A DNA stretch of 64,000 bases from positions 1,798,775 through 1,862,774 of the forward strand of contig CAVTDR010000006.1 of NCBI GenBank assembly GCA_963733535.1, in the 5' to 3' direction. The position numbers and the translations under genes were made by a program. Shown here one piece after another: positions 1-64,000 of the stretch. Positions within the stretch are counted from its first letter, which is position 1. Each line of letters opens with the position of its first letter. Below the pieces are notes generated by a model. That model worked only from the letters and a program-made list of their open reading frames with translations, was not told where the DNA came from and did not search any database. This DNA comes from an uncultured Bacteroidota bacterium (GTDB lineage: Bacteria > Bacteroidota > Bacteroidia > Bacteroidales > UBA10428).

Positions 1-15
1 ATTTACATTATTCCC

Positions 16-570
16 TTGCTTCAAGCGACAGTGGCATTTGGACAATATGATAGTTGGCAAAAAAACCCAGATGGTACTTATGTTGTAGGCGGCTGCTATG
101 ACAGTTGGCAAAGAAACCCGGACGGAACCTATGTGTGTGGAGGAGCTTATGACAGTTATCAAAGAAATCCGGATGGAACCTACGTGTGTGGCGGAGCTTA
201 TGAAAGTTGGCAAAGAAACCCGGACGGAACTTATGTGTGCGGAGGAGCTTATGACAGTTGGCAAAGAAATCCGGATGGAACCTATGTATGTGGAGGAGCT
301 TATGACAGTTATCAAAGAAATCCGGATGGAACCTATGTGTGCGGAGGAGCTTATGACAGTTGGCAAAGAAACCCGGATGGAACCTATGTGTGTGGAGGAG
401 CTTATGACAGTTGGCAAAGAAACCCGGACGGAACCTATGTATGTGGAGGAGCTTATGACAGTTGGCAAAGAAACCCGGACGGAACTTATGTGTGCGGAGG
501 AGCTTATGACAGTTATCAAAGAAACCCGGACGGAACTTATGTTGTTGGATGGGGAAAATGCACAAAATAA
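16..570 (+). CDS. Cys-containing tandem-repeat protein (10 x 17-aa units YDSWQRNPDGTYVCGGA); 5' end probably outside the window
   Basis: The reading frame is open to base 1, and the listed start at 16 is TTG. There are ten near-identical 17-aa repeats and the stop is at 568-570. The other long ORFs here (8..748 -, 98..628 +) are alternative frames of the same repeat. Confidence 0.55.
   Translation: MLQATVAFGQYDSWQKNPDGTYVVGGCYDSWQRNPDGTYVCGGAYDSYQRNPDGTYVCGGAYESWQRNPDGTYVCGGAYDSWQRNPDGTYVCGGAYDSYQRNPDGTYVCGGAYDSWQRNPDGTYVCGGAYDSWQRNPDGTYVCGGAYDSWQRNPDGTYVCGGAYDSYQRNPDGTYVVGWGKCTK
46..555 (+). repeat. 51-bp tandem repeat x10 (coding)
   Basis: Direct reading shows a 51-nt period with a few synonymous or conservative changes (W/Y, D/E). 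Confidence 0.9.
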
Positions 571-615
571 CTACTATCACAGCGTGAATAAGAGACGAGA
601 ACCGGGGTCGGACCG

Positions 616-1720
616 GGCTATTATATAGAATACAATTGTTTTTGATAAAAGTCTTTAATTTGTTGTATTGGGATGTAGACATTGTTGTTTGAAAGTGACA
701 TTTCGCGATAGCTTTTATTTGGATCATTGTATTTCTTCGACGACTCAAGTATCCGATAGTAAGACAGGTAGTTTATCATGTACTTGTCGGAAACCCCATG
801 AAATGTTCTGATCCATTCCTTCAATTTACTATGTGTATTATTTACGTGCTGTAAATGGTAAACTTTGGGCTTAGTCCACTTCACATCGTATCCTGGGATT
901 CTGAAGTGGGTTAGGTTTTTCTTCTTAGCTAAAGCCTGATATGAATTACTGCCATCAGTGCAAAGAATACTCTTTTTTACTTTATTTTTTTGCTTATTAA
1001 CCCAAGGATCCATTGTTTTCGTTATCTGCTCGCTTGTGGGATTGCCAATACCTGTAATGCTCAATCTTAAATTGTGATTTCTGTCAATAGCAGTAAGTAC
1101 ACAAAGGCGTTTGCTTGTTCCTATTTCAGATGTTCCACCTCGTTTCCTGGGTTTTCTACCTCTTACCTTTTTTTGTCCCTTTCTCGAAGACAAAAAAAAA
1201 GTTTCATCCGCCTCTATAACGCCTGTAAGCTTATTACATCCAATATCCTTTAATGATTTCAATACTTTATGTCTCCAATCGAAGGATGTTTTATAGCTGA
1301 TCCCTGCCGCCTTAGCGCATTTATGCAACGTCATGCTTTGTAGCATACAGTCCAAATAAATATTCCACTGGTCCTTTTTATGGATCCAATGAACACTGGT
1401 TCCTGTTAATGGTGTAAATACTTTCTTGCATTCCTTACAACGATACTTCTGAACGCCTTTTACTTTTCCAAATAAAATCCAATGGTCACTTTTGCAGTGA
1501 GGACACGATATAGGCTGTCCTTCATGGATTTCTTTACGAACTTTATAAATCTCATGTTCACCGGTAGAAGGCTCATTCAACAAACCATTGAAGTGCTGGA
1601 AAACATTTAATTGATCCTCTTTAGATAATTGATTGATTCGGAAAATTAGATCTTTTATGGGGTCCATCGTTTGATTATCATATTTTTACAAATATAACAA
1701 TTATATATTATATAATAGCC
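616..1720 (-). mobile_element. IS1595-family insertion sequence, copy 1 (1105 bp)
   Basis: Perfect 12-bp terminal inverted repeats, GGCTATTATATA (616-627) and TATATAATAGCC (1709-1720). An 8-bp direct repeat TCGGACCG flanks it at 608-615 and 1721-1728. It carries a single transposase ORF. Confidence 0.9.
621..1667 (-). CDS. IS1595-family (ISXO2-like) DDE transposase with N-terminal zinc ribbon
   Basis: 348 aa. It has the CPHC..x..CKEC zinc ribbon (CPHCKSDHW...YRCKECKKVFTPLTGT) followed by a DDE domain (EADETFF, LCTDGSNSY), the typical IS1595 layout. Confidence 0.85.
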   Translation of the reverse strand: MDPIKDLIFRINQLSKEDQLNVFQHFNGLLNEPSTGEHEIYKVRKEIHEGQPISCPHCKSDHWILFGKVKGVQKYRCKECKKVFTPLTGTSVHWIHKKDQWNIYLDCMLQSMTLHKCAKAAGISYKTSFDWRHKVLKSLKDIGCNKLTGVIEADETFFLSSRKGQKKVRGRKPRKRGGTSEIGTSKRLCVLTAIDRNHNLRLSITGIGNPTSEQITKTMDPWVNKQKNKVKKSILCTDGSNSYQALAKKKNLTHFRIPGYDVKWTKPKVYHLQHVNNTHSKLKEWIRTFHGVSDKYMINYLSYYRILESSKKYNDPNKSYREMSLSNNNVYIPIQQIKDFYQKQLYSI

Positions 1721-1804
1721 TCGGACCGGACTTAAGAATTAAATATCAATGAATTAATCTCAAGAACACCCTTGTTTTTGACCTTAAAGGGCACTTTTTG
1801 GGGG
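1721..1804 (+). repeat. Module A (conserved ~95-bp gene-3' repeat), 3' part; its 5' part is at 598-615, split by IS1595 copy 1
   Basis: tcggaccggacttaagaattaaatatcaatgaattaa..acacccttgtttttgacctta.agggcactttttggggg aligns with the intact copies at 5997, 7918 and 11722. Confidence 0.8.
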
Positions 1805-1846
1805 CGAAAGTTTCGAATCCGGGTCGGTCGAATCCGGGTCGGACCG

Positions 1847-2951
1847 GGCTATTATATAGAATACAATTGTTTTTGATAAAAGTCTTTAATTTGTTGTATT
1901 GGGATGTATACAGCGTTGTTTGAAAGTGACATCTCGCGATAGCTTTTATTTGGATCATTGTATTTCTTCGACGACTCCAGTATCCGATAGTAAGACAGGT
2001 AGTTTATCATGTATTTGTCGGAAACCCCATGAAATGTTCTTATCCATTCCTTCAATTTACTATGTGTATTATTTACGTGCTGTAAATGGTATACTTTGGG
2101 CTTAGTCCACTTCACATCGTATCCTGGGATTCTGAAGTGGGTTAGGTTTTTCTTCTTAGCTAAAGCCTGATATGAATTACTGCCATCAGTGCAAAGAATA
2201 CTCTTTTTCACTTTATTTTTTTGCTTATTAACCCAAGGATCCATCGTTTTCGTTATCTGCTCGCTTGTGGGATTGCCAATACCTGTAATGCTCAGTCTTA
2301 AATTGTGATTTCTGTCAATAGCAGTAAGTACACAAAGGCGTTTGCTTGTTCCAATATCAGATGTTCCACCTCGTTTCCTGGGTTTTCTACCTCTTACCTT
2401 TTTTTGCCCCTTTCTCGAAGACAAAAAAAAAGTTTCATCTGCCTCTATAACGCCTGTGAGCTTATTACATCCAATATCTTTTAATGACTTCAATACTTTA
2501 TGTCTCCAATCAAAAGATGTTTTATAGCTGATCCCTGCCGCCTTAGCACATTTATGCAACGTCATGCTTTGTAGCATGCAATCTAAATAGATATTCCACT
2601 GGTCCTTTTTATGGATCCAATGAACACTGGTTCCTGTTAGTGGTGTAAATACTTTCTTGCATTCCTTACAACGATACTTCTGAACGCCTTTTACTTTTCC
2701 AAATAAAATCCAATGGTCACTTTTGCAGTGAGGACACAATATAGGCTGTCCTTCATGGATTTCTTTACGAACTTTATAAATTTCATGTTCACCGGTTGAA
2801 GGCTCATTCAACAATCCATTGAAGTGCTGGAAAACATTTAATTGATCCTCTTTAGATAATTGATTGATTCGGAAAATTAGATCTTTTATGGGGTCCATCG
2901 TTTGATTATCATATTTTTACAAATATAACAATTATATATTATATAATAGCC
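1847..2951 (-). mobile_element. IS1595-family insertion sequence, copy 2 (1105 bp)
   Basis: Same 12-bp inverted repeats (1847-1858 and 2940-2951) and the same 8-bp direct repeat TCGGACCG (1839-1846 and 2952-2959). The protein differs from copy 1 at 3 residues. Confidence 0.9.
1852..2898 (-). CDS. IS1595-family DDE transposase
   Basis: 348 aa, nearly identical to the ORF at 621..1667. Confidence 0.85.
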   Translation of the reverse strand: MDPIKDLIFRINQLSKEDQLNVFQHFNGLLNEPSTGEHEIYKVRKEIHEGQPILCPHCKSDHWILFGKVKGVQKYRCKECKKVFTPLTGTSVHWIHKKDQWNIYLDCMLQSMTLHKCAKAAGISYKTSFDWRHKVLKSLKDIGCNKLTGVIEADETFFLSSRKGQKKVRGRKPRKRGGTSDIGTSKRLCVLTAIDRNHNLRLSITGIGNPTSEQITKTMDPWVNKQKNKVKKSILCTDGSNSYQALAKKKNLTHFRIPGYDVKWTKPKVYHLQHVNNTHSKLKEWIRTFHGVSDKYMINYLSYYRILESSKKYNDPNKSYREMSLSNNAVYIPIQQIKDFYQKQLYSI

Positions 2952-3035
2952 TCGGACCGGACTTAAGAATTAAATATCAATGAATTAACCCTAAAAACAC
3001 CCTTGTTTTTGACCTTAGAGGGCACTTTTTGGGGG
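2952..3035 (+). repeat. Module A, 3' part; its 5' part is at 1812-1846, split by IS1595 copy 2
   Basis: Same consensus as the other Module A copies. Confidence 0.8.
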
Positions 3036-3412
3036 CGAAAAGAGGGGTTTTAGGAGAATGATAGATACTAGATACTGGATAATGGATGCTGGATGTGTGG
3101 GTGTAGTGGAACAGGGGAGAAAGGGTGGGAGACATTTATAAGGGGTTTCACCCCTTGTACCCCACTTACTTCTTTGCCATCGCTGCAAAGAAGTAAGCAA
3201 GAAAAATCTAGACAAAACGAATCCCCACGCGCTCTGCCAGAAGGCTGGAATTTCGAATAAAGTAATCGCCTAAACGGCAGTTTAGAAATACCGGTTTTTG
3301 AATGCATGTTATTAGATTAAGTCATTGTCAATTCTAATCCGTTTATGCTGAAGCCAAGGCCCTTTATTGAAATTCCAAGCCTTCCGGCATTCACCGCTTC
3401 GCCGCCATCGCG

Positions 3413-3560
3413 TTTTGTCCCGGCCAGCCCACGGTGCATCGATTGAGGTTGGTTATTGTTCGAATGTTGATGCAAAACCGGAATTCAACTACATGATTTT
3501 TTTAAATACCGTTATTTGCTTATGAAGATTGAATCAAAGATTATTGTAATTTAGATTTTA
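3413..3560 (+). promoter_or_regulatory. Module Z (conserved ~150-bp gene-5' repeat); possible promoter-bearing module
   Basis: ttttgtcccggccagcccacggtg...gaattcaactacatgattttttaaataccgttat.tgct...gaatcaaagattattgtaa recurs at 34272-34412, which ends ~30 nt before the ATG of 34445. Partial copies are at 6398-6660, 8700-8760, 22655-22700 and 36385-36450. Promoter function is inference only. Confidence 0.3.
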
Positions 3561-3763
3561 CTGATAGGAATCATGATCCTGTGGAGCTGGATCGTAAGCG
3601 AAGGAGATGACCGAAAAGAATAACCAGTACGTCCGGGTCTGTGAGGGGTTAGAGAGTTTTGGTACTTTCATAGTTGATTTATGCCATTAAGGAAGAAACA
3701 TAATCGACAGGAAATGCATTAGCTACTTTGCTTGAATTTAGCTACCTATATTTAATCAATAAT

Positions 3764-4147
3764 ATGGAAAAACATCTGGAATTTATTCAAGGAGTGATAA
3801 ATCGAATGTGTCAGAACTCATTCCTCATTAAGGGTTGGACAGTAACTCTTGTTTCTGCCTTATTTGCATTGGCGGCAAATGATACGAATCAAATATTTGT
3901 TGTTATTGCATATTTTCCAACTATAATTTTCTGGATTCTGGATAGCTACTACCTTTATCAAGAGCGTATTTTCAGAAAATTATATGATAAGGTTCGTCAA
4001 CAGCAAACTACAGACTATTCACTTTCTACAGAGGAAATTGACAATGGAGTTTCAGATTGGGCAATTGCAGCATTTTCTAAAACGATTATTCTGTTTTATG
4101 GAATTATTATTATAACTCTTCTTATTATATTGTATTGTATTATTTAA
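3764..4147 (+). CDS. small 3-TM membrane protein (hypothetical)
   Basis: ATG at 3764 (MEKHLEF...); the listed ORF start at 3728 is TTG. It has an N-terminal amphipathic helix, then hydrophobic spans at about residues 24-40, 45-65 and 107-127. No family was recognised. Confidence 0.6.
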   Translation: MEKHLEFIQGVINRMCQNSFLIKGWTVTLVSALFALAANDTNQIFVVIAYFPTIIFWILDSYYLYQERIFRKLYDKVRQQQTTDYSLSTEEIDNGVSDWAIAAFSKTIILFYGIIIITLLIILYCII

Positions 4148-4344
4148 CAGCATATGGTAAGAGAATATAGTTCAGTTTCCACTATGAGGATGTCAATGCA
4201 TTTCGTGCATCTGAACCATAAAATAGAAAGCTGAAAACAAGAGCATGTAAAATTAATACTTATCCTGTTTATGTTTGGGATTGGATATAATAACGGAAGT
4301 TGGAAAGCAGACAAGATCGCAGGAAAGTATGTTTCGCCTAAAAT

Positions 4345-5019
4345 ATGAAAACGAGTACAGCGATAAAAACTTACCATTTCACAAGTACGGAACTTAATCA
4401 AGTTCGTGACTATTACTTAAAGAGAAAAGTGCAGCTTAATGAAGTTATTCAAGCATTTAGTAGTGTTAAATATTCGCAATACGATATATTTTTAACCCAT
4501 AGGTCTACAGACAAAGAGCTTATAGATATATTATTTTTAGAACTTAAGTCTGACACATATAATGTATATGTGGATTGGTATGATCCGGAACTTAATCGAG
4601 ATGACATTACTGAGAAATCAGCTGAATTAATCAGATTAAGTATTCGTAAGTCAAAGTGTTTGATTTATGCAACACCAGTAAGTGACGATATGTCAAAATG
4701 GATGCCATGGGAATGCGGATATATGGATGGCTACAGTGGAAATGTTGCAATATTACCAATAATGGAGGAGCCAGATATGAAATTTAAGGGTCAGGAATTT
4801 TTAGGTCTCTATCCCTTAATAAAAAAGGGAGAAGACAATAAGTTATATGTGGTTTTTTCTGATGGGAGAATAATATTATTCGATGATTGGATTGCAAAGG
4901 TTCCAGCCACACGAAATGAAATCTTTAACACATACATGATCCAACAAGAGCAAATAGAAAAAAATCCACTTCAGGGAATTGGAACCATAAATCTTAAAAA
5001 CAATATAAAATTCTTATAG
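4345..5019 (+). CDS. TIR-like domain protein
   Basis: YDIFLTHRSTDKELID (beta-A/BB-loop-like start), then CLIYATPVSDDMSKWMPWECGY with a Glu in the position of the TIR catalytic Glu (S.W...E). The domain size fits. This is motif recognition only. Confidence 0.6.
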   Translation: MKTSTAIKTYHFTSTELNQVRDYYLKRKVQLNEVIQAFSSVKYSQYDIFLTHRSTDKELIDILFLELKSDTYNVYVDWYDPELNRDDITEKSAELIRLSIRKSKCLIYATPVSDDMSKWMPWECGYMDGYSGNVAILPIMEEPDMKFKGQEFLGLYPLIKKGEDNKLYVVFSDGRIILFDDWIAKVPATRNEIFNTYMIQQEQIEKNPLQGIGTINLKNNIKFL

Positions 5020-5931
5020 ATGAAGGCAGTCTGGTCATTATGGACAAAACCACTTTTGCAAACATCAAATAATGGATTATGGTCTTTTAATCATTATCTA
5101 TATTCCTGGATAATTTCAGTAATGACAATAAATCGGTTTTTCAATAGAACAGAATTATATACAGATGATTTTGGGAAACTGATTTTAGTTGATATTCTTA
5201 AAATACCTTTTGATAAAGTATATCTAAATCTTAACGAATTAGAAGATTTAAATATTAATTGGTGGGCAGCAGGTAAGATTCAAACTTATAGTTTACAGAA
5301 AGAACCATTTATTCATTTCGATAGTGATGTGTATTTATGGGATCGTCTTCCGGAAAGAATAATGTCAGCTAATATTTGTGCTCAAAGTCCGGAGTTTTTT
5401 AATAGCAATAACAGGGACTCATATTATAAACTTAAAGAAATTGAAGAAAATATTAAAAATGGCAATGGTTGGTTGCCTGGATATTGGAAAAATTACACAT
5501 CAGGTAGAGTTAATTTTGAAGCTTCTTGCTGTGGAATATTCGGAGGTAATGATTTAAAACTAATAAGAACATATTCAAAAAATGCATTAAATATTATTTG
5601 TCTTAAACGAAACAAGGATATCTGGAATACATGGGGAAATATTGCATTGGGTAATGTTCTTGTAGAACAATTTTTTCTAACATTAACTGTAGCTGCAAAA
5701 GGCAAAACTAATATTGAGTATCTGTTTAATGAATATGAAAACCCTTTCTCTGAAACTACTGAAAATAAATATTACACGCACTTAATATCTACAGCTAAAA
5801 GCGATATTATGGTACAAAAATTAATTGAAAGATTTATATTTCTTAATTGTTTGGAATATGTACCGAGAACTAGAAATGCAATACAGGTAATAGAAAATAA
5901 TTTAATTAAGTACAGCACACAACATGCGTAA
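5020..5931 (+). CDS. hypothetical protein, nucleotide-sugar-transferase-like (WSLWTKP N-terminus, HFDSDVYLW DxD-like motif)
   Basis: Its ATG directly follows the TAG of the TIR-like gene (5017-5019 then 5020). The motifs resemble an uncharacterised glycosyltransferase-like DUF common in Bacteroidota. That assignment is from memory and unverified. Confidence 0.5.
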   Translation: MKAVWSLWTKPLLQTSNNGLWSFNHYLYSWIISVMTINRFFNRTELYTDDFGKLILVDILKIPFDKVYLNLNELEDLNINWWAAGKIQTYSLQKEPFIHFDSDVYLWDRLPERIMSANICAQSPEFFNSNNRDSYYKLKEIEENIKNGNGWLPGYWKNYTSGRVNFEASCCGIFGGNDLKLIRTYSKNALNIICLKRNKDIWNTWGNIALGNVLVEQFFLTLTVAAKGKTNIEYLFNEYENPFSETTENKYYTHLISTAKSDIMVQKLIERFIFLNCLEYVPRTRNAIQVIENNLIKYSTQHA

Positions 5932-5996
5932 ATGTTGCTTTTTTTATATTTATTCCGGGTCGGACAAAGCTCTTATATAGAATGCAATTGTTTTTT

Positions 5997-6092
5997 TTCG
6001 AATCCGGGTCGGACCGGACTTAAGAATTAAATATCAATGAATTAACCCATAAAACATCCTTGTTTTTAACCTTAGAAGGCACTTTTGGGGGG
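5997..6092 (+). repeat. Module A, intact copy (preceded at ~5968-5996 by a solo IS1595 end remnant)
   Basis: ttcgaatccgggtcggaccggacttaagaattaaatatcaatgaattaacccataaaacatccttgtttttaaccttagaaggcacttttgggggg. It starts 66 nt after the stop of 5020..5931. Confidence 0.8.
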
Positions 6093-6096
6093 TGTG

Positions 6097-6347
6097 CTTC
6101 GACAAGCTCAGCAACCGAGGATCGACAGGCTCAGTAACCGTACTTCGACAGGCTCAGTAACCGTACTTCGACAGGCTCAGTAACCGTACTTCGACAGGCT
6201 CAGTAACCGTACTTCGACAAGCTCAGCAACCGTACTTCGACAAGCTCAGTAACCGTACTTCGACAAGCTCAGTAACCGAGGATCGATAGGCTCAGTAACC
6301 GGGGATGGGTAATCGGTAATCGGTGCTTCGACAAGCTCAGCAACCGG
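6097..6347 (+). repeat. 23-bp tandem repeat array (cttcgacaggctcagtaaccgta), ~9 units plus 1 separated unit
   Basis: Direct reading shows units differing only at a/g (acaAg/acaGg) and c/t (cagCaa/cagTaa). No spacers are present. Confidence 0.9.
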
Positions 6348-6766
6348 AACGGATACCTGCCTGCCCGGCTTGTCCCTTGCATGGCAGACAGGCAGGATTT
6401 TGTCCCGGCCAGCCAACGGTGCTTTGAATGAGGGCTGTTTTAATTCGATTGTTGATATAAAAATGTACCGTACCTTGAAAGCCATAACATAGATGTAGGA
6501 ACATATTATTCTAAATTTATTTTATTTCCATCCATTCCGAATATGATTTTATTCACGGGATACATTATCATTTTCTTTATTTTAACAAGAAATAAAGAAA
6601 TTAATAAATAAAGTTTTCTGAAATTCACCTACATGATTTTTTAGGTACCGTTACACTATAGATATTAAAGACCTATTCTCAGAGCAAAGTAACTTCCAGG
6701 TTCTATGAAAGGTAAATAGCTTTGAATGATCTTAAATAGTAATTATTCATATAAATATTTAATGCC

Positions 6767-7873
6767 ATGGACAAAATAATTGAAAACAATTCCATTCCAT
6801 CCGGTACTTTATTGAATAATATTTTGCCGGAAGAAAAAAATGAACTCAAAAAAAATAAAATCAAAGGATCATCATTGGACAAATCATTTATTAATAAAAA
6901 ACAAAAAATGAATGGATTTAAAAACCTGGATAATAGGAATTTTAACAGAAATTCCATTACCTATATCATTGTTATTCCAATTTTTATGGTGGGTGTTATC
7001 CTCCTGTCTCTTGGTATTATTTGTGAAGAATATGATTGGGGTATTGATAGAATTGTATCACTGATAATTAAAGAAATAGGCGTAGTTCTGATGGTTGTTG
7101 CTGTTATTCATTCAGTTTATGAACTACGTATTCATAAATATTTGCATGGAGATATTATGAAACTGGGGTTTAATGTTGAAAAACTTCAGAAAACGGTATC
7201 CATTGTAGGTGGCGCTATTGAGAGTGGATTATCTGCTGTTTATAGTTCCAGAGAAGAAGTAAACAAGGCCATTGAAGAAGAAATTGAAAATATGAAACCC
7301 AAATCAACCTTAAAATTATTAGGTATTTCTTTGGGTGCTTTTTTATGCCCACATGGGGCATTGCATGGATCTTTCAGGCAATTATTGGCGAAACGGGAAA
7401 TTGAAGTAATTGCCTTACTCCTTAATGCAGATTCAGATGCGGCATTAGAAAGAGCTAAATTGGAAGAGCCAAGATTCTTTATGAATAAGAAGACTGAAAT
7501 TGAAATAAACGAGGCATATCAAAAAACAAGATGTCATAATGAGCTCAAAACAGCAACTGACTTTGCACAGGATATTGCTGATCATTGTTGGTTCAGAGAT
7601 AATAATAAAGGTCAAAGTCCCGTAGATGCTCCAAATGAACCACCTATAAATGCTAACTTTTCTTACAAAGTATATGATGTTTCTCCACTTTGTTATTTGG
7701 TAATCTTTGAAAATTGTATGTTTTTGGAAAACTATCATAACGCTGGTAGAGGTGGCGAAGCTTCAGTTCTTAAAATCGGGAAGCAAAGTGGCGAATCAAT
7801 GGAAATGACCAGTTTATTCAGAATATATGAGAATCATTTTAATGTAATGAAAAATCACAGTGAATCCAAGTAA
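6767..7873 (+). CDS. 2-TM membrane protein with a C-terminal domain of unknown function (possibly DUF5919/PLD-like fold)
   Basis: 368 aa with two hydrophobic helices at about residues 66-120. The C-terminal pattern GLSAVYSSR...LLGISLGAF...VIALLLNADS...YKVYDVSPLCYLVIFENCMFLENYH..GRGGE resembles DUF5919 as I remember it. This is unverified. Confidence 0.45.
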   Translation: MDKIIENNSIPSGTLLNNILPEEKNELKKNKIKGSSLDKSFINKKQKMNGFKNLDNRNFNRNSITYIIVIPIFMVGVILLSLGIICEEYDWGIDRIVSLIIKEIGVVLMVVAVIHSVYELRIHKYLHGDIMKLGFNVEKLQKTVSIVGGAIESGLSAVYSSREEVNKAIEEEIENMKPKSTLKLLGISLGAFLCPHGALHGSFRQLLAKREIEVIALLLNADSDAALERAKLEEPRFFMNKKTEIEINEAYQKTRCHNELKTATDFAQDIADHCWFRDNNKGQSPVDAPNEPPINANFSYKVYDVSPLCYLVIFENCMFLENYHNAGRGGEASVLKIGKQSGESMEMTSLFRIYENHFNVMKNHSESK

Positions 7874-7917
7874 TTTGAGCCTTAATTAATTTTCTTTATT
7901 TGTAGCCATTTTTTTAA

Positions 7918-8011
7918 ATCGAATCGGTCGGACCAATCTTAATGGTTAAATATCAATGAATTAACCCCAAAAATACCCTTGTTTTTGACTTTAGAGGGTG
8001 CTTTTGGGGGG
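7918..8011 (+). repeat. Module A, intact (diverged) copy
   Basis: atcgaatcggtcggaccaatcttaatggttaaatatcaatgaattaaccccaaaaatacccttgtttttgactttagagggtgcttttgggggg. It starts 45 nt after the stop at 7873. Confidence 0.75.
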
Positions 8012-8015
8012 TGTG

Positions 8016-8150
8016 CTTCGACAAGCTCAGCAACCGTACTTCGACAGGCTCAGCAACCGTACTTCGACAGGCTCAGCAACCGTACTTCGACAGGCTCAGT
8101 AACCGTACTTCGACAAGCTCAGTAACCGAGGATCGATAGGCTCAGAAACC
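8016..8150 (+). repeat. 23-bp tandem repeat array (~5-6 units)
   Basis: Same unit as the array at 6097-6347. Confidence 0.9.
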
Positions 8151-8871
8151 GGCGGTCGGTAAACGGTAATCGGTGTTGAGAACAGATGCTGGTTAATGGT
8201 TTCTGGATGCTTGATGTGTGGGTGGGGTGGAACAGGGGTGTGGGAAATCAACAATCCAATCAATAAATAAATTAACCAAATAATCTAAGTTCATTCGAAC
8301 TGGTACAACTTCAATCAAAACACCGTGGGTTGGCCGGGACAAAACCCTGCCTGCCACCGCACGGCCTAAGCCAGGCCAGGTAATGAAGTTTTAGTTCTTC
8401 ACACAGTTCTATAGCAACCTATGAATTGAAACTGAGCCGAACAGATACTGGATACCTTTTTGCGTATCATGCAAAAAGAGCTAACTATGATCACCTTTAC
8501 CGACTGATATTGAATTTCAAGAAATACCTAGATATTAGAGTCAAAACCAATCCTAAAGTAATTATGTCAACAAATCCGGGTTAAACCAGACTTAAAGTTT
8601 AAATAGCAATGAATTAACCACACGTTCGTCGTAGTTTTCTTCAGATTTTAACTATACCGCTTTTAACCTTAGTCGACTGCCATTAAGTGGGATTTAACTG
8701 TACCAAATTTCAATAATTCAAGTACATGTTTTTTTAAGGGCCGTTATATTAATTTAATTTTTAAAGCAGATAGCGAAACATAATCCTGAGAAGTCGGATA
8801 GGGCAACCGAAGCCCACTTTTAGCTTTTTCGTCTTTTTTATAATTGAACCAAACTATTTAATAGTAAGAGT

Positions 8872-9624
8872 ATGGAAAAAAAATGTCCGAATTGTGGAAA
8901 ATTAACAGATAAACTAGTTAAAATCGATAATGCACAGGTATCAGCTGAAATCACTGAACTGGTTGGAGTTGCTTATTCAAGCGCAGATCATTATTGTGTT
9001 ACGTGCGCCAGACAAATGATTGGGATTTCTGATGAAGATTTAATTATAGAAGATAGATACCGCTCAAAAAATTCAAATTTTCAAATTAGCTTACTAAAAG
9101 GGAAAATTGGACAAATAATTCTTGAAAGTATTTTTGAAAATTTTGGATATGAGGTTCATCCCTACGGTTATGAAAGTCGTTTGACAAATATCATCAAAAG
9201 TTTGAGAAAGAACTGGTCAAATCAGGTAATCCGGCAAATTCGTTCTACCCCTGATCTATTAGTATACGATAAGGAAAAGAATGAAGGATTTTTAATTGAA
9301 GTAAAGTTCACAACTTTAAAACCTGAGGACTATTGGATTGAAGAAAAGCAATTAAAAAAATATATGGAATTATGGGGACCAGCAATTTTGATAGTTATTC
9401 AATATCCAACTTTGAGAATATTCTGTAAAACTTTTAATGAAATATTACTGGACGATTTGACTTTAACTTCGCCAAGTTTTGCCCCTGATTCTGTTGGTTA
9501 TAAGTTGAAATTGGAGGATCTTTTTTCCGACTTGTGTCAACAATTTCGATTAATCAATAAGGACGAATTGACCTTATTTCTGGACCGAATAAAGAATGAA
9601 ATATTGAGTAAGTACGACAGTTAA
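8872..9624 (+). CDS. Zn-ribbon + PD-(D/E)xK (restriction-endonuclease-like) domain protein
   Basis: N-terminal CPNC...CVTC zinc ribbon. The C-terminal part has GQIILESIFENFGYEV (E), STPDLLVYD (D) and FLIEVKF (ExK), in the order expected for a PD-(D/E)xK nuclease core. Confidence 0.55.
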   Translation: MEKKCPNCGKLTDKLVKIDNAQVSAEITELVGVAYSSADHYCVTCARQMIGISDEDLIIEDRYRSKNSNFQISLLKGKIGQIILESIFENFGYEVHPYGYESRLTNIIKSLRKNWSNQVIRQIRSTPDLLVYDKEKNEGFLIEVKFTTLKPEDYWIEEKQLKKYMELWGPAILIVIQYPTLRIFCKTFNEILLDDLTLTSPSFAPDSVGYKLKLEDLFSDLCQQFRLINKDELTLFLDRIKNEILSKYDS

Positions 9625-9822
9625 TGCTCTTCTACATTGAATCTGAAGTGTTTGCTATAAAAGCATTGCTCAATGTATTTTTTTTTCTATAGATTATAAA
9701 ACACCTAATATGGTCTTTCAAAATGTAGCTCAATTTTATGTTTAACCAGTAGCCATATTTTAGGATCAAACAGTGGCAAAAGCACTACTTTCTAGTATCT
9801 AGAATTATAAATTCATATTAAA

Positions 9823-10389
9823 ATGAATAACGAAAAAATTAACCCAAAAGAACTAATCATTGATATGCATCGTCATTCTCAAAGTCTTTATGATGCTGAA
9901 CTTGACATATATCTTGAGAATGAAAAGATTGCTAACTGGTTGTTTGGACTTTCAACCGGTGGCTTAGTATTTGCTTCCTCCCGAATTGACTCGGAAAATA
10001 CTTCTAAAATTAAGTGCATTTTAATTTTTGTTTTCATTTCATTTATTCTTTTACTTATAACTATTTTCTTTCTTAAGATGTTCACAAGGGCAATAAAGCA
10101 GTATGTTCATAGAATTAAATTTTATTTTGATTCGATTAAACTAAGACTATTGAACTACTCAAATCAAATAGAAGTTGATTTAAAAGCTAATACTGAAACT
10201 ATTTTTACTGTTTACAACAAATTTCTTGAAGGAAAATATGAAAGCGGAAACTCAGGCGATCTTTTCAAGAATGGAATTAAAGACTATGATGGAGCCGTTA
10301 GATTTGCAGCGATTTTAAACTGGGCTTGTATCTTAGTATTTGTAATTCAATATATTTTGATTTTTATATTAGTATTAAGATCAATATAG
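9823..10389 (+). CDS. hypothetical membrane protein
   Basis: 188 aa with hydrophobic spans at about residues 40-60, 65-90 and 160-188. No motif was recognised. Confidence 0.45.
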   Translation: MNNEKINPKELIIDMHRHSQSLYDAELDIYLENEKIANWLFGLSTGGLVFASSRIDSENTSKIKCILIFVFISFILLLITIFFLKMFTRAIKQYVHRIKFYFDSIKLRLLNYSNQIEVDLKANTETIFTVYNKFLEGKYESGNSGDLFKNGIKDYDGAVRFAAILNWACILVFVIQYILIFILVLRSI

Positions 10390-10413
10390 AAGAATCGAAT
10401 CGGGGTCGGACCA

Positions 10414-10622
10414 GGCTATTATATAGAATACAGTTGTTTTTGATAAAACTCCTTAATTTGTTCTATAGGGATGTAGACAGCGTTGTTTGACAGTGACATC
10501 TCGCGATAGCTTTTATTTGGATCATTATATTTCTTCGACGACTCAAGTATCCTATAGTAGGACAAATAGTTTATCATGTATTTGTCGGAAACCCCATGAA
10601 ATGTTCTGATCCATTCCTTCAA
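10414..10622 (-). pseudogene. truncated IS1595 copy (terminal ~209 bp carrying the transposase C-terminus)
   Basis: Starts with GGCTATTATATAG directly after ..ggggtcggacca. Homology to the full copies ends at ..ccattccttcaa. The ORF 10419..10730 carries only the last ~70 aa of the transposase. Confidence 0.85.
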
Positions 10623-10741
10623 AATTGCAACCGTATGTGTTATATAAGCATATATAAACTTTTGGGCGGAAATGGTATTTAAAAGATGAATTTTACCTCG
10701 ATCAGTGCTTCTATAGTACAAGTAACGCAAGCAATGCAGCT

Positions 10742-10843
10742 AAAAATGCAATTGAGATTTATAATTCCAAAAGACTTCATTTATCTTTAGATTATAAAAC
10801 TCCTAATATGGTCTTTCAAAATGTAGCTCAGTTTTATGTTTAA
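10742..10843 (+). pseudogene. remnant of an IS3/IS481-type DDE integrase C-terminus
   Basis: Translates to KNAIEIYNSKRLHLSLDYKTPNMVFQNVAQFYV*, the rve-domain C-terminal signature YN..R.H.SL.Y.TP. Related remnants lie at 9688-9775 and ~28690-28760. Confidence 0.7.
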
Positions 10844-10888
10844 CCAGTAGCCATATTTTGGGATAAGACATTTTAAAAAGCATTACAC

Positions 10889-11716
10889 ATGGATAAAGAC
10901 AAGTTGAAAAGTTATCTTGAGAAGGGAACAGATATAACAGGAGGAGCTGTTGGGGGAGCAATTGGATTAATAGGAGGTCCAGTTGGTGCTATCTTAGGCG
11001 GAGGATTAGGCGTGGCCCTTTCAATTGGAGTAAAAGAAATAATTAGTAGACATCTTTCGGAGAGAGAAAATTCTAGGACTGCTGCGTCAACTGCTTATGT
11101 GATTACAGGGATTAAAGATAAGCTTGATTCAGGCTTGCAAATAAGGACTGATAACTTTTTTGATAATTCTACTGGCAGAAGCTCTGCTGATGAATTATTT
11201 GAGGGTGTATTATTGAAATGTAAAGATCAATATCAGGAAAAGAAAATAAAATATATTTCAAAGATATTTGAGAAAGCAACCTTTGATTATGGAATTTCAG
11301 CAGAGACCGCAAATCAAATATTATCTATGGCTGAGAGCTATACATATCGAAAGTATTGCATAATATCATTTTTTGCACAAAAGGATGAATTGTATGATAC
11401 TTCCAAGTTAATGCAAGAAGTTTATTCATGGTATCCTAATGCTGTATTTTCGTTTGAACTTGAAATTTTAAAACAAGATATATTTGAATTAGTTAATTCT
11501 GGTATTGTAGACCAAAATAATTTAATGATGGTAACAAGAAACGAAGTTGTTCCAGGCGATTTTATACTTACAAAAATAGGGAAAGCTTTATATGATATTA
11601 TGGACTTAGTAGAAATACCAAAGTCAGATATTGACCCAATCTATAATGAACTGCTTTATAAGGAGGAATTTGGCATTAGTGAACATGGAACGAAAAATAA
11701 AATTAAACAAAACTAG
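10889..11716 (+). CDS. hypothetical protein with N-terminal glycine-zipper segment
   Basis: GGAVGGAIGLIGGPVGAILGGGLGVALSIG at residues ~18-47. The rest is predicted soluble and no family was recognised. Confidence 0.5.
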   Translation: MDKDKLKSYLEKGTDITGGAVGGAIGLIGGPVGAILGGGLGVALSIGVKEIISRHLSERENSRTAASTAYVITGIKDKLDSGLQIRTDNFFDNSTGRSSADELFEGVLLKCKDQYQEKKIKYISKIFEKATFDYGISAETANQILSMAESYTYRKYCIISFFAQKDELYDTSKLMQEVYSWYPNAVFSFELEILKQDIFELVNSGIVDQNNLMMVTRNEVVPGDFILTKIGKALYDIMDLVEIPKSDIDPIYNELLYKEEFGISEHGTKNKIKQN

Positions 11717-11721
11717 GGTAA

Positions 11722-11816
11722 ACGAATCCGGGGCGGACCAAACTTAAGAATTAAATATCAGTGAATTAATCCTAAAAACACCCTTGTTTTTGACCTTAGA
11801 GGGCACTTTTTGGGGG
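11722..11816 (+). repeat. Module A, intact copy
   Basis: acgaatccggggcggaccaaacttaagaattaaatatcagtgaattaatcctaaaaacacccttgtttttgaccttagagggcactttttggggg. It starts 6 nt after the stop at 11716. Confidence 0.8.
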
Positions 11817-11878
11817 TGTGCTTCGACAGGCTCAGTAACCGGGGAAGGGTAATCGGTGTTGAGAGCAGATGCTGGATA

Positions 11879-12215
11879 CTAATTTAACTTAGACAAGTTT
11901 AATTGAATATATTTTGATGTAATAGTGTTAATACCTGGAAATAACTCGTAGTTTACGGAGAGTTATTCTGGGTATTAACACTTTTCTTTTTTGCTACTTT
12001 TTTCTTTTGTTCATAAGACTAATTTTTGTTTAAAACAACAGCTTTTAATGGAAGCCAAGATCGTCTAATACTAATATTTTGATGGTCCTGATTGGCCATA
12101 TTCTTACTTAATCGAGACTATATCAAGGCCGACAAAGGGAGCCTTAAAGCTGGGGCAGAAGGTCTTTAAAAAAGCCTTAAAGTATCCAGAGATGCTTCCC
12201 TTTGCCGTACCAAAA
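11879..12215 (-). ncRNA. candidate bridge/seek RNA region (3' non-coding arm of the IS110-like element); identical regions at 30330-30666 and 32002-32338
   Basis: 337 nt of non-coding DNA lie downstream of the transposase stop, versus 78 nt upstream. There is a long imperfect hairpin at 11925-11981 and short matches to the insertion-site and element-end sequences (see findings). No folding or covariance model was run. Confidence 0.3.
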
Positions 12216-13472
12216 TCATGCTGCAGTTTTTATGTATTGTATTTTATGCTCGTAATCAAATGCTTGATTGTTCTTAATTAAGGAATGGATCGTTCGTAAC
12301 AATTTGCGTGATATAGCAATAATTGCCTTTTTCTTTTCCATTCCTTTATTCACATACATTGTGTATTGTTCATGGTAAATACCCCCCTTCTTAACCATTC
12401 GCAAGGCAAGAAAATATAAACTGGTACGTAAATGCTCATTGCCTACTTTTGATATTCTTCTGTTACCTCTATGGTTACCTGAACTGTTTTCAATCAAATT
12501 TAGTCCTCCAAACTTAAGTAGTTCTTTGTTTGTCTTGAATTGGCTAAATTCTCCGATCTCAGAAATAATTGTTGCTATGGTAATATCACCTATCCCTTTT
12601 ATGGTTCTGAGAATATAATATTCTTCCAGGGAAGCCAATGATGCTTTGATCTGATTCTCAACAGCTGACATTTGTGTGTCAAACAACTCTATTTGAACAA
12701 TATATGCTAAAACCATGCTCTGATAGGATTCAAGCCCATCTCTAACTCCAATAGTATTAAAAGCAGCTGTAATAAGCTCTTCAGCTTTTTTTATATTACA
12801 TCTTCCCCTGCTTATTTTTTGGAGTTCTTTTATCAATGGCTCCAGACCTAGCTTTATAATACTCCCTGGACTTGGATGGTTTTTTAGTAAAAATGTACTG
12901 GTTTTGCAACTAATGTCTTTAAACAAATCTAAATATTCTGGAAAGTATAAAGACAAAATAGCATGTATACGGTTCACAACCCTTTTACGGTCAGCCTGCA
13001 AAGCTTTTCTGGAACGTGTTAACTCTCTCACATTCGCCTTTACCCCTTGAGGCAGATTTACCCTTAGGCTGCTTCCAATAAGAACTACTTGAGCGATTAC
13101 TTTGGGATCTTTATGATCTGTTTTATTAGGGGTATTGTCTGTTACATCTTTGAATCGTTTAGTATGCTTTCCATTAACCTGCACGAGGGAGTAATTTGTA
13201 TTGTTATGAATGTAATATGCCAATGGGAGCCAGTAATTTCCTGTTGACTCTACTGCGATTACTACATTTTCAATATCGTTAACCTTTGTAAATCTGTTTA
13301 TTTTACCTATTAACAAATTAAATCCTTCTCTTGTGTTGGAGAACTGAAAGCTCTTTGCTGATTCATAACTCAATGTTAAGAAAAAGCCGTAATGATTGCT
13401 TTTACCGATGTCGATTCCAACTATCAAAGTTTTTCCGTTTACTTTTATAAATTTGTACTGTTTATTTTTCAT
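12216..13472 (-). CDS. IS110-family DEDD transposase/recombinase
   Basis: 418 aa. It has an N-terminal RuvC-like DEDD domain (VGIDIGKSNH, ESTGNYW) and a C-terminal HhH/Transposase_20-type region (IKGIGDITIATIISEIGEFSQF...SSGNHRGNRRISKVGNEHLR). Confidence 0.85.
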   Translation of the reverse strand: MKNKQYKFIKVNGKTLIVGIDIGKSNHYGFFLTLSYESAKSFQFSNTREGFNLLIGKINRFTKVNDIENVVIAVESTGNYWLPLAYYIHNNTNYSLVQVNGKHTKRFKDVTDNTPNKTDHKDPKVIAQVVLIGSSLRVNLPQGVKANVRELTRSRKALQADRKRVVNRIHAILSLYFPEYLDLFKDISCKTSTFLLKNHPSPGSIIKLGLEPLIKELQKISRGRCNIKKAEELITAAFNTIGVRDGLESYQSMVLAYIVQIELFDTQMSAVENQIKASLASLEEYYILRTIKGIGDITIATIISEIGEFSQFKTNKELLKFGGLNLIENSSGNHRGNRRISKVGNEHLRTSLYFLALRMVKKGGIYHEQYTMYVNKGMEKKKAIIAISRKLLRTIHSLIKNNQAFDYEHKIQYIKTAA

Positions 13473-13605
13473 AAAGACTGCTATTTTAGATTCTTAAGTC
13501 AAATCAAACTTAGCAGTCTTTTTTTATTCTGCAATATAGTAAGCTGGATATTTGATTCTGGATGTGTGGGAATGGGAGTGGTTGAACAAGGGTGTGGGAA
13601 ATTAA

Positions 13606-13652
13606 TCAACACATCAACACATCAACACATCAACACATCAACACATCAACAA
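13606..13652 (+). repeat. 8-bp microsatellite (catcaaca) x ~6
   Basis: Direct reading. Confidence 0.9.
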
Positions 13653-13877
13653 ATTATATTCGGTGTAACTAAAAATTCATGCAGTTGAATTTAGGTTTGA
13701 TTTGGAGCTTTGGAAAAAATTGAAAGAATTGGCATATCTTGATCATGGAGTTGGTGTATTTTTGTCCTTGCCGGTTTGCTGGCTTTGGGAATTGCCCTGC
13801 TAACAGTTAGCCGGCAAGGCTGGCGGGCAGCAACAAGGAAAATAAAAACGAAATGTTTAATTAAAAGGATCATAAAA

Positions 13878-16800
13878 ATGAAAAAGAAACTTTTACATAC
13901 GAATTTATTTTTGATTGGATTATTACTATTAATCTTTATTCCTGTCATAGCACAAACATCATTAAGCGATGAAACACGTTTACCCTGGGCAACTTCACAA
14001 AAAGAATTTTTCAGGGACTGGCTGATTATCGGTGGATTTCCGAATCCGGATGGCAATGGTTTTGACACAGACTATTTCCAGGCTGGCGGTGGCGAAGCAA
14101 ATATTTCTGCCAAAGAGGGAATGACGCAAAAACTGCCTGACGGTATGACGTTTGAATGGAAAAAATATGAATCACCGTATAATTACATCAATTTTTATAA
14201 CATTCTTAAAGATGTAGCCTACAGTACAAAAGTGGCTTATGCTTTTAGAAAAGTCCAGCGTGCCACTGATGGAAAAGTTATCCTTTCATTCGGGAACAAT
14301 GTGGGTAACAAAATTTGGGTAAACGGAAAACTTATTTACTCAAATAAAACAGATAATACTGCCGGCGAGAATAGCCAGGTTGAAGTCGATATGGTTAAAG
14401 GGGAAAATTCAATAATTCTAAAATCGGTTGATGGCGGCTGGACCTGGGGTTTCTGGATGCGTCTGATTGAACCCGGAAAGTTATCCCTTGCACAGGATTT
14501 CCAGCTAACGCCCTCAATTAAAAAAACGGTTGAAAAAAATAAGCTTATTGTTAAAACAGACAGAACGCTCAATCCTGAAATTCAAAAGATAGACGTAACG
14601 GTTAAAGTAAGAGCCGCAGGTGGAGTTATAGTAGCGGAAAAGACAGCAAAGCGCTGCGAAGAAGTTGCTTTTAATACGGAAGATTGGAACGAAGGCGTTT
14701 ATGATATGTGTATGTCAAGCATTAATAATAAAGGCGAAATAGTAACCGCATATTTATACTGGTATAAAGGTGATGCCATTCAGGCAGCGAAAGAACTTGT
14801 GGCAAGCGTATCCCAAAATCCTTTAACACCAAAAGAAATTGTGCATGTTATGCTATCTGAATTAATATTCGACAGAGTCGGAAGCGATTTATCAAAAATT
14901 GATTCCTCACGGATAGGACAACTTTATTCTCCGTTAATGGAATATGAAGAGTTAATTAATAATTCAAACGTGCGTGAAAATGGATTTGTAAGGTTAGCAT
15001 ACAGGGATGGGGTTGACAACACCCCCCAGTTTTGTCGTGCTTACCTGCCTGGTAATTATGACCCTGATAAAAAATGGCCGATTGTTATAAATCTGCATGG
15101 TTACTATGGAGCAAATCCGGTTTATGTAAAATGGTGGTCAATTGATTTGCGGCATATGGATTTGGTTGATAAATTCCCTGTAATTGACCTTGAACCGCAT
15201 GGTCGCGGAAATACAAGTTATACCGGAATCGGAGAGAAAGACATTCTAAAATGCATTGAGATGGCAAAAGAGAAATTTAACATTGATGAAGACCGTATCT
15301 ATTTGAAAGGTGAATCGATGGGCGGCGGCGGAACCTGGTATGTTGGAACAAGACACACTGATATTTTTGCTGCTATTGCACCTGTTTACGGTGGCTGGGA
15401 TTATCACTCCAATATGGATAAAGAACAATTTTCCAAATTATCGGAACGCGAAATTTTTGATTTGGAAAAAAGCAGCAGTTTTGCACAGGCAGATGCATTG
15501 TTAACAACACCGGTTTTTGTAACTCACGGTGATATTGACGAATCGGTTGATGTGAAATACTCACGGTATGCGATTAACCTGCTTCAAAGATGGGGTTATG
15601 ATATTCGTTACCACGAGTATCCGGGTTTTGGACATGAGGGAATTCCATATACTGATGAAGTAATATCCTGGTTCCTGCAGCATAAGAAAAATGCCGCACC
15701 GGAAAAGGTTCGCGTAAGATCAGCGGCTCTAAATTCAGCTCATTCAAACTGGGTAAAAATATTGCAGCGGGAAAATCCGTATGCATTTATTGAAGCTGAA
15801 GCGGAAGTATTAATTAACAATACAATCAGACTTGCTACTGAAAATGCACTTGCTGTCGAGCTTACTCCGCCGGCTGAATTAATTAACCCAAACAAAAAAG
15901 TTACTGTGGTATGGAATGTAGAGGATATTAGAGAAGTTGAAATAAAAGACGGCAAAATAACTTTGTTTGATAAAAATTATAAGCCGGCAGTACTAATTAA
16001 AAATCCTGAAATTGAAGGCCCAATTTCTCATTTAGCTACAACGCCGTTTGCAGTTATAATCGGAACTTCATCCAAAGATTCTTTAATGAATAAATTATGC
16101 AGGATGAAAGCAAACGAATTTGTAAGTTATTGGAAAAACTGGCAGAAGTATGAACCACGGGTTTTCCTGGATACTGAATTAAATGAAAGTGATATGAAAA
16201 AATATTCACTGATACTTTACGGAGATACAAAGGCAAATTTAATTACCAAAAAACTTGGAAATAAAATTCCTTTGGAAATTTCTTCCAATAAAATTGTATT
16301 GGCCGGAAGAACATTTGAAGCTGAGGATGCCTGTGTGCAGATGGTATATCCTCATCCGTTTAACAATGAAAGGTATGTTGCTGTAATTGGTGCAACATCA
16401 GGTGCGGGAATGTTTTTTTGTGATAATAGAAACGCAGCATATGATTTCTCCATACAAGATGGAAGTATTGGAAATAGCAGACTTGGATTCCCGGCCGAAA
16501 AACTAATTATAGCCAGAGGTATCTTTAATTATGACTGGAAAATTAATGATAAATTCCTTGACACAGGTGATGCTGAAATGATAAAGAATTGTCCACGCAA
16601 AATAGTAAATCCTGATTTAACTACATCAATTGTAAACTTACCAGTTGTAAGTGAAAAAGTATTAAAATCACTCTCGGGAAAATACGAAATACAGCCTGGT
16701 ACGGCAGTTACAGTATATGTTGAAGGTAGTAACCTGATGGGAAAAAGTCCCGATGGACAAACTTTTCAGTTGTATCCTATTTCAGAAACTGAATATTTTA

Positions 16801-16910
16801 TTGAGGCAAATGATATAACCTTACTATTTCAGAAAAATGATAAAGGCGAATTCAATAGTCTTATTGTAAATCAAAATGGGAAAGAAATACCGGCTAAGAA
16901 AACAGAGTAG
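13878..16910 (+). CDS. secreted alpha/beta-hydrolase, prolyl-oligopeptidase (S9)-like
   Basis: The preferred start is ATG 13878 (MKKKLLHTNLFLIGLLLLIFIPVIAQ signal peptide); the longer ORF from 13776 begins inside repeat DNA. Motifs are the nucleophile elbow GESMGGGG, then HGDIDESV and GFGHEG, a Ser-Asp-His order typical of S9/esterase folds. Confidence 0.7.
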   Translation: MKKKLLHTNLFLIGLLLLIFIPVIAQTSLSDETRLPWATSQKEFFRDWLIIGGFPNPDGNGFDTDYFQAGGGEANISAKEGMTQKLPDGMTFEWKKYESPYNYINFYNILKDVAYSTKVAYAFRKVQRATDGKVILSFGNNVGNKIWVNGKLIYSNKTDNTAGENSQVEVDMVKGENSIILKSVDGGWTWGFWMRLIEPGKLSLAQDFQLTPSIKKTVEKNKLIVKTDRTLNPEIQKIDVTVKVRAAGGVIVAEKTAKRCEEVAFNTEDWNEGVYDMCMSSINNKGEIVTAYLYWYKGDAIQAAKELVASVSQNPLTPKEIVHVMLSELIFDRVGSDLSKIDSSRIGQLYSPLMEYEELINNSNVRENGFVRLAYRDGVDNTPQFCRAYLPGNYDPDKKWPIVINLHGYYGANPVYVKWWSIDLRHMDLVDKFPVIDLEPHGRGNTSYTGIGEKDILKCIEMAKEKFNIDEDRIYLKGESMGGGGTWYVGTRHTDIFAAIAPVYGGWDYHSNMDKEQFSKLSEREIFDLEKSSSFAQADALLTTPVFVTHGDIDESVDVKYSRYAINLLQRWGYDIRYHEYPGFGHEGIPYTDEVISWFLQHKKNAAPEKVRVRSAALNSAHSNWVKILQRENPYAFIEAEAEVLINNTIRLATENALAVELTPPAELINPNKKVTVVWNVEDIREVEIKDGKITLFDKNYKPAVLIKNPEIEGPISHLATTPFAVIIGTSSKDSLMNKLCRMKANEFVSYWKNWQKYEPRVFLDTELNESDMKKYSLILYGDTKANLITKKLGNKIPLEISSNKIVLAGRTFEAEDACVQMVYPHPFNNERYVAVIGATSGAGMFFCDNRNAAYDFSIQDGSIGNSRLGFPAEKLIIARGIFNYDWKINDKFLDTGDAEMIKNCPRKIVNPDLTTSIVNLPVVSEKVLKSLSGKYEIQPGTAVTVYVEGSNLMGKSPDGQTFQLYPISETEYFIEANDITLLFQKNDKGEFNSLIVNQNGKEIPAKKTE

Positions 16911-16972
16911 CCGGGACATACTTTTATAGCCTTTGATTCCTAGATTATTTATAACGAATCGGGGTCGGACCA

Positions 16973-17288
16973 GGCTATTATATAGAATACAATTGTTTTT
17001 GATAAAACTCCTTAATTTGTTGTATAGGGATGTAGACAGCGTTGTTTGAAAGTGACATCTCCCGATAACTTTTATTTGGATCATTGTATTTCTTCGACGA
17101 CTCCAGTATCCGATAGTAAGACAGGTAGTTTGTCATGTATTTGTCGGAAACCCCATGAAATGTTCTGATCCATTCCTTCAATTTACTATGTGTATTATTT
17201 ACGTGCTGTAAATGGTAAACTTTGGGCTTGGTCCACTTCACATCGTATCCTGGGATTCTGAAGTGTGTTAGGTTTTTCTTCTTAGCTA
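16973..17288 (-). pseudogene. truncated IS1595 copy (~316 bp of the end carrying the transposase C-terminus)
   Basis: Begins GGCTATTATATAG directly after ..ggggtcggacca, and homology ends at ..cttagcta. The ORF 16978..17418 carries the last ~105 aa of the transposase fused to unrelated sequence. Confidence 0.85.
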
Positions 17289-17516
17289 TTGTCCAAGGAA
17301 GCAATATACAATGAATTGTTTTTACTAAGTCCGAACTTAGAAAGTTCGGACAACACTCTCTTAATTTTGTGAACTCACCTTTATCTCTAAACAAAAAAGT
17401 ATATTTTATATATGCCATAAAAGTTACTAGGTAAATTGTTATGGCAGGGAGTTTATATCATCTTTCTAAAAACAAAATGATATTCTAATAGATGTTTAAA
17501 ACTAAATTTAAATTTT

Positions 17517-18527
17517 ATGCTTAAATATTTAATGGTATTGTTTATTTTATTTAAGTCAGCACTTTCATTCTCCCAAAATTGCATTGATTATTCAGGCTAT
17601 ATTCCTGAAATAAATAATGCAGAAAAAATTGTGAGAATCTGCTTGCATGTAATTCAGAAGGATGATGGTTCAGGAAACTTCCAAGTGACAGATGCGTCAA
17701 CCTTAAGAAGACTTTTTGAATCACAGGACAATCATAGATACATTGAAGTATGTCCGCCATCCGACCCTGTCGCTGGTATTAATGATATTACTTTCACTAA
17801 AATTAGATTTTTATTAACAAATATTCAGTTTCATCAAAATTCAGAATATTGGGATTTTGCTAATAATCATAGTGCATGTGAATATAATAGTCTGTTTAGT
17901 ACCAACTATGATAGCGTGATCAATGTATATTTATTACAGAACACTCAATCAATATATTATGGTGGTTGGTCGTTTTTTCCAAGCTTTTCGGAATGCGAAA
18001 TGGCGATAAGATTATATAATATGTTTCCATCTGCTATAATGAATGGGACTCTTGCTCACGAATTGGGGCATAGCCTAAATTTATACCATTTAGATGATGG
18101 CTGGTGTTCAAGTTGTGGAGATCAATTAAGTGACACACCATGTCCTGATATTGGGAATTGGTGTGATCCCTTGATTTCGGCTACAGATAATTGTTCGAAT
18201 AATATTATGAGTTCATGTGAAATTTCTCAAAGATGTTATTTTTCTCCTCAACAAATCGGGCGAATGCATTATGCATTGGAAAATACTGCTATTTCAAAAT
18301 TTATGTGTTCTAGAGAGTTAATACAAAACATTAATATAACATCAAATAGTTCATATGCTAGTGATTATATTTTTGTAGGATCAAATGTTAGTAAAAATCA
18401 AACAGACGGACCTATTGTAATAACCAATAATTCTAACATAATACTAAATGCAAATTATGAAATTATAATATATGATGGATTTGAAATTCAACCAGGTAGT
18501 GAGATAATTTTTAATATAACTAACTAA
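17517..18527 (+). CDS. secreted zinc metalloprotease, M43 (pappalysin/cytophagalysin)-like
   Basis: Signal peptide, then HELGHSLNLYHLDD (HExxHxxxxxH metzincin-type site). The Cys-rich region after the site is as in M43. Confidence 0.6.
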   Translation: MLKYLMVLFILFKSALSFSQNCIDYSGYIPEINNAEKIVRICLHVIQKDDGSGNFQVTDASTLRRLFESQDNHRYIEVCPPSDPVAGINDITFTKIRFLLTNIQFHQNSEYWDFANNHSACEYNSLFSTNYDSVINVYLLQNTQSIYYGGWSFFPSFSECEMAIRLYNMFPSAIMNGTLAHELGHSLNLYHLDDGWCSSCGDQLSDTPCPDIGNWCDPLISATDNCSNNIMSSCEISQRCYFSPQQIGRMHYALENTAISKFMCSRELIQNINITSNSSYASDYIFVGSNVSKNQTDGPIVITNNSNIILNANYEIIIYDGFEIQPGSEIIFNITN

Positions 18528-18543
18528 TTTTAAAACTGAAGTC

Positions 18544-19701
18544 ATGAAAAAATTATATCTTATATTTCTATCAATTGTTACATTATCGAATACAAGCTTC
18601 TCTCAAATTAAAGTTAACAGTTTAGGTAACCTTATCATCTCGTCTGGGAAAGGAATTCATTTTGGCGATGCCGGTGATTGGGTGATTGAACATTGGGAAG
18701 GTGGATTCAATATTGCTAAGCAGTGGCCAACTTTAAATGATGGTAATTATAAACTTTTCATAAATGATAATGATGGTAATGTAGGTCTTGGATATAGACC
18801 AGATGCGCAATATAAACTCGACGTTAACGGTGCAGCTAGATTTGATGTAGGTAATTATAACTTCATAATTGATAACACAATGGGTGTGCCAACCATAAGG
18901 AGTAGTACTACAGGTGCAGGCTATTTAGGAACAAGTAGTTATGTTTGGTATAAAACTTACACTAACTATATTTATAGAACTGCAGAATATACCCTGTCTG
19001 ATAATAGAGTAAAAGACAATATACATGATTTAACCAATCCTTTTGAATTATTAAATAAGGTTAAAGGAGTGAAATTTGATTATACTGAAAAGGCGTTTGG
19101 GAAAGTTCCAGACCAAGAATTAAAGATATTATTAAATAAAGGCAAAAGCAATTTTGGCTTCATAGCCCAAGATATCAAAGAGGTATTGCCGCAATTAGTA
19201 GATCATGATGACAGTACGGATTTATATTATATTAATTATGAAGGTATGTTACCCTTAATAGTTGAAGCTGTAAAAGAGCTTAAATTAGATTTAAGTCAAA
19301 AAGAAGGTATAATTTTAGATTTATCAAAAAGAATATCAGAACTTGAAAAACTTGTTTTATCTGGAAAAGTAACTGAAAATAATTCTGATATAAAATCTAC
19401 TTCAAGTTCGCTATCTCAAAATCCAAATGGTTCGATTGAACAGGCAATTTTAGAACAAAATATGCCAAATCCATTTACGGAAGAAACACAGATAAATTAT
19501 TATCTTCCGGAACAAATGAATTCAGCTGTTTTATACATTTATGATATGCAAGGAAGCCAAATTAAAAGTATCGGAATTTTTAAAAAGGGCAATGGCAGCA
19601 TTACAATTAATGGTAACGAATTGAAACCTGGTATGTATTTGTATTCTCTTCTAATTGATGGTAAAGAAATTGATACAAAGAAGATGATCTTGACAGATTA
19701 A
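18544..19701 (+). CDS. tail-fiber/peptidase S74 intramolecular-chaperone domain protein with T9SS C-terminal sorting domain
   Basis: SDNRVKDNIHDL..VKGVKFDY..FGFIAQDIKEVLPQLV..INYEGMLPLIVEAVKEL matches the S74 chaperone domain. The C-terminal part, NMPNPFTEETQINYYLP...YIYDMQGSQI..GMYLYSLLIDGKEIDTKKMILTD, is a T9SS CTD. Confidence 0.7.
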   Translation: MKKLYLIFLSIVTLSNTSFSQIKVNSLGNLIISSGKGIHFGDAGDWVIEHWEGGFNIAKQWPTLNDGNYKLFINDNDGNVGLGYRPDAQYKLDVNGAARFDVGNYNFIIDNTMGVPTIRSSTTGAGYLGTSSYVWYKTYTNYIYRTAEYTLSDNRVKDNIHDLTNPFELLNKVKGVKFDYTEKAFGKVPDQELKILLNKGKSNFGFIAQDIKEVLPQLVDHDDSTDLYYINYEGMLPLIVEAVKELKLDLSQKEGIILDLSKRISELEKLVLSGKVTENNSDIKSTSSSLSQNPNGSIEQAILEQNMPNPFTEETQINYYLPEQMNSAVLYIYDMQGSQIKSIGIFKKGNGSITINGNELKPGMYLYSLLIDGKEIDTKKMILTD

Positions 19702-19714
19702 TTTATCTCCAGTT

Positions 19715-19765
19715 ATCCTGCAATTTACTCGAGTTAAATAAATAGTAAATTGCAGGATATTTTCC
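19715..19765 (+). terminator. intrinsic terminator after 18544..19701
   Basis: Perfect 15-bp stem: atcctgcaatttact (19715-19729) pairs with agtaaattgcaggat (19744-19758). It is followed by atttt. Confidence 0.6.
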
Positions 19766-20820
19766 TTAGACTAATTTATTTTGATATTATTCTTGTGAAA
19801 GCTATATTTTATAATGCCTCTAGGTATTTAGATATCATACCTTTAAAGTTACTTATTAATGTATCACGGCAGAAAGTAATATTCCCTTTTTATCATTTAG
19901 TTTCGGATGCGGAAATCATTCATATTAAGCATCTTTATAATGTTAGGAAAATAAAGGAGTTTGAAAGAGATTTGGATTTTTTTTTGCGTGAATATAACCC
20001 TTTAGATGTTTGCGAATTAATGAGCAGCATGAAAATGGGCCACAAAATGAAAAAAAAAGGATTCTTATTATCATTTGATGATGGTTTAAGAGAATTTAAC
20101 GATATTATAGCTCCTATCTTACTTAAGAAAGGAATCCCGGCAATTTGTTTTCTAAATTCGGCTTTTATTGATAATAATGATCTGTTTTATAGATATAAGA
20201 TAAGTATTTTGATTGAAAGATTAAGTAAACAACAACTCTCTGATAGCTTAAAGAAATATATTAAGGCTTGGGTTATTGAGAAAAATATGCCATTTGATGA
20301 AAGCGGAAAATTTCTATTATCTATTAATTACTTAAATAGGCATTATTTAGATGAACTTGCAAATATACTGGATTTCGATTTTCAGATATACCTTAAAAAA
20401 TATCTGCCTTATTTGACTAGCGACCAGGTATCATCTTTGTTGAAACAAGGATTCTCTTTTGGAGCCCATAGTGTTGATCATCCTCAGTATTCAGATTTAA
20501 GTATAAACCAACAATTGCATCAAACAACACAAAGTATAAATGAAATAGCAAATAAATTCAATTTGGAATATAAACTTTTTTCTTTTCCATTTACAGATTA
20601 TCATATTTCAAATCAATTCTTTAACACTATTTTCAGTAAAAATCAAAATCTTGCCGATTTGACATTTGGTAGTGCGGGTTTAAAGAAAGATGAATGTAAA
20701 AGAAATATTCAGCGAATACCAATAGAAATTGGAAGTTTTTCAGCAAAAGAGATAATTTATGGCGAGTATATTTATTTTTTGTTCAAATCATTATTATACA
20801 AAAATGTGATAAAAAGATAA
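19750..20820 (+). CDS. polysaccharide deacetylase (NodB-like) family protein; start uncertain
   Basis: LLSFDDGLREFNDIIAPILLKKGIPAICFL and GAHSVDHP are NodB-type motifs. The listed TTG start lies inside the upstream terminator hairpin, so GTG at 19795 is an alternative. Confidence 0.6.
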   Translation: MQDIFLRLIYFDIILVKAIFYNASRYLDIIPLKLLINVSRQKVIFPFYHLVSDAEIIHIKHLYNVRKIKEFERDLDFFLREYNPLDVCELMSSMKMGHKMKKKGFLLSFDDGLREFNDIIAPILLKKGIPAICFLNSAFIDNNDLFYRYKISILIERLSKQQLSDSLKKYIKAWVIEKNMPFDESGKFLLSINYLNRHYLDELANILDFDFQIYLKKYLPYLTSDQVSSLLKQGFSFGAHSVDHPQYSDLSINQQLHQTTQSINEIANKFNLEYKLFSFPFTDYHISNQFFNTIFSKNQNLADLTFGSAGLKKDECKRNIQRIPIEIGSFSAKEIIYGEYIYFLFKSLLYKNVIKR

Positions 20821-20824
20821 TGCG

Positions 20825-21919
20825 ATGGAAACCAGAACTCTTACAAAAAAAGATTTACATAATTTTATTTTTTCTAAAGAGTTTTACCAAATTACAAATA
20901 TACCTATTAGCAAACATAGGGCCATTTCTCAAATCAATAATCCAAGAGCATCGGATGATGATATAGTTTTGGTAATTCAGTTTGATGAAAACAAAGTAGT
21001 TGGATATTTAGGAGTATTACCTGACCATTTTTATGATGGAAAAGAGTTTCAAAAAGCCGGCTGGTTATCCTGTTTTTGGGTTGACGAAAATTATAAATCC
21101 AAAAATGTTGCTGCAAATCTTTTTCGAAGGGTAATAAAAGCCTGGCAGCAAAAGATATTAATTACTAATATGGTACCCTGGCTTGAACCAATTTACCAAA
21201 AGACAGGAATATTTCAAACAACCCAATACAAAATTGGATTAAGAGGTTATATGCGGTTTAATCTTGCGGATATACTTCCTCCAAAATATGAAATATTTAA
21301 AAAACTAACTTTTATATTACGAATATCCGATCGTGTTTTAAACGCTCTTGGTGATATTCGTTTCTTGTTTTATAGAGCTTATAAGAATACTGAAATAAAA
21401 TATGAACATTTGAATCATCTTGATAAAACAATAGAAGATTTTATTAATAGTCATAATAAAAAGAATTGGAATCTAAGGGGAAAACGTGAGATTGAATGGA
21501 TTATGAAATATCCCTGGATTTTAGAGGGGGTCAAAAATGATTTTAACACTTCCAGGTATTATTTCTCTTCATTTAGCAAAAGATTTTTTTATCAACTCAT
21601 AAAATATTCCGATCATAAAGAAAATATAGTTGGGTTAATGTTAGTCTGTGTTAGGGATAATAACTTAACTGTGCCCTACATTTATACCGATTACAAATAT
21701 CTGGAGATTATTAGTAAATCGTTAATTAATATTATGGTTTACCTTAAAATTAATATGATAACGATTTTTAATGAAGATCTTTCTCAATCGATAAAAAATC
21801 TTAAAGCACCATTCCTTTTCAAAAAAGAGGTGAAGAGACCTTATTTGATATCTAAAAACCTAAATTATATAACTGAATTGAATTTTCAGGATGGAGACGG
21901 CGATTGCGCATTTTATTGA
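20825..21919 (+). CDS. GNAT-like acetyltransferase domain protein (hypothetical)
   Basis: VVGYLGVLPD...AGWLSCFWVDENYKSKNVAANLFRRVI resembles a GNAT core. The C-terminal half is unassigned. Confidence 0.4.
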   Translation: METRTLTKKDLHNFIFSKEFYQITNIPISKHRAISQINNPRASDDDIVLVIQFDENKVVGYLGVLPDHFYDGKEFQKAGWLSCFWVDENYKSKNVAANLFRRVIKAWQQKILITNMVPWLEPIYQKTGIFQTTQYKIGLRGYMRFNLADILPPKYEIFKKLTFILRISDRVLNALGDIRFLFYRAYKNTEIKYEHLNHLDKTIEDFINSHNKKNWNLRGKREIEWIMKYPWILEGVKNDFNTSRYYFSSFSKRFFYQLIKYSDHKENIVGLMLVCVRDNNLTVPYIYTDYKYLEIISKSLINIMVYLKINMITIFNEDLSQSIKNLKAPFLFKKEVKRPYLISKNLNYITELNFQDGDGDCAFY

Positions 21920-22015
21920 TTAATAATTAAGACCTTAATTTGTTGTTTACATACAACAGATTTTTAAAATGTATAACCTAAAGGTTGACCTTAGAGGGCA
22001 CTTTTTGGGGGTGTG

Positions 22016-22082
22016 CTTCGACAAGCTCAGCAACCGTACTTCGACAAGCTCAGTAACCGTACTTCGACAGGCTCAGTAACCG
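22016..22082 (+). repeat. 23-bp tandem repeat array (3 units)
   Basis: Same unit as the arrays at 6097 and 8016. It is preceded by a partial Module A (21986-22011). Confidence 0.9.
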
Positions 22083-22861
22083 GCGGTCGGTAAACGGTAA
22101 TCGGTGTTGAGAACAGATGCTGGTTAATGGTTTCTGGATGCTTGATGTGTGGGTGGGGTGGAACAGGGGTGTGGGAAATCAACAATCCAATCAATAAATA
22201 AATTAACCAAATAATCTAAGTTCATTCGAACTGGTACAACTTCAATCAAAACACCGTGGGTTGGCCGGGACAAAACCCTGCCTGCCACCGCACGGCCTAA
22301 GCCAGGCAGGCAGGGCGATGGCGACGAGGCGGTGAATGGCGGAAGGTTTGGAATTTCTTATAAAGGGCCTTGGCTTTAGCATAAACGGATTAGAAAAGAC
22401 AATGAATTAATCTAATAACATGAATTTAAAAACCTGTATATCGAACAAGGCCGTTTAGGCGTCTACTTTGTTAGAAATTCCTGCCTTCTGGCAGAGCGCG
22501 GTGGGGATCGTTATGTCCCTGCCTGCCACCGCACAGCCCAAGCCGGGCAGGCAGGGTCATAGGGGGTGAAACCCCCTGTAAATTCCGGCTCTCCCTTCTC
22601 TTCCTCCCTTCATGGTTCGGGTTGGGCTATCTTGGGCTAAATTAACCTAAGCATTCAGGGTTTTGTCCCGGCCAACCCACGGTGCGTTTATTGGGGTATG
22701 TTGTTATTTGGATGTTGCTGCAATAACTCCAGATGAACAAGAAAATATGAAGCAGTCAAATGTTATTTTGAACCCTGTGTTTTTGCAATTGCTGAGTAAT
22801 TTATCCCAAATAGTTCAAAAAAAGTATTTATGTTGCCTTTTGCAAATGGTATCTTTGCTTT

Positions 22862-23746
22862 ATGTATTACAGAAGAAAGATATTATTGGCCCTGTTGGAC
22901 CAGTTTGGCGGAAAGCTTGACAAAATTAGCCTTCAAAAATTGCTGTTTCTTTTTGTAAGACAGCAAGAAAATAAGTCGTTTCATTTTGTCCCCTATAAAT
23001 TCGGATGTTATTCGTTTCAGGCAAATGCAGATTTAAAAACACTTGCAAAATATGAACAAACCATTGATACCGAAAAGCATTGGGAGAAAATAGATAAGAA
23101 GGACTACTTTCTTGATTTAAAATCAAAAGATAAAGTAGCATTAAGGTTTATAAAATCACAATATGAAAAACTGAACTGTGATGAGTTAATTGAGCTCACT
23201 TATAAAAAATATCCCTTTTTTGCGATTAATAGTACGATCGCGGCCAATTTCTTAACTGAAGATGAATTAAGACAGATTGAAAGTCATAGACCTGTTAAAA
23301 AGGAAACTGTCCTGTTTACTATCGGATATGAAGGGGTGTCGTTGGAACAATATATTAATAAGCTGATTATTAATGATGTCAAAGTTCTCTGTGATGTAAG
23401 AAAGAATCCGGTTAGTATGAAATTTGGATTTAGTAAGAATCAGCTTATTAAAGCCTGTGAGGGAGTGGGTATTGAATACATACATTTTCCTGAAGTTGGT
23501 ATTGATAATGATAAGAGACAAGAATTAAATAATCAATCTGATTATGACAGGCTCTTTGTTTTTTACAGGGATACTATCCTGCCAAAGGAAACAAACAAAC
23601 AATTGGAATTACTGGAATTAATAGGTAGTAAAAAACGGATTGCTCTCACTTGTTTTGAAGCCAATATATGTCAGTGTCATAGAAAGTATTTGGCAGAAGC
23701 ACTGGAATCGTTAGGTGAATCTCATTTTGAAATTATACATCTTTAA
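22862..23746 (+). CDS. DUF488 domain fusion protein (unassigned N-terminal ~150 aa + C-terminal DUF488)
   Basis: The C-terminal part, TIGYEGVSLEQYINKLIINDVKVLCDVRKNPVSMKFGFSKNQL..GIEYIHFPEVG...LTCFEANICQCHR, is DUF488-like. The N-terminal part (KISLQKLLFLF..FVPYKFGCYS) is reminiscent of SocA/Panacea-type domains. Both assignments are unverified. Confidence 0.55.
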   Translation: MYYRRKILLALLDQFGGKLDKISLQKLLFLFVRQQENKSFHFVPYKFGCYSFQANADLKTLAKYEQTIDTEKHWEKIDKKDYFLDLKSKDKVALRFIKSQYEKLNCDELIELTYKKYPFFAINSTIAANFLTEDELRQIESHRPVKKETVLFTIGYEGVSLEQYINKLIINDVKVLCDVRKNPVSMKFGFSKNQLIKACEGVGIEYIHFPEVGIDNDKRQELNNQSDYDRLFVFYRDTILPKETNKQLELLELIGSKKRIALTCFEANICQCHRKYLAEALESLGESHFEIIHL

Positions 23747-24564
23747 TGGTAAAAACCAAAGTGCTCATCACAGTAAAGACCTATCCTGCTATTTCAAAAA
23801 AATATGAAGAATTGGTATGTACAGCAGGATTTCTTGAAGATGGTACCTGGATTAGAATTTATCCGATTCAATTTCGAAAAAAGGCATATAGTCAGCAATA
23901 TTCAAAGTATGAATGGATAGAACTGGATTTGGTAAAAAATGAAATTGATTTTAGACCGGAAAGTTATAGACCGGTTTCTCATGATACGCTGATCGAAAAA
24001 GTGGGTGAAATTATACCAGATGGGAATACCTGGGAAGAAAGAAGAAAAATTGTACTAAAAAAGGTCTATACCAATCTCAGTAAGCTCATTGATGAGGCAA
24101 AAGACAAAGCTATCTGTACTTCACTGGCTGTTTTTAAACCTTCCGGGATATTAGACTTTGTGTATGAAAAAGAAAAGGTAAGGGAATGGTCAGCAGACAA
24201 ACTTTCTCAGTTTCAACAGTACAACTTATTTGAAACAGATAAAAATAATAACTTTAAAGTAGTAAAGAAGTTACCATACAAGTTTAGTTATATTTTCAGA
24301 TCAGAAGATGGTATAAAGAGAAAGATGATGATTGAAGATTGGGAAACCGGTCAATTATACTGGAATAGCTATAATAGACATGATGGTGATGAAACAAAAG
24401 CCTGTCAAGATGTTCGTAAAAAATACTTTGATGATTTTGCTAAAACCAAGGATTTATATTTCTTCCTGGGAACTACAAAACAACATCACTTCACAGGCAA
24501 AAATCCATTTGTAATAATTGGAACTTTTCATCCGAAGCCAATTTTGCAATATTCATTGTTTTAA
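23746..24564 (+). CDS. hypothetical protein (no family recognised)
   Basis: 272 aa. Its ATG overlaps the upstream stop (TAATG at 23744-23748). The composition looks coding. Confidence 0.55.
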   Translation: MVKTKVLITVKTYPAISKKYEELVCTAGFLEDGTWIRIYPIQFRKKAYSQQYSKYEWIELDLVKNEIDFRPESYRPVSHDTLIEKVGEIIPDGNTWEERRKIVLKKVYTNLSKLIDEAKDKAICTSLAVFKPSGILDFVYEKEKVREWSADKLSQFQQYNLFETDKNNNFKVVKKLPYKFSYIFRSEDGIKRKMMIEDWETGQLYWNSYNRHDGDETKACQDVRKKYFDDFAKTKDLYFFLGTTKQHHFTGKNPFVIIGTFHPKPILQYSLF

Positions 24565-24597
24565 AATGATCGCCACTTTAAACTGTTCCCGCCACTT

Positions 24598-25662
24598 ATG
24601 AAAACCCTGAAAAAAATACTCAAAGCTGTTCTGACAATTATCATCATACTGGTTATTGGCTTTATCGGTCTGATCCTCTATGCTATGATAACCGATTATA
24701 AACCTGCAGAAAAAGAGTTCATCGCGAAGCCCGACAATCCTTCCATACTTAACGATTCGCTTAGTCTGACTCTGTTAACATGGAACATTGGTTATGCGGG
24801 ACTGGATAAGGAAATGGATTTCTTCAGAGATGGAGGTACAAAAGTGATTACACCCAAACCTGATTTTCTGGAAAATGTTTCCGGAATCTCGGATTTTCTG
24901 GTCAGGAACGATACGATTGATTTCATCCTCATCCAGGAAATTGACAGGGACAGCAAAAGGAGCTATCGGACGGATGAGTATGATGATATATCAAAAAAAA
25001 TTCCGGAATATGGCTCTTTCTTTGCAATGAACTACAATGTTTTCTTTGTTCCTGCCCCTCCTGAAAATCCTATGGGAAAAGTTGTATCTGGAATAGCAAC
25101 CTTTTCGAAGTATATTCCCAATTCGTCTGTACGATATTCACTACCGGGAGATTTCGGATTTCCCACACAGCTTTTCTATCTCGACAGGTGTTTTATGGTT
25201 AACCGGTACACACTTTCCGGGAGTAAAGAATTGATCATAATAAACACGCATAATGAAGCATTTGACGAAGGCGATATTCGGAAAGCACAGTTGGAAACGA
25301 TCCGGAAATTTATCCTTGATGAGTACAAATCCGGAAATTTTGTAATTGCTGGAGGTGACTGGAACCAATATCCACCTGATTGTAAGCCTGCATTCCCTGA
25401 AAATCAGGTAAATACTTCTCTGATGGCTGTGGAGTCTGATTTTCTGTCACCAGAATGGAAATGGGTTTATGACACCACATCTCCGACAAACCGTTCGGTA
25501 GTGGCTGGCTACGACCCTGCGACTACAACTACCGATATTAGAGATTTTTTTCTTGTTTCACCTAATGTGGAATCTGTTTCTGTAAAATGCCATAATCTTC
25601 ATTTTGCTTACTCAGATCATAACCCTGTCATTGTAAGTTTAAAATTAATCGGTAATCGGTAA
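24598..25662 (+). CDS. endonuclease/exonuclease/phosphatase (EEP) family protein, N-terminal membrane anchor
   Basis: LLTWNIGYAGLD near the N-terminus, INTHNEAFD, GGDWN, and a C-terminal SDHNPV, all EEP signatures. The last 5 codons and the stop lie in a (taatcgg)n repeat. Confidence 0.75.
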   Translation: MKTLKKILKAVLTIIIILVIGFIGLILYAMITDYKPAEKEFIAKPDNPSILNDSLSLTLLTWNIGYAGLDKEMDFFRDGGTKVITPKPDFLENVSGISDFLVRNDTIDFILIQEIDRDSKRSYRTDEYDDISKKIPEYGSFFAMNYNVFFVPAPPENPMGKVVSGIATFSKYIPNSSVRYSLPGDFGFPTQLFYLDRCFMVNRYTLSGSKELIIINTHNEAFDEGDIRKAQLETIRKFILDEYKSGNFVIAGGDWNQYPPDCKPAFPENQVNTSLMAVESDFLSPEWKWVYDTTSPTNRSVVAGYDPATTTTDIRDFFLVSPNVESVSVKCHNLHFAYSDHNPVIVSLKLIGNR

Positions 25663-25687
25663 TCGGTAATCGGTAATCGGTAATCGG
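25646..25687 (+). repeat. 7-bp microsatellite (taatcgg) x6
   Basis: Direct reading. The same motif is scattered elsewhere, for example at 6309-6325, 54700-54770 and 63436-63460 (as cagtaat variants). Confidence 0.9.
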
Positions 25688-25957
25688 TTTAGCGGTCAGC
25701 TTTCAGCAGTCAGCGATCAGCAGGGAAAGGTAATCGGTGCTTCGACAAGCTCAGCAACCGAAGATCGACAAGCTCAGGAACCCGAACAGATACTGGATAC
25801 CTTTTTGCGTATCATGCAAAAAGAGCAAACTATGATCACCTTTACCGACAAATTTCTTCCATTTGCCGAATAAATACGGGTTGTTATTTGAGACAATATT
25901 ATTTTTAGAATCTAAATTCATTTTTAAATTTTAATTTATCGAGCAATTAGATATAAT

Positions 25958-26851
25958 ATGAAAAAACAACAACAGCTTTTCATTACCCCTAATACGGGAA
26001 ATGTAATGGAAACAGTTAAAAAGAAATTAAATCCTCGGAAGACTTTTTGGAAGTGTGGCGCATGTTCTCATGCGGTGTTTCACCTCTTGAATCATGAATT
26101 TGAAAATGTGAAACCCCAAGAAGAAAAGGCTTCGGATATGTTGGCAGGTGGAATTCTCCTGAAAGGACACCAATGCGGCATGCTTTGGGGAGGTTCGTTA
26201 GCAATTGGCACTGAAGCCTGTCGCAAATACGAAGACAAGAACATGGCAATAGGAGCAGCAATTAATGCATCAAAACTATTGATTGATTCTTTTCACACCA
26301 GAACCAAAACAGTAAATTGCAGAGATATTTCAAGAGTTGATTGGGATAACAAATTCCAACTTACTATTTATATGCTAAAAATCATTGCACAGGGATTTGT
26401 GTTTAGTCCTTGCTTTAACCTTATCGTTAAATGGACACCCGAAGCAATTCAAGCTGCAAATGTCGGACTCAACGAGAACATTAATTATAGTCAGCCCTGT
26501 ATGAGTTGTTCAACAGAGGTGGTAAAAAAAATGGGAGGATCAGAAGAAGAATCAATTATGGTTGCAGGTTTTGCCGGAGGAATTGGACTAAGCGGCAATG
26601 CTTGTGGGGCACTTAGTGCTGCAATATGGTATAAAATGCTGGAATGGGCAAAAATTAATCCGGACAAATCACCATCTATGTTCAATAATCCTGATGCTTT
26701 AAAGGTATTAAGGACATTTTATATACAAACCGATTCTGAAATGGTGTGTAATAAAATATGCAATAGAAGTTTTCATTCAATTGACGAACATTCCGATTAT
26801 ATCAAATCGGGTGGTTGCAGTAACATAATAGAAGCATTGGCAAAATCATAA
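25958..26851 (+). CDS. C_GCAxxG_C_C family (putative redox-active) protein
   Basis: CGACSHAVFHLLN, GHQCGMLWGG and GNACGALSAAIW match the family's Cys-containing motifs. Confidence 0.6.
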   Translation: MKKQQQLFITPNTGNVMETVKKKLNPRKTFWKCGACSHAVFHLLNHEFENVKPQEEKASDMLAGGILLKGHQCGMLWGGSLAIGTEACRKYEDKNMAIGAAINASKLLIDSFHTRTKTVNCRDISRVDWDNKFQLTIYMLKIIAQGFVFSPCFNLIVKWTPEAIQAANVGLNENINYSQPCMSCSTEVVKKMGGSEEESIMVAGFAGGIGLSGNACGALSAAIWYKMLEWAKINPDKSPSMFNNPDALKVLRTFYIQTDSEMVCNKICNRSFHSIDEHSDYIKSGGCSNIIEALAKS

Positions 26852-27010
26852 AAAGTGATAATTGTGTTTACTCATTCGGCACAGGGCTGAACGGATACTG
26901 CTCAAATCCGGTATAAGAATTGGATTGCTTTAAGGTAAAACTTGGAACAAAGTTATTCCTTCGGACCTTTCAATTCCGCCCAATAGGATACTATGTCTCT
27001 CCGATTCTTA

Positions 27011-28198
27011 CTATTTGTTGTTATTCTTTCGGAAAAACTTTCTTCGGGTGGGGGTTTCGTTTATTATAGCTGTTAAATCTGCAATTTGAAGGTTGCTTTC
27101 CATGCAACTTGAGATACATGCAAATTGCGGATTGTTTTGTGAATATTGAATATCTAAAAGCGAAGCTATAGTGGGGGCAATTTGTGCGTTAAAATACTTA
27201 CTTCTTTGCTTAACTTCCCCATGGTTCTTAATGTTCGGTCCCATCATGGCAATCCAGGTCTCGTTGGAGTGAAAGATAAATTGTCCGTGTTTTCTCCAAC
27301 CTCTCCCGTTGCCCCGGCCATGATCTGTTGTAATTATGAGCGTTGTGGTGTTGCGGTAACCACTGTCGTTTTGCACCCAGTCCCAAAGCATACCAATAAG
27401 TTTATCTGTTCGATTAGCTGAATGAAGGTATTGCAGGTATTCTCCCTTATGTCCAAATTCATCGGTTTCACCAAGGGCAATCATAAGCACTTTCGGGCGC
27501 TGATTCTTTAAATATTCAAATGCCTGCATAAAAGTGAAACCGTCATAACGTACATCGCCGATAACTTTTGGCAAAAGACCATATACTGCTTCAATGTTTT
27601 GCTGTACAGAAGTGGCATGCTGTGCAGGTATTGCATTGAATCCACTGTTAACATATATGCCACTGCGTTTCTCATTCACTATATCATTGAATCTCTTCCA
27701 GGAACTAAAAACCGCAACCTTATTTTTATATGCGGGTATGTTATGTATGGTTTCAAGTATCGTAATATTGGGGTTCGGCCCAACGGAATTGCTGTTGATA
27801 TACTTTGATGGATTACCGGTGAGAATTTCGTTATAACCCGGGTAAGAAAACCAATACCTGTTTGCAACATTAACCTTGCAGCCGTAATTGCGGTTACCAT
27901 AAAGGGCACCATGTTCTGCAACTTCAGACCACAAAAATGGCATTAGCAACTCACGCCTTTTTGACGGGTTCTCATCCCAGAATTCCAAAGCTACATGCCT
28001 TTTCTTTCTTTTGTTTTTGGAAACATTCAACAGATTTTTATCTGCGCCACTAAAAACCTCTCTCCAGCGGAAACCATCGAGTGTAATAATTATAATATTT
28101 TCCGAGCTTGTTTGTCCCTGAATATTTGCTTCGTTCAGCAAAGCATTCAAGAAAATCAGAGTAAGAATCAATTTTATGGTTATCCCCCGGCAAAGCAT
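27011..28198 (-). CDS. alkaline-phosphatase superfamily protein (type I phosphodiesterase/nucleotide pyrophosphatase-like), secreted
   Basis: Signal peptide; IIIITLDGFRWREVF (metal-binding Asp region); ALGETDEFGHKG; ITTDHGRG. Confidence 0.65.
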   Translation of the reverse strand: MLCRGITIKLILTLIFLNALLNEANIQGQTSSENIIIITLDGFRWREVFSGADKNLLNVSKNKRKKRHVALEFWDENPSKRRELLMPFLWSEVAEHGALYGNRNYGCKVNVANRYWFSYPGYNEILTGNPSKYINSNSVGPNPNITILETIHNIPAYKNKVAVFSSWKRFNDIVNEKRSGIYVNSGFNAIPAQHATSVQQNIEAVYGLLPKVIGDVRYDGFTFMQAFEYLKNQRPKVLMIALGETDEFGHKGEYLQYLHSANRTDKLIGMLWDWVQNDSGYRNTTTLIITTDHGRGNGRGWRKHGQFIFHSNETWIAMMGPNIKNHGEVKQRSKYFNAQIAPTIASLLDIQYSQNNPQFACISSCMESNLQIADLTAIINETPTRRKFFRKNNNK

Positions 28199-29090
28199 AT
28201 GTTTTTTTTATGCAGTGAAAGTAGGTCCGCAGGATTACATTCGTTCTACTATTATGTTTTAATTATGTGAAGTGTTTGTAATAATAATGTTAATCCAAGC
28301 TGAGGTGCTCTTTTGTGTAACCTGATAGGAAATCGAATCCGGGTCGGACCAAACTTTAGAATTAATTATCAATGAAATAACCCTTAATCGGTAAGAGGTA
28401 GTCGGTGTGGGAATAGATACCTGCCAGCCCGGCTTGGCCCTCCGCATGGCAGGCAGACTGGATGTGAAAAACTTCATAATTTGAATGATTTAAGGGTTTT
28501 CATACAGAATACGGAATGATAATAATTAAGGTTTAAGTAGTTGCGTTTAGAAAACGGTAAGAATTCAAGTTGCTTTTTATTACTGACAATGGATCATCCA
28601 CTACCTGGCAATGAACTATAGTATTGGTACAGTTCACCTTATCTGATGGGGCAATTATAGTATGCGTCGAAAAATACAATTGATTTTATAACTTTTAAAG
28701 ACTTCACTTATCTTTAGACAATAAAATTCCTATTGTGGCATTTTATATATGTTAGATTCAATTAACCTATTGCAGTTTTTAGTATAGACAACCAACTCTA
28801 AGCATTTGAATTATTAACAAAATTTTGAGATTTTTCAAAAGTGAAAATGAAGCAAGTCGCGCTCATTACCATGTTCACATTTGGATTTGGGCATGCCGAA
28901 TTACAAGCCCAAGTAAGCAGTAATGAAATTGTCCCTATATCTGATGGTTCAGTATGTACTAACACCCCAATTTACATACGGGCAAGCTCTTTTTCGAACC
29001 AATCCATGGCCAAGACATAAAGAAGAACTTCAAAAGATATTTTTTCCGGATATTTATATTGGGATTACTTTTTGATATAAAAACGAACTA

Positions 29091-29558
29091 ATGAATAAGA
29101 AACAACAGTTTTTTTTCTATTTTTCTCCAGCAATAATTTTTTTTGCAAATGATTTTGTGAGGAGTTATTTGAGACCTATTTATGGGTTTAATAAATATGG
29201 TCTTTTTTCAAATATATTGGGTTGGTTGCCAAATTATTTCGCAGGTTTGGGATTTGTATTATTGGGACTCATATCATTTAAATTAGTTATTGAAATTTCT
29301 AAACATAAAAGCTATTATAAATACTACTACAACTATATGAACGTGATCACGGTATCAGCAGCAGTGGGATTAATTTGGTGGGAATTTGAACAAAAAAATG
29401 GTAAACTGATTTTTGATATAAATGATATTTATGCAACAATTGGAGGGGTATTAAGTGGTTATTTGATTTTTTTAATATGCATGTTGAAAAATTTATTGGA
29501 CACAAAAGATAATTTTAATGTGAGCGAAGCAGGGTCAGACCAAACTCAAATTCAATAA
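29091..29558 (+). CDS. hypothetical membrane protein
   Basis: 155 aa with 4 hydrophobic spans. Confidence 0.45.
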   Translation: MNKKQQFFFYFSPAIIFFANDFVRSYLRPIYGFNKYGLFSNILGWLPNYFAGLGFVLLGLISFKLVIEISKHKSYYKYYYNYMNVITVSAAVGLIWWEFEQKNGKLIFDINDIYATIGGVLSGYLIFLICMLKNLLDTKDNFNVSEAGSDQTQIQ

Positions 29559-29589
29559 TTTTATCAATCTCTTAAAAAGGTTTCTTAAT

Positions 29590-30273
29590 ATGAATAACAT
29601 TTCTTACAAAATCGGATTTTGGTCAGCGCTGTTATTGACATTTACTTTTGTTATATGGATTGGTTGTTTTATCGGTATAGCAATTACTTCGCCCTTATTT
29701 TACTGGACAAATCTGGAAAATTATGTAACTTATTTTCAGACCAACAGTCAGATTCTTCAAAATATAGCAAAGCTTTTTATGATGCTGTTTGGCCCTATAT
29801 ATGTATTGTTCATTAATAGTTATTATGACTATGCAGCTGATGATAAAAAAGTTCTTATCAGAATAAGCGTTTTGTTTGCAATGGCCTTCGCAGTTTTATC
29901 CGGTATTCATTATTTTATACAATTGACAACGGTCCGAATGGATATTGAACAAGGATTATTCGACGGATTAGAGCATTTTGTGCAAGCAAACCCATATTCT
30001 GTAGTAAGTTCTATTAATATGTTGGGCTGGTCTTTGTTTTTAGGAATGTCATCTTTTTTCATTTTCCCGGTTTTCAAAGGAGATAAGCTCAATAATACGA
30101 TTCGCTATGCCTTTCTGTTCAACGGTATCTCATGTTTTTTGGGTGGAGTTGGTTATCTGTTACATCTTGATTTTTTGACGTTTGTATTTATGAATTTGGG
30201 GCTGGGAGGAGCTGTAATGACATTTTCAATAGCATCATTATTTTTATTCAAAAGATTGAAAGCCATATCCTGA
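29590..30273 (+). CDS. hypothetical polytopic membrane protein
   Basis: 227 aa with about 6 hydrophobic spans. Confidence 0.5.
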   Translation: MNNISYKIGFWSALLLTFTFVIWIGCFIGIAITSPLFYWTNLENYVTYFQTNSQILQNIAKLFMMLFGPIYVLFINSYYDYAADDKKVLIRISVLFAMAFAVLSGIHYFIQLTTVRMDIEQGLFDGLEHFVQANPYSVVSSINMLGWSLFLGMSSFFIFPVFKGDKLNNTIRYAFLFNGISCFLGGVGYLLHLDFLTFVFMNLGLGGAVMTFSIASLFLFKRLKAIS

Positions 30274-30329
30274 CTTTGACCCTGCGGGATTGGGTAATCA
30301 GTAATCGGAGGTGGAACAGATACTGGATA

Positions 30330-32001
30330 CTAATTTAACTTAGACAAGTTTAATTGAATATATTTTGATGTAATAGTGTTAATACCTGGAAATAACTCGT
30401 AGTTTACGGAGAGTTATTCTGGGTATTAACACTTTTCTTTTTTGCTACTTTTTTCTTTTGTTCATAAGACTAATTTTTGTTTAAAACAACAGCTTTTAAT
30501 GGAAGCCAAGATCGTCTAATACTAATATTTTGATGGTCCTGATTGGCCATATTCTTACTTAATCGAGACTATATCAAGGCCGACAAAGGGAGCCTTAAAG
30601 CTGGGGCAGAAGGTCTTTAAAAAAGCCTTAAAGTATCCAGAGATGCTTCCCTTTGCCGTACCAAAATCATGCTGCAGTTTTTATGTATTGTATTTTATGC
30701 TCGTAATCAAATGCTTGATTGTTCTTAATTAAGGAATGGATCGTTCGTAACAATTTGCGTGATATAGCAATAATTGCCTTTTTCTTTTCCATTCCTTTAT
30801 TCACATACATTGTGTATTGTTCATGGTAAATACCCCCCTTCTTAACCATTCGCAAGGCAAGAAAATATAAACTGGTACGTAAATGCTCATTGCCTACTTT
30901 TGATATTCTTCTGTTACCTCTATGGTTACCTGAACTGTTTTCAATCAAATTTAGTCCTCCAAACTTAAGTAGTTCTTTGTTTGTCTTGAATTGGCTAAAT
31001 TCTCCGATCTCAGAAATAATTGTTGCTATGGTAATATCACCTATCCCTTTTATGGTTCTGAGAATATAATATTCTTCCAGGGAAGCCAATGATGCTTTGA
31101 TCTGATTCTCAACAGCTGACATTTGTGTGTCAAACAACTCTATTTGAACAATATATGCTAAAACCATGCTCTGATAGGATTCAAGCCCATCTCTAACTCC
31201 AATAGTATTAAAAGCAGCTGTAATAAGCTCTTCAGCTTTTTTTATATTACATCTTCCCCTGCTTATTTTTTGGAGTTCTTTTATCAATGGCTCCAGACCT
31301 AGCTTTATAATACTCCCTGGACTTGGATGGTTTTTTAGTAAAAATGTACTGGTTTTGCAACTAATGTCTTTAAACAAATCTAAATATTCTGGAAAGTATA
31401 AAGACAAAATAGCATGTATACGGTTCACAACCCTTTTACGGTCAGCCTGCAAAGCTTTTCTGGAACGTGTTAACTCTCTCACATTCGCCTTTACCCCTTG
31501 AGGCAGATTTACCCTTAGGCTGCTTCCAATAAGAACTACTTGAGCGATTACTTTGGGATCTTTATGATCTGTTTTATTAGGGGTATTGTCTGTTACATCT
31601 TTGAATCGTTTAGTATGCTTTCCATTAACCTGCACGAGGGAGTAATTTGTATTGTTATGAATGTAATATGCCAATGGGAGCCAGTAATTTCCTGTTGACT
31701 CTACTGCGATTACTACATTTTCAATATCGTTAACCTTTGTAAATCTGTTTATTTTACCTATTAACAAATTAAATCCTTCTCTTGTGTTGGAGAACTGAAA
31801 GCTCTTTGCTGATTCATAACTCAATGTTAAGAAAAAGCCGTAATGATTGCTTTTACCGATGTCGATTCCAACTATCAAAGTTTTTCCGTTTACTTTTATA
31901 AATTTGTACTGTTTATTTTTCATAAAGACTGCTATTTTAGATTCTTAAGTCAAATCAAACTTAGCAGTCTTTTTTTATTCTGCAATATAGTAAGCTGGAT
32001 A
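30330..32001 (-). mobile_element. IS110/IS1111-like insertion sequence, copy 2 (1672 bp), head-to-tail with copy 3
   Basis: The left junction is cagatactggata|ct. The element ends ..agtaagctggata at 32001 and copy 3 starts at the next base. Confidence 0.85.
30667..31923 (-). CDS. IS110-family DEDD transposase/recombinase
   Basis: 418 aa, identical to 12216..13472. Confidence 0.85.
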   Translation of the reverse strand: MKNKQYKFIKVNGKTLIVGIDIGKSNHYGFFLTLSYESAKSFQFSNTREGFNLLIGKINRFTKVNDIENVVIAVESTGNYWLPLAYYIHNNTNYSLVQVNGKHTKRFKDVTDNTPNKTDHKDPKVIAQVVLIGSSLRVNLPQGVKANVRELTRSRKALQADRKRVVNRIHAILSLYFPEYLDLFKDISCKTSTFLLKNHPSPGSIIKLGLEPLIKELQKISRGRCNIKKAEELITAAFNTIGVRDGLESYQSMVLAYIVQIELFDTQMSAVENQIKASLASLEEYYILRTIKGIGDITIATIISEIGEFSQFKTNKELLKFGGLNLIENSSGNHRGNRRISKVGNEHLRTSLYFLALRMVKKGGIYHEQYTMYVNKGMEKKKAIIAISRKLLRTIHSLIKNNQAFDYEHKIQYIKTAA

Positions 32002-33673
32002 CTAATTTAACTTAGACAAGTTTAATTGAATATATTTTGATGTAATAGTGTTAATACCTGGAAATAACTCGTAGTTTACGGAGAGTTATTCTGGGTATTA
32101 ACACTTTTCTTTTTTGCTACTTTTTTCTTTTGTTCATAAGACTAATTTTTGTTTAAAACAACAGCTTTTAATGGAAGCCAAGATCGTCTAATACTAATAT
32201 TTTGATGGTCCTGATTGGCCATATTCTTACTTAATCGAGACTATATCAAGGCCGACAAAGGGAGCCTTAAAGCTGGGGCAGAAGGTCTTTAAAAAAGCCT
32301 TAAAGTATCCAGAGATGCTTCCCTTTGCCGTACCAAAATCATGCTGCAGTTTTTATGTATTGTATTTTATGCTCGTAATCAAATGCTTGATTGTTCTTAA
32401 TTAAGGAATGGATCGTTCGTAACAATTTGCGTGATATAGCAATAATTGCCTTTTTCTTTTCCATTCCTTTATTCACATACATTGTGTATTGTTCATGGTA
32501 AATACCCCCCTTCTTAACCATTCGCAAGGCAAGAAAATATAAACTGGTACGTAAATGCTCATTGCCTACTTTTGATATTCTTCTGTTACCTCTATGGTTA
32601 CCTGAACTGTTTTCAATCAAATTTAGTCCTCCAAACTTAAGTAGTTCTTTGTTTGTCTTGAATTGGCTAAATTCTCCGATCTCAGAAATAATTGTTGCTA
32701 TGGTAATATCACCTATCCCTTTTATGGTTCTGAGAATATAATATTCTTCCAGGGAAGCCAATGATGCTTTGATCTGATTCTCAACAGCTGACATTTGTGT
32801 GTCAAACAACTCTATTTGAACAATATATGCTAAAACCATGCTCTGATAGGATTCAAGCCCATCTCTAACTCCAATAGTATTAAAAGCAGCTGTAATAAGC
32901 TCTTCAGCTTTTTTTATATTACATCTTCCCCTGCTTATTTTTTGGAGTTCTTTTATCAATGGCTCCAGACCTAGCTTTATAATACTCCCTGGACTTGGAT
33001 GGTTTTTTAGTAAAAATGTACTGGTTTTGCAACTAATGTCTTTAAACAAATCTAAATATTCTGGAAAGTATAAAGACAAAATAGCATGTATACGGTTCAC
33101 AACCCTTTTACGGTCAGCCTGCAAAGCTTTTCTGGAACGTGTTAACTCTCTCACATTCGCCTTTACCCCTTGAGGCAGATTTACCCTTAGGCTGCTTCCA
33201 ATAAGAACTACTTGAGCGATTACTTTGGGATCTTTATGATCTGTTTTATTAGGGGTATTGTCTGTTACATCTTTGAATCGTTTAGTATGCTTTCCATTAA
33301 CCTGCACGAGGGAGTAATTTGTATTGTTATGAATGTAATATGCCAATGGGAGCCAGTAATTTCCTGTTGACTCTACTGCGATTACTACATTTTCAATATC
33401 GTTAACCTTTGTAAATCTGTTTATTTTACCTATTAACAAATTAAATCCTTCTCTTGTGTTGGAGAACTGAAAGCTCTTTGCTGATTCATAACTCAATGTT
33501 AAGAAAAAGCCGTAATGATTGCTTTTACCGATGTCGATTCCAACTATCAAAGTTTTTCCGTTTACTTTTATAAATTTGTACTGTTTATTTTTCATAAAGA
33601 CTGCTATTTTAGATTCTTAAGTCAAATCAAACTTAGCAGTCTTTTTTTATTCTGCAATATAGTAAGCTGGATA
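32002..33673 (-). mobile_element. IS110/IS1111-like insertion sequence, copy 3 (1672 bp)
   Basis: It starts exactly 1672 bp after copy 2. The right flank is ttggatgcctgcctgcc.. (the hairpin module). Confidence 0.85.
32339..33595 (-). CDS. IS110-family DEDD transposase/recombinase
   Basis: 418 aa, identical to the other two copies. Confidence 0.85.
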   Translation of the reverse strand: MKNKQYKFIKVNGKTLIVGIDIGKSNHYGFFLTLSYESAKSFQFSNTREGFNLLIGKINRFTKVNDIENVVIAVESTGNYWLPLAYYIHNNTNYSLVQVNGKHTKRFKDVTDNTPNKTDHKDPKVIAQVVLIGSSLRVNLPQGVKANVRELTRSRKALQADRKRVVNRIHAILSLYFPEYLDLFKDISCKTSTFLLKNHPSPGSIIKLGLEPLIKELQKISRGRCNIKKAEELITAAFNTIGVRDGLESYQSMVLAYIVQIELFDTQMSAVENQIKASLASLEEYYILRTIKGIGDITIATIISEIGEFSQFKTNKELLKFGGLNLIENSSGNHRGNRRISKVGNEHLRTSLYFLALRMVKKGGIYHEQYTMYVNKGMEKKKAIIAISRKLLRTIHSLIKNNQAFDYEHKIQYIKTAA

Positions 33674-34271
33674 TTGGATGCCTGCCTGCCTGGCTTGGCC
33701 CTCCGCATGGCAGGCAGGCTTGATGTGTGGGTGGGGTGGAACAATGAGTAATTAGCAATTAACAATTACTGGTGATGCGTTAATTTTTATAAAACCAGCT
33801 AGATATGCTTATTTTATTGACTTATACGCTGTTTTATTTTTTTTTGATTTGAAATTAATTTTTGTTCCAGGGTAAATTAATTTATTTGAAGCAATTGATA
33901 TTAAATGTTTTTGAAATTACCATATCAGGATTTACGGTGAATTTGACATTTAATGCATCAATACTAATTAACAATTAACAATTCAAGAGTGTGAGGATTG
34001 ATAATTAGGGTTTGGTGCATTGGAACTGGCGCAGCCATAATCAAAGCACCGTGGGCTGACCCTGACAAAACGCGATGGCGACGGAGCTGTGAATGGCGGA
34101 AGGCTTGGAATTTCTTATAAAGGGCCTTGGCTTTGAAATAAATCGTCAAATCAATAAATCAACAAATCAATAAATGGATCGTGGGGATGTAAATTCAGGC
34201 TCTCCCTTCTCTTCCTCCCTTCAAAGTTCGGGTTGGGCTATCTTGGGATATATTAACCAAAGCATTCAGGG

Positions 34272-34412
34272 TTTTGTCCCGGCCAGCCCACGGTGATATG
34301 ATTGAGGTTAGTTGTGGTTCAGAAGTTGCTGCAAAACCTGAATTCAACTACATGATTTTTTAAATACCGTTATATGCTATGGATAATGAATCAAAGATTA
34401 TTGTAAATTGGA
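34272..34412 (+). promoter_or_regulatory. Module Z copy immediately upstream of 34445
   Basis: Aligns with 3413-3560. Promoter function is inferred only. Confidence 0.3.
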
Positions 34413-34444
34413 TTTCGCATATACCTGACTCTCGGAAGATTTAA

Positions 34445-35317
34445 ATGAATATAATTATGAAACCCAGATTGTTAATTTCAGCAACCATTTTACTGCTGGC
34501 TCATCATGCGGTATCTCAGGATGTATATTATGATTCAATATGGAATGTTACTTCCAGGGAAAATGCGTTTTATTATAGGATCATTGATACCATACCCGGT
34601 AATTTCTTTATGGTCAATGATTATTATCTGGATGGGACTTTGCAAATGAAGGGGGTGTATTCTTCCCTTAAAAAAGAAACTAAAAATGGCCTTTTTTCAT
34701 GGTACTCACCTGAAGGTGTCAAAACGGAGGAGTCCTATTATGAAAACGGACGTATGAATGGTTCACACAAGATCTGGTATGAAAACGGGCAACAAAAGCT
34801 GATTGGGAAAATGACGTATGGGGAAAAAGACAGTACATGGATCTGGTGGTACGAAAATGGAGAACTATGGACCATTGCAGACTATAAAGATGGCAAAGTG
34901 AATGGAAGATGGATTACTTTTTATGAGAATGGCGTTAAGAAAGAATTCTATATAGCAAAGGATAATAAGTTTGCAGGTATCGGTGAGGGCTGGGATTCCA
35001 CAGGGATTAAACAATTCGATATAAATCTTGACCCTGAGTTGAAAAATGGAGATTTTAAACTTTTTTATCCGGATGGAATTTTAATGGGTCAAGGTCAGAT
35101 TAAGGACGGCAGACCCAACGGAGAATGGATTGCATATTACTCAAATGGCAATAAAAAGGGAGTCGGAACTGCTTTAAATGGTTACAAATTCGGAAAATGG
35201 ATTTATTATAACGATGACGGGACTATAGAAGGAATTATTATTTATGATAACAAGAATAAAGAGAAGTTGGAAAATATGACCCGGGAACTCAAAAAATTCT
35301 TAAATCTGGAGGATTAG
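34445..35317 (+). CDS. MORN-repeat-variant (YwqK-like) secreted/lipoprotein
   Basis: Repeated WYENGQ../YENG..K../G...G.W units plus a signal peptide. ATG 34457 is an alternative start. Confidence 0.65.
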   Translation: MNIIMKPRLLISATILLLAHHAVSQDVYYDSIWNVTSRENAFYYRIIDTIPGNFFMVNDYYLDGTLQMKGVYSSLKKETKNGLFSWYSPEGVKTEESYYENGRMNGSHKIWYENGQQKLIGKMTYGEKDSTWIWWYENGELWTIADYKDGKVNGRWITFYENGVKKEFYIAKDNKFAGIGEGWDSTGIKQFDINLDPELKNGDFKLFYPDGILMGQGQIKDGRPNGEWIAYYSNGNKKGVGTALNGYKFGKWIYYNDDGTIEGIIIYDNKNKEKLENMTRELKKFLNLED

Positions 35318-35401
35318 AGATAAAACCTGCTCGACTGAAACATAAGCGCAGGGGAATGAAATTCCAAACATCCAGGATTCTATGTAAGATAAATTGTTTA
35401 A

Positions 35402-36016
35402 ATGGTTATTATGAATAGCAAATTGCGAGCTGGAAAATTAAGTGGTATTGGATTGATCGGAATGAATCTGCTATCTGGTATCATACTAATGCCATTCGTT
35501 ACTATATCTAATATACACCTGGTTACTGTTATTTTACAAATTGGTTTTCTTTGGTTTGGCGTTTCTCTATGGATAGTTGTAAAATATACCATGGTTGGCT
35601 TATTGGGATTAAAACCTTTTGATAAGGTTCTTAATAGTATAATAGTTCTTATAGCTCTAATTGGTACCTTTAGCATAATGACAGCTATTATTCCCATGAA
35701 AGAACTCTATGCTGGCATAATCCTTTTTAAAATCATGTTACTGGTTAATTACCTTATTTTTATGAGAAAAATCTATAACCTGGATAAAAACGACTTAAGA
35801 CACTATAGAGATTTACAAAATTGGGCCATATCCATAATCATTGTGGCCCTTATCGTAGTTGTAATTAGTGTTTTAGAAGCACTTATGTGGCGTATTGAGA
35901 TCAATGGAATTTACTTTTTAATTAATACTGTGCCTATTTTGTTCTTCATTCAATTGTTTAAACACATCATGTTGGAATTTGCAATTGACGATACTACCAG
36001 TGACGAACAGCCGTAA
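35402..36016 (+). CDS. hypothetical polytopic membrane protein
   Basis: 204 aa with about 6 hydrophobic spans. Confidence 0.45.
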   Translation: MVIMNSKLRAGKLSGIGLIGMNLLSGIILMPFVTISNIHLVTVILQIGFLWFGVSLWIVVKYTMVGLLGLKPFDKVLNSIIVLIALIGTFSIMTAIIPMKELYAGIILFKIMLLVNYLIFMRKIYNLDKNDLRHYRDLQNWAISIIIVALIVVVISVLEALMWRIEINGIYFLINTVPILFFIQLFKHIMLEFAIDDTTSDEQP

Positions 36017-36876
36017 GAATGAAGCAGACCCCCTTGTGGTTTTTCTTCAGATTTCTAACTACGCCGCTTTTAAAATGTAGTCTCCGGACTACCAGGATAA
36101 GGGACGGGGAAGGGGCGTGTATATTAAAAGGGGTTTCACCCCTTTAACCCCACTTACTTCTTTGCCATTGCTGCAAAGAAGTAAGCAAGAAAAATCTAGA
36201 CAAAACGATCCCGCCCCGCTCTGCCAGAAGGCTGGAATTTCTAATAAAGTAATCGCAGCACCGGACAATGGTCATAATATTACAGATGAGAACAATCTTC
36301 TTTGTCCGTTACTGCTAAAGCCAAGGCCCTTTATTGAAATTCCAAGCCTTCCGGCATTCACAGCTTCGCCGCCATCGCGTTTTGTCCCGGCCAGCCCACA
36401 GTGCTTTGAATGAGGGCTATTTTAATTCGATTGTTGATATAAAAATGTAAAATGTAAGGTGAAGGGCAAAAACTTCATTATTAGATGTTCGATGCCTGCC
36501 TGCCCAGCTTGGCCCTCAGGTTGGATATTCGATGTTTACTTAACAGTATTTAATGACGGTCACTTTAGTATCCGGGAATGGTAATCCCGGAGGGATTGCA
36601 TGTTTATAGAAAAAATGAATAACGCAGAATATGCGACTCCGGCCGGAGTCGAACTTATTTACCAATATTATATCTATAGACATCTGACTCCTCCGGAGTC
36701 ATGGATGGATTGAGACTACCATTCAAATGGAATCCCTTTAAGATATTTGAAAAGGGTGCTACATTTTATGTTTTACTTGTTACCATATTCTGTTCAATAC
36801 ATAAATCACATTCGTTAATCATTGTTAAAATGATTTCGAATGCGGAGCAGATTGATACATTTGACAAAAAAAGGAT

Positions 36877-37686
36877 ATGGATAGCACCAAATATGTACAT
36901 GGATATTCTGAAAGAGAAGCGTTGCGACTAAATGACCAGGCAGCTACATTAGATGACATTATTCACCATGATTCCCTGTTTCCCAAAGATAGTTTGGTTC
37001 TTGAGGCTGGCTGTGGAGTGGGAGCGCAAACAAAAATAATCGCCACAAAAAATCCGGATTCCAATTTCATATCGGTTGATTTATCGGAGGAGTCGATACG
37101 GGAAGCCATAGAGATGATACAATCTTCAGGCATTCATAATGTGGAGTTCAGGCAGGCTGATATGTATCATTTGCCGTTCAATGACGAGACTTTTGATGGT
37201 GTGATGATTTGTTTTGTGCTGGAACACCTTCATAATCCTATACAAGCGCTGAAAGAAGCAAAAAGGGTATTAAAAAATGGAGGAACATTGATAGCCATTG
37301 AGGGCGACCATGGTTCCACATTCTTCTATCCTGATAGTGAGAATGCGTATACAGCTATAAATTGCCAGATTCAACTTCAAAAACAAAGTGGCGGCAACTC
37401 CAATATCGGGAGAGAGCTATATCCTTTATTTAAAACAATTGCGCTTTCTGATATCTCTGTTACACCAAGGGTGGTTTATGTAGACGCAAGCAGACCAAGC
37501 CTTGTAGAAGGATTTATAAAGAATACATTTACAGCAATGATTGAGGGTATTGGTGAAATGGCAATACAGCAGGGCATCGTGGATAGAATGACATTTGAGA
37601 ATGGTATTAAGGATCTATACCGGACATCGGAGCCTGATGGCGTGTTCAGTTATACATTTTTCAAGGGATTTGGAATAAAAAAATAA
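36877..37686 (+). CDS. class I SAM-dependent methyltransferase
   Basis: HGYSEREALRLNDQA N-terminus, motif I VLEAGCGVGAQT, and FDGVMICFVLEHL. Confidence 0.75.
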   Translation: MDSTKYVHGYSEREALRLNDQAATLDDIIHHDSLFPKDSLVLEAGCGVGAQTKIIATKNPDSNFISVDLSEESIREAIEMIQSSGIHNVEFRQADMYHLPFNDETFDGVMICFVLEHLHNPIQALKEAKRVLKNGGTLIAIEGDHGSTFFYPDSENAYTAINCQIQLQKQSGGNSNIGRELYPLFKTIALSDISVTPRVVYVDASRPSLVEGFIKNTFTAMIEGIGEMAIQQGIVDRMTFENGIKDLYRTSEPDGVFSYTFFKGFGIKK

Positions 37687-37934
37687 AACGCAACCTTAGG
37701 GGTATATGTTTATTATTGCTATATAGCCCTGAAAGGGCCTAAGCACAGGGCTATTTGTAACATACCTTCAGTATAATAGGGAGATGCCCTATCCTTTTGC
37801 TTGAAGCCCTTTCAGGGCAAAGTATTCAGTCAGTATTAATCGGGCTTAAATTATATAATTTCTACCCATCGACTAAAATATTTTCTTAGCTTTATGGCTA
37901 TGGTCCACCGCGGTGTTAATTAAAAAAAGGACAA

Positions 37935-38201
37935 ATGAGACCTATACTGATTTTGGCTTTGTTAACCTCACTTTTAGCTTGTGAGAAAAACAGGGAACCA
38001 TCTTTCAATGGAATTGTTGCTGGTGAATATGATTCTGCATCTATGGAACATTATATTTTTAATCCTGAACAGGTCATCATCAATAATGAGATTGGATGTC
38101 ATCGGTATTTAGGAATAGATTCAGTAAATTTAGATCAACACGCTGATTGGGATTTAAAGTTTAGATATTATCTATATAATGACATTGTGGGGGAATGTTA
38201 G
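37935..38201 (+). CDS. hypothetical lipoprotein (may be the 5' part of a split gene)
   Basis: Has an LLACEKN lipobox. It overlaps the next ORF by 7 nt. Confidence 0.35.
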   Translation: MRPILILALLTSLLACEKNREPSFNGIVAGEYDSASMEHYIFNPEQVIINNEIGCHRYLGIDSVNLDQHADWDLKFRYYLYNDIVGEC

Positions 38202-38548
38202 ATCCTATCGGGGATTGTTTTGGCGGGGTATATATAGATAAAACAATTGAAATTCCGGACAATTATCAAATTCATACAGATACGCTGAATTGGGTTAAAC
38301 CACTTGAATTTGGAGCCGTAATCGATTCCAAATTAAACTGGTGTGAGGATAATAGTCTTATCCTTTACAGATTAAGTGGTGTTTCTGGTCCTGGTCAAGG
38401 TTACTGGTTTTGGACAAATATAACGGACGCGAAATATATAGGGATCCGTAAAATTGTAGTTCCAGATACTATTTACGGCTGGTTTCTGCTGGATGCAAGA
38501 GATATTATAAAACTTAAAGAATACACATTTAATCAACCTTTAAAATAA
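38195..38548 (+). CDS. hypothetical protein (may be the 3' part of a split gene)
   Basis: No signal peptide of its own. It overlaps the upstream ORF (ATGTTAG). Confidence 0.35.
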   Translation: MLDPIGDCFGGVYIDKTIEIPDNYQIHTDTLNWVKPLEFGAVIDSKLNWCEDNSLILYRLSGVSGPGQGYWFWTNITDAKYIGIRKIVVPDTIYGWFLLDARDIIKLKEYTFNQPLK

Positions 38549-38557
38549 TAGCCGCGG

Positions 38558-39190
38558 ATGTCTTTTGATTATTTTATAGCCTATTTTGTGATTTTATTAA
38601 TCGCAACCATTACGCCAGGTCCAAGTATGTTATTGGCGTTGAATCACGGAGTGAATCACGGATTCGTTAGGACCCTGAATAGCGGACTGGGGAATTTAAC
38701 AGGAAATCTTCTGATGGCATTGGTTTCAATCGCAGGATTAGGAGCTGTTTTAGCTGCTTCTGGTTTAGTGTTTAATATGATAAAATGGATGGGGATCCTT
38801 TATCTTGTTTACATCGGATTAAAAATAATATTCGAGCCCATTAAAACTGAGAAAACGAATGATAATTGTAGTACGCTAAAAAGCCAAAAAAGCAACCGTA
38901 AATTGTTTATGGATGGGTTTATAATTGCCATTGGTAATCCAAAGGGCATTTTGTTCTTTACTGCATTGTTTCCACAGTTTATAAATGTGAAACATGCCGG
39001 GATAAGCGGATTTATGATTGTTTTTATCACTTTGGGAATGGTGGCTTTCGGGTGTTATATGCTATATGCGGTATTTGGAGTAAAATTGAATGGATTGTTC
39101 CAACTGCCTTCTTTTAGAAAAGTATTTAATCGAATTACCGGTTCATTATTAATTGGAACCGGAATTGCTATTGCATTTTCAAAAAAATAA
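38558..39190 (+). CDS. LysE/RhtB family amino-acid exporter
   Basis: The N-terminal ITPGPSMLLALNHG, the size (~210 aa) and the 6-TM profile are typical of the LysE family. Confidence 0.7.
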   Translation: MSFDYFIAYFVILLIATITPGPSMLLALNHGVNHGFVRTLNSGLGNLTGNLLMALVSIAGLGAVLAASGLVFNMIKWMGILYLVYIGLKIIFEPIKTEKTNDNCSTLKSQKSNRKLFMDGFIIAIGNPKGILFFTALFPQFINVKHAGISGFMIVFITLGMVAFGCYMLYAVFGVKLNGLFQLPSFRKVFNRITGSLLIGTGIAIAFSKK

Positions 39191-39283
39191 ATTGAAAAAG
39201 CTTATTATTGACATAACTATTTTAAAGTCATCAAATTAAAATCTTTATATCGTTTTTTATCTCCTGATTGGCAAAGCCTATTT

Positions 39284-40078
39284 ATGGAGTATAAAGTCGA
39301 TTTCAAACCCAGGTATGGGTATGGAAAACCCGCTCATTCGCTGCTTTATGAAATCATTAATAAAAATCGTTCACTCTATATCGATATTTTACATGAAGCA
39401 GTAAAGAATCAGGAAATATTCCAGCGGATAAAAACAATGAAAGAAGAAAAAGATGATATCAAACCTGTTTATAATAATGGTTACCTGCCTGGATTAGATA
39501 TCATTGGAATTTACACGATCATTCAGAAATTTAAACCAAATACGTATGTTGAAATAGGTTCAGGAAATTCAACCAAAGTTGCATATCAATCGGTTTCTGA
39601 TCATAATTTAAAAACTGAGATTATTTCAATTGACCCCAAACCTCGGGCAGAAATAGGCAAGCTGGCCAACAAAATCATACGAGATGCATTCGAAAATATC
39701 GATGTTGATTTTCTATTTTCCTTAAAAGAGAATGATGTTTTATTTATAGATAACTCGCATCGGATTTTACCCAATTCAGACTCGACTGTTTTTTATTTGG
39801 AAGTTATACCCCGGCTGGCTAAAGGGGTTATTGTTCATATACATGATATATATCTTCCTTACGACTATCCTCAGTTCATGTGTGATCGTTTTTATTCCGA
39901 ACAATATGGATTAGCCATGTATTTAATGGCCAACAGCCATAAATATCATACGATCATGCCGAACTTTTTTATTTCGGAAGATAAAGATTTGAGTTCAATT
40001 TTAAATCCGGTTTGGAACCATCCTCATCTCATTAATGTTGAGCGGCATGGATGTTCTTTCTGGTTGAAGATTCAATAA
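39284..40078 (+). CDS. probable class I SAM-dependent methyltransferase (Methyltransf_24-like)
   Basis: YVEIGSGNSTKV (motif I-like) and VLFIDNSH. This is a low-specificity call. Confidence 0.45.
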   Translation: MEYKVDFKPRYGYGKPAHSLLYEIINKNRSLYIDILHEAVKNQEIFQRIKTMKEEKDDIKPVYNNGYLPGLDIIGIYTIIQKFKPNTYVEIGSGNSTKVAYQSVSDHNLKTEIISIDPKPRAEIGKLANKIIRDAFENIDVDFLFSLKENDVLFIDNSHRILPNSDSTVFYLEVIPRLAKGVIVHIHDIYLPYDYPQFMCDRFYSEQYGLAMYLMANSHKYHTIMPNFFISEDKDLSSILNPVWNHPHLINVERHGCSFWLKIQ

Positions 40079-40138
40079 GAAGCAACTTTAAAGAACTCGG
40101 CATACCTTTAGCAATAAATACTCTAATAACAAGATATC

Positions 40139-40858
40139 ATGATTAAAATATCTACAGTTTTTTTTCTGCTTTTCATTACCCTGCATGGTGAGGCGCAAAT
40201 TTATTTAGACAATAGCCGCAGTAAAGTGGAAAGAAAAGAAGACGCAACTTACTATTTAGTCCTTGATACTGTTGAAAATATTATTACAGAAAAGAGGTAT
40301 CTGATTAACGATACCTTGGTTGAAATTAGCCATTATGCAATCACAAGTGATAAGCTTAAGGAAGGCAAAAACTGCAGGTTCTATGATTCAGGAAAACTAC
40401 AATACGACATAGATTATAGTCAGGGGTTGTTAAATGGATATGTGAAAGGATATTTCGAGAATGGCAATCTGAAAAGAAACGACTTGTACAAAAATGATAC
40501 GCTGATTGAAGGCAAATGTTTTACGGTGGATAATAGGGATACGGCTTATTATATTTTTGAAAGACAGGCAAGTTATTTCGGCAGAGGACTGGAAGGATTC
40601 CGGGTTTTTGTAACAAAAACAGTCCGGTATCCTGCTCAAGCCCATAGAAATGGGATTCAGGGGCGTGTACTTATACAATTTGCCGTAAATTCTAAGGGTA
40701 AGGTGGTTGACGTAAAGGTTATTGAATCACCCAATAGTTTATTAAATAATGCCGCAATTGATGCCGTTATGGCATCTGGTACATGGGAACCTGCTATTCA
40801 GGAAGGAAGAAAAGTAAAACAGCAGTTTGTTATGCCGATCATTTTTTTATTGGAATAG
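40139..40858 (+). CDS. TonB C-terminal domain protein with N-terminal MORN-like repeats
   Basis: YPAQAHRNGIQGRVLIQFAVNSKGKVVDVKVIES...AIDAV...WEPAIQEGRKV is a TonB_C signature. Confidence 0.7.
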   Translation: MIKISTVFFLLFITLHGEAQIYLDNSRSKVERKEDATYYLVLDTVENIITEKRYLINDTLVEISHYAITSDKLKEGKNCRFYDSGKLQYDIDYSQGLLNGYVKGYFENGNLKRNDLYKNDTLIEGKCFTVDNRDTAYYIFERQASYFGRGLEGFRVFVTKTVRYPAQAHRNGIQGRVLIQFAVNSKGKVVDVKVIESPNSLLNNAAIDAVMASGTWEPAIQEGRKVKQQFVMPIIFLLE

Positions 40859-40862
40859 GAAC

Positions 40863-41330
40863 ATGAATATTGATTTTAAAATAGCGCGGGAAGAAGATAT
40901 TCGCGAGATATTGATCATGATGGAACAATTTTATGCCATTGACAATTATCCATTTGACAAGGAAAAAACCCATGGAAACCTTTTGGCTTTTATTGCAGAC
41001 CCAAACCTGGGAAGAGCCTGGGTAATCACATCTGACGATTTCATAATTGGATATATTGTTCTTGCATATGGATATAGTTTTGAACGCGGTGGGCGAGATG
41101 CCTTTATTGATGAGCTGTTTTTAAAAACAGCATTCAGGAGAAAGGGGATTGGTAAACTTGCCATGGACTTTATCAAAAATGAAGCTCCGAAATTGGGGAT
41201 TCATGCCATTCATCTCGAAGTAGAGCCACACAATACCGGAGGATTGAAGCTTTATTTAGAGAAGGGTTTTATGGAAAATGGAAGAATTTTAATGTCGAAA
41301 GAGATAGATAACGGTAAGATAGAATTATAG
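40863..41330 (+). CDS. GNAT family N-acetyltransferase
   Basis: ATG at 40863 (MNIDFKIARE..). It has IDELFLKTAFRRKGIGKLAM (the R/Q-x-x-G-x-G/A motif). Confidence 0.75.
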   Translation: MNIDFKIAREEDIREILIMMEQFYAIDNYPFDKEKTHGNLLAFIADPNLGRAWVITSDDFIIGYIVLAYGYSFERGGRDAFIDELFLKTAFRRKGIGKLAMDFIKNEAPKLGIHAIHLEVEPHNTGGLKLYLEKGFMENGRILMSKEIDNGKIEL

Positions 41331-41748
41331 GCGGAGCCGAGCTAATCCCGCGTTTAGAGCAATAAATTCCTTTTTAATTCCCGTAGCATATATATCGTAC
41401 CTGACGGCACTTTTTAATTGCTACATATGTTTCTACCAATATAATGTCCCTAAAGGGACGGCCATAAACAGGCATACAAACAATTTGAGATTAACCTTTG
41501 TAAAAAATAAAATACGAGAAATGCTTTATTCTTAACAACTGGCAAAAAGATGAACATCGTTTTATTTAATTGTTCGCGTGGAGGTTTTGTTTTATAAATC
41601 ATGAACAAAATGATGAAGATTGTTTTTTTACATTGTTCATAAACATTATTTTTTCTATACTTTTATAAATGAGTCGTTAACAAAAAATAATACAACCCAA
41701 TATTGGAAAATATATACACATGTTCATAAGTCTAATGTATAGAATCGC

Positions 41749-42462
41749 ATGAAAATTACCTTGATTTCTTCGTTATGCCTGCTGAGTCTTTGCCTTTCTT
41801 CAACTGCACAGGAACAGCCTAATTCAAAAACTTATTGGAATGCATTGTATCAATCTGTAGTCAATGCATACGGGTTTGACCAGGTTTTGGTAAACGGCTT
41901 CGGTTATGAAGATGAATACCGGGAATCTGTCGGTCATCCTTTCCTGTATGAACAGTTTAATAAGGGTTCATTGGTATTCAGGGAAAGGGAATATCAGGGG
42001 GTGGATATTAAGTATGACATTCACAAACAGCGGGTGATTCTTTATGTCCGGCAAAACAATTTGAATACATGGATCATTCCTCCAAACGATTTTATTTCGT
42101 CTTTTCATATTGGCGATCAATTGTTTGTGAAGTATGCATTTCAGGGAGAACCTGGATTTTATCAGGCTATATTTGATGCAGAAGAACTAAAATGCCTGTA
42201 TTACTGGTCGAAATTAAGATATGATTCTGATCATAATAAAGACTATAATTCCTTCAGATTTACAGATAGCAGGCGAAAAACCTATCTTTTTACGGGAGGT
42301 GTTTTAAAGAAATACAGTAATAACAGTTCTTTTGTCAGGTTATTCCCGCAAGAGAGTCAGATGGGAATAAAACAATATATAAAGAATAACAAAATCAATG
42401 TTGCCAACAGCAGTGATGTCGACATAAAAAAACTAGTAACCTATTGTAAAACATTATTATAA
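41749..42462 (+). CDS. hypothetical secreted protein
   Basis: Has a signal peptide and is the first gene of the TonB-receptor cluster. Confidence 0.5.
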   Translation: MKITLISSLCLLSLCLSSTAQEQPNSKTYWNALYQSVVNAYGFDQVLVNGFGYEDEYRESVGHPFLYEQFNKGSLVFREREYQGVDIKYDIHKQRVILYVRQNNLNTWIIPPNDFISSFHIGDQLFVKYAFQGEPGFYQAIFDAEELKCLYYWSKLRYDSDHNKDYNSFRFTDSRRKTYLFTGGVLKKYSNNSSFVRLFPQESQMGIKQYIKNNKINVANSSDVDIKKLVTYCKTLL

Positions 42463-42499
42463 CCCGGACTATAAATCGCTTAAAAGGGATAGAACTGTA

Positions 42500-45277
42500 A
42501 TGATTAAAACATTGTTTATTACCTGCATAGCCTTAAATCTTTATATATCGATTTCGGGTCAGCAACCTGACTCTGCAGTTATATCGGGCAACTTCAAGAA
42601 TGCTTCATTTGAAGAATTTGTTGAAAACATAGAAAAGAGTACATCCTTAAAATTCTTTTATTCGGAGGATTGGGTAAAAAATGTAACGATTACTTTTTCT
42701 GGTACAAATACGCCACTTGCCCAAGTGTTGGATGATCAGTTTAAAAAGAAGGATCTGGCTTTTTTTATAGATGGCAACCATGTATATGTTTATCCGGGAA
42801 CCCCAATTTTAACAGAACTTCCCGGGTACAAATCAGCGCAGGATACTACAGCGAAAAAGGATTCCTTACAGGGCATTACAGAAACTGAAAGAAAATATAT
42901 TGAGGGCAGTAAGGTAGCTTTGGTTGATGTCCTGGAGATAGGGGATCAGCGCAAAACCGTAAAAGGTGTAAAGTGCGCAATTAGCGGGAGAATTGTTACC
43001 GAATCAAATGGGGAACCGCTGATCGGCGCTACTGTTTTTATTGATGCCCTCAAGACGGGCGCTATGACTGACGTAGATGGGAGATTTAAACTGATACTGA
43101 ATCCGGGTAAATACAAGGCTGTTTTCAACTATATGTCGATGAAGCCACAGGAGTATTATCTACAGGTATATTCAAGCGGCCAGATTACCGTTGTAATGAA
43201 AAAAGAGCTCATTGAAATAGATGAAGTAAAGATATCTGCCAATCGCAACGACAATATCAGAGGAATACAAATGGGTTATGAACGGATTTCTGCTAAAACA
43301 ATAAAAGAAATTCCGGTCGTTTTTGGAGAAAAGGATGTGCTGAAAGTAGCGCAGATGTTACCCGGTGTTCTGAATTCGGGTGAAGGATCATCCGGATTTA
43401 ATGTCAGAGGGGGTTCAGCCGATCAGAATATGTTTTATTTCAATAAGGTACCCGTTTATAACACATCGCACTTATTTGGTTTCTTTACTTCTTTCAATCC
43501 GGATGTCATAAACGATTTCACACTTTATAAAAGCAATATTCCGGCAAGTTATGGAGGTAGATTGGCTTCCGTATTCAATATTACCACCCGGCAGGGAAGT
43601 AAGAAAAAGTTTTTCGGGCAAGGCGGAATTAGTCCCATTACCGGCCATTTTTCAGTTGAAATGCCTGTAATCAAGGACAAAGTTTCTATTGTAATAAGTG
43701 GTCGAAGTTCCTATTCGGACTGGATTCTAAAAAAAATAAAAGATCCGGATATCCGGAAAAGCAGCGCTTTCTTTTATGATGGCACTTTCTCTGTGAATGC
43801 AGAGATCAATGATAAAAACCTGATCAAGGCCTTCGGCTATATCAGTGAAGACAGATTTTCATTATCATCTATTAACGATTATGATTATTCAAACACAGGA
43901 TCATCCCTGTTGTGGAAACATCTATTTTCTAACTCGATAACTATGGATGCTGCAGTCATTTACAGCGGCTATTCATTCGAAAATACGAATAAAACGAACC
44001 TGTCTACTGCGTACAGGCAAAAATATGTTTTGGATCACTATGAATTCCGGACTGATTTTTCCCTGATTAACAAAGCAAATCACAGGATAGAATTCGGAAC
44101 CAGTGAAATCCTGTATAAACTTGACCGGGGATCTATTTCTCCATTCGGGGACGAGTCGAACCGGACTCCTGTAAATCTTGGAAAAGAAACAGGCCTTGAA
44201 TGTGCATTTTACCTTTCGGATGAGTTTACCTTATTTAAAAAACTGACCGTTTTAAGCGGTCTCAGATATAGTTTATTCTATCAGTACGGTCCGGCTGTAA
44301 TTAACAAATACTATTCCAACATACCTACAACAGAGAATATTAGAGAGACCCGAACCTATAATAAAGGAGAGCTGATCAAATCCTATTCTGGTCCTGAATA
44401 CAGAGTTGCCCTCAACTACATGCTGAGTAGTAATAGTTCTGTAAAGGCCTCCTATAACAGAATGTACCAGTATATTTTCATGCTTAGCAATACCATTGCA
44501 ATTTCACCTGATGACAAATGGAAAATTTGTGATTACCATATTTCACCTCCTGTTTCGGATCAGATTTCGGCCGGGTATTACCGGAATTTTATGAACGGAA
44601 GTATTAAGACCAATCTGGAACTATACTATAAATGGATCGACAATCCTGTGGAGTATAAGGATGGTACGGATTTTACTTCTCCTGATCCCATTGAAACTCA
44701 GTTATTGCAGGGAAAACAACATGTTTATGGGATAGAAATGATGATCAGCAAAACCAGCGGTAAAACCACCGGATGGCTGTCGTATTGTTATTCCCGCTCT
44801 TTAGTTAAGGTTGATGGAGGAATAAGGGCGCTTCAGATAAACAATGGCATCGAATATCCCTCCAATTATGACCGGCCGCATAGTATAAACCTTGTTTTCA
44901 ATCATAATGTAAACAGAAGGTTAAGCTGGTCTACAAATTTTGTTTATTCAACAGGTCGTCCTATTACTTTTCCGATATCTGTATATTATTCTGAAGGGCA
45001 GGAGATGCTTCATTTTTCAAAAAGAAATGAGTACAGGATACCCGATTATATCAGAATGGATTTATCCATAAAATTGGAGGGCAGCCTTTTCAAAAAGAAG
45101 GCCATTCACAGTTACTGGTCTGTTAATTTGTATAACGTCCTGGGGCGCAGAAATGCATATTCAGTTTATTACAGTGCTCAGAACGGGAAAGTAACAGGGC
45201 ATAAAATGGCCATATTTGGCGTGCCCCTGTTTACTGTTTCCTGGAATTATAAATTCGGCAACTATCTGAACGATTAA
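42500..45277 (+). CDS. TonB-dependent receptor-like outer-membrane protein with carboxypeptidase-regulatory-like domain
   Basis: ISGRIVTESNGEPLIGATVFI..TDVDGRFKL (CarboxypepD_reg), a plug-like region (VLKVAQMLPGV..GSSGFNVRGG) and a long beta-barrel region. Confidence 0.7.
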   Translation: MIKTLFITCIALNLYISISGQQPDSAVISGNFKNASFEEFVENIEKSTSLKFFYSEDWVKNVTITFSGTNTPLAQVLDDQFKKKDLAFFIDGNHVYVYPGTPILTELPGYKSAQDTTAKKDSLQGITETERKYIEGSKVALVDVLEIGDQRKTVKGVKCAISGRIVTESNGEPLIGATVFIDALKTGAMTDVDGRFKLILNPGKYKAVFNYMSMKPQEYYLQVYSSGQITVVMKKELIEIDEVKISANRNDNIRGIQMGYERISAKTIKEIPVVFGEKDVLKVAQMLPGVLNSGEGSSGFNVRGGSADQNMFYFNKVPVYNTSHLFGFFTSFNPDVINDFTLYKSNIPASYGGRLASVFNITTRQGSKKKFFGQGGISPITGHFSVEMPVIKDKVSIVISGRSSYSDWILKKIKDPDIRKSSAFFYDGTFSVNAEINDKNLIKAFGYISEDRFSLSSINDYDYSNTGSSLLWKHLFSNSITMDAAVIYSGYSFENTNKTNLSTAYRQKYVLDHYEFRTDFSLINKANHRIEFGTSEILYKLDRGSISPFGDESNRTPVNLGKETGLECAFYLSDEFTLFKKLTVLSGLRYSLFYQYGPAVINKYYSNIPTTENIRETRTYNKGELIKSYSGPEYRVALNYMLSSNSSVKASYNRMYQYIFMLSNTIAISPDDKWKICDYHISPPVSDQISAGYYRNFMNGSIKTNLELYYKWIDNPVEYKDGTDFTSPDPIETQLLQGKQHVYGIEMMISKTSGKTTGWLSYCYSRSLVKVDGGIRALQINNGIEYPSNYDRPHSINLVFNHNVNRRLSWSTNFVYSTGRPITFPISVYYSEGQEMLHFSKRNEYRIPDYIRMDLSIKLEGSLFKKKAIHSYWSVNLYNVLGRRNAYSVYYSAQNGKVTGHKMAIFGVPLFTVSWNYKFGNYLND

Positions 45278-45281
45278 TAAT

Positions 45282-46499
45282 ATGAAAATCATTTCCCAAC
45301 TAAAATATAAGTACCACTTCCCGGCAATCATCAGCATTGTGTTTTTTTTCACAGGTTGTATCAGCCCATATGAACCCGATTTTAAAGGAGAAGAAGGGCT
45401 GCTGGTGGTGGACGGAAGCCTCATAAAAGGTAATGAAACCCAGGTGGTCGTGATTTCAAAAACATCTCCCATAACGCTGCCCGAATATCTGCCGGTGGAA
45501 AACTGCAATGTAAGGATTACGGATAATAACGGAACTGAGTTTGTTTTTGATGAAGAATCGCCCGGAAAATATGTGGCCCATATCGATGACGCCTTGCTGA
45601 GTTACGACAACCAGTATAAACTGAGTTTCACGACTTCGACGGGAGATGTGTATGAATCGAACTTCCAGGAGCTATTGGAAACAGCTGCTGTAGATAGTAT
45701 TTATGGTATTCGTGAATTTCATTATTCTCCTAAAACCGAAGCGGAAACAAACAGTGGCTTGCAGTTTTATGTGGATTTGGATGCTCCTGTTCAAGCCTCC
45801 AGGTTTTATCGTTGGGTGCTTGAGGAGACGTGGGAGAGTTTCCTGGAAAAGAGTATATGGGGTGTATATGACGGACAGACCATTGAACGCTTCTACCCGG
45901 CTGATAGTTTGCAGCATTGCTGGAAAACCAAAGATGTTGCCGGTTTGTATTCTGCATCAACGGTTCAATTATCCGCAAACCGTATAAAAAAAGTTCCGCT
46001 TCATTTTGTAGAAAGTAGTTCGGAAAAGCTATTTGTTACATACTGTGCAACCATTAAACAATATGCATTAAATGCGGAAGCCTATGATTACTGGTATGAA
46101 AAAGAAAGGGAATTAAAAGAATCCGGTAATATATATGCCATCCAACCCAGCCAGCCAAAATCGAATATTCATAACATCAATAACCCGGACGAACTGGTGA
46201 TGGGATTTTTCTGGGTATCATCTTTTACTATAAAGCGCGTGTTTGTAAAAAAACCAGATCCCGAACCCATGAAGTTTGTAATGTGCAGTAGTCTCGGAGC
46301 TTATTGTGAATCTGAAGATTTCAACGATGTAGTGGAAAGTATAAATGTGGCAATGACAACTTTTGCTAACCTACTTACTGAGCCGCCTCTTTATATTACC
46401 AGACAATTTGGTACCCAATATAGTGTTCACTTATCGCCCCAGTGTGTAGATTGCAGAGTTCTTGGCGGGGATAATCGGAAACCTGAATTCTGGGAATAG
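45282..46499 (+). CDS. DUF4249 family lipoprotein, paralogue 1
   Basis: FFTGCISPYEPDF..LVVDGSL start, and its position right after a TonB-dependent receptor is typical. Confidence 0.65.
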   Translation: MKIISQLKYKYHFPAIISIVFFFTGCISPYEPDFKGEEGLLVVDGSLIKGNETQVVVISKTSPITLPEYLPVENCNVRITDNNGTEFVFDEESPGKYVAHIDDALLSYDNQYKLSFTTSTGDVYESNFQELLETAAVDSIYGIREFHYSPKTEAETNSGLQFYVDLDAPVQASRFYRWVLEETWESFLEKSIWGVYDGQTIERFYPADSLQHCWKTKDVAGLYSASTVQLSANRIKKVPLHFVESSSEKLFVTYCATIKQYALNAEAYDYWYEKERELKESGNIYAIQPSQPKSNIHNINNPDELVMGFFWVSSFTIKRVFVKKPDPEPMKFVMCSSLGAYCESEDFNDVVESINVAMTTFANLLTEPPLYITRQFGTQYSVHLSPQCVDCRVLGGDNRKPEFWE

Positions 46500-46500
46500 A

Positions 46501-47742
46501 ATGAAAATAGATTTTAATATCAGACTTGGGATCAATGCTGCTGCAAAATATAGCAACCGTTTCATCACGGCAATAATCAGCCTTATTCTGTTTTTCACAG
46601 GTTGTATCAGCCCATATGAACCCGATTTTAAAGGCGAAAAGGGGCTGTTGGTGGTGGACGGAAGTCTCATAAAAGGTCGAGAAACCCAGGTGGTCGTGAT
46701 TTCAAAAACATCTCCCATCACACTACCAGAATATCTGCCGGTGGAAAACTGCAATGTGAGGATTACGGATAATAACGGAACTGAGTTTGTTTTTGATGAA
46801 GAATCACCCGGGAAATATGTGGCCCATATCGATGATGCATCACTGAGTTACGACAAACAATATAAACTGAGTATCACCACTTCTTCGGGAGCTGTTTATG
46901 AATCGAACTACCAGGAGCTATTGGAAACCGCTCCTGTCGACAGTATATATGGTATTCATGAATACCATTATTCTCCCAAAACCGAAAGGGAAACTGCCGA
47001 AGGAATTCAGTTTTATGTGGATTTGGATGCCCCTGATCAAGCCTCCAGGTACTATCGCTGGGTGTTGGAGGAGACGTGGGAGAGTTTTGTCAAAAATAAG
47101 ATCTGGGCTGTATATGACGGACAGACCATCAAACGCTTCTATCCGGAAGATAGTTTACAGCATTGCTGGAAAACCAAAGATGTTACCGGCTTATACTCTG
47201 CATCCACAGTTCAATTATCTTCGAACCGCATAAAAAAAGTTCCGCTTCATTTTTTAGAAAGTAGTTCCCCAAAGCTATTTTGTAAATACTGTGCAACGAT
47301 TAACCAATATGCCTTAAATGCGGAAGCCTATGAGTACTGGTATGAAAAAGAAAGAGAACTAAGAGAATCCGGTAATATCTACGCCATCCAACCCAGCCAG
47401 CCCAAATCGAATATTCATAACATCAATAACCCGGACGAACTGGTAATGGGATTTTTCTGGGTTGCCTCAAGTACTATAAAACGCACGTTTATAAAAAATC
47501 CCGATCCCCATGAAATGAGTATATCGTGTCATTGGTCGGGAGCCTATTGTGAATCAGATGATATCAATGATATTTTAGATCAGTTGTACTACATAATATC
47601 ACTTTATCCTGAGGATTTTACTAATCCGCCCTATTATATTACAAGAAATCTTGGGACCCAATTTGATATTGCCTTAACGCCCCAATGCCTGGATTGCAGG
47701 ATTCTTGGCGGGGATATCCTTAAACCTGATTTCTGGGAATAG
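46501..47742 (+). CDS. DUF4249 family lipoprotein, paralogue 2
   Basis: ATG at 46501. It is highly similar to 45282..46499 along its whole length. Confidence 0.65.
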   Translation: MKIDFNIRLGINAAAKYSNRFITAIISLILFFTGCISPYEPDFKGEKGLLVVDGSLIKGRETQVVVISKTSPITLPEYLPVENCNVRITDNNGTEFVFDEESPGKYVAHIDDASLSYDKQYKLSITTSSGAVYESNYQELLETAPVDSIYGIHEYHYSPKTERETAEGIQFYVDLDAPDQASRYYRWVLEETWESFVKNKIWAVYDGQTIKRFYPEDSLQHCWKTKDVTGLYSASTVQLSSNRIKKVPLHFLESSSPKLFCKYCATINQYALNAEAYEYWYEKERELRESGNIYAIQPSQPKSNIHNINNPDELVMGFFWVASSTIKRTFIKNPDPHEMSISCHWSGAYCESDDINDILDQLYYIISLYPEDFTNPPYYITRNLGTQFDIALTPQCLDCRILGGDILKPDFWE

Positions 47743-47808
47743 GATGAAGATATTTATGGTTTATGATTTCTCTACCTTTTTGAACATAGCGATACAAAGA
47801 TAAAAAAA

Positions 47809-49533
47809 ATGAAAAAAGCGCTCCTTTATGCTGTAATCCTTCTGATTGGTTATGATATCAACGGTCAGACAGGGCAATTCGGAATATCAGATTCTACAAT
47901 CCTTAACGGACCAGGAGAGAAGATACAGCTTTTCACGGACCGCAGCATGTATTGTGTGAATGAAACCATTTTCTTCACTGCAGATTATTCCTGCAAAAGC
48001 GAGGGGGATTCGATTCTTTGGAGCAAGGTATTGTATGTTGAACTCATCAAATGGAACGGAGTCAAACTGGCCAATCTGAAACTGAAGCTGGATATTTCAG
48101 GGGCATCTGGCAGCCTGCGCATCCCGGGAGATATACTTTCCGGTAATTATTATTTACGGGCTTATACAAAATGGATGCAAAATTTTTCATCCACAAATTA
48201 TGCATACCGGCTGATTAAAATTGTAAACCCCTATAACGCGGGCACAGACGCCGGCCCGGTAGAAATAGATGCTTCCCGTGAGTCCTTTTTATTCCGGAAG
48301 CCATCCAAAGAATTCATACGGGGTATCCATTGTTCCATGAATAAAAGTGCATACCAACCCAGAGAAAAAGCCGAAGTGGAATTTTATATCAATGGTGACA
48401 ATTTCATTACCGCTCATGACTATTGTGTTTCCATAGCAAAAGTAGGATCGATTGATACCTCATTCATTGATCTTAACCCTGAAATGGAGATTTCCGGAAT
48501 CAAATGGGGGGATATTGAATATCTGCCCGAAATTTGGGGGATTACGATTTCTGGTAAAGTCATAGATAAAACAGCGAATGCACCGAAGAAAAATCTTTTG
48601 GTAAATCTTTCCCAACCTGCACATGGAGAATTCTTTTCAGTTTACCAAACAAATGCTGAAGGCCGGTTTATCTTTTCTCTTCCGGACTTTTATGGAAAAT
48701 ATGATTTTTTCATACAGTCTGAAGCATCGGATACCGGAGTTACAGAGTTTTTAATTGATAATGGTTTTTGCAATCGTCCTGTAGTTTTGCCTCACGTTGC
48801 ATTCAGCCTCAATGAAGGGGAAAAACATCTTGTCCGGGATATGATGGTGAACATGCAACTGAATGAAAAATTTTCTTTGCGCCCTGATACAGCATTAAAA
48901 TTGCAGAGCAATCAGCCCCAACCCATTCCTTTTTATGGAAGCAGACCACATTACTATACTAAAAAGTTTATTGAATTACCGAATGTGGAAGAATTCTTTA
49001 TTGAAATTGTTCCTGAAGCAGAAGTGATTTATAACAATGGCATAGGTAAGCTAAATATAGAAGGGATCACAGGTTTTTCAAGTTATCCTCCCCTGGTCTT
49101 TCTGGATAATATACAGGTTAAAAATGATGACCGGCTGTTAAAATTACCGTTACACAAAATTGAAAGAGCGGAGGCTATTGAAGGAGGATATATTGTAGGC
49201 AATATGAAATACAGTGGGTTGGTAAGTATTTATTCAAAAAATAAAGATTATGCAGGATTGGCACTGAACAAAAACAGCATGTTCTTTGCTTTTGATTTGT
49301 TATCGGATGTAAACCCCGGTTTCACATTGGGAGAAAATTTTAATGATTCAAAAATTCCTGACCGGCGGAATCTTTTATACTGGAATCCGGATATTCAGCT
49401 TTCCAAAGGTCAAAAAACCACCCTCTCTTTTACTACATCAGATGCCAAAGGGGAGTATGTAGTATATATTTTGGGAAAAAATAGCGGGGGTGACAGGCAG
49501 GTATATGGCACCTATTATTTCTCGGTGGAATGA
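47809..49533 (+). CDS. hypothetical secreted protein (MG2-like / carboxypeptidase-regulatory-like segments)
   Basis: Signal peptide; IQLFTDRSMYCVNETIFFTADY resembles an MG2 domain start; ISGKVIDKTANAP...TNAEGRFIF. Confidence 0.5.
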   Translation: MKKALLYAVILLIGYDINGQTGQFGISDSTILNGPGEKIQLFTDRSMYCVNETIFFTADYSCKSEGDSILWSKVLYVELIKWNGVKLANLKLKLDISGASGSLRIPGDILSGNYYLRAYTKWMQNFSSTNYAYRLIKIVNPYNAGTDAGPVEIDASRESFLFRKPSKEFIRGIHCSMNKSAYQPREKAEVEFYINGDNFITAHDYCVSIAKVGSIDTSFIDLNPEMEISGIKWGDIEYLPEIWGITISGKVIDKTANAPKKNLLVNLSQPAHGEFFSVYQTNAEGRFIFSLPDFYGKYDFFIQSEASDTGVTEFLIDNGFCNRPVVLPHVAFSLNEGEKHLVRDMMVNMQLNEKFSLRPDTALKLQSNQPQPIPFYGSRPHYYTKKFIELPNVEEFFIEIVPEAEVIYNNGIGKLNIEGITGFSSYPPLVFLDNIQVKNDDRLLKLPLHKIERAEAIEGGYIVGNMKYSGLVSIYSKNKDYAGLALNKNSMFFAFDLLSDVNPGFTLGENFNDSKIPDRRNLLYWNPDIQLSKGQKTTLSFTTSDAKGEYVVYILGKNSGGDRQVYGTYYFSVE

Positions 49534-49712
49534 AAATGACTCAGGAGCATGTAATCGTAATGTGTTGTTTTTGCAGTAGGGAATTATCGATGAAAGATTC
49601 TGTACAGATGGAAATTAAGATAACGCAAGGAAATGATGAATCGCAGGCAGTTTATTGCCATAAGTCTTGTTTAAAAAAGGTCATTCATTCATCCGTTCCG
49701 CTCATCTTATAG
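49530..49712 (+). CDS. small Cys-rich protein (hypothetical)
   Basis: 60 aa. Its ATG overlaps the upstream stop (ATGA). It has a CC.C....C...C pattern. Confidence 0.3.
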   Translation: MKMTQEHVIVMCCFCSRELSMKDSVQMEIKITQGNDESQAVYCHKSCLKKVIHSSVPLIL

Positions 49713-49732
49713 TTCTCCTATAAATTTTTTCA

Positions 49733-50112
49733 TTCAACTCCTTCAGAGTTGGGGTAACCGACTGTCCTTTTCCACGGGTTTCACCCGCGGTTATTCAAAT
49801 TGAGCCACATCGTGGCTCCTACTAGACTCAGGACAGAATCAATGGAATAGATCCGTTTTGATATCCAAATGATAAAAATGCAGAAAGCTATGGGCACAGC
49901 CTCAGCCTAATGAATGGGTTACAGTGGGGTAAGATTCAAAATAACATCGAACATCGAACCTGCCTGCTACGCATTAGGCCAAATCAGGCATTCAGGCATC
50001 CAATAATGAATAATGAAGATGAAGACAGACCCTGAAAGGGTCACATCTGAATAACCGCGGGTGAAACCCGTGGATACGATCATCCAGCCTCCTCAACACT
50101 GAAAGGGTTGAA
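49733..50112. repeat. MITE-like palindromic element (~380 bp)
   Basis: Terminal inverted repeats ttcaactccttcagagttg (49733-) and caacactgaaagggttgaa (-50112). Internal inverted repeats tccacgggtttcacccgcggttattc (49771-49796) and gaataaccgcgggtgaaacccgtgga (50048-50074). A partial copy runs off the window at 63948-64000. Confidence 0.6.
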
Positions 50113-50207
50113 TTTTATTGCTTCCATTTAGTTATCATCTGCCTTCGCACAAATTTGCCTTTCACCCATAAATTATGTATTATTAACATGGCAAAAACAA
50201 TCTGAAT

Positions 50208-52547
50208 ATGACAGACTTGAATGACAGAATAAACCAACTTCAGGACCGGTTGGAATCCCTGATGAAAAGACAGGAGGACTTTTCAAGGGAGATTATCAAC
50301 CTGCGCATTGAAATAAACCAGCTAAAATTCATCGCCCCCGAAAAAGTAGTGGCAAAAGAAGAAACAGATCAGGTTGTTCGTTTGGTTGAGCCCGAACCGG
50401 AGATCAAAAAGCAAAACTCAATTTCCGACGTACCCATTCCGCAGCCTGTATATCCACAACCGCTCACACAAAAATCCAACATTGAGAAATTTATTGGTGA
50501 AAATCTTATCAATAAAATTGGCATTGCAATTACAGTAATCGGTGTAGGAATAGGCACAAAATACTCTATTGAACACGGTTTGATAAGTCCACTTACCAGA
50601 ATAATTCTGGGATACCTTTTTGGCTTGGGATTACTGGGTTTTGGCATGAAACTGAAGAGCAGGTATGAAAATTACAGCGCAGTTCTTGTTAGTGGTGCTA
50701 TGGCCATTTTGTACTTCATTACTTATTCGGCATGCGGTATATATGATTTGATTCCACAGGCAATGGCATTCGGACTCATGGTAATTTTTACCGTATTCAC
50801 TGTTATCGCTGCAATACATTATAACCGACAAGTTATTGCTCATATTGGTCTTGTTGGCGCATATGCCGTGCCATTCCTGCTGAGTGAAGGGTCAAAGGAT
50901 GTGGCATTTCTCTTTTCTTATATGGCTATCATTAATATCGGGATACTAGCTATCGCATTCAAAAGATATTGGAAGTCGCTTTACTATTCCTCATTTGGAC
51001 TGACCTGGCTGATATACTTTATGTGGTACGCAACAGATTATGAATCAGATCAGTATTTTCTTCTGGCATTGGGATTCCTGTCTGCATTTTTCGTAATATT
51101 TTACCTGACATTTCTAACCTATAAATTGCTTAAAAAAGAGAAGTTTGATGTTGATGACACCATTCTGCTCCTCCTGAATTCGTTTATTTATTATGGAATT
51201 GGATACGCCATTTTGGATACCCCCGAAACAGGTGATCACTTATTGGGACTATTTACATTGTTTAATGCAATCATCCATTTTATTGTTAGCGTTGTAATAT
51301 ACCGTCAAAAGCTAGCCGACAGAAATCTGTTTTATCTGGTAACCGGACTGGTACTTGTTTTTATTACCATCACATTTCCGGTACAGATGAACGGCAATTG
51401 GGTTACCCTGCTTTGGGCCGGTGAAGCTGCATTATTATTCTGGATTGGCAGAAATCAGAATGTGTCCTTTTATGAGAAGATTTCTTATCCCTTGATGATA
51501 TTGGCTTTTTTCAGCATCATACAGGACTGGTCGAATGCTTATGGAGGTTATATTTCTGAAGATCCGGGGACCAAAATAACTCCTTTACTCAACATCCATT
51601 TTATCAGTTCGATGTTATTTATTTCGGTATTTGGATTCATCAATATTCTGAACAAAAAAAGAAAAAGTCTTTTCTCCTCTGCATCACAACATTTCTTTCC
51701 GGAAATGATGGGATTTCTTATGCCGGCCATTCTTGTTGTCTCTCTTTATTTTGCGTTTTTATTAGAAATCTCGAATTTCTGGAATCAGCAATATGCAGAT
51801 TCGGCACTTAAAATAATGAATGACAATCAGCAATATGCCGATTACTACCGAAATATTGATTTAAAAAGTTTCAAAACCATATGGATGATTAATTATTCCC
51901 TGCTTTTTATTTCTATTCTGGCTTTTGTAAATTGGAAGAAGTTCAAGAATAACCTGTTGGGGTTGATAAGTTTCGGATTGACCATTTTGATTGTCGTCAT
52001 TTTTCTAACCCTGGGACTTTATACCCTTAGTGAATTAAGAGAAAGCTATCTGTCGCAGCATTTGGTGGAATATTATAAAAGAGGCATTTTTAATTTAATA
52101 ATCCGATATGTTTCTCTTGCCTTTGTTGCTGTAACACTATTCGTTTGTCATAAATATGTCAGCCAGGATTCAGATAAAAGAAACCGTAGAATAACTTTTG
52201 ATTTTCTGTTGCATATTTCTGTTTTGTGGATTGCAAGCAGCGAATTCATTCATTGGATGGATATGGCAGCATCTACACAATCCTATAAGCTTGGATTGAG
52301 CATATTGTGGGGTATTTATTCTCTTTTTATGATATCTATGGGGATATGGAAAAAGAACAAATCTCTTAGAATGGGGGCAATTGTATTGTTTGGCGTTACC
52401 CTGATAAAACTTTTCTTTTTTGATCTTTCACATCTTAATACGATTTCAAAGACGATCGTATTTGTTTCTTTGGGGATACTGCTCCTAGTTATTTCCTTTT
52501 TGTACCATAAGTTTAAGCACATTATATCAGATGAAGTTAGTCGTTAA
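50208..52547 (+). CDS. DUF2339-like polytopic membrane protein
   Basis: N-terminal coiled coil followed by more than 15 hydrophobic spans, with the size and layout typical of DUF2339. Confidence 0.6.
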   Translation: MTDLNDRINQLQDRLESLMKRQEDFSREIINLRIEINQLKFIAPEKVVAKEETDQVVRLVEPEPEIKKQNSISDVPIPQPVYPQPLTQKSNIEKFIGENLINKIGIAITVIGVGIGTKYSIEHGLISPLTRIILGYLFGLGLLGFGMKLKSRYENYSAVLVSGAMAILYFITYSACGIYDLIPQAMAFGLMVIFTVFTVIAAIHYNRQVIAHIGLVGAYAVPFLLSEGSKDVAFLFSYMAIINIGILAIAFKRYWKSLYYSSFGLTWLIYFMWYATDYESDQYFLLALGFLSAFFVIFYLTFLTYKLLKKEKFDVDDTILLLLNSFIYYGIGYAILDTPETGDHLLGLFTLFNAIIHFIVSVVIYRQKLADRNLFYLVTGLVLVFITITFPVQMNGNWVTLLWAGEAALLFWIGRNQNVSFYEKISYPLMILAFFSIIQDWSNAYGGYISEDPGTKITPLLNIHFISSMLFISVFGFINILNKKRKSLFSSASQHFFPEMMGFLMPAILVVSLYFAFLLEISNFWNQQYADSALKIMNDNQQYADYYRNIDLKSFKTIWMINYSLLFISILAFVNWKKFKNNLLGLISFGLTILIVVIFLTLGLYTLSELRESYLSQHLVEYYKRGIFNLIIRYVSLAFVAVTLFVCHKYVSQDSDKRNRRITFDFLLHISVLWIASSEFIHWMDMAASTQSYKLGLSILWGIYSLFMISMGIWKKNKSLRMGAIVLFGVTLIKLFFFDLSHLNTISKTIVFVSLGILLLVISFLYHKFKHIISDEVSR

Positions 52548-53763
52548 ATTATGCGCATGTCTTATATTTACTTGCCTGGGCGCCTTCGGGCAAATAGAGG
52601 ATTATAAATATAAGCGAGAATTAACAGGGATTTCTGAACAATGGCACAAGATCGTTCTGCCGGATGCTATTTTTGGAAAAGTTTCACCTGCATTCACCGA
52701 TATTCGGATTTATGGTATAACCGCAAGTCAGGATACACTTGAAGTACCTTATATTCTTCGGCTGGCATCCGGGAAAACAACCCAGAAAGAAGTGGCTTTT
52801 AATACAATTAACACTTCTTATAATGAGAAAGGTTATTATTTCACATTTGAAATTCCTTCAACTGAGCCCGTCAACCAAATAGATCTGCATTTCAGACAGA
52901 GAAATTTCGACTGGCAATTAAAACTTGAAGGAAGTTTTAATCAGTCGGACTGGCATACCATTACCGACCATTACCGGATCTTATCCATTAAAAATGAGAT
53001 CACCGATTTTCAATTTACGAAAGTGGTGTTTTCCGATTCAAAATACCGGTATATCCGAATGATCATCAACAGTAAGGAAAAACCGGATCTGACTCAGGCC
53101 GGTATTGTGCAACAGGAGCATACAGACGGGGTATACAAAAATTTTCCCATCCGGAAATTTACGATAAAGAACCATAAAGAGGCAAAGCAAACCGAAATTG
53201 AAATTGAATTGGAGCAACCGGTTCCGGTGTGCTGGCTGAAATTAAAAATTGAAGACAAATTCGACTATTACCGCCCCGTTGAGATAAAATATGTGACTGA
53301 CTCCTTTAAAACAGAACAGGGTTTGCAATACAATTATAGCATGTTAACATCGGGTACATTGAATTCTATGGAAGAAAATTCATTCAGATTCAACAGTACC
53401 ATTGTAAAAAAACTAAAAATCATCATTTACAATCATGATAATCAGCCCTTACATCTAAATACCGTGCAGGTAGAAGGGTATGTGCATGAGTTGACAGCAC
53501 AGTTTACGTCTGAGGCGCACTATTTTCTAACGTATGGAAATAGCACTGCTGTAAAGCCCGATTACGAAATTGAGAACTTCATTGACAAGATTCCTGTGGT
53601 ATTGACAGCATTGGATTTAGGGAACGAGGAGGTAATTGGAAAAGAGGAAATACCGGCAAAAACGCCTTTTTTTCATCATAAAATTTGGTTGTGGGGCATT
53701 ATGGCACTCATTATTTTAACGCTTGGGTGGTTTTCCATTAAAATGCTGCAGAGAAAAGCGTAG
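52531..53763 (+). CDS. DUF3999-like protein
   Basis: Overlaps the upstream gene by 17 nt. It has a signal peptide and a C-terminal TM. DUF2339/DUF3999 are commonly adjacent, but this assignment is from memory. Confidence 0.5.
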   Translation: MKLVVKLCACLIFTCLGAFGQIEDYKYKRELTGISEQWHKIVLPDAIFGKVSPAFTDIRIYGITASQDTLEVPYILRLASGKTTQKEVAFNTINTSYNEKGYYFTFEIPSTEPVNQIDLHFRQRNFDWQLKLEGSFNQSDWHTITDHYRILSIKNEITDFQFTKVVFSDSKYRYIRMIINSKEKPDLTQAGIVQQEHTDGVYKNFPIRKFTIKNHKEAKQTEIEIELEQPVPVCWLKLKIEDKFDYYRPVEIKYVTDSFKTEQGLQYNYSMLTSGTLNSMEENSFRFNSTIVKKLKIIIYNHDNQPLHLNTVQVEGYVHELTAQFTSEAHYFLTYGNSTAVKPDYEIENFIDKIPVVLTALDLGNEEVIGKEEIPAKTPFFHHKIWLWGIMALIILTLGWFSIKMLQRKA

Positions 53764-53829
53764 TGTTATATGTATTCCATTTTATCAAAAGTTTAGGATA
53801 TTGTATCGAAAAATAATAAAAACAACTCC

Positions 53830-54372
53830 ATGACACCTCGAAGCTTTTGGATCATTTTTCTCAGAATTATTGGAATCTGGTTCGTACTAAATTCAATTCC
53901 AGCCATTTACCAATATTTCACCTATTTGCCATTATTAAAGGGAGCTACAACAATCGGATTTTTACTGGCAACGGTAGGTATGACAACCGGATTATTTCTA
54001 TTCCTCCTCTTGAATTTGTATGTATTCATTTTCAGAACAGATTGGATTATTGATAAACTAAAACTCGATAAGGGTTTCACGGAAGAGAAATTTGATCTCA
54101 ATATACATCGTTCAACCATATATCAAATATCCATAATTGTAATAGGCGGTTTACTTTTGATCAGGTGTTTTCCACAACTTTGCCGTGAGTTGATTTTGTA
54201 TTTTCAACAGAGTTCATTGCCCGTTAACTATCAAACAAATCCAACCTGGTCGTTTATTTTCCTACATTTTGTGGAAACCTTAATCGGTATATACTTTCTT
54301 ACAAGCAGCCGTACAATTGGTAATTTTATTGAACGTCAAAAAAGAAAATCAAAATTGAACAAAGCGGAATAA
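53830..54372 (+). CDS. hypothetical membrane protein
   Basis: 180 aa with 4 hydrophobic spans. Confidence 0.45.
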   Translation: MTPRSFWIIFLRIIGIWFVLNSIPAIYQYFTYLPLLKGATTIGFLLATVGMTTGLFLFLLLNLYVFIFRTDWIIDKLKLDKGFTEEKFDLNIHRSTIYQISIIVIGGLLLIRCFPQLCRELILYFQQSSLPVNYQTNPTWSFIFLHFVETLIGIYFLTSSRTIGNFIERQKRKSKLNKAE

Positions 54373-54840
54373 AAAGCAACCGACCTTCCCTAAGTTCGGC
54401 TGAGGCTGTGCCTCTGTCGAACATATCTCCAAAGGCTTTGCCTTTAAAAACCAGGCGATAGCCTGAAAAGATAGATTCGGCTTAGGCACAGCCTAATCCG
54501 AACGAAAGACAATATTTCGCCCACTACGGGGCTTTTGGGCGTGGGGACATCTCTTTCTACCTATATTCCGCTCCTAACGGAGCTTATTCCGATTACCTCT
54601 TACCGATTTCCCACACCCCACACATCCTGCCTGCCTGCCTGCGGAGGATCAAGCCAGGCCAGGCATCTAGCATCCAGAATCCAGTATCAGTTCCCACACT
54701 GATTACCGATTACCGTTTTTCCACCTCTTACCAGTTTTTCACCGATTACCGATTACTGATTACCTCCTAATCTTCACCTCTTCACAGCGTTTCAGCATTT
54801 TTTTCTGTACCTTGCAGTATCGTATAAATACCCATGACAC

Positions 54841-55086
54841 ATGCGGACTAAAAGCAAGACATTAAGGGTTTTTACAGGTTCTGCGCTTACCGTTAACCTT
54901 CTGAAAGAGGAATTAGAAAGAGCGGGTATCGGTTGTTATATTCAGGATGATTTTTTATCGGGTGTTTATGCCGGGTTTATAGGAGGAATGCCCAATTCGG
55001 TTGATCTTTTTATTAAAGAAATAGACGTTATGCGTGCCCAAAGCATATTAAGGGAGTTTGAAAGAAACAACAACCCTTCAAATTGA
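54841..55086 (+). CDS. DUF2007-like small protein
   Basis: VFTGSALTVNLLKEELERAGI and the ~80 aa size fit the family. Confidence 0.5.
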   Translation: MRTKSKTLRVFTGSALTVNLLKEELERAGIGCYIQDDFLSGVYAGFIGGMPNSVDLFIKEIDVMRAQSILREFERNNNPSN

Positions 55087-55140
55087 TGGCTCCAGGAAGT
55101 ACAAAGGGAATAAAATTAAAAATTTGGAGGAAATGAAAAA

Positions 55141-55779
55141 TTGAAACCAGATTCGATATTTTTTGATATGGATGGGACATTATGGGATGGAGTATCTGCC
55201 TATGCCGAAGGATTTAATGATTTTTTTGAATCGAAAGGAATTCAGCGAAGAGTTACAAAGGATGATTTATTTAGGTATATGGGAATGGAAGAACTGCAAT
55301 ATTTAGAAAAGACGCTTCCGGAATTTTCTGTACATGAAAGAAAAAAAGCCTATAAAGAGATCATAGAATTGCAATATAAGCGAATCGACAGAGATGGAGG
55401 TTTTTTGTTCGAAGGGGTACTAGCAGGACTGGAAAAATTAGCCAAAAAATATAAGTTGTTTATTGTTAGCAATTGCCCGGAATTTACAATTCAACATTTT
55501 ATGACATGGTCAAAATTAGAGGATATCATTACCGACACCATGTCTCATGGCGTAAATTATAAAGCAAAACATGAAAATATCAAATACCTGATTGATAAAT
55601 ATCAATTAAAGTCGCCCGTTTATATAGGTGATACTGACTCCGACAGGAAACAATGCAGCCTATTGAATATTCCATTTGGATTTGTATCTTATGGTTTCGG
55701 AAATACAGATATTTATGACATGCGATTTGATACATTTTATGAATTGACGGATTATTTTATTGCTGCAAGCGCAGTTTAG
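55141..55779 (+). CDS. HAD-superfamily hydrolase
   Basis: FFDMDGTLWD (motif I), VSNC (motif II) and GDTDSD (motif IV). The start codon is TTG. Confidence 0.75.
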   Translation: MKPDSIFFDMDGTLWDGVSAYAEGFNDFFESKGIQRRVTKDDLFRYMGMEELQYLEKTLPEFSVHERKKAYKEIIELQYKRIDRDGGFLFEGVLAGLEKLAKKYKLFIVSNCPEFTIQHFMTWSKLEDIITDTMSHGVNYKAKHENIKYLIDKYQLKSPVYIGDTDSDRKQCSLLNIPFGFVSYGFGNTDIYDMRFDTFYELTDYFIAASAV

Positions 55780-55849
55780 CTTCAAAAAAGGTGACAACTG
55801 CTGCTCAGACGCGTTTTCTGTAAGAACTCACACTGAAGCAATTGAAATA

Positions 55850-55932
55850 GGCTGAAAGCCTTATTTACTTCAGCCCGATGGCAACGCCTCGGGTAATATA
55901 GGCATCACGACACCCGCGCCCTGAAAGGGCAG
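55850..55932 (+). repeat. REP unit flanking the RAYT gene (left)
   Basis: ggctgaaagccttatttacttcagcccgatggcaacgcctcgggt...gccctgaaagggcag. An inverted copy is at 56405-56477. Confidence 0.8.
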
Positions 55933-55933
55933 A

Positions 55934-56389
55934 TTAATCCGTCCACAAATATTGTTCGTTATATTCGACACCATATTCTTTTAAAAACAATAAATATTCT
56001 TCTTTAAAACTCATTTTCTTATGGTGTTCTTCTTGTCTTATTATGTAATTTTTTGTTTTATTCTGTAAGGAAGAACTTACAGAAAATCCGCCATATCCCC
56101 CCTGCCAGCAAAAATCGGTATAATGCCGATCTTTAGTTTTTATCCATCGGCTACTATGTCTTTTTACTTCCTCAATTAATTTTGCAAGTGCAATGTTTTT
56201 GGATAATACACATAAAATGTGAACGTGGTCCTCTGTTCCGTTTATTAAAACCGGAATAGATTCATTATCTTTAATTATTGACCCTATATAAGCGAATAAA
56301 TCCTCTTTATCCTGCTTCCGTATTTGGCATTTGTTGTTTTTAATATGAAATATGATGTGTATATATAACTTTGATAAGGATTGTGCCAT
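55934..56389 (-). CDS. REP-associated tyrosine transposase (RAYT; IS200/IS605 Y1-like)
   Basis: The preferred start is ATG at 56389 (MAQSLSKLYIHIIFH..). It has the HuH motif HVHILCVL. The longer ORF extension to 56479 runs through the REP. Confidence 0.75.
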   Translation of the reverse strand: MAQSLSKLYIHIIFHIKNNKCQIRKQDKEDLFAYIGSIIKDNESIPVLINGTEDHVHILCVLSKNIALAKLIEEVKRHSSRWIKTKDRHYTDFCWQGGYGGFSVSSSLQNKTKNYIIRQEEHHKKMSFKEEYLLFLKEYGVEYNEQYLWTD

Positions 56390-56404
56390 TTTGTTTCTTT
56401 TAAG

Positions 56405-56477
56405 CTGTCCTTTCAGGACGTTTTGCATATAAACATACATAGCCCAAGGCGTTGCCATTGGGCTGAAATAAGCTGCC
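56405..56477 (-). repeat. REP unit flanking the RAYT gene (right, inverted)
   Basis: Its reverse complement, ggcagcttatttcagcccaatggcaacgccttgggct...cctgaaaggacag, aligns with 55850-55932. Confidence 0.8.
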
Positions 56478-57001
56478 ACTTTGTGGCGTAGAAGGTTTCC
56501 CTATTTAAATCTAAATTACAAAAAATCTTTTGAACTCTCAAAAGTGTTGCCCATACCCTAGTGCTAAGGCTCTTTCAAGGTAAGTTTGTAAATGAATTAG
56601 GATATGTTTGTAACGTATCTATTTGTTGAAAACATAACCCTAACATTTAGCAAAAGTTTTCTTACCTTGACGGTTAAGTCGGATCATTCACTGTGCTGGT
56701 ACTAAAGCTCTTTCATGGGTAACAAGGCATATATGGCTGCAGCAGCTGCAAAAATTATGCATCTTCAAATCAATATTCAAAGCATATTCATTATTTGTCC
56801 TGAAAGAGCGTATGCTGTTATTAATGACTACTTTTTTTAGAAGCTGCACCTAACCATAGTAACCGAAAATGAGTAACGCAACCTAAACAGGATTCAGAAC
56901 ATCAGATGATATAACCGATCCGTTTTAAAAAATTCGAACTGAAATAAAACCCCGATGCCTTTCGCATTTAAATAGGATTAAGTTTAATTAAGAATTGGAT
57001 T

Positions 57002-57787
57002 ATGAAAATCAAAATTGGCCTGCTGACTTTTTTTCTAAGTCATTATTTAGCCATTTCATTTGCCCAGGAAACACGTCTGAAATATATTGGCGTGGAAGCC
57101 GGCATGACATTCATTAGAAGTGAAATGTCAGATAAAGAACACGTAAGAGCAGAATTGCCTTCTTACTATATGACGTATTCTGCAAATAGCATAGTAAGCT
57201 GGTCTGTTAAAAGTTTTGCCGGAATTAAGTTTGAAATTTTCTCCCTGAATGACCGATTTGGTTTGCTCGGAGGTATACGCTTTACACATTTGAATCATTC
57301 AATCGGAAAAAATAGCTATTTGATCAACAGTACTGATTATTTTTATTGGTTATATCGTGAGGATGAATTGAATACGGAATATTTAAAAATAAATGAGATA
57401 TATCAAAACGCTAATTATATTGGAATCCCCCTTGAAATCAGATTTTTTACTGAAAAGAGACCCCGGATATTTCAATTCTACATTAAGTTGGGGATTGAAG
57501 TAAATTGTCTCCTGAGTTCAGAAACAGGTATTGTGTTTGATAATTCGGCAATGGAAACATATGAAAAGGAAGTGACCGACATGTTAGAACAACCTGAAGG
57601 AATAAGTGCTGCAATCTATGGTGGAGGCGGTTTTAAATTCGGCAAAGATCAAAGGCCATCTGTAAGCATTGAAGCCTGTATGCCCTACTTCGATTTAACT
57701 CCCAAATCGTCCGGTATTGTTAAACCTATATTTGGAGGAGGTTTTCAGCTTAATTTTCAGGTACCCATTAAATCAAAGGCACAATGA
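57002..57787 (+). CDS. outer-membrane beta-barrel protein (hypothetical)
   Basis: Signal peptide, alternating hydrophobic pattern, and an aromatic-rich C-terminal strand. Confidence 0.45.
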   Translation: MKIKIGLLTFFLSHYLAISFAQETRLKYIGVEAGMTFIRSEMSDKEHVRAELPSYYMTYSANSIVSWSVKSFAGIKFEIFSLNDRFGLLGGIRFTHLNHSIGKNSYLINSTDYFYWLYREDELNTEYLKINEIYQNANYIGIPLEIRFFTEKRPRIFQFYIKLGIEVNCLLSSETGIVFDNSAMETYEKEVTDMLEQPEGISAAIYGGGGFKFGKDQRPSVSIEACMPYFDLTPKSSGIVKPIFGGGFQLNFQVPIKSKAQ

Positions 57788-58398
57788 AAACATTTATACT
57801 GGTTTTTTTAACACTGATTTCCATATTTCTGGTGTCATGCATGAAGGAAAATGAACTTAAGAAATCGGTTTTTATTTATGATCCCGAGAACGTGGATTTA
57901 CCCTCTTATTCCGAATGGGGATATAATACATGTGGCGCTTATTATGATCGCGAAGTATTTGTATCAATTAATGCGTTAGTCCCGGCAAAAATTACCACAA
58001 CGGATACATCTTTTACATTTCTGTTAGATGGACAGAAGGGAGTTTATGATGATTACTATTATTACGATTATTGTGAAATGATGATATCCTTCACATTATC
58101 AGGATTTACACCTGATCATTTTGCCGGCCTGGCCCAATTAAATGATTCTATCATTGATTTGACAAGTTCTGACTGTGACGTTTCAATTACCATTGATACA
58201 ATGAAATATACAGCAGAAATTCTCGATGGGGAACTGAATTTCAAAAGAGTTCAAATTCTAAAAGTGGACAACCAACTTGTGGAAGCCATCTTATCCGGAT
58301 ATTTTGATTTCAAAGCCATCATCAATGATAAGCCGATAACAATATCTGAAGGTAGATTTGATGTGGGCATTGGCCCTGATAACTTTTACGACCTATAA
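57784..58398 (+). CDS. hypothetical lipoprotein
   Basis: LVSCMKEN lipobox. Its start overlaps the upstream stop (ATGA). Confidence 0.45.
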   Translation: MKTFILVFLTLISIFLVSCMKENELKKSVFIYDPENVDLPSYSEWGYNTCGAYYDREVFVSINALVPAKITTTDTSFTFLLDGQKGVYDDYYYYDYCEMMISFTLSGFTPDHFAGLAQLNDSIIDLTSSDCDVSITIDTMKYTAEILDGELNFKRVQILKVDNQLVEAILSGYFDFKAIINDKPITISEGRFDVGIGPDNFYDL

Positions 58399-58433
58399 CC
58401 GATCAGCAATAAATATCCATTAATATGTGATCT

Positions 58434-58964
58434 ATGAAAAAAATATACGTAGCCATCCTGTTTTCATTGTTGATGAACTTTACTTATTGTCAGGAATTGT
58501 CCACATTGATGAAATTGCACGATTTCTGTATTTCATTAGGCAGCATGAATAAAGTTCCCTTCGATACCCTGCTTATGAAGGCAAGAGTGGGGAAAATGGA
58601 TCCCAGAATCGCCGGACAATTGGTATATTTATTAAGAGCGGCTGAGTTTTACAGTTTAAAGGATTATGCAAACTCCAGTTATTATATTCAAAAGGTGGGA
58701 CTTAATTATAAATACTCAGAATATTATAACCTGAAAATGCTTATAAGTATTGGAAATTACGCCCATACAAAAGATATTGAAAATACAGCGAAATACTTCT
58801 ATATAGTGAATAAGGTTGAATATATTGATCCAAAAAATTTGAATACAATTAGAAGCATAATTGCCTCTAATTTTACAAAGAATGAATTTAATGATGCACT
58901 TGCGCATTATTACTATTATCATCAACGATTAAAGCATTTGGATGAGATTGGATTTGTTGAATGA
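58434..58964 (+). CDS. hypothetical secreted protein
   Basis: Has a signal peptide. No motif was recognised. Confidence 0.4.
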   Translation: MKKIYVAILFSLLMNFTYCQELSTLMKLHDFCISLGSMNKVPFDTLLMKARVGKMDPRIAGQLVYLLRAAEFYSLKDYANSSYYIQKVGLNYKYSEYYNLKMLISIGNYAHTKDIENTAKYFYIVNKVEYIDPKNLNTIRSIIASNFTKNEFNDALAHYYYYHQRLKHLDEIGFVE

Positions 58965-59018
58965 TATAAAACCCACACCCTGCGCCCAGAAATCAAAATA
59001 TCTATAAAAACAAAATTA

Positions 59019-59825
59019 ATGAAGGCGTCATTCATGAAACGAATTTTTTACATCATTGCGGCAGTATGGATTTCCCAAATGGGATTCTCACAAAAGGTAG
59101 TTGAGCGGGATTTCAGATCCCATTTTGCCCGTTACGGAGTTGAAGGCTGTTTTGTGTTGTACAACCAGGCCGACAATGAATTCGTGAGATACAATTCAAG
59201 CTTATGCGATTCAGGATATATTCCTGCTTCCACTTTTAAAATTCCCCATTCGTTGATTGCTCTTGAAGAAGGTGTAATTAAGGATACCAACCAGATCATA
59301 AAATGGGATGGACATGAATGGCCCATTAGCACATGGAACCATAACCATACTTTAAAAACTGCCATGAAATATTCGGTTGTTTGGGTATATGTTGGATTTG
59401 CAGAACAGATTGGAATTGATACCTATTACGACTATGTTAGGTCATTTGATTACGGAAATAAAGACTTAACCGGACCTCCTACACGATTTTGGTTGGCCGG
59501 ATTATTTAAGATAAGTGCCAATCAACAAATTGATTTTTTGAGAAAATTTTATAATTACGAGTTACCCGTTGCCCGGGAATCCATTGACGTGGTGAAGAAT
59601 ATCATTGTGATGGAAGAAACTGAAACCTATAAACTAAGTGGCAAAACGGGCGGTGGGATGCTTACTGAAACGGATTATATTATGTGGCTGGTTGGATATG
59701 TGGAGAAAGATCATAAACCTTATTATTTTGCAATGAATTTTAAGACCAATGATTTTACCAAACAGAGTCCATCACGTTACGAGATCACCAAAGATATTTT
59801 AAGGGAATTAAAAATCATCGATTGA
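59019..59825 (+). CDS. class D (OXA-type) beta-lactamase
   Basis: STFK (active-site Ser-x-x-Lys), SVV, YGN, KTG (SGKTGGG) and WLVGY motifs occur in the canonical order and spacing. ATG 59034 is an alternative start. Confidence 0.8.
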   Translation: MKASFMKRIFYIIAAVWISQMGFSQKVVERDFRSHFARYGVEGCFVLYNQADNEFVRYNSSLCDSGYIPASTFKIPHSLIALEEGVIKDTNQIIKWDGHEWPISTWNHNHTLKTAMKYSVVWVYVGFAEQIGIDTYYDYVRSFDYGNKDLTGPPTRFWLAGLFKISANQQIDFLRKFYNYELPVARESIDVVKNIIVMEETETYKLSGKTGGGMLTETDYIMWLVGYVEKDHKPYYFAMNFKTNDFTKQSPSRYEITKDILRELKIID

Positions 59826-59870
59826 ATATTGCTTATAATCTCAAAACCAATCCAATTCAAAATTGAAACC

Positions 59871-60191
59871 ATGCATAATATCACAACCGCCCTCTTTATT
59901 GGATTAATTGCAGGATTAGTGGATGTAATTCCAATGATCATTCAAAAGCTGGATAAAACAAGCTGTATATCAGCTTTCATCCATTATTTTGCACTTGGAA
60001 CGATCATTCCATTTGTAGACTGGGATATAGAACCCTGGTTTAAAGGAATGATCATTTCTGTAATCATGTCATTGCCTGTTATGATTGTTGTATACTCAAA
60101 AGATAAAAAGGCAATTGCTCCCATGATCATCTTTGCGCTTATATTGGGTGCAGGGATTGGAATTGCCGGCTCTAAGTTTATTGGAGCATAA
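59871..60191 (+). CDS. small membrane protein (hypothetical)
   Basis: ATG at 59871, with 3-4 hydrophobic spans. Confidence 0.45.
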   Translation: MHNITTALFIGLIAGLVDVIPMIIQKLDKTSCISAFIHYFALGTIIPFVDWDIEPWFKGMIISVIMSLPVMIVVYSKDKKAIAPMIIFALILGAGIGIAGSKFIGA

Positions 60192-60228
60192 ACCCTGAAA
60201 GCGCCCAATCTTTTCATTAAATTATGAA

Positions 60229-60297
60229 GCTGTCCAAATACAACGCTGTCAGAGTTTAAAAAAACCTGACAGCCTTGATTCATCCATTTTGGACAGC
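60229..60297. terminator. bidirectional hairpin between convergent genes
   Basis: Nested stems: gctgtccaaa (60229-60238) pairs with tttggacagc (60288-60297), and gctgtcag (60245-60252) pairs with ctgacagc (60266-60273). Confidence 0.4.
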
Positions 60298-60311
60298 CTC
60301 AAAGAACAAAA

Positions 60312-60680
60312 TTACATTGGGCCACCGAATCCATTTTTACGCCGTTCTTCCTGCATCTGATCGTATTTTTTCAATTGATCTGCAGTGAGTACTTTTTCAA
60401 GTTCTGCTCTTTTGGCTTTTTCGATTTCCTCTATTTTTTTCCGCACTTCCTCAAAATCTGAGGGTGGGCCTTGCTGGAACATCTCACTTATCTTTTTGGC
60501 ATACTTGAGATTAATTGCATCCACTTTTGTAAGCTGATCCGCACTTAAATTTAAACTCGATTTCATCTCGTCGGTCTGCATTTTCGCCATCTCTTCGGCT
60601 GATGGAGGTTGGGCGCCAACAGCCAAAAACATTGCGAATAGAAAACTTAATGTTAAAAACAAGGTCTTTTTCATAAGCAT
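60312..60680 (-). CDS. periplasmic Spy/CpxP-like (LTxxQ motif) protein
   Basis: Signal peptide and two L(S/T)ADQL motifs in a helical, charged sequence. Confidence 0.5.
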   Translation of the reverse strand: MLMKKTLFLTLSFLFAMFLAVGAQPPSAEEMAKMQTDEMKSSLNLSADQLTKVDAINLKYAKKISEMFQQGPPSDFEEVRKKIEEIEKAKRAELEKVLTADQLKKYDQMQEERRKNGFGGPM

Positions 60681-61027
60681 AGGTTATTATGTTTTGGAAA
60701 TAAATGAACCTCTAAATTCGTGAACTTACTGAACGCATAAAAATCTAATCTGCGATTGGTATCATTTTATAGACAGAAGGCGCTATTTTATGTAGGAAGC
60801 TTATTTAAATAATTTGCAGTATTGTAAGTGACGTACCTTACGGCACTCAAGAATCCGACAACGCATGTTTTCTACCAATATAAAGTCCCTAACGGGACAG
60901 AAACAAATTGAATATAGTCTTTGGACGCCCCATTAATTAAAGAATATGTAAATTAGCCTTAAGATGTAATAGATATACATTGACATACAAAGCTATAGAC
61001 TGTCCTTGGTGTAAACAATAATCAAAA

Positions 61028-63436
61028 ATGAAGGATATGAGAATCCGGTGCAACATACTTGTGATCGTTTTATTTCTGTTGAGCACAAGACTTTCAGCCC
61101 AACAAACGACAGAAATTAATCCTGAATTGCTTCACAAACCGTGGACAGCAAAATGGATTTCATTTCCCGATCATTCCACCCAATATGGGGTTTATTTATT
61201 CAGGAAAGAAGTTACATTCAAAACCAAACCACACAAGTTTATTATTCATGTTTCCGCAGATAATCGCTACCGCTTATTTATAAATGGAGTGTATGTTTGC
61301 AACGGTCCTGCCCGGAGTAGTTTGCTGAAATGGAATTACGAAAGTATCGATATCTCCTCCTATCTCGAAGCCGGTACCAATATTATATCCGCTGTTGTTT
61401 GGAATTTTGCTGAGTTTCGGCCTTTAGCACAGATTTCAGGTCAAACAGGATTCCTCATTCAGGGCAACTCAAAGGATGAAGAAATCATGAATTCAGATAC
61501 CAGCTGGGTGGTATATCATGATAAAGCATATGAACCACTTCTGGTGGTCATCAATGATTATTATGCTGCCGGAGCCGGAGAAGATTTTCATTGCGAAAAA
61601 CATCCCTGGAATTGGATGAATAAGGAAGTGAATACCGGGGACTGGAAACCTGCTCAGATCGTTGAAGATGCAAAACCCACCGGGTTTATCGGATCCTATG
61701 GAGTTGCTTCATCGCATTTGTTGACACAAAGGCAAATTCCTTTTATGGAGGAAACCAAACAACCCTTTTTTGCAATACGTCGTTCCACCATAAAAAACAT
61801 CCCTGAAGGCTTCCTGACAGGGGAAGCGCCATTAACCATAGCTGCTCATTCAAAAGTAAAATTACTCATCGACCAGAATAAAATCACAACCGCTTATCCG
61901 GTACTGAATTTTTCAAAAGGCACGAGAAGCATAATAAAGCTTACTTATGCAGAAAGCTTGTTCGATCCTTCAGGAAATAAAGGCAACCGGAATGATATCA
62001 ATAGCAAGCACATATTGGGAAACGCGGATAGGGTTACCTCTGACGGAGGTGAGAATCGTGTTTTTCAAACGCTGTTCTGGCGCACTTTCAGATTTGTTGA
62101 ACTGGAAATAGAAACAAAGGACGAACCGCTAGTAATCAATAGCTTTTTTAGCATTTTTTCAGCATATCCCCTTGAACAAAAGGCTTCATTTACCAGCGAT
62201 AATCCGCTTTTGAGCGAAATCTGGAATGTGGGCTGGTGGACACAACGTTTATGCTCTAATGAAACCTTTTTTGACTGCCCATACTATGAACAACTGCAAT
62301 ATATTGGTGATTCAAGAATTCAGGCATTGGTTTCAACCTATGTTTCAGGAGATTCACGGTTGACTAAAAATGCCTTATCGGCTTTCCGTGATTCGCAATT
62401 GCCTTTTGGCATTACACAAAGCAGATATCCCAGCAATCAATTGCAAATCATACCTCCTTTTTCGCTGGTATGGGTGACCATGGTTTATGATTATTGGATG
62501 CTACATGAGGATTCGCTTTTTATTGAATCGATGATTCCCGGCATACAAGAAACGCTCAATTGGTTTGAAAATCATTTGGATACTACGGGCATGCTGGGCC
62601 CGGTTGAATGGTGGAATTTTGTAGATTGGGTAGATTCGGAAGGTTGGACAGATGGCAACCCTCCGGCTGCGTATAACGGCAATTCATCGATATTAAGTTT
62701 GCAATTTGTTTACACGTTGGAAAAAGCCACGGCGATATTAGAAGCTTATCAACTGCAGGACCTTGCGCTTAAATATAAAAATCTGGCAAAAAGAATCAAA
62801 AATTCAGTCTATCAAAGATGTTTTGATGTGGACAAAGGATTCATTGCCGATTCGCCTGAGAAAAATACTTTTAGTCAGCATGCCAACATCCTGGCACTAT
62901 TAACCCATACCTTTCCGGAATCTGCCGATATATCCGGTATCATCCATTCGATTTTAGCTGACAAAGATTTGGCGCAAAGCACTTTATATTTTAAATTTTA
63001 TTTGTTTGAAGCCTTTGAAAAATCCGGTTATGGGAATCTGTTTACCTCTTCACTTACTCCCTGGCAGCAAATGCTAGATGTAGGATTAACCACCTTTGCC
63101 GAAAAGGCCGACCCCACACGTTCTGATTGCCATGCCTGGAGTGCTTCTCCGGTTTATTACTTCTTATCACTGGTTGCCGGCATTCAACCTGCCGAACCGG
63201 GTTTCAAATCTGTAAAAATAGAACCTCATCCCGGAGATATTAAAGATATAGATGCCATGATGCATCACGAGCTGGGCACTATTCATGTTGCCCTTAAGAA
63301 AGATGAGAAAAACCATATTACAGGTGAAATTACTTTACCCGTTCATTTAAATGGGGTTTTCGTATGGAATGGAGTGGAAAGTAAACTGCATGAAGGCACG
63401 AATAAAATCGGTGAAGAAGTGAATAGTGGGAGGTGA
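61028..63436 (+). CDS. alpha-L-rhamnosidase-like (GH78-type) glycoside hydrolase
   Basis: Signal peptide; ETFFDCPYYEQLQYIGDSRIQAL and a six-hairpin region ending ..DCHAWSASPVYYF are typical of the GH78 catalytic domain. Confidence 0.65.
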   Translation: MKDMRIRCNILVIVLFLLSTRLSAQQTTEINPELLHKPWTAKWISFPDHSTQYGVYLFRKEVTFKTKPHKFIIHVSADNRYRLFINGVYVCNGPARSSLLKWNYESIDISSYLEAGTNIISAVVWNFAEFRPLAQISGQTGFLIQGNSKDEEIMNSDTSWVVYHDKAYEPLLVVINDYYAAGAGEDFHCEKHPWNWMNKEVNTGDWKPAQIVEDAKPTGFIGSYGVASSHLLTQRQIPFMEETKQPFFAIRRSTIKNIPEGFLTGEAPLTIAAHSKVKLLIDQNKITTAYPVLNFSKGTRSIIKLTYAESLFDPSGNKGNRNDINSKHILGNADRVTSDGGENRVFQTLFWRTFRFVELEIETKDEPLVINSFFSIFSAYPLEQKASFTSDNPLLSEIWNVGWWTQRLCSNETFFDCPYYEQLQYIGDSRIQALVSTYVSGDSRLTKNALSAFRDSQLPFGITQSRYPSNQLQIIPPFSLVWVTMVYDYWMLHEDSLFIESMIPGIQETLNWFENHLDTTGMLGPVEWWNFVDWVDSEGWTDGNPPAAYNGNSSILSLQFVYTLEKATAILEAYQLQDLALKYKNLAKRIKNSVYQRCFDVDKGFIADSPEKNTFSQHANILALLTHTFPESADISGIIHSILADKDLAQSTLYFKFYLFEAFEKSGYGNLFTSSLTPWQQMLDVGLTTFAEKADPTRSDCHAWSASPVYYFLSLVAGIQPAEPGFKSVKIEPHPGDIKDIDAMMHHELGTIHVALKKDEKNHITGEITLPVHLNGVFVWNGVESKLHEGTNKIGEEVNSGR

Positions 63437-63682
63437 TCAGTAATCAGTAATCAGTGTTGGAATGGATGCTGGATACTGGATACTGGATGCCTGCCTGGCT
63501 TGGGCTATGCGATGGCAGGCAGGCTGGATGTGCGGGAGTTGGGAGAGGAGTATGGGGTGTGTGTAAAATCGGTAATTGGTAATTGGCGTGAAGAAGAATT
63601 AGAAATTAACAATTAGTAATTAGTAATTGGGGGAAAGGTAACCGGTACCGATTACTGATTACTGATTACCCTGGTTTTGCCA

Positions 63683-63764
63683 GGCTGAAAGCCTTATTTA
63701 ATTCAGCCCGATGGCAACGCCTCGGGTAATGGGTTCATCACAGAACCTGCGCCCTGAAAGGGCA
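63683..63764 (+). repeat. REP unit (same family as those flanking the RAYT gene)
   Basis: ggctgaaagccttatttaattcagcccgatggcaacgcctcgggt...gccctgaaagggca is nearly identical to 55850-55932. Confidence 0.8.
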
Positions 63765-64000
63765 ATTTAAACTGTTTTTTCAGGGGTTCATCCACTTATC
63801 CCACGAGTCCCCCTATCCCATAAAACCAAACCACAAAGGCGCGAAGTCGCAAAGCAAAGAATTTATTTACCGGACCAGTAAAGATGAAGGCACGAAGTTC
63901 AAAATGTCTTTGACATTTTTGAAAACCCGAGACTACTTACTGCGAAATTCAACCCCTTCAGGGTTGATGATTCTTCCGATACTGTATCCACGGGTTTCAC

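Follow-up and report, generated by a model that had tools for sequence, protein, structure and literature searches.

In the 64-kb stretch of DNA that we analyzed (the window), the short element called Module A is probably a lineage-restricted interspersed repeat, the leading module of mosaic blocks similar to BIMEs, BOX and NIMEs, and a hotspot for insertion sequences (IS) in a defence-rich, rearranged region of a genome that probably belongs to Ignavibacteriota. The Module A mosaics are best read as junk-like intergenic repeats that have been repeatedly targeted by an insertion sequence.

Module A is a non-coding unit of ~95 nt. Its 5' edge, (T)CGAATCC, is sharp and common to 9/10 copies, its centre is A+T-rich with two direct GAATTAA repeats, and its 3' half contains a conserved imperfect hairpin. 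Copies were mapped with an nhmmer profile and exact coordinates, which revealed five full and seven partial or diverged copies spanning positions 596–29575. All were on the + strand, as was every match in the window by either sequence search or profile; for the 16-nt start and the 30-nt core of the module, the chance matches expected are zero or ~0.1. The preliminary description had placed Module A after seven gene ends, and an exact-coordinate check located 7/7 of these where it had put them, on the + strand. The copies and their parts are as follows.

596–615, + strand: 5' part of copy 1, CGAGAACCGGGGTCGGACCG, 25 nt past the stop at 570, with the left target duplication TCGGACCG at 608–615.
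1721–1804, + strand: 3' part of copy 1, opening with the right copy of that duplication.
1813–1827, + strand: partial duplicate of the module start, 15 nt.
1828–1846, + strand: 5' part of copy 2.
2952–3035, + strand: 3' part of copy 2.
5953–5997, + strand: degenerate module start TTCCGGGTCGGAC, 22 nt past the stop at 5931, with ~30 nt left over from the left end of IS1595.
5998–6092, + strand: full, uninterrupted copy (nhmmer E 4e-35) with an empty IS target, TCGGACCG, at 6009.
7919–8011, + strand: full copy, 46 nt past the stop at 7873, then six VNTR units at 8013–8150.
8573–8620, + strand: diverged partial copy (E 2e-8), mid-block with no gene before it.
10395–10413, + strand: module start, 5 nt past the stop at 10389, into which a fragment of the IS1595 left end (10414–10622) breaks at the same site.
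11723–11816, + strand: full copy (E 6e-36), 6 nt past the stop at 11716, then one VNTR unit and GGTAATCGGT / GATGCTGGATAC modules.
16955–16972, + strand: module start, 44 nt past the stop at 16910, interrupted by an IS1595 left-end fragment (16973–17288); absent in relatives.
21985–22011, + strand: 5'-truncated copy, last ~27 nt, after the stop at 21919; with three VNTR units it spans 21985–22082.
28333–28386, + strand: first ~55 nt, 132 nt upstream of the start of the minus-strand gene 27011–28198.
29525–29575, + strand: diverged 5' half, inside the 3' end of ORF 29091–29558.

In seven cases the module starts 4–66 nt past a + strand stop codon. The preliminary description had suggested a check of strand bias and of enrichment after stop codons, and within the window both were evident: besides the uniform strand, seven of nine independent loci lie ≤66 nt past a + strand stop, where 12% would be expected at random in the non-coding, non-IS DNA of positions 1–30300 (binomial P 1.1e-5), although the count of independent events may be inflated because several copies may derive from one another by local duplication. 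These statistics describe the 64-kb window rather than the ~2-Mb genome. Copies away from stop codons are those at 1813–1846 (tandem to the preceding module), 8573–8620 and 28333–28386.

Comparison with relatives shows, at the level of sequence, that the presence of Module A is derived at three gene ends, where relatives of 89–93% identity lack it. In the S9 peptidase gene, 93% identity stops at 16942 and the relative has a canonical terminator instead; in the DUF6734 gene, homology stops at the stop codon; and in the gene for a 155-aa protein (29091–29558) it stops at 29517. Six relatives of this protein end in ...EKLKS versus the module-encoded ...SEAGSDQTQIQ of the window, the module at 29525 having overwritten the last eight codons. 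At the 28333 locus a relative of 95% identity retains the first 14 nt of the module, AATCCGGGTCTGAC, so this copy, at least, is not very recent. No match to Module A turned up in GTDB (one genome for each species), JGI metagenome contigs or IMG/VR, nor in ~150 kb of relatives' sequence.

Module A usually heads a larger collinear block, in which it is followed by a 23-nt VNTR of variable unit number, GGTAATCGGT repeats, GATGCTGGATA repeats, GTGTGGGTGGGG, a G+C hairpin and the MITE-like Module Z. The repeats between Module A and the next gene amount to 0.5–0.9 kb, and Module Z is followed by ~100–200 unique nt and then the gene. Repeat families D4, D8, D13, D15, D16 and D19 take part in the mosaic, and a 295-nt composite at 22013–22307 is 97% identical to 8082–8376 (family D10). 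Three features illustrate the accompanying repeats.

3413–3560, + strand: Module Z (family D13), with further copies at 6398–6467, 22661–22730, 34272–34412 and 36380–36449.
6094–6346, + strand: 23-nt VNTR CTTCGACARGCTCAGYAACCGTA, nine units, then GGTAATCGGT, then one more unit.
55934–56392, minus strand: Y1 (IS200-like) transposase gene, with inverted 36-nt and 21-nt repeats on its flanks.

The Module Z copies were as the preliminary description had them; the first 24 nt of Module Z also occur inverted at 8325, 22250 and 34045, giving it the look of a MITE terminal repeat. The VNTR had been described as usually following Module A, which holds for 4/6 copies with a retained 3' end, but it is also found without Module A at 25738–25782. 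The repeat blocks overall start a median of 32 nt past the upstream stop and end a median of 124 nt before the next start (Mann–Whitney P = 0.004). At 25649, 30277 and 63423, blocks that lack Module A start at a stop codon or overlap it. The tail modules of another organism (loci L093 and L094, 40% G+C) likewise come after stop codons, with order and orientation unchanged and again no Module A. The placement by stop codons is not specific to Module A. The Y1 transposase and its inverted repeats form what looks like a RAYT-like arrangement. Its REP-like flank unit of ~90 nt (55846–55935) recurs at 63680–63770 and sits in a mosaic block, and no similarity of the Y1-flanking repeat to Module A was found.

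The blocks also serve as targets for two IS families.

616–1720, minus strand: IS1595-family element of 1105 bp with inverted repeat GGCTATTATATA and transposase gene 621–1667, inside Module A.
1847–2951, minus strand: second IS1595 copy, splitting Module A copy 2.
11880–13543, minus strand: IS110-family element of 1664 bp, within the GATGCTGGATAC module of the mosaic block headed by Module A 11723–11816.

The transposase at 621–1667 matched Pfam DDE_Tnp_IS1595 (3e-15) and NCBIfam transpos_IS1595 (6e-52). Complete 1105-bp elements with an 8-bp duplication split the Module A copies at 596 and 1828. The second element and its module halves are 97% identical to the first unit at a spacing of 1231 nt and, judged by that likeness, are probably its tandem duplicate. 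The target duplication is TCGGACCG, one fixed site that is intact and empty at 6009, and the preferred IS1595-family target within Module A reads TCGGACCG/A. The same junction occurs in the fragments at 10414 and 16973 and in a Bacteroidales MAG with an 89%-identical IS1595 fragment, where the flank reads ccggggtcgtaccg. What had been taken for a module variant, a module start followed by an IS1595 fragment, is thus Module A interrupted by IS1595 at its fixed target site. The IS110 element (Pfam DEDD_Tnp_IS110; NCBIfam IS110 RNA-guided transposase, 5e-70) has as its target the module adjacent to Module A in the mosaic (GATGCTGGATA).

For an interspersed repeat of this type, the blocks would have spread by insertion, or by recombination or gene conversion between repeats, and some end points would be fixed, as at the module 5' edge, others variable, as in the copy at 21985 that lacks its 5' part. 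Copies would survive only where they are harmless, up to stop codons and with the ~100–200 nt before the next start codon spared, which would produce the pattern of placement just after stop codons. The uniform orientation may follow either transcription or the leading strand, which the window cannot separate. The cassette-like look of the region would come from repeats and several IS families accumulating in a low-G+C, heavily rearranged region rich in defence genes. Module A lacks both terminal inverted repeats and a target duplication, and no mobilising enzyme for it was identified in the window, the one Y1 transposase having a different repeat. Its uniform orientation (about 10 loci) and very sharp 5' edge exceed what tolerated junk would predict, and would also fit a site-specific junction.

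Module A could instead be a functional 3'-UTR element, its hairpin acting as a transcript-end, RNA-stability or insulating signal, with selection holding it at gene ends in sense; this would be compatible with a selfish origin, and we regard it as unlikely. All copies run in the same direction as the upstream gene, with no recognisable terminator between stop and module, a 14-pair hairpin (about -14 kcal/mol) is kept in 5/5 full copies, and a stop codon in all three frames can be read off the first ~45 nt. However, the loop of the hairpin is 13 nt long, its arms are rich in A-U and no U tract comes after it, and whole-module folding energies were no better than those of shuffles (z = +0.15 to -2.1). 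One double substitution only occurs among the five sequences, so covariation does not support the hairpin. In five copies the module is broken by IS1595 or cut short, with no visible replacement, copy 28333 is upstream of a divergent gene, and at the S9 locus the module region stands in place of a good canonical terminator. The preliminary description had offered a repeat that colonises 3' flanks and acts as a terminator or RNA-stability element; the placement fits, but the terminator role is unsupported since scanning the copies revealed no terminator-like site.

The principal proposal of that description, an integron-like array of ORF plus attC cassettes, is not supported. Among gene-like ORFs of at least 90 aa across the 64 kb, Pfam searches revealed no tyrosine or serine recombinase, integron integrase included, the transposases of IS1595, IS110 and the one Y1 gene being the only such enzymes; the module ends have no inverted partner on either strand, and therefore Module A contains no attC-like palindrome. 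We also think it improbable that a non-integron cassette system uses Module A for recombination, in which case a recombinase encoded elsewhere would insert gene-plus-site units successively and build an array of defence and accessory genes. The sharp 5' edge and uniform orientation would suit such a site, as would the break in synteny with relatives 3–25 nt from that edge at three loci and the putative use of the central direct GAATTAA repeats as protein-binding sites. Unrelated genes of low G+C, some of defence type, lie between the copies: the TIR-like locus reported earlier was confirmed as ThsB-like (2.5e-41), ORF 3728–4147 is the candidate defence protein PDC-M50A, and the remaining cargo proteins tested had no family match. 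The homing of a sequence-specific IS to the site would parallel IS1202-family elements, which target pdif sites (PMC10132070; bioRxiv 10.1101/2022.12.17.520857). Yet the units are neither compact nor cleanly bounded, because the 0.5–0.9 kb of other shared repeats parts the site from the next gene, and there are tandem, mid-block and 5'-truncated copies, as well as the one upstream of a divergent gene. The ThsB-like and DUF6734 pair, the sole multi-gene unit that could be compared, also exists in relatives, where the module is missing. In variable regions breaks at gene ends would be expected in any case, and the tail modules are placed by stop codons in the same way where Module A is absent.

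It is also improbable that Module A is a relic of repeated tRNA-gene integration, the array being a tandem series of decayed integrative elements and the first 20 nt a displaced tRNA 3' end from T-loop to discriminator. The start TTCGAATCC-GGG-TCGGACC-G/A is laid out as T-loop, T-stem 3' strand, acceptor 3' strand and discriminator, and the repeat begins inside this "T-loop", where some tRNA-targeting integrases are known to cross over. IMG/VR tRNAs fitting GGTTCGARTCCNNNNCGGACCR were mostly tRNA-Asp (43/59; best match 18/20 positions), but this search was circular because its pattern came from Module A, and neither the exact 19-mer nor the pattern GTTCGAATCCNNNTCGGACCG was found in IMG/VR. 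The source tRNA or tmRNA 3' end would be expected to read ...TCGAATCCGGGTCGGACC(G/A); the window contains no tRNA gene, integrase or integrase relic. The tRNA-like part is conserved no better than the rest of the module, variant copies (8573; locus L180) open with CAA(A)TCC instead of TCGAATCC, the module start can be aligned by eye to the VNTR unit (TTCGA...GGNTC...ACCG), and the units are only 1–2.4 kb. The notion that Module A arose from IS1595 by deletion, as a MITE, its 5' start and 75-nt tail being the true outer ends of the IS, is hardly credible: the IS left end always adjoins the module start, also in another organism, but the empty site at 6009 already largely refutes it, the IS carries its own terminal inverted repeats directly inside the 8-bp direct duplication as the family predicts, the uninterrupted module equals left flank plus right flank with one duplicate taken away, the assembled contigs of close IS relatives (1108–1180 bp) fit the 1105-bp core, and neither module part is an inverted repeat of the other.

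Several known systems resemble the Module A mosaics in part. Integron attC sites and Vibrio cholerae repeats, including CALINs, are likewise conserved elements of ~100 nt in one orientation just past unrelated accessory ORFs, and integrons have been reported in Ignavibacteriae (PMC9024848). Module A, in contrast, lacks complementary R''/R' ends and an imperfect palindrome across the whole site, the window yielded no IntI, and copies also occur away from gene ends. The pdif (Xer) modules of Acinetobacter plasmids, with their IS1202-family elements, share a short conserved inter-module site and an IS at a fixed relative position, but Module A has no 11-6-11 imperfect palindrome and its A+T-rich repeats are direct rather than inverted. 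NIMEs (dRS3) and Correia elements are also intergenic repeat arrays by variable genes that are tied to rearrangement break points and mobile-element insertion; NIME units have inverted dRS3 repeats of 20 bp at their borders, and Correia elements end in inverted repeats and carry a TA duplication, none of which Module A has.

The BIMEs/REP of enterobacteria and pseudomonads differ in that Module A is no short G+C-rich palindrome but 95 nt long, asymmetric and in one orientation, and in that the RAYT-like gene of the window is tied to another repeat; the phylum is also another one. They are similar in being extragenic mosaics, mostly past gene ends, in which short repeats of several families follow a preferred order, and in being specific IS targets (IS1397/ISKpn1 and IS110-family elements use them), as the window blocks are for IS1595 and IS110. 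The Y1 transposase, with its own inverted REP-like units, likewise recalls RAYT (TnpA-REP). Pneumococcal BOX has no sequence relationship to the window blocks, which are longer (0.5–0.9 kb), draw on a larger set of module types and have MITE-like parts that are inverted. Both are nonetheless intergenic and lineage-restricted with no known transposase, and the boxA–boxB(n)–boxC layout, a fixed leading module, a short tandem unit of variable count and trailing modules, is that of the Module A blocks.

Matches to a profile of Module A, built from its five full copies, were obtained 13 times in the window at E < 0.02, all on the + strand and spanning positions 596-29575. By chance, ~0.1 occurrences would be expected for the conserved 16-mer of the module and ~0 for the 30-mer. 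The seven cases in which a preliminary description had placed the module at gene ends were all recovered at the positions reported there. Exceptions to this placement, not listed in that description, are:

1813-1846, + strand, tandem copy of Module A
8573, + strand, partial copy of Module A in the middle of a block
28333, + strand, copy of Module A, 132 nt 5' of where a gene on the minus strand starts
29525, + strand, diverged 5' half of Module A within the end of an ORF

Seven of the nine independent loci lie at most 66 nt 3' of a + strand stop codon, against an expectation of 12% for random placement in non-coding and non-IS DNA (P = 1.1e-5). The single orientation and the proximity to stop codons that had been proposed for the module are thus both borne out within the window. 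The module extends from (T)CGAATCC to TTTTTGGGGG (e.g., 5998-6092), and its 5' edge falls on the same one or two nucleotides in 9 of 10 copies. Its center is A+T-rich with two direct GAATTAA repeats, and a dif/Xer-like site in that region was rejected, as the repeats are direct and not inverted. In the 3' half, 14 pairs make up a conserved imperfect hairpin (~-14 kcal/mol), for which covariation is uninformative either way because the five sequences hold one double substitution only. Folding of the whole module was no better than that of shuffles on both strands (z = +0.15 to -2.1). The sequence 5' of the module shows no conserved target motif beyond a weak preference for A. Rfam returned no match in the whole window at gathering thresholds, and the sole match at permissive E-values in 5900-8900 was a chance tobamovirus IRES (E = 2.6).

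Comparison of the module copies revealed that several are interrupted by IS1595 elements, as is apparent from their junctions and from an empty site; these had previously been described as a module start directly followed by an IS1595 fragment. The uninterrupted Module A at 5998 holds the matching empty site at 6009. The insertions and their remains are:

616-1720 and 1847-2951, complete IS1595-family elements of 1105 bp, with inverted repeats GGCTATTATATA and the 8-bp target-site duplication TCGGACCG at both
10414 and 16973, IS1595 left-end fragments adjoining the same Module A position, with flank TCGGACCA
~5966, IS1595 relic of ~30 nt adjoining the same Module A position

The assignment to the IS1595 family is based on a DDE transposase (Pfam and NCBIfam matches), terminal inverted repeats and the 8-bp duplication. 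Each full copy lies in a 1231-nt unit that is tandemly repeated at 97% identity, and the two may therefore represent a single insertion, so that we count 2-4 independent insertions in the window. A Bacteroidales MAG contains a 276-nt left-end fragment of the element, 89% identical, whose flank (ccggggtcgtaccg) resembles the target; the remainder of Module A is absent from that locus. The recurrence of one junction among the window copies, together with the target-like flank in the Bacteroidales MAG, shows a strong sequence preference of the IS1595 element at its target. Module A is a hotspot for the element and lies outside the IS itself. That Module A is part of IS1595, or an IS1595-derived MITE, was rejected in view of the empty site and of the inverted repeats that the IS has of its own. 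An exact-protein look-up found no identical protein on record for the two IS1595 proteins of the window. Transposase relatives in GTDB genomes have 30-39% identity, one fragment excepted, and the contigs carrying close IS1595 relatives are barely longer than the IS itself.

Module A leads a collinear mosaic block of repeats. The order is Module A; 1-10 units of a 23-nt VNTR; GGTAATCGGT repeats; GATGCTGGATA repeats; GTGTGGGTGGGGTGGAACAGGGG; a G+C-rich hairpin (CCCTGCCTGCC...GGCAGGCAGGG); and Module Z. The VNTR reported earlier to follow Module A is present at 6094 (9(+1) units), 8013 (6 units), 11818 (1 unit) and 22013 (3 units), and the trailing modules are identical in kind after each such series. 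A 295-nt composite is shared between 8082 and 22013 at 97% identity, and the Module A at 21985 is truncated on its 5' side, which together indicate that larger pieces with variable end points have been copied or converted. The VNTR unit, CTTCGACARGCTCAGYAACCG, occupies 6094-6346, 8013-8150, 22013-22082 and 25738-25782 in the window and also occurs in 12 IMG/VR stretches (L081-L092) of 37-66% G+C. In L085, a 2171-aa phage ORF contains related units of 21-24 nt in frame (3318-3420 of the stretch), which encode Ser/Thr-rich linkers (ASTSSAT...). The VNTR motif is therefore widespread and found in coding as well as non-coding DNA.

The first 24 nt of Module Z form an inverted, MITE-like pair at 22250 and 22661. 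These 24-nt termini (CACCGTGGGTTGGCCGGGACAAAA / TTTTGTCCCGGCCAACCCACGGTG) bracket ~385 nt with two G+C hairpins inside, at 22250-22685, and are also found at 34045-34295. The element at 22250-22685 looks like a MITE, and Module Z would be its right end. At block ends there was no consistent match to a sigma-70 or Bacteroidetes-type promoter, either in a scan or by eye, and a BLAST search with a whole mosaic block gave no match to plasmids. Tandem repeats of other kinds were also noted. The ORF cut by the window start, 16-570 (46-600), is made up of at least 10 copies of a 51-nt (17-aa) repeat, YDSWQRNPDGTYVCGGA; CAACACAT occurs six times after an IS110 element, at 13600-13650; and in L093, a locus of another organism, a 60-nt composite of GGTAATCGG, GATACTGGATGCTGGAT and GTGTGGGTG units is repeated five times directly 3' of a stop codon (11600-11950).

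Placement next to stop codons is not a property of Module A in particular. Across repeat-covered intervals in general, the median distance from the upstream stop is 32 nt and that to the next start is 124 nt (P = 0.004). Blocks that have no Module A start at or over a stop codon (25649, 30277, 63423), and in the other organism (40% G+C; L093/L094) tail modules without Module A directly follow two stop codons, with unchanged order and gene-relative orientation. In the simplest view, blocks of this kind are tolerated as far as the stop codon itself, and promoter and 5' leader regions do not tolerate them. Module A would then be a leading-edge piece that was added to the blocks by this lineage.

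The window has a G+C content of 36% and encodes one type IX secretion sorting domain. Its genes at 4-12 kb and 17-22 kb have 28-33% G+C, versus 36-42% in the second half. Those between the modules for which family matches were obtained are:

3728-4147, PDC-M50A (match 2e-50)
4345-5019, ThsB-like TIR gene (match 2.5e-41)
22862-24564, adjacent PDC-M19A/B pair, a candidate defence system (~1e-123, full length), the first protein with a DUF488 domain

There was no family match for the remaining cargo genes, and a PHROGs search with the unassigned cargo proteins was uninformative. Together with the DUF6734 gene, the ThsB-like TIR gene makes up a two-gene unit that is conserved at 89% nucleotide identity (4304-5931; relatives L101-L104). 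In those relatives its neighbors include further TIR or ThsB_TIR genes, an HNH gene, McrBC, a UvrD-like helicase and type I R-M genes, and DUF6734 may be a partner or effector of the ThsB-like protein. Relics of an rve-type transposase C-terminus (...NAIEIYNSKRLHLSLDYKTPNMVFQNVAQFYV*) were observed by eye in two copies, 9682-9788 and 10734-10886, each directly 5' of a cargo gene. Upstream of the S9 peptidase gene is the relic of an FtsX/MacB-type permease 3' end, also seen by eye (13771-13860; 5549-5618 in the related locus L105). In relatives, the S9 gene stands amid intact MacB-type genes, and the window has an IS110 and a mosaic block instead of the upstream neighbor. Overall, the region is variable, rich in defence genes and full of IS debris.

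To compare the blocks with other genomes, close relatives were reached via 90% protein clusters. Module A was not found in one genome per GTDB species (first pattern), in JGI metagenome contigs (first and degenerate patterns), in IMG/VR (degenerate and hairpin-region patterns) or in ~150 kb fetched from relatives; exact and degenerate pattern searches of GTDB, JGI and IMG/VR gave two matches, neither of which continued past the pattern. Loci shared with relatives revealed where homology ends. The S9 peptidase gene, whose nearest named relatives at ~70% identity are from Ignavibacteria, Ignavibacteriales and Melioribacteraceae MAGs, is 93% identical in nucleotides to a relative up to 16942, which is 32 nt past its stop codon. 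Beyond that point a canonical terminator, aatagccgtatcaatgatgcggctattttt, follows in the relative, with other genes downstream, and the window has 12 unique nt followed by a Module A start and an IS1595 fragment. The ThsB-like and DUF6734 pair is 89% identical in relatives, with homology stopping at the DUF6734 stop codon. There it is found in other defence contexts and without Module A.

Homology of the gene for a 155-aa membrane protein (89% identity) ends at 29517. The protein ends in ...EKLKS in six relatives versus ...SEAGSDQTQIQ in the window, where the end is encoded by diverged Module A. At this gene, the 5' edge of Module A is a true junction, and eight codons have been overwritten there. 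A relative at 95% identity, known from the JGI contig L180, has kept AATCCGGGTCTGAC where the copy at 28333 lies, so that this copy, at least, is older than the divergence of the two lineages. In L180 the G+C content rises from ~37% to ~68% (positions 1-260) immediately 3' of the Module A start, at ...GGGTCTGACAAGGCTCAGC. L180 is probably an assembly chimera, joined via a widespread GACAAGCTCAGC-type motif, so the sequence 3' of the Module A start in that relative is not readable from it.

Two further kinds of mobile element are associated with repeats in the window:

11880-13543, 30331-31994 and 32003-33666, three identical IS110-family elements of 1664 bp, in a GATGCTGGATAC module
55934-56392, minus strand, Y1 (IS200-like) transposase gene with inverted 36-nt and 21-nt repeats on its flanks

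The IS110 copies at 30331-31994 and 32003-33666 form a head-to-tail tandem with CTGGATAC between them. At each insertion site, ...GAT(A/G)CTGGATAC stands before the element and CTGGATAT after it, the two being parts of one repeat module. The same IS110, 99.8% identical, was found in the same kind of site, including the tandem pair, in the other organism of 40% G+C (L093-L096; ENA ERZ25039462 contig_16400). The copies in the window and in ERZ25039462 are a clear-cut case on which to predict bridge/seeker-RNA targets. The ~90-nt unit flanking the Y1 gene (55846-55935) recurs in a mosaic block 7 kb away (63680-63770); the arrangement also includes 56400-56471. The transposase scores 45 bits against the NCBIfam IS200 model, under the family cut-off of 55 bits, and a PDB search with the protein was uninformative. 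The Y1 gene and its flank unit constitute a RAYT/REP-like arrangement in what is probably an Ignavibacteriota genome. Kinship of Module A with this flanking repeat was rejected, as alignment scores were mostly inside the shuffle range.

We consider it fairly probable that Module A belongs, as a lineage-restricted member, to a mosaic repeat system of the BIME/BOX/NIME kind and is a hotspot for IS1595. Some of its features would also suit a generic recombination site, namely its sharply defined 5' edge, the single orientation of its copies and the break points that fall on this edge. However, no recombinase is present within the 64-kb window, as Pfam scans of 50 ORFs across it detected no integron integrase (IntI), Phage_integrase or any other site-specific recombinase, tyrosine or serine. 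Long mosaics shared between blocks, off-pattern copies and the identical placement of blocks that have no module also speak against such a site. A lead only is the notion that the Module A start is a relic of an attachment site at a tRNA 3' end. Its first 20 nt resemble the stretch from T-loop to discriminator, and tRNAs fitting the pattern are mostly tRNA-Asp, also tRNA-Arg, with a best match of 18/20 positions in a search that was circular, its pattern being taken from Module A. The exact sequence is absent from IMG/VR, variant copies have no T-loop motif, ARAGORN found no tRNA in the window or the fetched relatives, and the window has no integrase.

We think it very unlikely that Module A is the attachment site of an undescribed, integron-independent cassette-accretion system in Ignavibacteriota. 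Such a system would have stacked defence and accessory genes in one orientation by means of a recombinase encoded beyond the window, with IS1595 homing to a site that came, maybe, from a tRNA 3' end. If true, it would be a second, non-integron route to defence-gene arrays and of wide interest. The comparison with integron cassettes, each an ORF with its attC, that had been drawn in the preliminary description fails in every defining feature that could be examined: the window has no integrase; nowhere in it is there an inverted match to the 5' start of Module A that could form a palindrome, the 3' half alone forming a hairpin; GTTRRRY is not conserved at either end in the alignment; and the units are not compact, as other repeat modules occupy the 0.5-0.9 kb that separate Module A from the start codon of the gene that follows.

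Taken as part of a mosaic repeat system, Module A belongs to an undescribed but ordinary kind of feature, the lineage-specific mosaic intergenic repeats of a little-studied group. Such repeats explain the assembly breaks at these loci in this group. They also provide two clean cases in which an IS targets a repeat module by its sequence, IS1595 at TCGGACCG and IS110 at CTGGATAC, the latter bearing on the RNA-guided targeting of IS110. In this defence-gene region, the repeats have overwritten a terminator and the 3' end of a gene, and they mark synteny break points.

Compared with known systems, Module A is unlike an intrinsic terminator, a role that had been proposed for it: its hairpin has a loop of 13 nt and no U tract, and a scan of 3000-12200 found no terminator-like site in or beside its copies. 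It differs from MITEs in that it has no inverted partner and no duplicated flank at any of ten 5' junctions, whereas Module Z has 24-nt inverted termini. As to REP/BIME systems, extragenic mosaics are clearly present; Module A itself is asymmetric with one internal hairpin. Unlike in REP/BIME systems with a RAYT, the Y1 gene of the window has another unit on its flanks, one without similarity to Module A. Like BOX elements, the blocks have a fixed leading piece, Module A, followed by a variable number of 23-nt units and by trailing modules.

Follow-up and report, generated by a model that had tools for sequence, protein, structure and literature searches.

What does a TIR protein do when its gene lies between those of a small membrane protein and a glycosyltransferase-like protein? 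The question is raised by a locus in a stretch of 64,000 nucleotides from an uncultured Bacteroidota bacterium, called the window here. A preliminary description of the locus found none of the usual TIR partners in it and proposed a new TIR architecture, with either a membrane effector or a transferase acting on a TIR-made nucleotide. We read it, with a probability of about one half, as a Thoeris-family anti-phage signalling locus that was rebuilt by recombination and in which the glycosyltransferase-like protein, a member of DUF6734, is accessory to the TIR by way of a tag in the TIR tail. The locus contains three genes:

3764 to 4147, + strand: thsF-like gene for a presumed membrane effector of 127 aa (PADLOC PDC-M50A family)
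4345 to 5019, + strand: thsB-type TIR gene, 224 aa, with the TIR core at about residues 45-170 and a C-terminal tail (PADLOC ThsB, 8BTN)
5020 to 5931, + strand: DUF6734 gene, 303 aa, for a protein of predicted GT-A, GT8-like glycosyltransferase fold (Pfam PF20508, AF2, Foldseek)

All three ORFs lie intact on the + strand at these coordinates. The mechanical ORF of the membrane protein opens at TTG 3728, and both its homologues and an independent gene call favour ATG 3764. Because the three have PADLOC or Pfam matches and dN/dS values of 0.15-0.21 were obtained, they are not chance ORFs; against the closest relative, dN/dS is 0.21 for the TIR gene and 0.15 for the DUF6734 gene, and on these ratios both are under purifying selection. 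The TIR stop codon (TAG 5017-5019) directly abuts ATG 5020 in the sequence TAGATGA, as had been described, and this junction without a gap suggests translational coupling. Scans for promoters and terminators over positions 3300-6800 gave sites no more numerous than in shuffled sequence and are therefore uninformative.

The TIR assignment, made at first from the stretches YDIFLTHRSTD and SKWMPWECGY with a Glu at the catalytic position, is borne out by profile comparison. The protein matches the PADLOC ThsB model (E 2.5e-41), and its family profile aligns over the full length with the solved TIR 8BTN_B (E 7e-63). Within it we located the following residue:

4711 to 4713, + strand: Glu123 codon; the residue belongs to the WMPWE motif and is the presumed catalytic glutamate (conservation, 8BTN alignment)

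Glu123 is invariant in 14 homologues and aligns with the WMPWE Glu of 8BTN. For the TIR, AF2 modelling from 14 sequences reached a pLDDT of only 46.9. The closest TIR relatives come from type I and type IV Thoeris loci, and relatives at 40-47% identity adjoin SIR2-STALD or caspase-like effectors. The window TIR is 43-47% identical to TIR domains given under Thoeris types IV, V and IX in Table S1 of Yirmiya et al., and two that are labelled 'DUF2270 - Type V' stand at 45% and 43%. Pfam and PADLOC searches of the ORFs between 3.7 and 11.7 kb found no effector of the SIR2-SLOG, TM-Macro or caspase-like kinds (Thoeris I, II and IV).

The 127-aa protein had been described as having three hydrophobic helices and as lying about 200 nt upstream of the TIR gene. 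We observe three hydrophobic segments in its hydropathy profile, at about residues 19-38, 41-62 and 99-127, and a gap of 197 nt. Pfam and NCBIfam searches returned no family for it, and PADLOC PDC-M50A (PDLC04686) matches it with E 2.2e-50. This family of transmembrane (TM) proteins is large, with 5070 clusters at 50% identity, and its genes have ThsB-type TIR genes as neighbours in all metagenomic and plasmid loci that we examined (L085-L089, L092-L095). TM homologues at 70-80% identity lie in operons of the order 258-aa TIR, TM, ThsB_TIR/PDC-M50B; the pairing of TM and TIR also occurs on plasmids of Priestia, Terribacillus, Desulforapulum and Klebsiella, and one member of the family carries a SLOG nucleotide-sensor domain as a fusion. 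Since the 3-TM protein recurs beside TIR genes, the membrane effector, one of the two options raised at first, is a sound reading of these gene neighbourhoods. The step from missing usual partners to a new TIR architecture was overstated, as the TM and TIR pairing is already catalogued as the PADLOC candidate PDC-M50. What appears to be new here is the DUF6734 glycosyltransferase-fold partner together with the tag in the TIR tail, the membrane effector and the TIR being of already catalogued kinds.

The 197 nt between the membrane protein gene and the TIR gene had been taken as intergenic. Judged by its similarities, this stretch is what remains of a second, canonical thsB gene, which the preliminary description missed. 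Two pieces of that gene can be placed:

4154 to 4215, + strand: 5′ stub left from a second thsB gene of FSFHY / PDC-M50B type, decayed, with a frameshift and stop codons (tblastn, DNA alignment)
4301 to 4330, + strand: 3′ remnant, from the other end of that thsB gene (comparison with L001)

A tblastn search with residues 3-20 of the PDC-M50B-type TIR of locus L085 gave 72% identity at 4159-4212. The stub translates as KRI*FSFHYEDVNAFRA, alignment at the DNA level to the beginnings of thsB in L085, L086 and L095 concurs, and the stub follows the TM gene at the spacing usual for the B-type gene of PDC-M50. The 3′ remnant reads WKADKIAGK in the window, and the intact upstream ThsB of locus L001 ends EWIEKAAKDAGK*; DNA homology between the window and L001 starts at 4304. 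In other loci a 258-aa TIR gene stands before the TM gene; the window holds no trace of it. The window TM protein is 81% identical to ordinary Bacteroidota TMs and only 37% to the TMs of L002 and L084, so its gene was probably brought in by recombination, and functionally it may belong to the decayed thsB. We regard the locus as a clean example of Thoeris module swapping, in which one effector gene has served one TIR partner after another and the former partner can still be seen as a relic.

IS1595-like copies, an IS-end fragment and repeats enclose the locus. Its downstream end is marked by the following:

5954 to 6047, no strand assigned: downstream cassette boundary, a 42-nt IS1595-like end fragment and then a 47-nt repeat (repeat families D5 and D6)

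The 47-nt repeat brackets neighbouring cassettes. The proposal that the locus sits in a defence island holds only weakly: a PDC-M19 pair lies 17 kb away, IS elements and repeats abound in the region, and PADLOC matches nothing in the four nearest cassettes. These surroundings bear on a further explanation, by which IS- and repeat-driven rearrangement juxtaposed the TM gene, the thsB relic and the TIR-DUF6734 cassette into a decayed or inert mosaic that has no function as a unit or no role in defence. The destruction of the middle thsB, the bracketing elements and the neighbours without a match all fit such a mosaic. We consider it unlikely, given that all three ORFs are intact, that the TIR and DUF6734 genes show purifying selection, and that the order TM-TIR-DUF6734 is found again in L002, L004 and L084 at 37-62% identity.

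The two downstream genes form a fixed pair. Each of the six members of the window's DUF6734 subclade has a TIR immediately upstream, and a TM homologue lies further upstream in four of the six (4/5 loci with upstream DNA). The TIR + DUF6734 cassette is discrete, and just six clusters of it occur in a set of 5.8 billion proteins; the six loci have no conserved fourth gene in common 3′ of DUF6734. DNA homology between the window and L001 spans exactly 4304-5924, that is, the two-gene cassette. In L003 no TM gene lies within 6 kb upstream of the pair, so the two genes may suffice on their own, DUF6734 being the effector. In the full form of this idea, the TIR and DUF6734 make up a self-contained two-gene system of Thoeris type in which DUF6734, activated by the TIR or its signal, is a toxin-like GT-A effector that glycosylates a cellular or phage target, and the TM gene codes for an effector left behind by the decayed type V system next to it. 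We regard this as doubtful. The exact coincidence of the cassette boundaries with the two genes, the L003 pair, the stub of its own thsB behind the window TM gene and the clustering of different Thoeris types within one island all agree with it; the TM homologue upstream in 4/5 loci does not.

The 303-aa protein had been noted for a WSLWTKP N-terminus and a DxD-like motif, and both are found as described. It begins MKAVWSLWTKP and matches Pfam DUF6734 (PF20508) over residues 1-280 with 188.4 bits (E 2.3e-55), against a curated cut-off of 27 bits. The motif is placed as follows:

5314 to 5328, + strand: HFDSD (H99, D101, D103), putative HxDxD metal / NDP-sugar motif (32-sequence alignment)

In the alignment of 32 DUF6734 homologues, H99, D101, D103, Q122, E216, Q217, H254 and K260 are invariant. 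The AF2 model has a pLDDT of 93.6 and a pTM of 0.92, and all of its top Foldseek matches in PDB and BFVD are GT-A proteins (UGGT, glycogenin and GT6, with viral GT8-type proteins in BFVD), at probability 1.0, a TM-score of about 0.45-0.55 and 9-16% identity. By its predicted structure DUF6734 is thus a protein of GT-A, glycogenin/GT8-like fold. The DUF6734 profile found no match among PDB sequences even at E 10, the protein has no match to a Pfam GT family and no CAZy or Pfam GT sequence membership, and literature searches found no paper on PDC-M50, DUF6734 or 8BTN. GT-A glycosylating toxins are an established class, and the invariance of the catalytic residues would suit an effector of that kind. 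Against an effector role of DUF6734 stands the lack of an extra ligand-sensing domain in it.

Evidence on the partnership of the two proteins comes from the C-terminal tail of the TIR, which we observe only in DUF6734-linked TIRs; in TIR relatives without DUF6734 the tail is absent and the proteins end about 40 residues earlier. The tail contains a short tag:

4975 to 4995, + strand: C-terminal tag GIGTINL, TIR residues 211-217, the proposed DUF6734 recognition motif (motif comparison)

The tag is present in 6/6 DUF6734-linked TIRs and absent from the TIR relatives P0074-P0081. Proteins encoded just upstream of DUF6734, whether TIRs, fibres or unrelated proteins, have the C-terminal motif [GA][IV]G-x-x-[LN]-[LI] in common. 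We found it in 44/58 upstream partners versus 23/1980 other ORFs, and shuffled tails gave a mean of 0.11 matches. In viral contigs it occurs in 16/50 partners versus 12/1283 other ORFs, and small phage proteins, too, are encoded upstream of DUF6734 and tagged. Most other DUF6734 genes lie 3′ of the tail-fibre genes of contractile injection systems, and of the 80 DUF6734 genes found in genomes, about 70 are preceded by tail-fibre genes, with no TIR in the vicinity.

Two other origins of the motif were considered and rejected. It is not a ribosome-binding site (Shine-Dalgarno AGGAGG read as I-G-G), since its codons and its distance to the DUF6734 start vary, the motif lying 20-200 nt upstream. 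Inheritance within DUF6519 alone is rejected because the motif is spread over seven partner families between which, with the tails taken off, no similarity is detectable.

Since the tag is common to unrelated upstream proteins and recurs in viral contigs, DUF6734 probably binds or modifies the TIR tail and not a TIR-made nucleotide. With about 70/80 of the genes having no TIR nearby, the DUF6734 active site would serve a function that is independent of TIR products. The suggestion of a transferase that uses or modifies a TIR-made nucleotide, as it might by adding a sugar to an ADPR derivative and so making a new signal for the membrane effector, is unsupported and in our judgement very unlikely. 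It could appeal to the NDP-sugars bound by GT-A enzymes, which are chemically related to ADP-ribose derivatives, to the abutting TIR and DUF6734 genes, and to the signals of some Thoeris TIRs that have yet to be identified. The tag on unrelated upstream proteins, however, points to a protein client, and the window TM effector is of the ordinary Bacteroidota type that is normally paired with standard ThsB genes. The tag likewise weighs against DUF6734 as a toxin-like effector, since it speaks for the upstream protein as client and not as activator, and the usual context of DUF6734 is that of a conserved gene after the tail-fibre genes of extracellular contractile injection systems (eCIS), not of a variable cargo slot.

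For the reading as a rebuilt Thoeris locus with DUF6734 as an accessory of the TIR, we infer by analogy with related, validated systems that infection would lead the TIR to turn NAD+ into a cyclic ADP-ribose isomer, most likely 3′cADPR as in related TIRs of types I, V and IX, and that this signal would cause an oligomeric TM protein to breach the membrane and abort the infection. DUF6734 would be a GT-A enzyme, catalytically intact by its residues, that travels with the TIR as a fixed two-gene cassette and is coupled to it by the GIGTINL tag. As for its effect, we infer that DUF6734 may serve the TIR as an accessory subunit, docking on the TIR tail or glycosylating it and in this way controlling the TIR by priming, restraint or sensing, and that it would not rework the nucleotide signal.

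Glycosylation of the tag itself is unlikely, since the tag has no invariant hydroxyl residue. In the TIR the tag is preceded by a Tyr, and the client tails are Tyr-rich (enrichment 2.5-fold). Glycogenin glucosylates a tyrosine, and the idea that Tyr is the acceptor is based only on this enrichment and the glycogenin-like fold. We tentatively propose that DUF6734 is a tag-directed, glycogenin-like protein glycosyltransferase that modifies the tail of the protein encoded upstream of it, probably on Tyr, and was recruited here as an on/off switch of a Thoeris TIR. If true, this would be the first glycosylation-controlled bacterial TIR immune signalling, and a portable 'Tyr-rich + GIGxxLL' tag system would be common to immune TIRs, eCIS tail fibres and small phage proteins. 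Such a role could explain one uncharacterised Pfam family in immunity, injection machines and phages.

Among known systems, type V Thoeris is the nearest to the locus. It consists of ThsB and the 3-TM effector ThsF (DUF2270) and has been validated experimentally; ThsF has three TM helices and is enriched in Bacteroidota (bioRxiv 10.64898/2025.12.03.692087). The TM and TIR pairing of PADLOC PDC-M50 very probably corresponds to it. Like the window, type V has a small 3-TM effector adjoining one or more ThsB-type TIR genes, its enrichment in Bacteroidota agrees with the Bacteroidota-like window, and its order ThsF-ThsB-ThsB is the ancestral order that we propose for the window locus. The type V TIR clades, among those listed by Yirmiya et al., include the clades flanking the TM family and that of the window TIR. 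TIRs encoded beside TM genes of this family show 46% and 51% identity to listed 'DUF2270 - Type V' TIRs, one of them the validated ThsB of B. thuringiensis. Unlike type V, the window TM protein has no match to Pfam DUF2270 (PF10028), nor do four relatives, even at E 10. Across the TM family, one of 71 members matches DUF2270, marginally (E 0.003), cluster names likewise do not confirm the link, and plasmid searches for a validated ThsF sequence returned only PDC-M50A relatives. The identity of the TM protein with ThsF thus rests on gene context and TIR similarity. Also unlike type V, the canonical thsB of the window is a relic, and the surviving TIR has an extra tail and a DUF6734 partner. The text and listed table rows of bioRxiv 10.64898/2025.12.03.692087 do not mention DUF6734.

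PDC-M50 is a computational candidate system whose component A is the small TM protein, present in the window, and whose component B (PDLC04688) is a short ThsB-type TIR, left in the window as the frameshifted stub and 3′ remnant with no intact copy. The intact window TIR matches other ThsB models and not PDC-M50B. The TIRs of 8BTN and of type I and type IV Thoeris have full-length homology to it and the WMPWE catalytic motif in common with it, but they are without the Tyr...GIGxxN[LI] tail and without a DUF6734 neighbour. For DUF6734, retaining GT-A enzymes such as glycogenin/GT8, UGGT (GT24) and GT6 are alike in fold. DUF6734 has a DxD motif and later conserved Q, H and K residues, of which D101, D103 and H254 may be equivalent to the GT8 sites, and it has no sequence-level similarity to any PDB chain (E 10). 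In eCIS, a tail-fibre gene (DUF6519, the eBAP5 anchor) is followed by a DUF6734 gene that abuts or overlaps its end, and the fibre carries the same class of C-terminal motif. The client there is a baseplate-anchored fibre, whereas in the window it would be an immune TIR, and the DUF6734 proteins of eCIS are only 33-41% identical to that of the window.

Two features of a Thoeris locus are found here: a ThsB with a TIR domain whose catalytic glutamate is kept, and an adjoining effector gene of the TM family that is recurrently linked to ThsB genes. To our knowledge, Thoeris has been described as a TIR plus an effector, with ancillary genes of the Cap2/Cap3 type as the only known add-ons. In type II CBASS with Cap2/Cap3, and in Thoeris operons with cap2/cap3, an ancillary enzyme, its gene lying with that of the signalling enzyme, works via a dedicated C-terminal tail of the latter. 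Cap2/Cap3 are an E1/E2-like ligase and a protease, as against the GT-A fold of DUF6734, and the likeness is one of logic only. With a dedicated C-terminal tag on the TIR and a partner of glycosyltransferase fold, bacterial TIR signalling would gain a new level of regulation.

The locus is best read as a Thoeris-family system whose new element is the DUF6734 partner of its TIR protein; the part formed by the small membrane (TM) protein and the TIR is of an already catalogued kind (PADLOC candidate system PDC-M50, and probably type V). The three ORFs of the preliminary description are intact on the + strand, and all motifs quoted for them were found in place.

3764 (or 3728) to 4147, + strand, TM gene, 127 aa from ATG 3764
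4345-5019, + strand, TIR gene, 224 aa, intact ORF
5020-5931, + strand, DUF6734 gene, 303 aa, intact ORF

The TM start at ATG 3764 rather than 3728 is backed by homologues and an independent gene call. The TIR protein contains YDIFLTHRSTD and SKWMPWECGY, with the Glu123 codon at nt 4711-4713, and its stop is contiguous with the start of the DUF6734 gene ('TAGATGA'), whose product carries MKAVWSLWTKP and HFDSD (nt 5314-5328).

Judged by its sequence, the 4345-5019 product is a genuine ThsB. It matches the PADLOC ThsB models at E 2.5e-41 (Pfam TIR_2 falls under threshold, E 0.006), and a profile of the TIR and 13 homologues aligns over its full length with the solved chain 8BTN_B ('TIR domain-containing protein'; E 7e-63), pairing SKWMPWEcGY with SLWMPWELGY. 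The AF2 model was poor (pLDDT 47) and hence left out of the analysis. The family is rare, with 14 clusters in 5.8 billion proteins; relatives at 40-47% identity sit in classical Thoeris loci, usually with further ThsB genes, and are partnered by SIR2-STALD ThsA in some loci and by caspase-like Peptidase_C14 genes in others. At 43-47% identity, the TIR domain resembles members of one TIR cluster in Table S1 of Yirmiya et al. (bioRxiv 10.64898/2025.12.03.692087), a cluster shared by Thoeris types I, IV, V and IX. From related clades, the best guess for the TIR signal would be 3'cADPR. In five other loci (L081, L082, L099-L101), a cassette resembling type IV Thoeris (ThsB_TIR, a caspase-like Peptidase_C14 gene and TIR) is inserted in a type I restriction-modification locus; on one side it is flanked by hsdR and on the other by an integrase gene and several hsdS genes, a shufflon-like arrangement.

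The 197-nt stretch between the TM and TIR genes is a dead thsB gene. An ATG at 4154, 4 nt past the usual thsB start of two TM-family loci (L085 and L086), is followed by frameshifted ...KRI-stop-FSFHYEDVNAFRA..., the N-terminus of a PDC-M50B-type TIR, and at about 4301-4330 the window reads WKADKIAGK, matching the C-terminus EWIEKAAKDAGK-stop of the intact ThsB of L001. In L001, the closest relative, this intact gene precedes the TIR-DUF6734 pair. From the remnants of both thsB ends, the ancestral order was thsF-thsB-TIR-DUF6734, and about 400 nt or more of the thsB gene have since been lost.

The 303-aa protein belongs to DUF6734 (Pfam PF20508, E 2.3e-55) and has a predicted GT-A fold. With its confident AF2 model (pLDDT 93.6, pTM 0.92), Foldseek returned GT-A enzymes only, at probabilities of 1.0 and TM-scores of about 0.45-0.55: the UGGT catalytic domain (GT24), glycogenin (GT8) and GT6 enzymes in the PDB, and GT8-like glycosyltransferases in BFVD. 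Together with HFDSD, these matches uphold the earlier description of a glycosyltransferase-like DxD partner. Across 32 homologues eight residues do not vary (H99, D101, D103, Q122, E216, Q217, H254 and K260), a set that appears to resemble the DxD...Q...H...K pattern of GT8 enzymes. A PDB sequence search with DUF6734 matched no chain, and a literature search found no paper mentioning it. We kept 80 genome loci of 248 relatives found, and in about 70 of the 80 DUF6734 closes a module (Baseplate_J, a protein of about 780 aa, DUF6519, DUF6734), so the domain is not confined to TIR loci. In extracellular contractile injection systems (eCIS), DUF6519 serves as the baseplate anchor (eBAP5) of the tail fibres (PMC12923769). 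Two eCIS-type loci (L018 and L026) have two DUF6734 genes in tandem, and L065 encodes, at 1953-5978, a 1341-aa protein with the DUF6734 domain at its C-terminus. It is unlikely that DUF6734 reworks the nucleotide signal, since hundreds of TIR-less loci use this conserved active site too. The first interpretation, which had a transferase acting on a TIR-made nucleotide as one option, is borne out in part: it holds for the TIR and the glycosyltransferase (GT-A) fold, and probably fails at this step.

Among the 80 loci, this TIR lies upstream of DUF6734 only in the four closest (L001-L004; 55-88% identity), where the two genes always abut or overlap; a fifth such locus, L084, is from a metagenome. 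The 5.8-billion-protein set holds only six such clusters for each of the two proteins. The window and L001 share homologous DNA (89%) over 4304-5924, precisely both genes and 41 nt upstream of them, and the TIR and DUF6734 genes have dN/dS values of 0.21 and 0.15, respectively. The TIR and DUF6734 genes are a discrete, rare and conserved cassette. A PDC-M50A homologue lies 5' of the TIR in the window, L002, L004 and L084; the upstream DNA of L001 ends at the contig end, and L003 has a divergently transcribed 406-aa ThsB-like gene in place of the homologue. Both the L003 arrangement and the strict two-gene cassette would fit a DUF6734 that is a stand-alone effector, which is possible. The window TM protein is only 37% identical to the TM proteins of L002 and L084 versus 81% to ordinary Bacteroidota TM proteins; effector and cassette were therefore joined by recombination, which suggests that the cassette TIR makes a signal readable by ordinary ThsF-like proteins.

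A tail of about 40 residues, missing from their relatives, extends all six DUF6734-linked TIRs; in it a Tyr cluster is followed by GIG[TIM]xN[LI] (GIGTINL in the window, residues 211-217). We found this class of motif, [GA][IV]G[TGSA]x[LN..][LIV], or tag, at or near the C-terminus of proteins encoded directly upstream of other DUF6734 genes (for example GIGTDLL, AIGGDLL and GIGSHLL). It occurs in 44 of 58 upstream partners; of the remaining ORFs in these loci that reach 100 aa, 23 of 1980 have it, and shuffled tails gave a mean of 0.11 matches. Without their tails the partners form seven BLAST-unrelated families, all with the tag: DUF6519 (32/46), TIR (6/6) and five small families. Tyr is 2.5-fold enriched over the 22 residues preceding the tag. 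A ribosome-binding-site artefact was excluded as its origin, the tag lying 20-200 nt 5' of the DUF6734 start with varied codons. Viral contigs carry DUF6734 homologues of only 22-32% identity, and there the gene 5' of DUF6734 often encodes 75-130 aa ending in a Tyr-rich stretch and xIGxxNLL; a relaxed motif occurred in 16 of 50 unique partners versus 12 of 1283 other ORFs (shuffles 0.76), a figure that is indicative only, the motif having been relaxed after the tails were inspected. Partners with Tyr-rich and [GA][IV]G-x-x-[LN]-[LI] ends in the further genome loci (L005-L080) and viral contigs (L103-L164) comprise DUF6519 eCIS tail fibres, other large proteins and 75-150-aa phage-contig proteins.

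This distribution suggests a general, previously undescribed tag-and-enzyme pair. Since unrelated upstream proteins share the tag, it is most economical to suppose that DUF6734 recognises the tag on a client encoded upstream, here the TIR, on which it would dock or which it would glycosylate.

The window, which also encodes a SusC-like receptor and a T9SS sorting domain, is Bacteroidota-like in appearance, and the locus is set among mobile elements and repeats.

46-600, 51-nt tandem repeat, about 11 copies
621-1667 and 1852-2898, putative IS1595-like 348-aa transposase genes, 97% identical
5954-5995, putative IS1595-like end fragment of 42 nt, immediately 3' of the DUF6734 stop
10419-10730, putative IS1595-like C-terminal fragment
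12216-13472, 30667-31923 and 32339-33595, three IS110-family genes, 100% identical (first copy checked against Pfam)
1713, 2944, 6001, 7920, 8573 and 11725, conserved repeat, 47-123 nt each
22862-23746 and 23746-24564, complete PADLOC PDC-M19 pair (A, with a DUF488 domain, E 1e-123; B, E 6e-124)

ORF 16-570 encodes a 17-aa repeat, YDSWQRNPDGTYVCGGA, in a region that the window start cuts further upstream. Copies of the conserved repeat (AATCCGGGTCGGACCGGACTTAAGAATTAAATATCAATGAATTAACC with its flanks) stand on both sides of every small gene cassette from 1.7 to 11.8 kb, and 23-nt tandem repeats occur along with it (5984-6301, 7903-8174). The IS1595-like end has the first 15 or so bases of the conserved repeat (TCCGGGTCGGACCGG) in common with it; cassettes may be shuffled by this repeat, as a MITE-like or recombination element. 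The four nearest cassettes (6767-7873, 8872-9624, 9823-10389 and 10889-11716) matched no Pfam, NCBIfam or PADLOC family; the 8872-9624 product contains a zinc ribbon and gave weak matches of PD-(D/E)xK-like type (HSDR_N_2, VRR_NUC, TnsA), and two of the other three, all single-gene, encode membrane proteins. A mad2-like partial match lies at 36877-37686. With a PDC-M19 pair elsewhere in the window and no PADLOC match in the four nearest cassettes, the proposed defence-island setting is only weakly supported.

The TM protein, the putative effector, would act on the membrane. It matches PDC-M50A (E 2.2e-50) and no Pfam or NCBIfam family; with 5070 clusters when grouped at 50% identity, its own family is very large, and many Bacteroidota members are 65-81% identical to it. 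In all contexts fetched the TM gene lies among ThsB-type TIR genes, ordered 258-aa TIR, TM, 163-194-aa ThsB_TIR (PDC-M50B) in L085-L087 and SEFIR/TIR, 266-aa TIR, TM in L088 and L089; similar TM/TIR pairs are on plasmids of Klebsiella, Priestia, Terribacillus and Desulforapulum. On a Klebsiella plasmid (L092, NZ_AP021974.1), IS3 splits a ThsF-like TM gene into 3270-3539 and 5013-5297, 3' of a 250-aa TIR, and family matches occur on about 40 Klebsiella and 36 Escherichia plasmids. The TM module is the C-terminal part of longer proteins in P0222, P0246, P0275 and one other member of the family alignment (A3), three fused to Pfam 8xMP (octameric membrane protein) and one to a SLOG domain (SLOG cluster 2).

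Validated type V Thoeris comprises ThsB and ThsF, the latter 3'cADPR-responsive and enriched in Bacteroidota, as described by Yirmiya et al. (bioRxiv 10.64898/2025.12.03.692087). The 258-aa TIR flanking the TM family shares 46% identity with their validated type V ThsB from B. thuringiensis, and the PDC-M50B-type TIR shares 51% with another of their TIRs, labelled 'DUF2270 - Type V', whose best plasmid match lies directly 3' of a TM-family member. Because of these resemblances and this adjacency, PDC-M50A probably corresponds to ThsF. Type V ThsF is annotated as DUF2270, whereas the window TM protein has no match to Pfam PF10028 (DUF2270); the two agree in that ThsF has three TM helices and the window protein three hydrophobic segments.

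Follow-up and report, generated by a model that had tools for sequence, protein, structure and literature searches.

Positions 12043 to 12215 on the minus strand of the window, the whole 64,000-nucleotide stretch of DNA that we analyzed, very probably constitute the bridge/seek RNA gene of an active IS110-family insertion sequence. The ends of this 173-nt candidate were set by conservation, not by transcript mapping. An earlier note on this DNA had proposed that the non-coding arm 3′ of the transposase gene encodes such an RNA. A conserved structure, a covariance model, and the covariation of four loop segments with target and donor DNA, all found by comparing homologues, support that proposal, while the strand, the extent of the RNA, and the core had to be revised.

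The insertion sequence and its recombinase

Base-by-base comparison revealed three identical (100%) copies of a 1665-bp insertion sequence within the window, which indicates recent activity of the element. Copy A lies at 11879 to 13543 on the minus strand, including one AG core, and the other two copies (B and C) lie at 30330-31994 and 32002-33666. To define the ends, we used relatives whose flanking sequences diverge exactly at the element boundaries. In the orientation of the transposase, copy A reads AG-CTTACTATATTGCAG ... GTCTAAGTTAAATT-AG. The left end, AG-CTTACTATATTGCAG, is unchanged in all relatives compared, while the right-end terminus is GTCTAAGTTAAATT-AG in the group that contains the window element and L002 and ..TTAAATT-AG in the L175-L180 group. 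The non-coding arms are thus 337 nt downstream of the gene (11879-12215) and 71 nt upstream. All strings quoted in the earlier note are present where it placed them, and its length for the downstream arm stands; its 78 nt for the upstream arm counts the flanking heptamer. The corrected boundaries are relevant to annotation.

The only long open reading frame of the element (12216 to 13472, minus strand) encodes an IS110-family DEDD/Ser recombinase of 418 aa. The protein matches PF01548 (N-terminal DEDD RuvC-like domain, E = 3.5e-29) and PF02371 (C-terminal Tnp domain, E = 5.4e-23), both above the curated cut-offs, and scores 236 bits with the NCBIfam model NF033542, "IS110 family RNA-guided transposase", for which the cut-off is 140. 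Distant homology was detected to the recombinases of IS621 (8wt6, E = 1.6e-12) and ISCro4 (9t56). Residues D21, E75, D119, D122, and S331-G332 are invariant across 19 relatives (alignment A1). With HMMER, E75, D119, D122, and the SSG serine motif (S330/S331) align in the IEATG, NKTDxxD, and ESG blocks of IS621; the first catalytic D falls outside the aligned stretch.

A protein search yielded relatives graded from 98% to ~40% identity, with transposases of 413-422 aa. The closest labeled relatives come from a Bacteroidales MAG (80%) and a Balneolales MAG (59%). Scans of genomes and metagenomes with protein alignment mostly gave relatives of 26-36% identity, because the peptide patterns were too general, and the useful close relatives came through exact-protein look-ups. 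The 3′ arms and flanks compared below were taken from ~18 distinct elements, on contigs encoding relatives and at a few loci from the genome and metagenome scans.

A conserved two-stem-loop RNA on the transposase strand

The 3′ arms of the relatives align well. In the alignment, the 173 nt that follow the transposase stop fold into two stem-loops and a closing stem. Both stem-loops have a long basal stem that leads to an internal loop and, at the apex, to a conserved hairpin. Stem-loop 1 (12130 to 12207, minus strand), the candidate target stem-loop, has target guides in its internal loop and an invariant apical hairpin, AAGGCU...AGACCUU; 11 of the 13 pairs of its basal stem show compensatory changes. 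Stem-loop 2 (12054 to 12129, minus strand) has candidate donor guides in its internal loop and the apical hairpin AUGGCC...GGACCAU, with compensatory changes in 9 pairs.

For quantitation, we set aside the pairs that RNAalifold drew between guide segments, which left 44 pairs to be counted across 13 sequences. In these relatives, 96.5% of pair cells were paired, compared with 85.4% in shuffles and 30-48% when partners were slid by 1-3 columns. Changes on both sides of the pair (compensatory changes) occurred in 22 of the 44 pairs. None of 500 shuffles reached the observed values, although these counts are not true probabilities, since the relatives share ancestry. Folded as a single sequence, the 173 nt are modestly more stable than shuffles (z-score -1.8).

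A covariance model, R1, was built from the structure alignment of the 13 relatives; its E-values are rough. R1 scores 183 bits at each copy in the window (12043-12215, 30494-30666, and 32166-32338). In relatives sharing 37-81% protein identity (L081, L001, L002, L082-L087, and L135), the model likewise places the RNA just past the 3′ end of the transposase gene and on its strand. At 37-40% identity, the scores were 69.8 bits for L085, 38.6 for L086, 26 for L087, 17.5 for L135, and 9.7 for L088. Searches with Rfam 15 gave no match at the gathering score across the whole window and noise alone at E up to 10 between 11700 and 13700.

The strand was decided by the wobble pairs. In the conserved two-stem-loop region, 31 pair cells are G·U and 4 are A·C, and therefore the RNA is read from the transposase (minus) strand, rather than from the + strand that the hairpin argument of the earlier note implied. 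We considered whether the functional RNA could instead come from the + strand, antisense to the transposase gene, and act as an antisense regulator. Several observations could be taken this way. Single-sequence folding energies do not tell the strands apart, as 12043-12215 folds as stably on the + strand as on the - strand; a long hairpin at 11924-11982 folds better on the + strand, where a T-tract comes after it; and a promoter-like TTAACT-N18-TATATT lies on the + strand at 11884-11913. However, promoter-like matches of this kind are no commoner than in shuffled sequence, and the hairpin lies outside the two-stem-loop region and is missing in relatives that keep the RNA. Moreover, reading the two-stem-loop region from the + strand breaks the 31 G·U cells and gains 4. 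We therefore consider an antisense regulator extremely improbable and treat the RNA below as encoded on the minus strand.

Insertion at AG within heptamer arrays

On the transposase strand, the core reads as the dinucleotide AG, and on the opposite strand as CT. The two junctions in the L176/L177/L179 group are TTTAGCG-AG-CTTACT and AAATT-AG-GAGCCAG, which have AG alone in common; across L176, L177, L179, and L168, AG or CCAG alone is common to both junctions. Copy A has on its right the target heptamer TATCCAG (11872 to 11878, minus strand; CTGGATA on the + strand), which belongs to a host heptamer array outside the element. On its left is the target TATCC followed by the AG core (13544 to 13550, minus strand; the corresponding CT of the + strand is at 13544-13545).

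The flanks of most relatives are likewise tandem arrays of heptamers, such as TATCCAG CATCCAG..., TAGGGAG TAGGGAG..., TTGGAAG CCAGAAG..., and many successive GATGGAA units. At 63469-63489, beside the same palindrome that follows the insertion site of copies B and C, lies a paralogous array that is unoccupied, CTGGATA CTGGATA CTGGATG. Where copies are in tandem, whole heptamers separate them: one between B and C (1665+7) and three in L161/L162 (1665+21).

Together, these data show insertion at AG within ..CC-AG-TATCCAG, without target duplication. Since the target is one unit of a heptamer array, the element appears to be flanked by a 7-bp repeat. On this view, the head-to-tail copies in the window result from two hits in a single heptamer array, and further insertion sites are predicted, for example at 63469-63486. 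A literature search found no IS110 elements in heptanucleotide repeats. An AG recombination point has also been reported for ISPpu9 (PMC12288879).

Target guides in loop 1

The 5′ strand of the internal loop of stem-loop 1 (loop 1) carries the candidate right-target guide, CUGGAUACU (12181 to 12189, minus strand). This segment is the reverse complement of AG+TATCCAG and would pair with the transposase-sense strand of the core and right target; the + strand of the window reads (A)GTATCCAG here. We compared such guides with flanking DNA in 15 elements, shuffling the elements' guides against each other's DNA in 20,000 permutations, which, given shared ancestry, do not yield strict probabilities. 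The right-target guide matches its own flank over a mean of 7.7 nt, compared with 3.2 nt for the flanks of others, and no permutation (0/20,000) reached this value.

Across the relatives, the right-target guide tracks 12 different flank sequences. Thus, the loop 1 5′ strand is CUCCUUAC where the right flank is TAGGGAG (with one G·U), CUGGUUUC where it is AAACCAG, CUGCCAAC for TTGGCA.., CUUCCAAC for TTGGAAG, and CUUCCGAC for TCGGAAG. Likewise, CUGGCUCC accompanies GAGCCAG, GGGUCAGG accompanies CCTGACCC, UAGAUUGC accompanies CAATCTA, and GGACGGUG accompanies CACCGTCC.

The 3′ strand of loop 1 carries the candidate left-target guide, CCAG (12150-12153, minus strand), which is identical to the last two nucleotides of the left target plus the AG core. 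Its mean match to its own left flank is 5.0 nt, compared with 3.2 nt for those of others (0/20,000 permutations, 15 elements). In the window's own subgroup, this guide is just 4 nt, while matches of 6-7 nt occur in L176, L179, L085, L135, and L089. Examples of the loop 1 3′ strand with its left flank plus core are AGCGAG with TAGCG-AG, GCGAAG with GCGA-AG, UUCGAAG with TTCGA-AG, UGUCAAG with TGTCA-AG, and AUUAAAG with ATTAA-AG. Some insertions ignore the left-target guide, as the left flank is AATAATA-AG in L174 and GTAACA-AG in L175. The CCAG segment had been missed in the first reading of the sequence.

We asked how the 14-nt string GTATCCAGAGATGC (12182-12195), which had been read as two half-guides, relates to these segments. 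The TATCCAG half belongs to the right-target guide and is borne out by covariation. The AGATGC half (GCAUCU in the RNA) is coincidental: relatives conserve it despite having other right flanks (TAGGGAG, AAACCAG, TTGGAAG, and TCGGAAG), its GC sits in the basal stem (pairs 21-76 and 22-75), and the same element is flanked differently, by TATCTGT, at copies B and C.

Our initial reading took the 7-nt flanking repeat CTGGATA as a long shared core or a target-site duplication, with the loop 1 5′ strand as a guide that recognizes the donor (right-end tip plus core). The two cores imply different circle junctions, ...AAATTAGTATCCAG-CTTACT... for the 7-nt core and ...AAATTAG-CTTACT... for AG. The same 7-mer is present at both ends in the window and in the closest relatives, and GTATCCAG can also be read as the right-end G plus the heptamer. 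We dropped this reading because of the L176/L179 junctions, because the unoccupied array with the same neighbors already holds tandem heptamers, and because tandem copies are 1 or 3 heptamers apart. In addition, the loop 1 3′ strand matches the left flank over 6-7 nt in five elements, and these sequences are absent from the donor. A 7-nt core is thus very improbable, and we assign the heptamer to the target array and the core to AG.

The covariation with flanks also bears on whether the 3′ arm needs to encode a guide RNA. The arm could instead consist of DNA-level binding sites for the recombinase, or of a generic 3′-UTR stabilizer or terminator, with the matches to the ends being repeated end sequences. 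The arm does lie near the right end, where recombinases often bind, and it has no Rfam match. However, compensatory changes, together with G·U cells that outnumber A·C by 31 to 4, are the signature of an RNA on one strand, the variable loop segments track host flanks that lie outside the element, and no U-tract follows the two stem-loops on the transposase strand. We give this explanation very little credence compared with a bridge/seek RNA.

Candidate donor guides and handshake-like positions

The internal loop of stem-loop 2 (loop 2) carries two segments that match the ends of the element. On its 5′ strand, the candidate right-donor guide AGUAAG (12103 to 12108, minus strand) is complementary to the start of the left end, CTTACT. 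In distant relatives, guide and end change together, as in AGCAAG/CTTGCT, AGCAUU/AATGCT, AGCAUA/TATGCT, and AGCGUU/AACGCT. The mean match was 5.5 nt for own ends and 4.5 nt for those of others (0/20,000 permutations, 15 elements). This strand stops at the AG core and does not pair with it.

On the 3′ strand of loop 2, the candidate left-donor guide AUUAG (12071-12075, minus strand; CTAAT on the + strand) is identical to the right end ATT plus the AG core. This guide is ACCAG in L085 and L086, whose right ends finish in ..ACC-AG, and UACAUUAG or UAAAUUAG elsewhere; UACAUUAG goes with the right end TACATT-AG. Own matches averaged 5.8 nt, compared with 5.1 nt (5/20,000 permutations, 15 elements). 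The donor guides are constant in the close group because the element ends are constant there. Since they vary little, and mainly between two clades, the permutation values overstate independence.

The 3′ strands of both loops extend beyond the core. After CCAG in loop 1, the handshake-like CU (12148-12149, minus strand) is identical to the first two nucleotides of the left end; the two bases at this place are the same as the left end's first two in 17/18 and 18/18 elements. After AUUAG in loop 2, the handshake-like U (12070, minus strand) is identical to the first nucleotide of the right target, an agreement found in 17/18 elements (0/20,000 permutations). By analogy with the handshake guides of IS621, each 3′ strand would extend into the DNA that becomes its neighbor after strand exchange.

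These assignments account for the end matches pointed out in the earlier note. ATACTAAT at 12068-12075 is indeed identical to the element end at 11876-11883, and its CTAAT part (12071-12075) covaries with the ends; the handshake-like extension explains why 8 nt match the integrated end although the donor guide has 5 nt. Of the second match described, CTTACT (12103-12108) covaries with the left end, while ACTATAT (~12117-12123) is coincidental: its place is in the basal stem of stem-loop 2, and its sequence differs among relatives that all have the invariant left end. The donor-side matches had seemed at odds with the published strand rule. They fit if AG on the transposase strand is taken as the core and the guide order is inverted, as in IS1111-type seekRNAs, which resolves the puzzle.

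A model that would accommodate these data follows the mechanism of IS621. The RNA would be transcribed with the transposase gene, probably from a promoter formed on circularization, and would fold into the two stem-loops and be bound by the recombinase. The two internal loops could then hold target and donor together for strand exchange at the shared AG dinucleotide. Loop 1 would read the target ..CC-AG-TATCCAG, with CUGGAUACU pairing with the sense strand of AG and the right target and CCAG pairing with the opposite strand across the left target and AG. Loop 2 would read the circle junction ..AAATT-AG-CTTACT..., with AGUAAG pairing with the sense strand at the start of the left end and AUUAG with the opposite strand across the right-end tip and AG. 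The 1-2 bases past each 3′ strand would match the partner DNA joined after strand exchange. With such guides, the element could insert more than once in one heptamer array. We infer the expression and processing of the RNA, its binding by the protein, and the chemistry. The circle junction is predicted to read ...GTCTAAGTTAAATT-AG-CTTACTATATTG....

Promoter-like sequences and hairpins in the non-coding arms

Promoter-like elements lie at opposite ends of the insertion sequence. Reading from the sequence, we noted a -35-like TTGTCT in the right end (11891 to 11896, minus strand) and a -10-like TATATT in the left end (13533 to 13538, minus strand), the latter within the invariant block CTTACTATATTGCAG. 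An excised circle would bring these to a distance of 17 nt from each other, and TTGAC[TA]-N17-TATATT or TATAAT spans the inferred junction in distant relatives. The TTGTCT/TATATT pair fits the junction promoters known in the IS110 family (PMC11187229) and could serve as one here.

The long imperfect hairpin picked out in the earlier note, at 11925-11981, is real and is stronger on the + strand. It is not part of the RNA, since it lies outside the conserved region, between the RNA and the right end, and is missing from the L175-L180 group, where the RNA is kept. The hairpin (11924-11982) and the T-rich tract that follows it (UUUUCUUUUUU... on the + strand) together span 11924 to 12012. Direct folding gave -28.6 kcal/mol on the + strand and -23.7 on the - strand, the difference coming from two positions that pair as G·U on the + strand but are mismatched as A·C on the - strand. 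Relatives retain an A·C mismatch on the transposase strand, and one pair shows a compensatory change. A terminator scan with a loop limit of 8 nt did not list this hairpin because its loop is 12 nt. We rate at about even the chances that the hairpin is an intrinsic terminator for transcription that enters the element in the direction opposite to the transposase gene. The adjoining 33-nt A-rich block shows more conservation than a terminator requires.

At the other end, a 5′-UTR hairpin, AAAGACUGCU...AGCAGUCUUU (13473 to 13521, minus strand; -18.1 kcal/mol, z-score -4.0), abuts the ATG, and its arms change together in L173 and L175. No guide-like variable segment was found in this hairpin among the relatives compared. 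The earlier note had allowed that the guide loops might map to its 78-nt 5′ arm; that arm is invariant among relatives with different targets. Of the outcomes that, according to the note, would speak against its proposal, neither a lack of conserved structure and covariation nor guide loops in the 5′ arm was thus observed. As the 71-nt left end lacks target-linked variation, the guides are not in the 5′ arm.

Comparison with known bridge and seekRNA systems

Bridge RNAs have been predicted for 86-93% of catalogued family members (PMC11208160), and IS110-type elements with a downstream non-coding region were already noted by Siddiquee et al. (PMC11187229). We compared our candidate with three described systems.

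The IS621 bridge RNA (PMC11208160, PMC11208158, PDB 8wt6) also has two stem-loops with internal loops for target and donor, each of which pairs with opposite strands on either side of a dinucleotide core, and its handshake positions, described by Hiraizumi et al. (PMC11208158), likewise adjoin the 3′ strands. The recombinases are homologous but distant. In IS621, the 5′ strand of a loop pairs with the bottom strand left of the CT core over 8-9 nt, while the 3′ strand pairs with the top strand right of the core over 4-7 nt (PMC11208160). Read from the CT strand, loop 1 of our element has guides of 9 nt (5′) and 4 nt (3′), which matches the IS621 pattern exactly. The systems differ in that the IS621 RNA lies in the left end, upstream of the gene, whereas here it lies 3′ of the gene. 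In our element, the core is AG on the transposase strand (CT on the other), the order of the guides relative to the gene is inverted compared with IS621, and the donor loop's 5′ strand stops short of the core, unlike in the published IS621 rule.

Both the 3′ location and the inverted guide order have been reported for IS1111-type seekRNAs by Siddiquee et al. (PMC11187229). As in our element, the seekRNAs of ISEc11, ISPa11, and ISKpn4 (PMC11187229) are encoded in a long non-coding 3′ region on the transposase strand, and the segment complementary to the top strand comes first (5′), followed by the one that matches the bottom strand, with an overlap at the insertion point. Other shared features are insertion without target duplication, natural retargeting of relatives by changes in the loops alone, and, as a candidate feature here, a promoter split between the two ends; junction promoters have been reported for the IS110 family (PMC11187229). 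However, IS1111 transposases are 330-350 aa (PMC11187229), compared with 418 aa here, and IS1111 elements have subterminal inverted repeats of 7-17 bp, while our element has none of at least 7 bp: between the first and last 90 nt, no inverted match exceeds 6 nt and none is symmetrically placed. The targets also differ, as IS1111-type elements insert in REP, attC, or transposon inverted repeats and our element inserts in one unit of a heptamer tandem array.

ISPpu9 of Pseudomonas putida (PMC12288879) is set apart, by its description, by a strong promoter of its own and no junction promoter. It also encodes two further small RNAs, Asr9 and Ssr9, and its insertion targets are REP/BIME palindromes (PMC12288879).

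By these features, the element is an IS110-family bridge-recombinase element of mixed subgroup. The position of the RNA and the guide order are IS1111-like, while the lack of inverted repeats and the 418-aa enzyme do not. One possibility, which we put forward tentatively and hold to be somewhat less probable than its opposite, is that the relatives form an undescribed clade of bridge recombinases, ~418 aa in size, whose elements lack subterminal inverted repeats, encode the bridge RNA on the 3′ side, and use AG as their core. Such a clade would be specialized on heptanucleotide tandem arrays and retargeted between hosts by adapting 7 nt of one loop to the repeat unit found there, and its terminator, facing inward, would protect the guide RNA against transcription read in from the antisense side. 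Engineering could then draw on a series of orthogonal guide-target pairs already validated in nature, and the clade would exemplify mobile elements that follow microsatellite-like repeats.

The element is otherwise a clear but ordinary new example of a known bridge/seek RNA system and opens no new question. Its value lies in a well-resolved natural series of at least 12 target sequences, each matched by a guide, and in the agreement, by sequence comparison, with the published pairing rules in a branch distant from IS621, which would confirm these rules there, including the handshake positions. As the earlier note shows, a bridge RNA can be located, together with three of the four guide segments, by reading nothing but the raw sequence.

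Adjacent insertions and an unoccupied target

Copies B and C of the element, an IS110-family insertion sequence, are identical and arranged head to tail (30330-33666), with a single CTGGATA heptamer (31995-32001) as the spacer between them. This pair represents two insertions into adjacent units of the same heptamer array, and we rejected the reading of 30330-33666 as a dimer. In a relative with 86% identity (loci L161 and L162), the copies have a like arrangement, with a spacer of three heptamers.

A perfect target, CCAGTATCCAGTATCCAG, is present without an insertion at 63469-63489. This unoccupied site, a paralog of the one where B and C inserted, is adjoined by a REP-like palindrome, CCTGCCTGGCTTGG...GGCAGGCAGG. 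Allowing at most one mismatch, we found nine target matches in the window, compared to 0.5 expected by chance. Near-matches occur at 3068-3085, 3931-3941, 5477-5487, 16167-16177, and 54674-54684.

Among related elements, the left flanks of L174 (AATAATA-AG) and L175 (GTAACA-AG) do not match the left-target guide of the predicted RNA. These mismatches suggest that site choice would be dominated by the 8-9-nt right-target guide.

Hairpins within the element

In copy A, a 22-bp hairpin and the T-rich tract that comes after it (11924-12012, + strand) together resemble a terminator that points towards the interior of the element, in antisense orientation relative to the transposase gene. Beside it is a 33-nt A/T-rich block (GAACAAAAGAAAAAAGUAGCAAAAAAGAAAA on the transposase strand) that is nearly invariant across relatives, down to 57% protein identity. 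A second hairpin, AAAGACUGCU...AGCAGUCUUU, lies in the 5′-UTR (13473-13521, - strand) and abuts the transposase start codon. Both of its arms vary in concert among relatives, and it may have a role in translation control.

Surroundings of copy A and other repeats

Directly upstream of copy A is a 275-aa ORF (10889-11716, + strand) with a Gly-rich N-terminus, for which no Pfam match was found. A single unit of a 23-nt tandem repeat, GTACTTCGACAGGCTCAGTAACC, lies directly outside copy A. Arrays of this repeat (5984-6301, 7903-8174, 22013-22081, 25737-25782, and 11818-11840) are part of a larger dispersed module that also holds TTGACCTTAGAGGGCACTTTTTGGGGG.

Another tandem repeat (46-600) has a 51-nt period and at least seven copies with 74-90% identity. 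A dispersed repeat of ~300 nt is present in four copies with 78-97% identity (599-898, 1830-2129, 10397-10696, and 16956-17255), one of which overlaps a 103-aa ORF (10419-10730, minus strand); this repeat could be a relic of a different mobile element. Finally, GC-rich palindromes of the family GCCTGCCTGCC...GGCAGGCAGGC, which are similar to REP elements, occur at 22276-22315, 22517-22556, 28416-28466, 33677-33727, 63482-63532, and other positions, frequently adjoining heptamer arrays.
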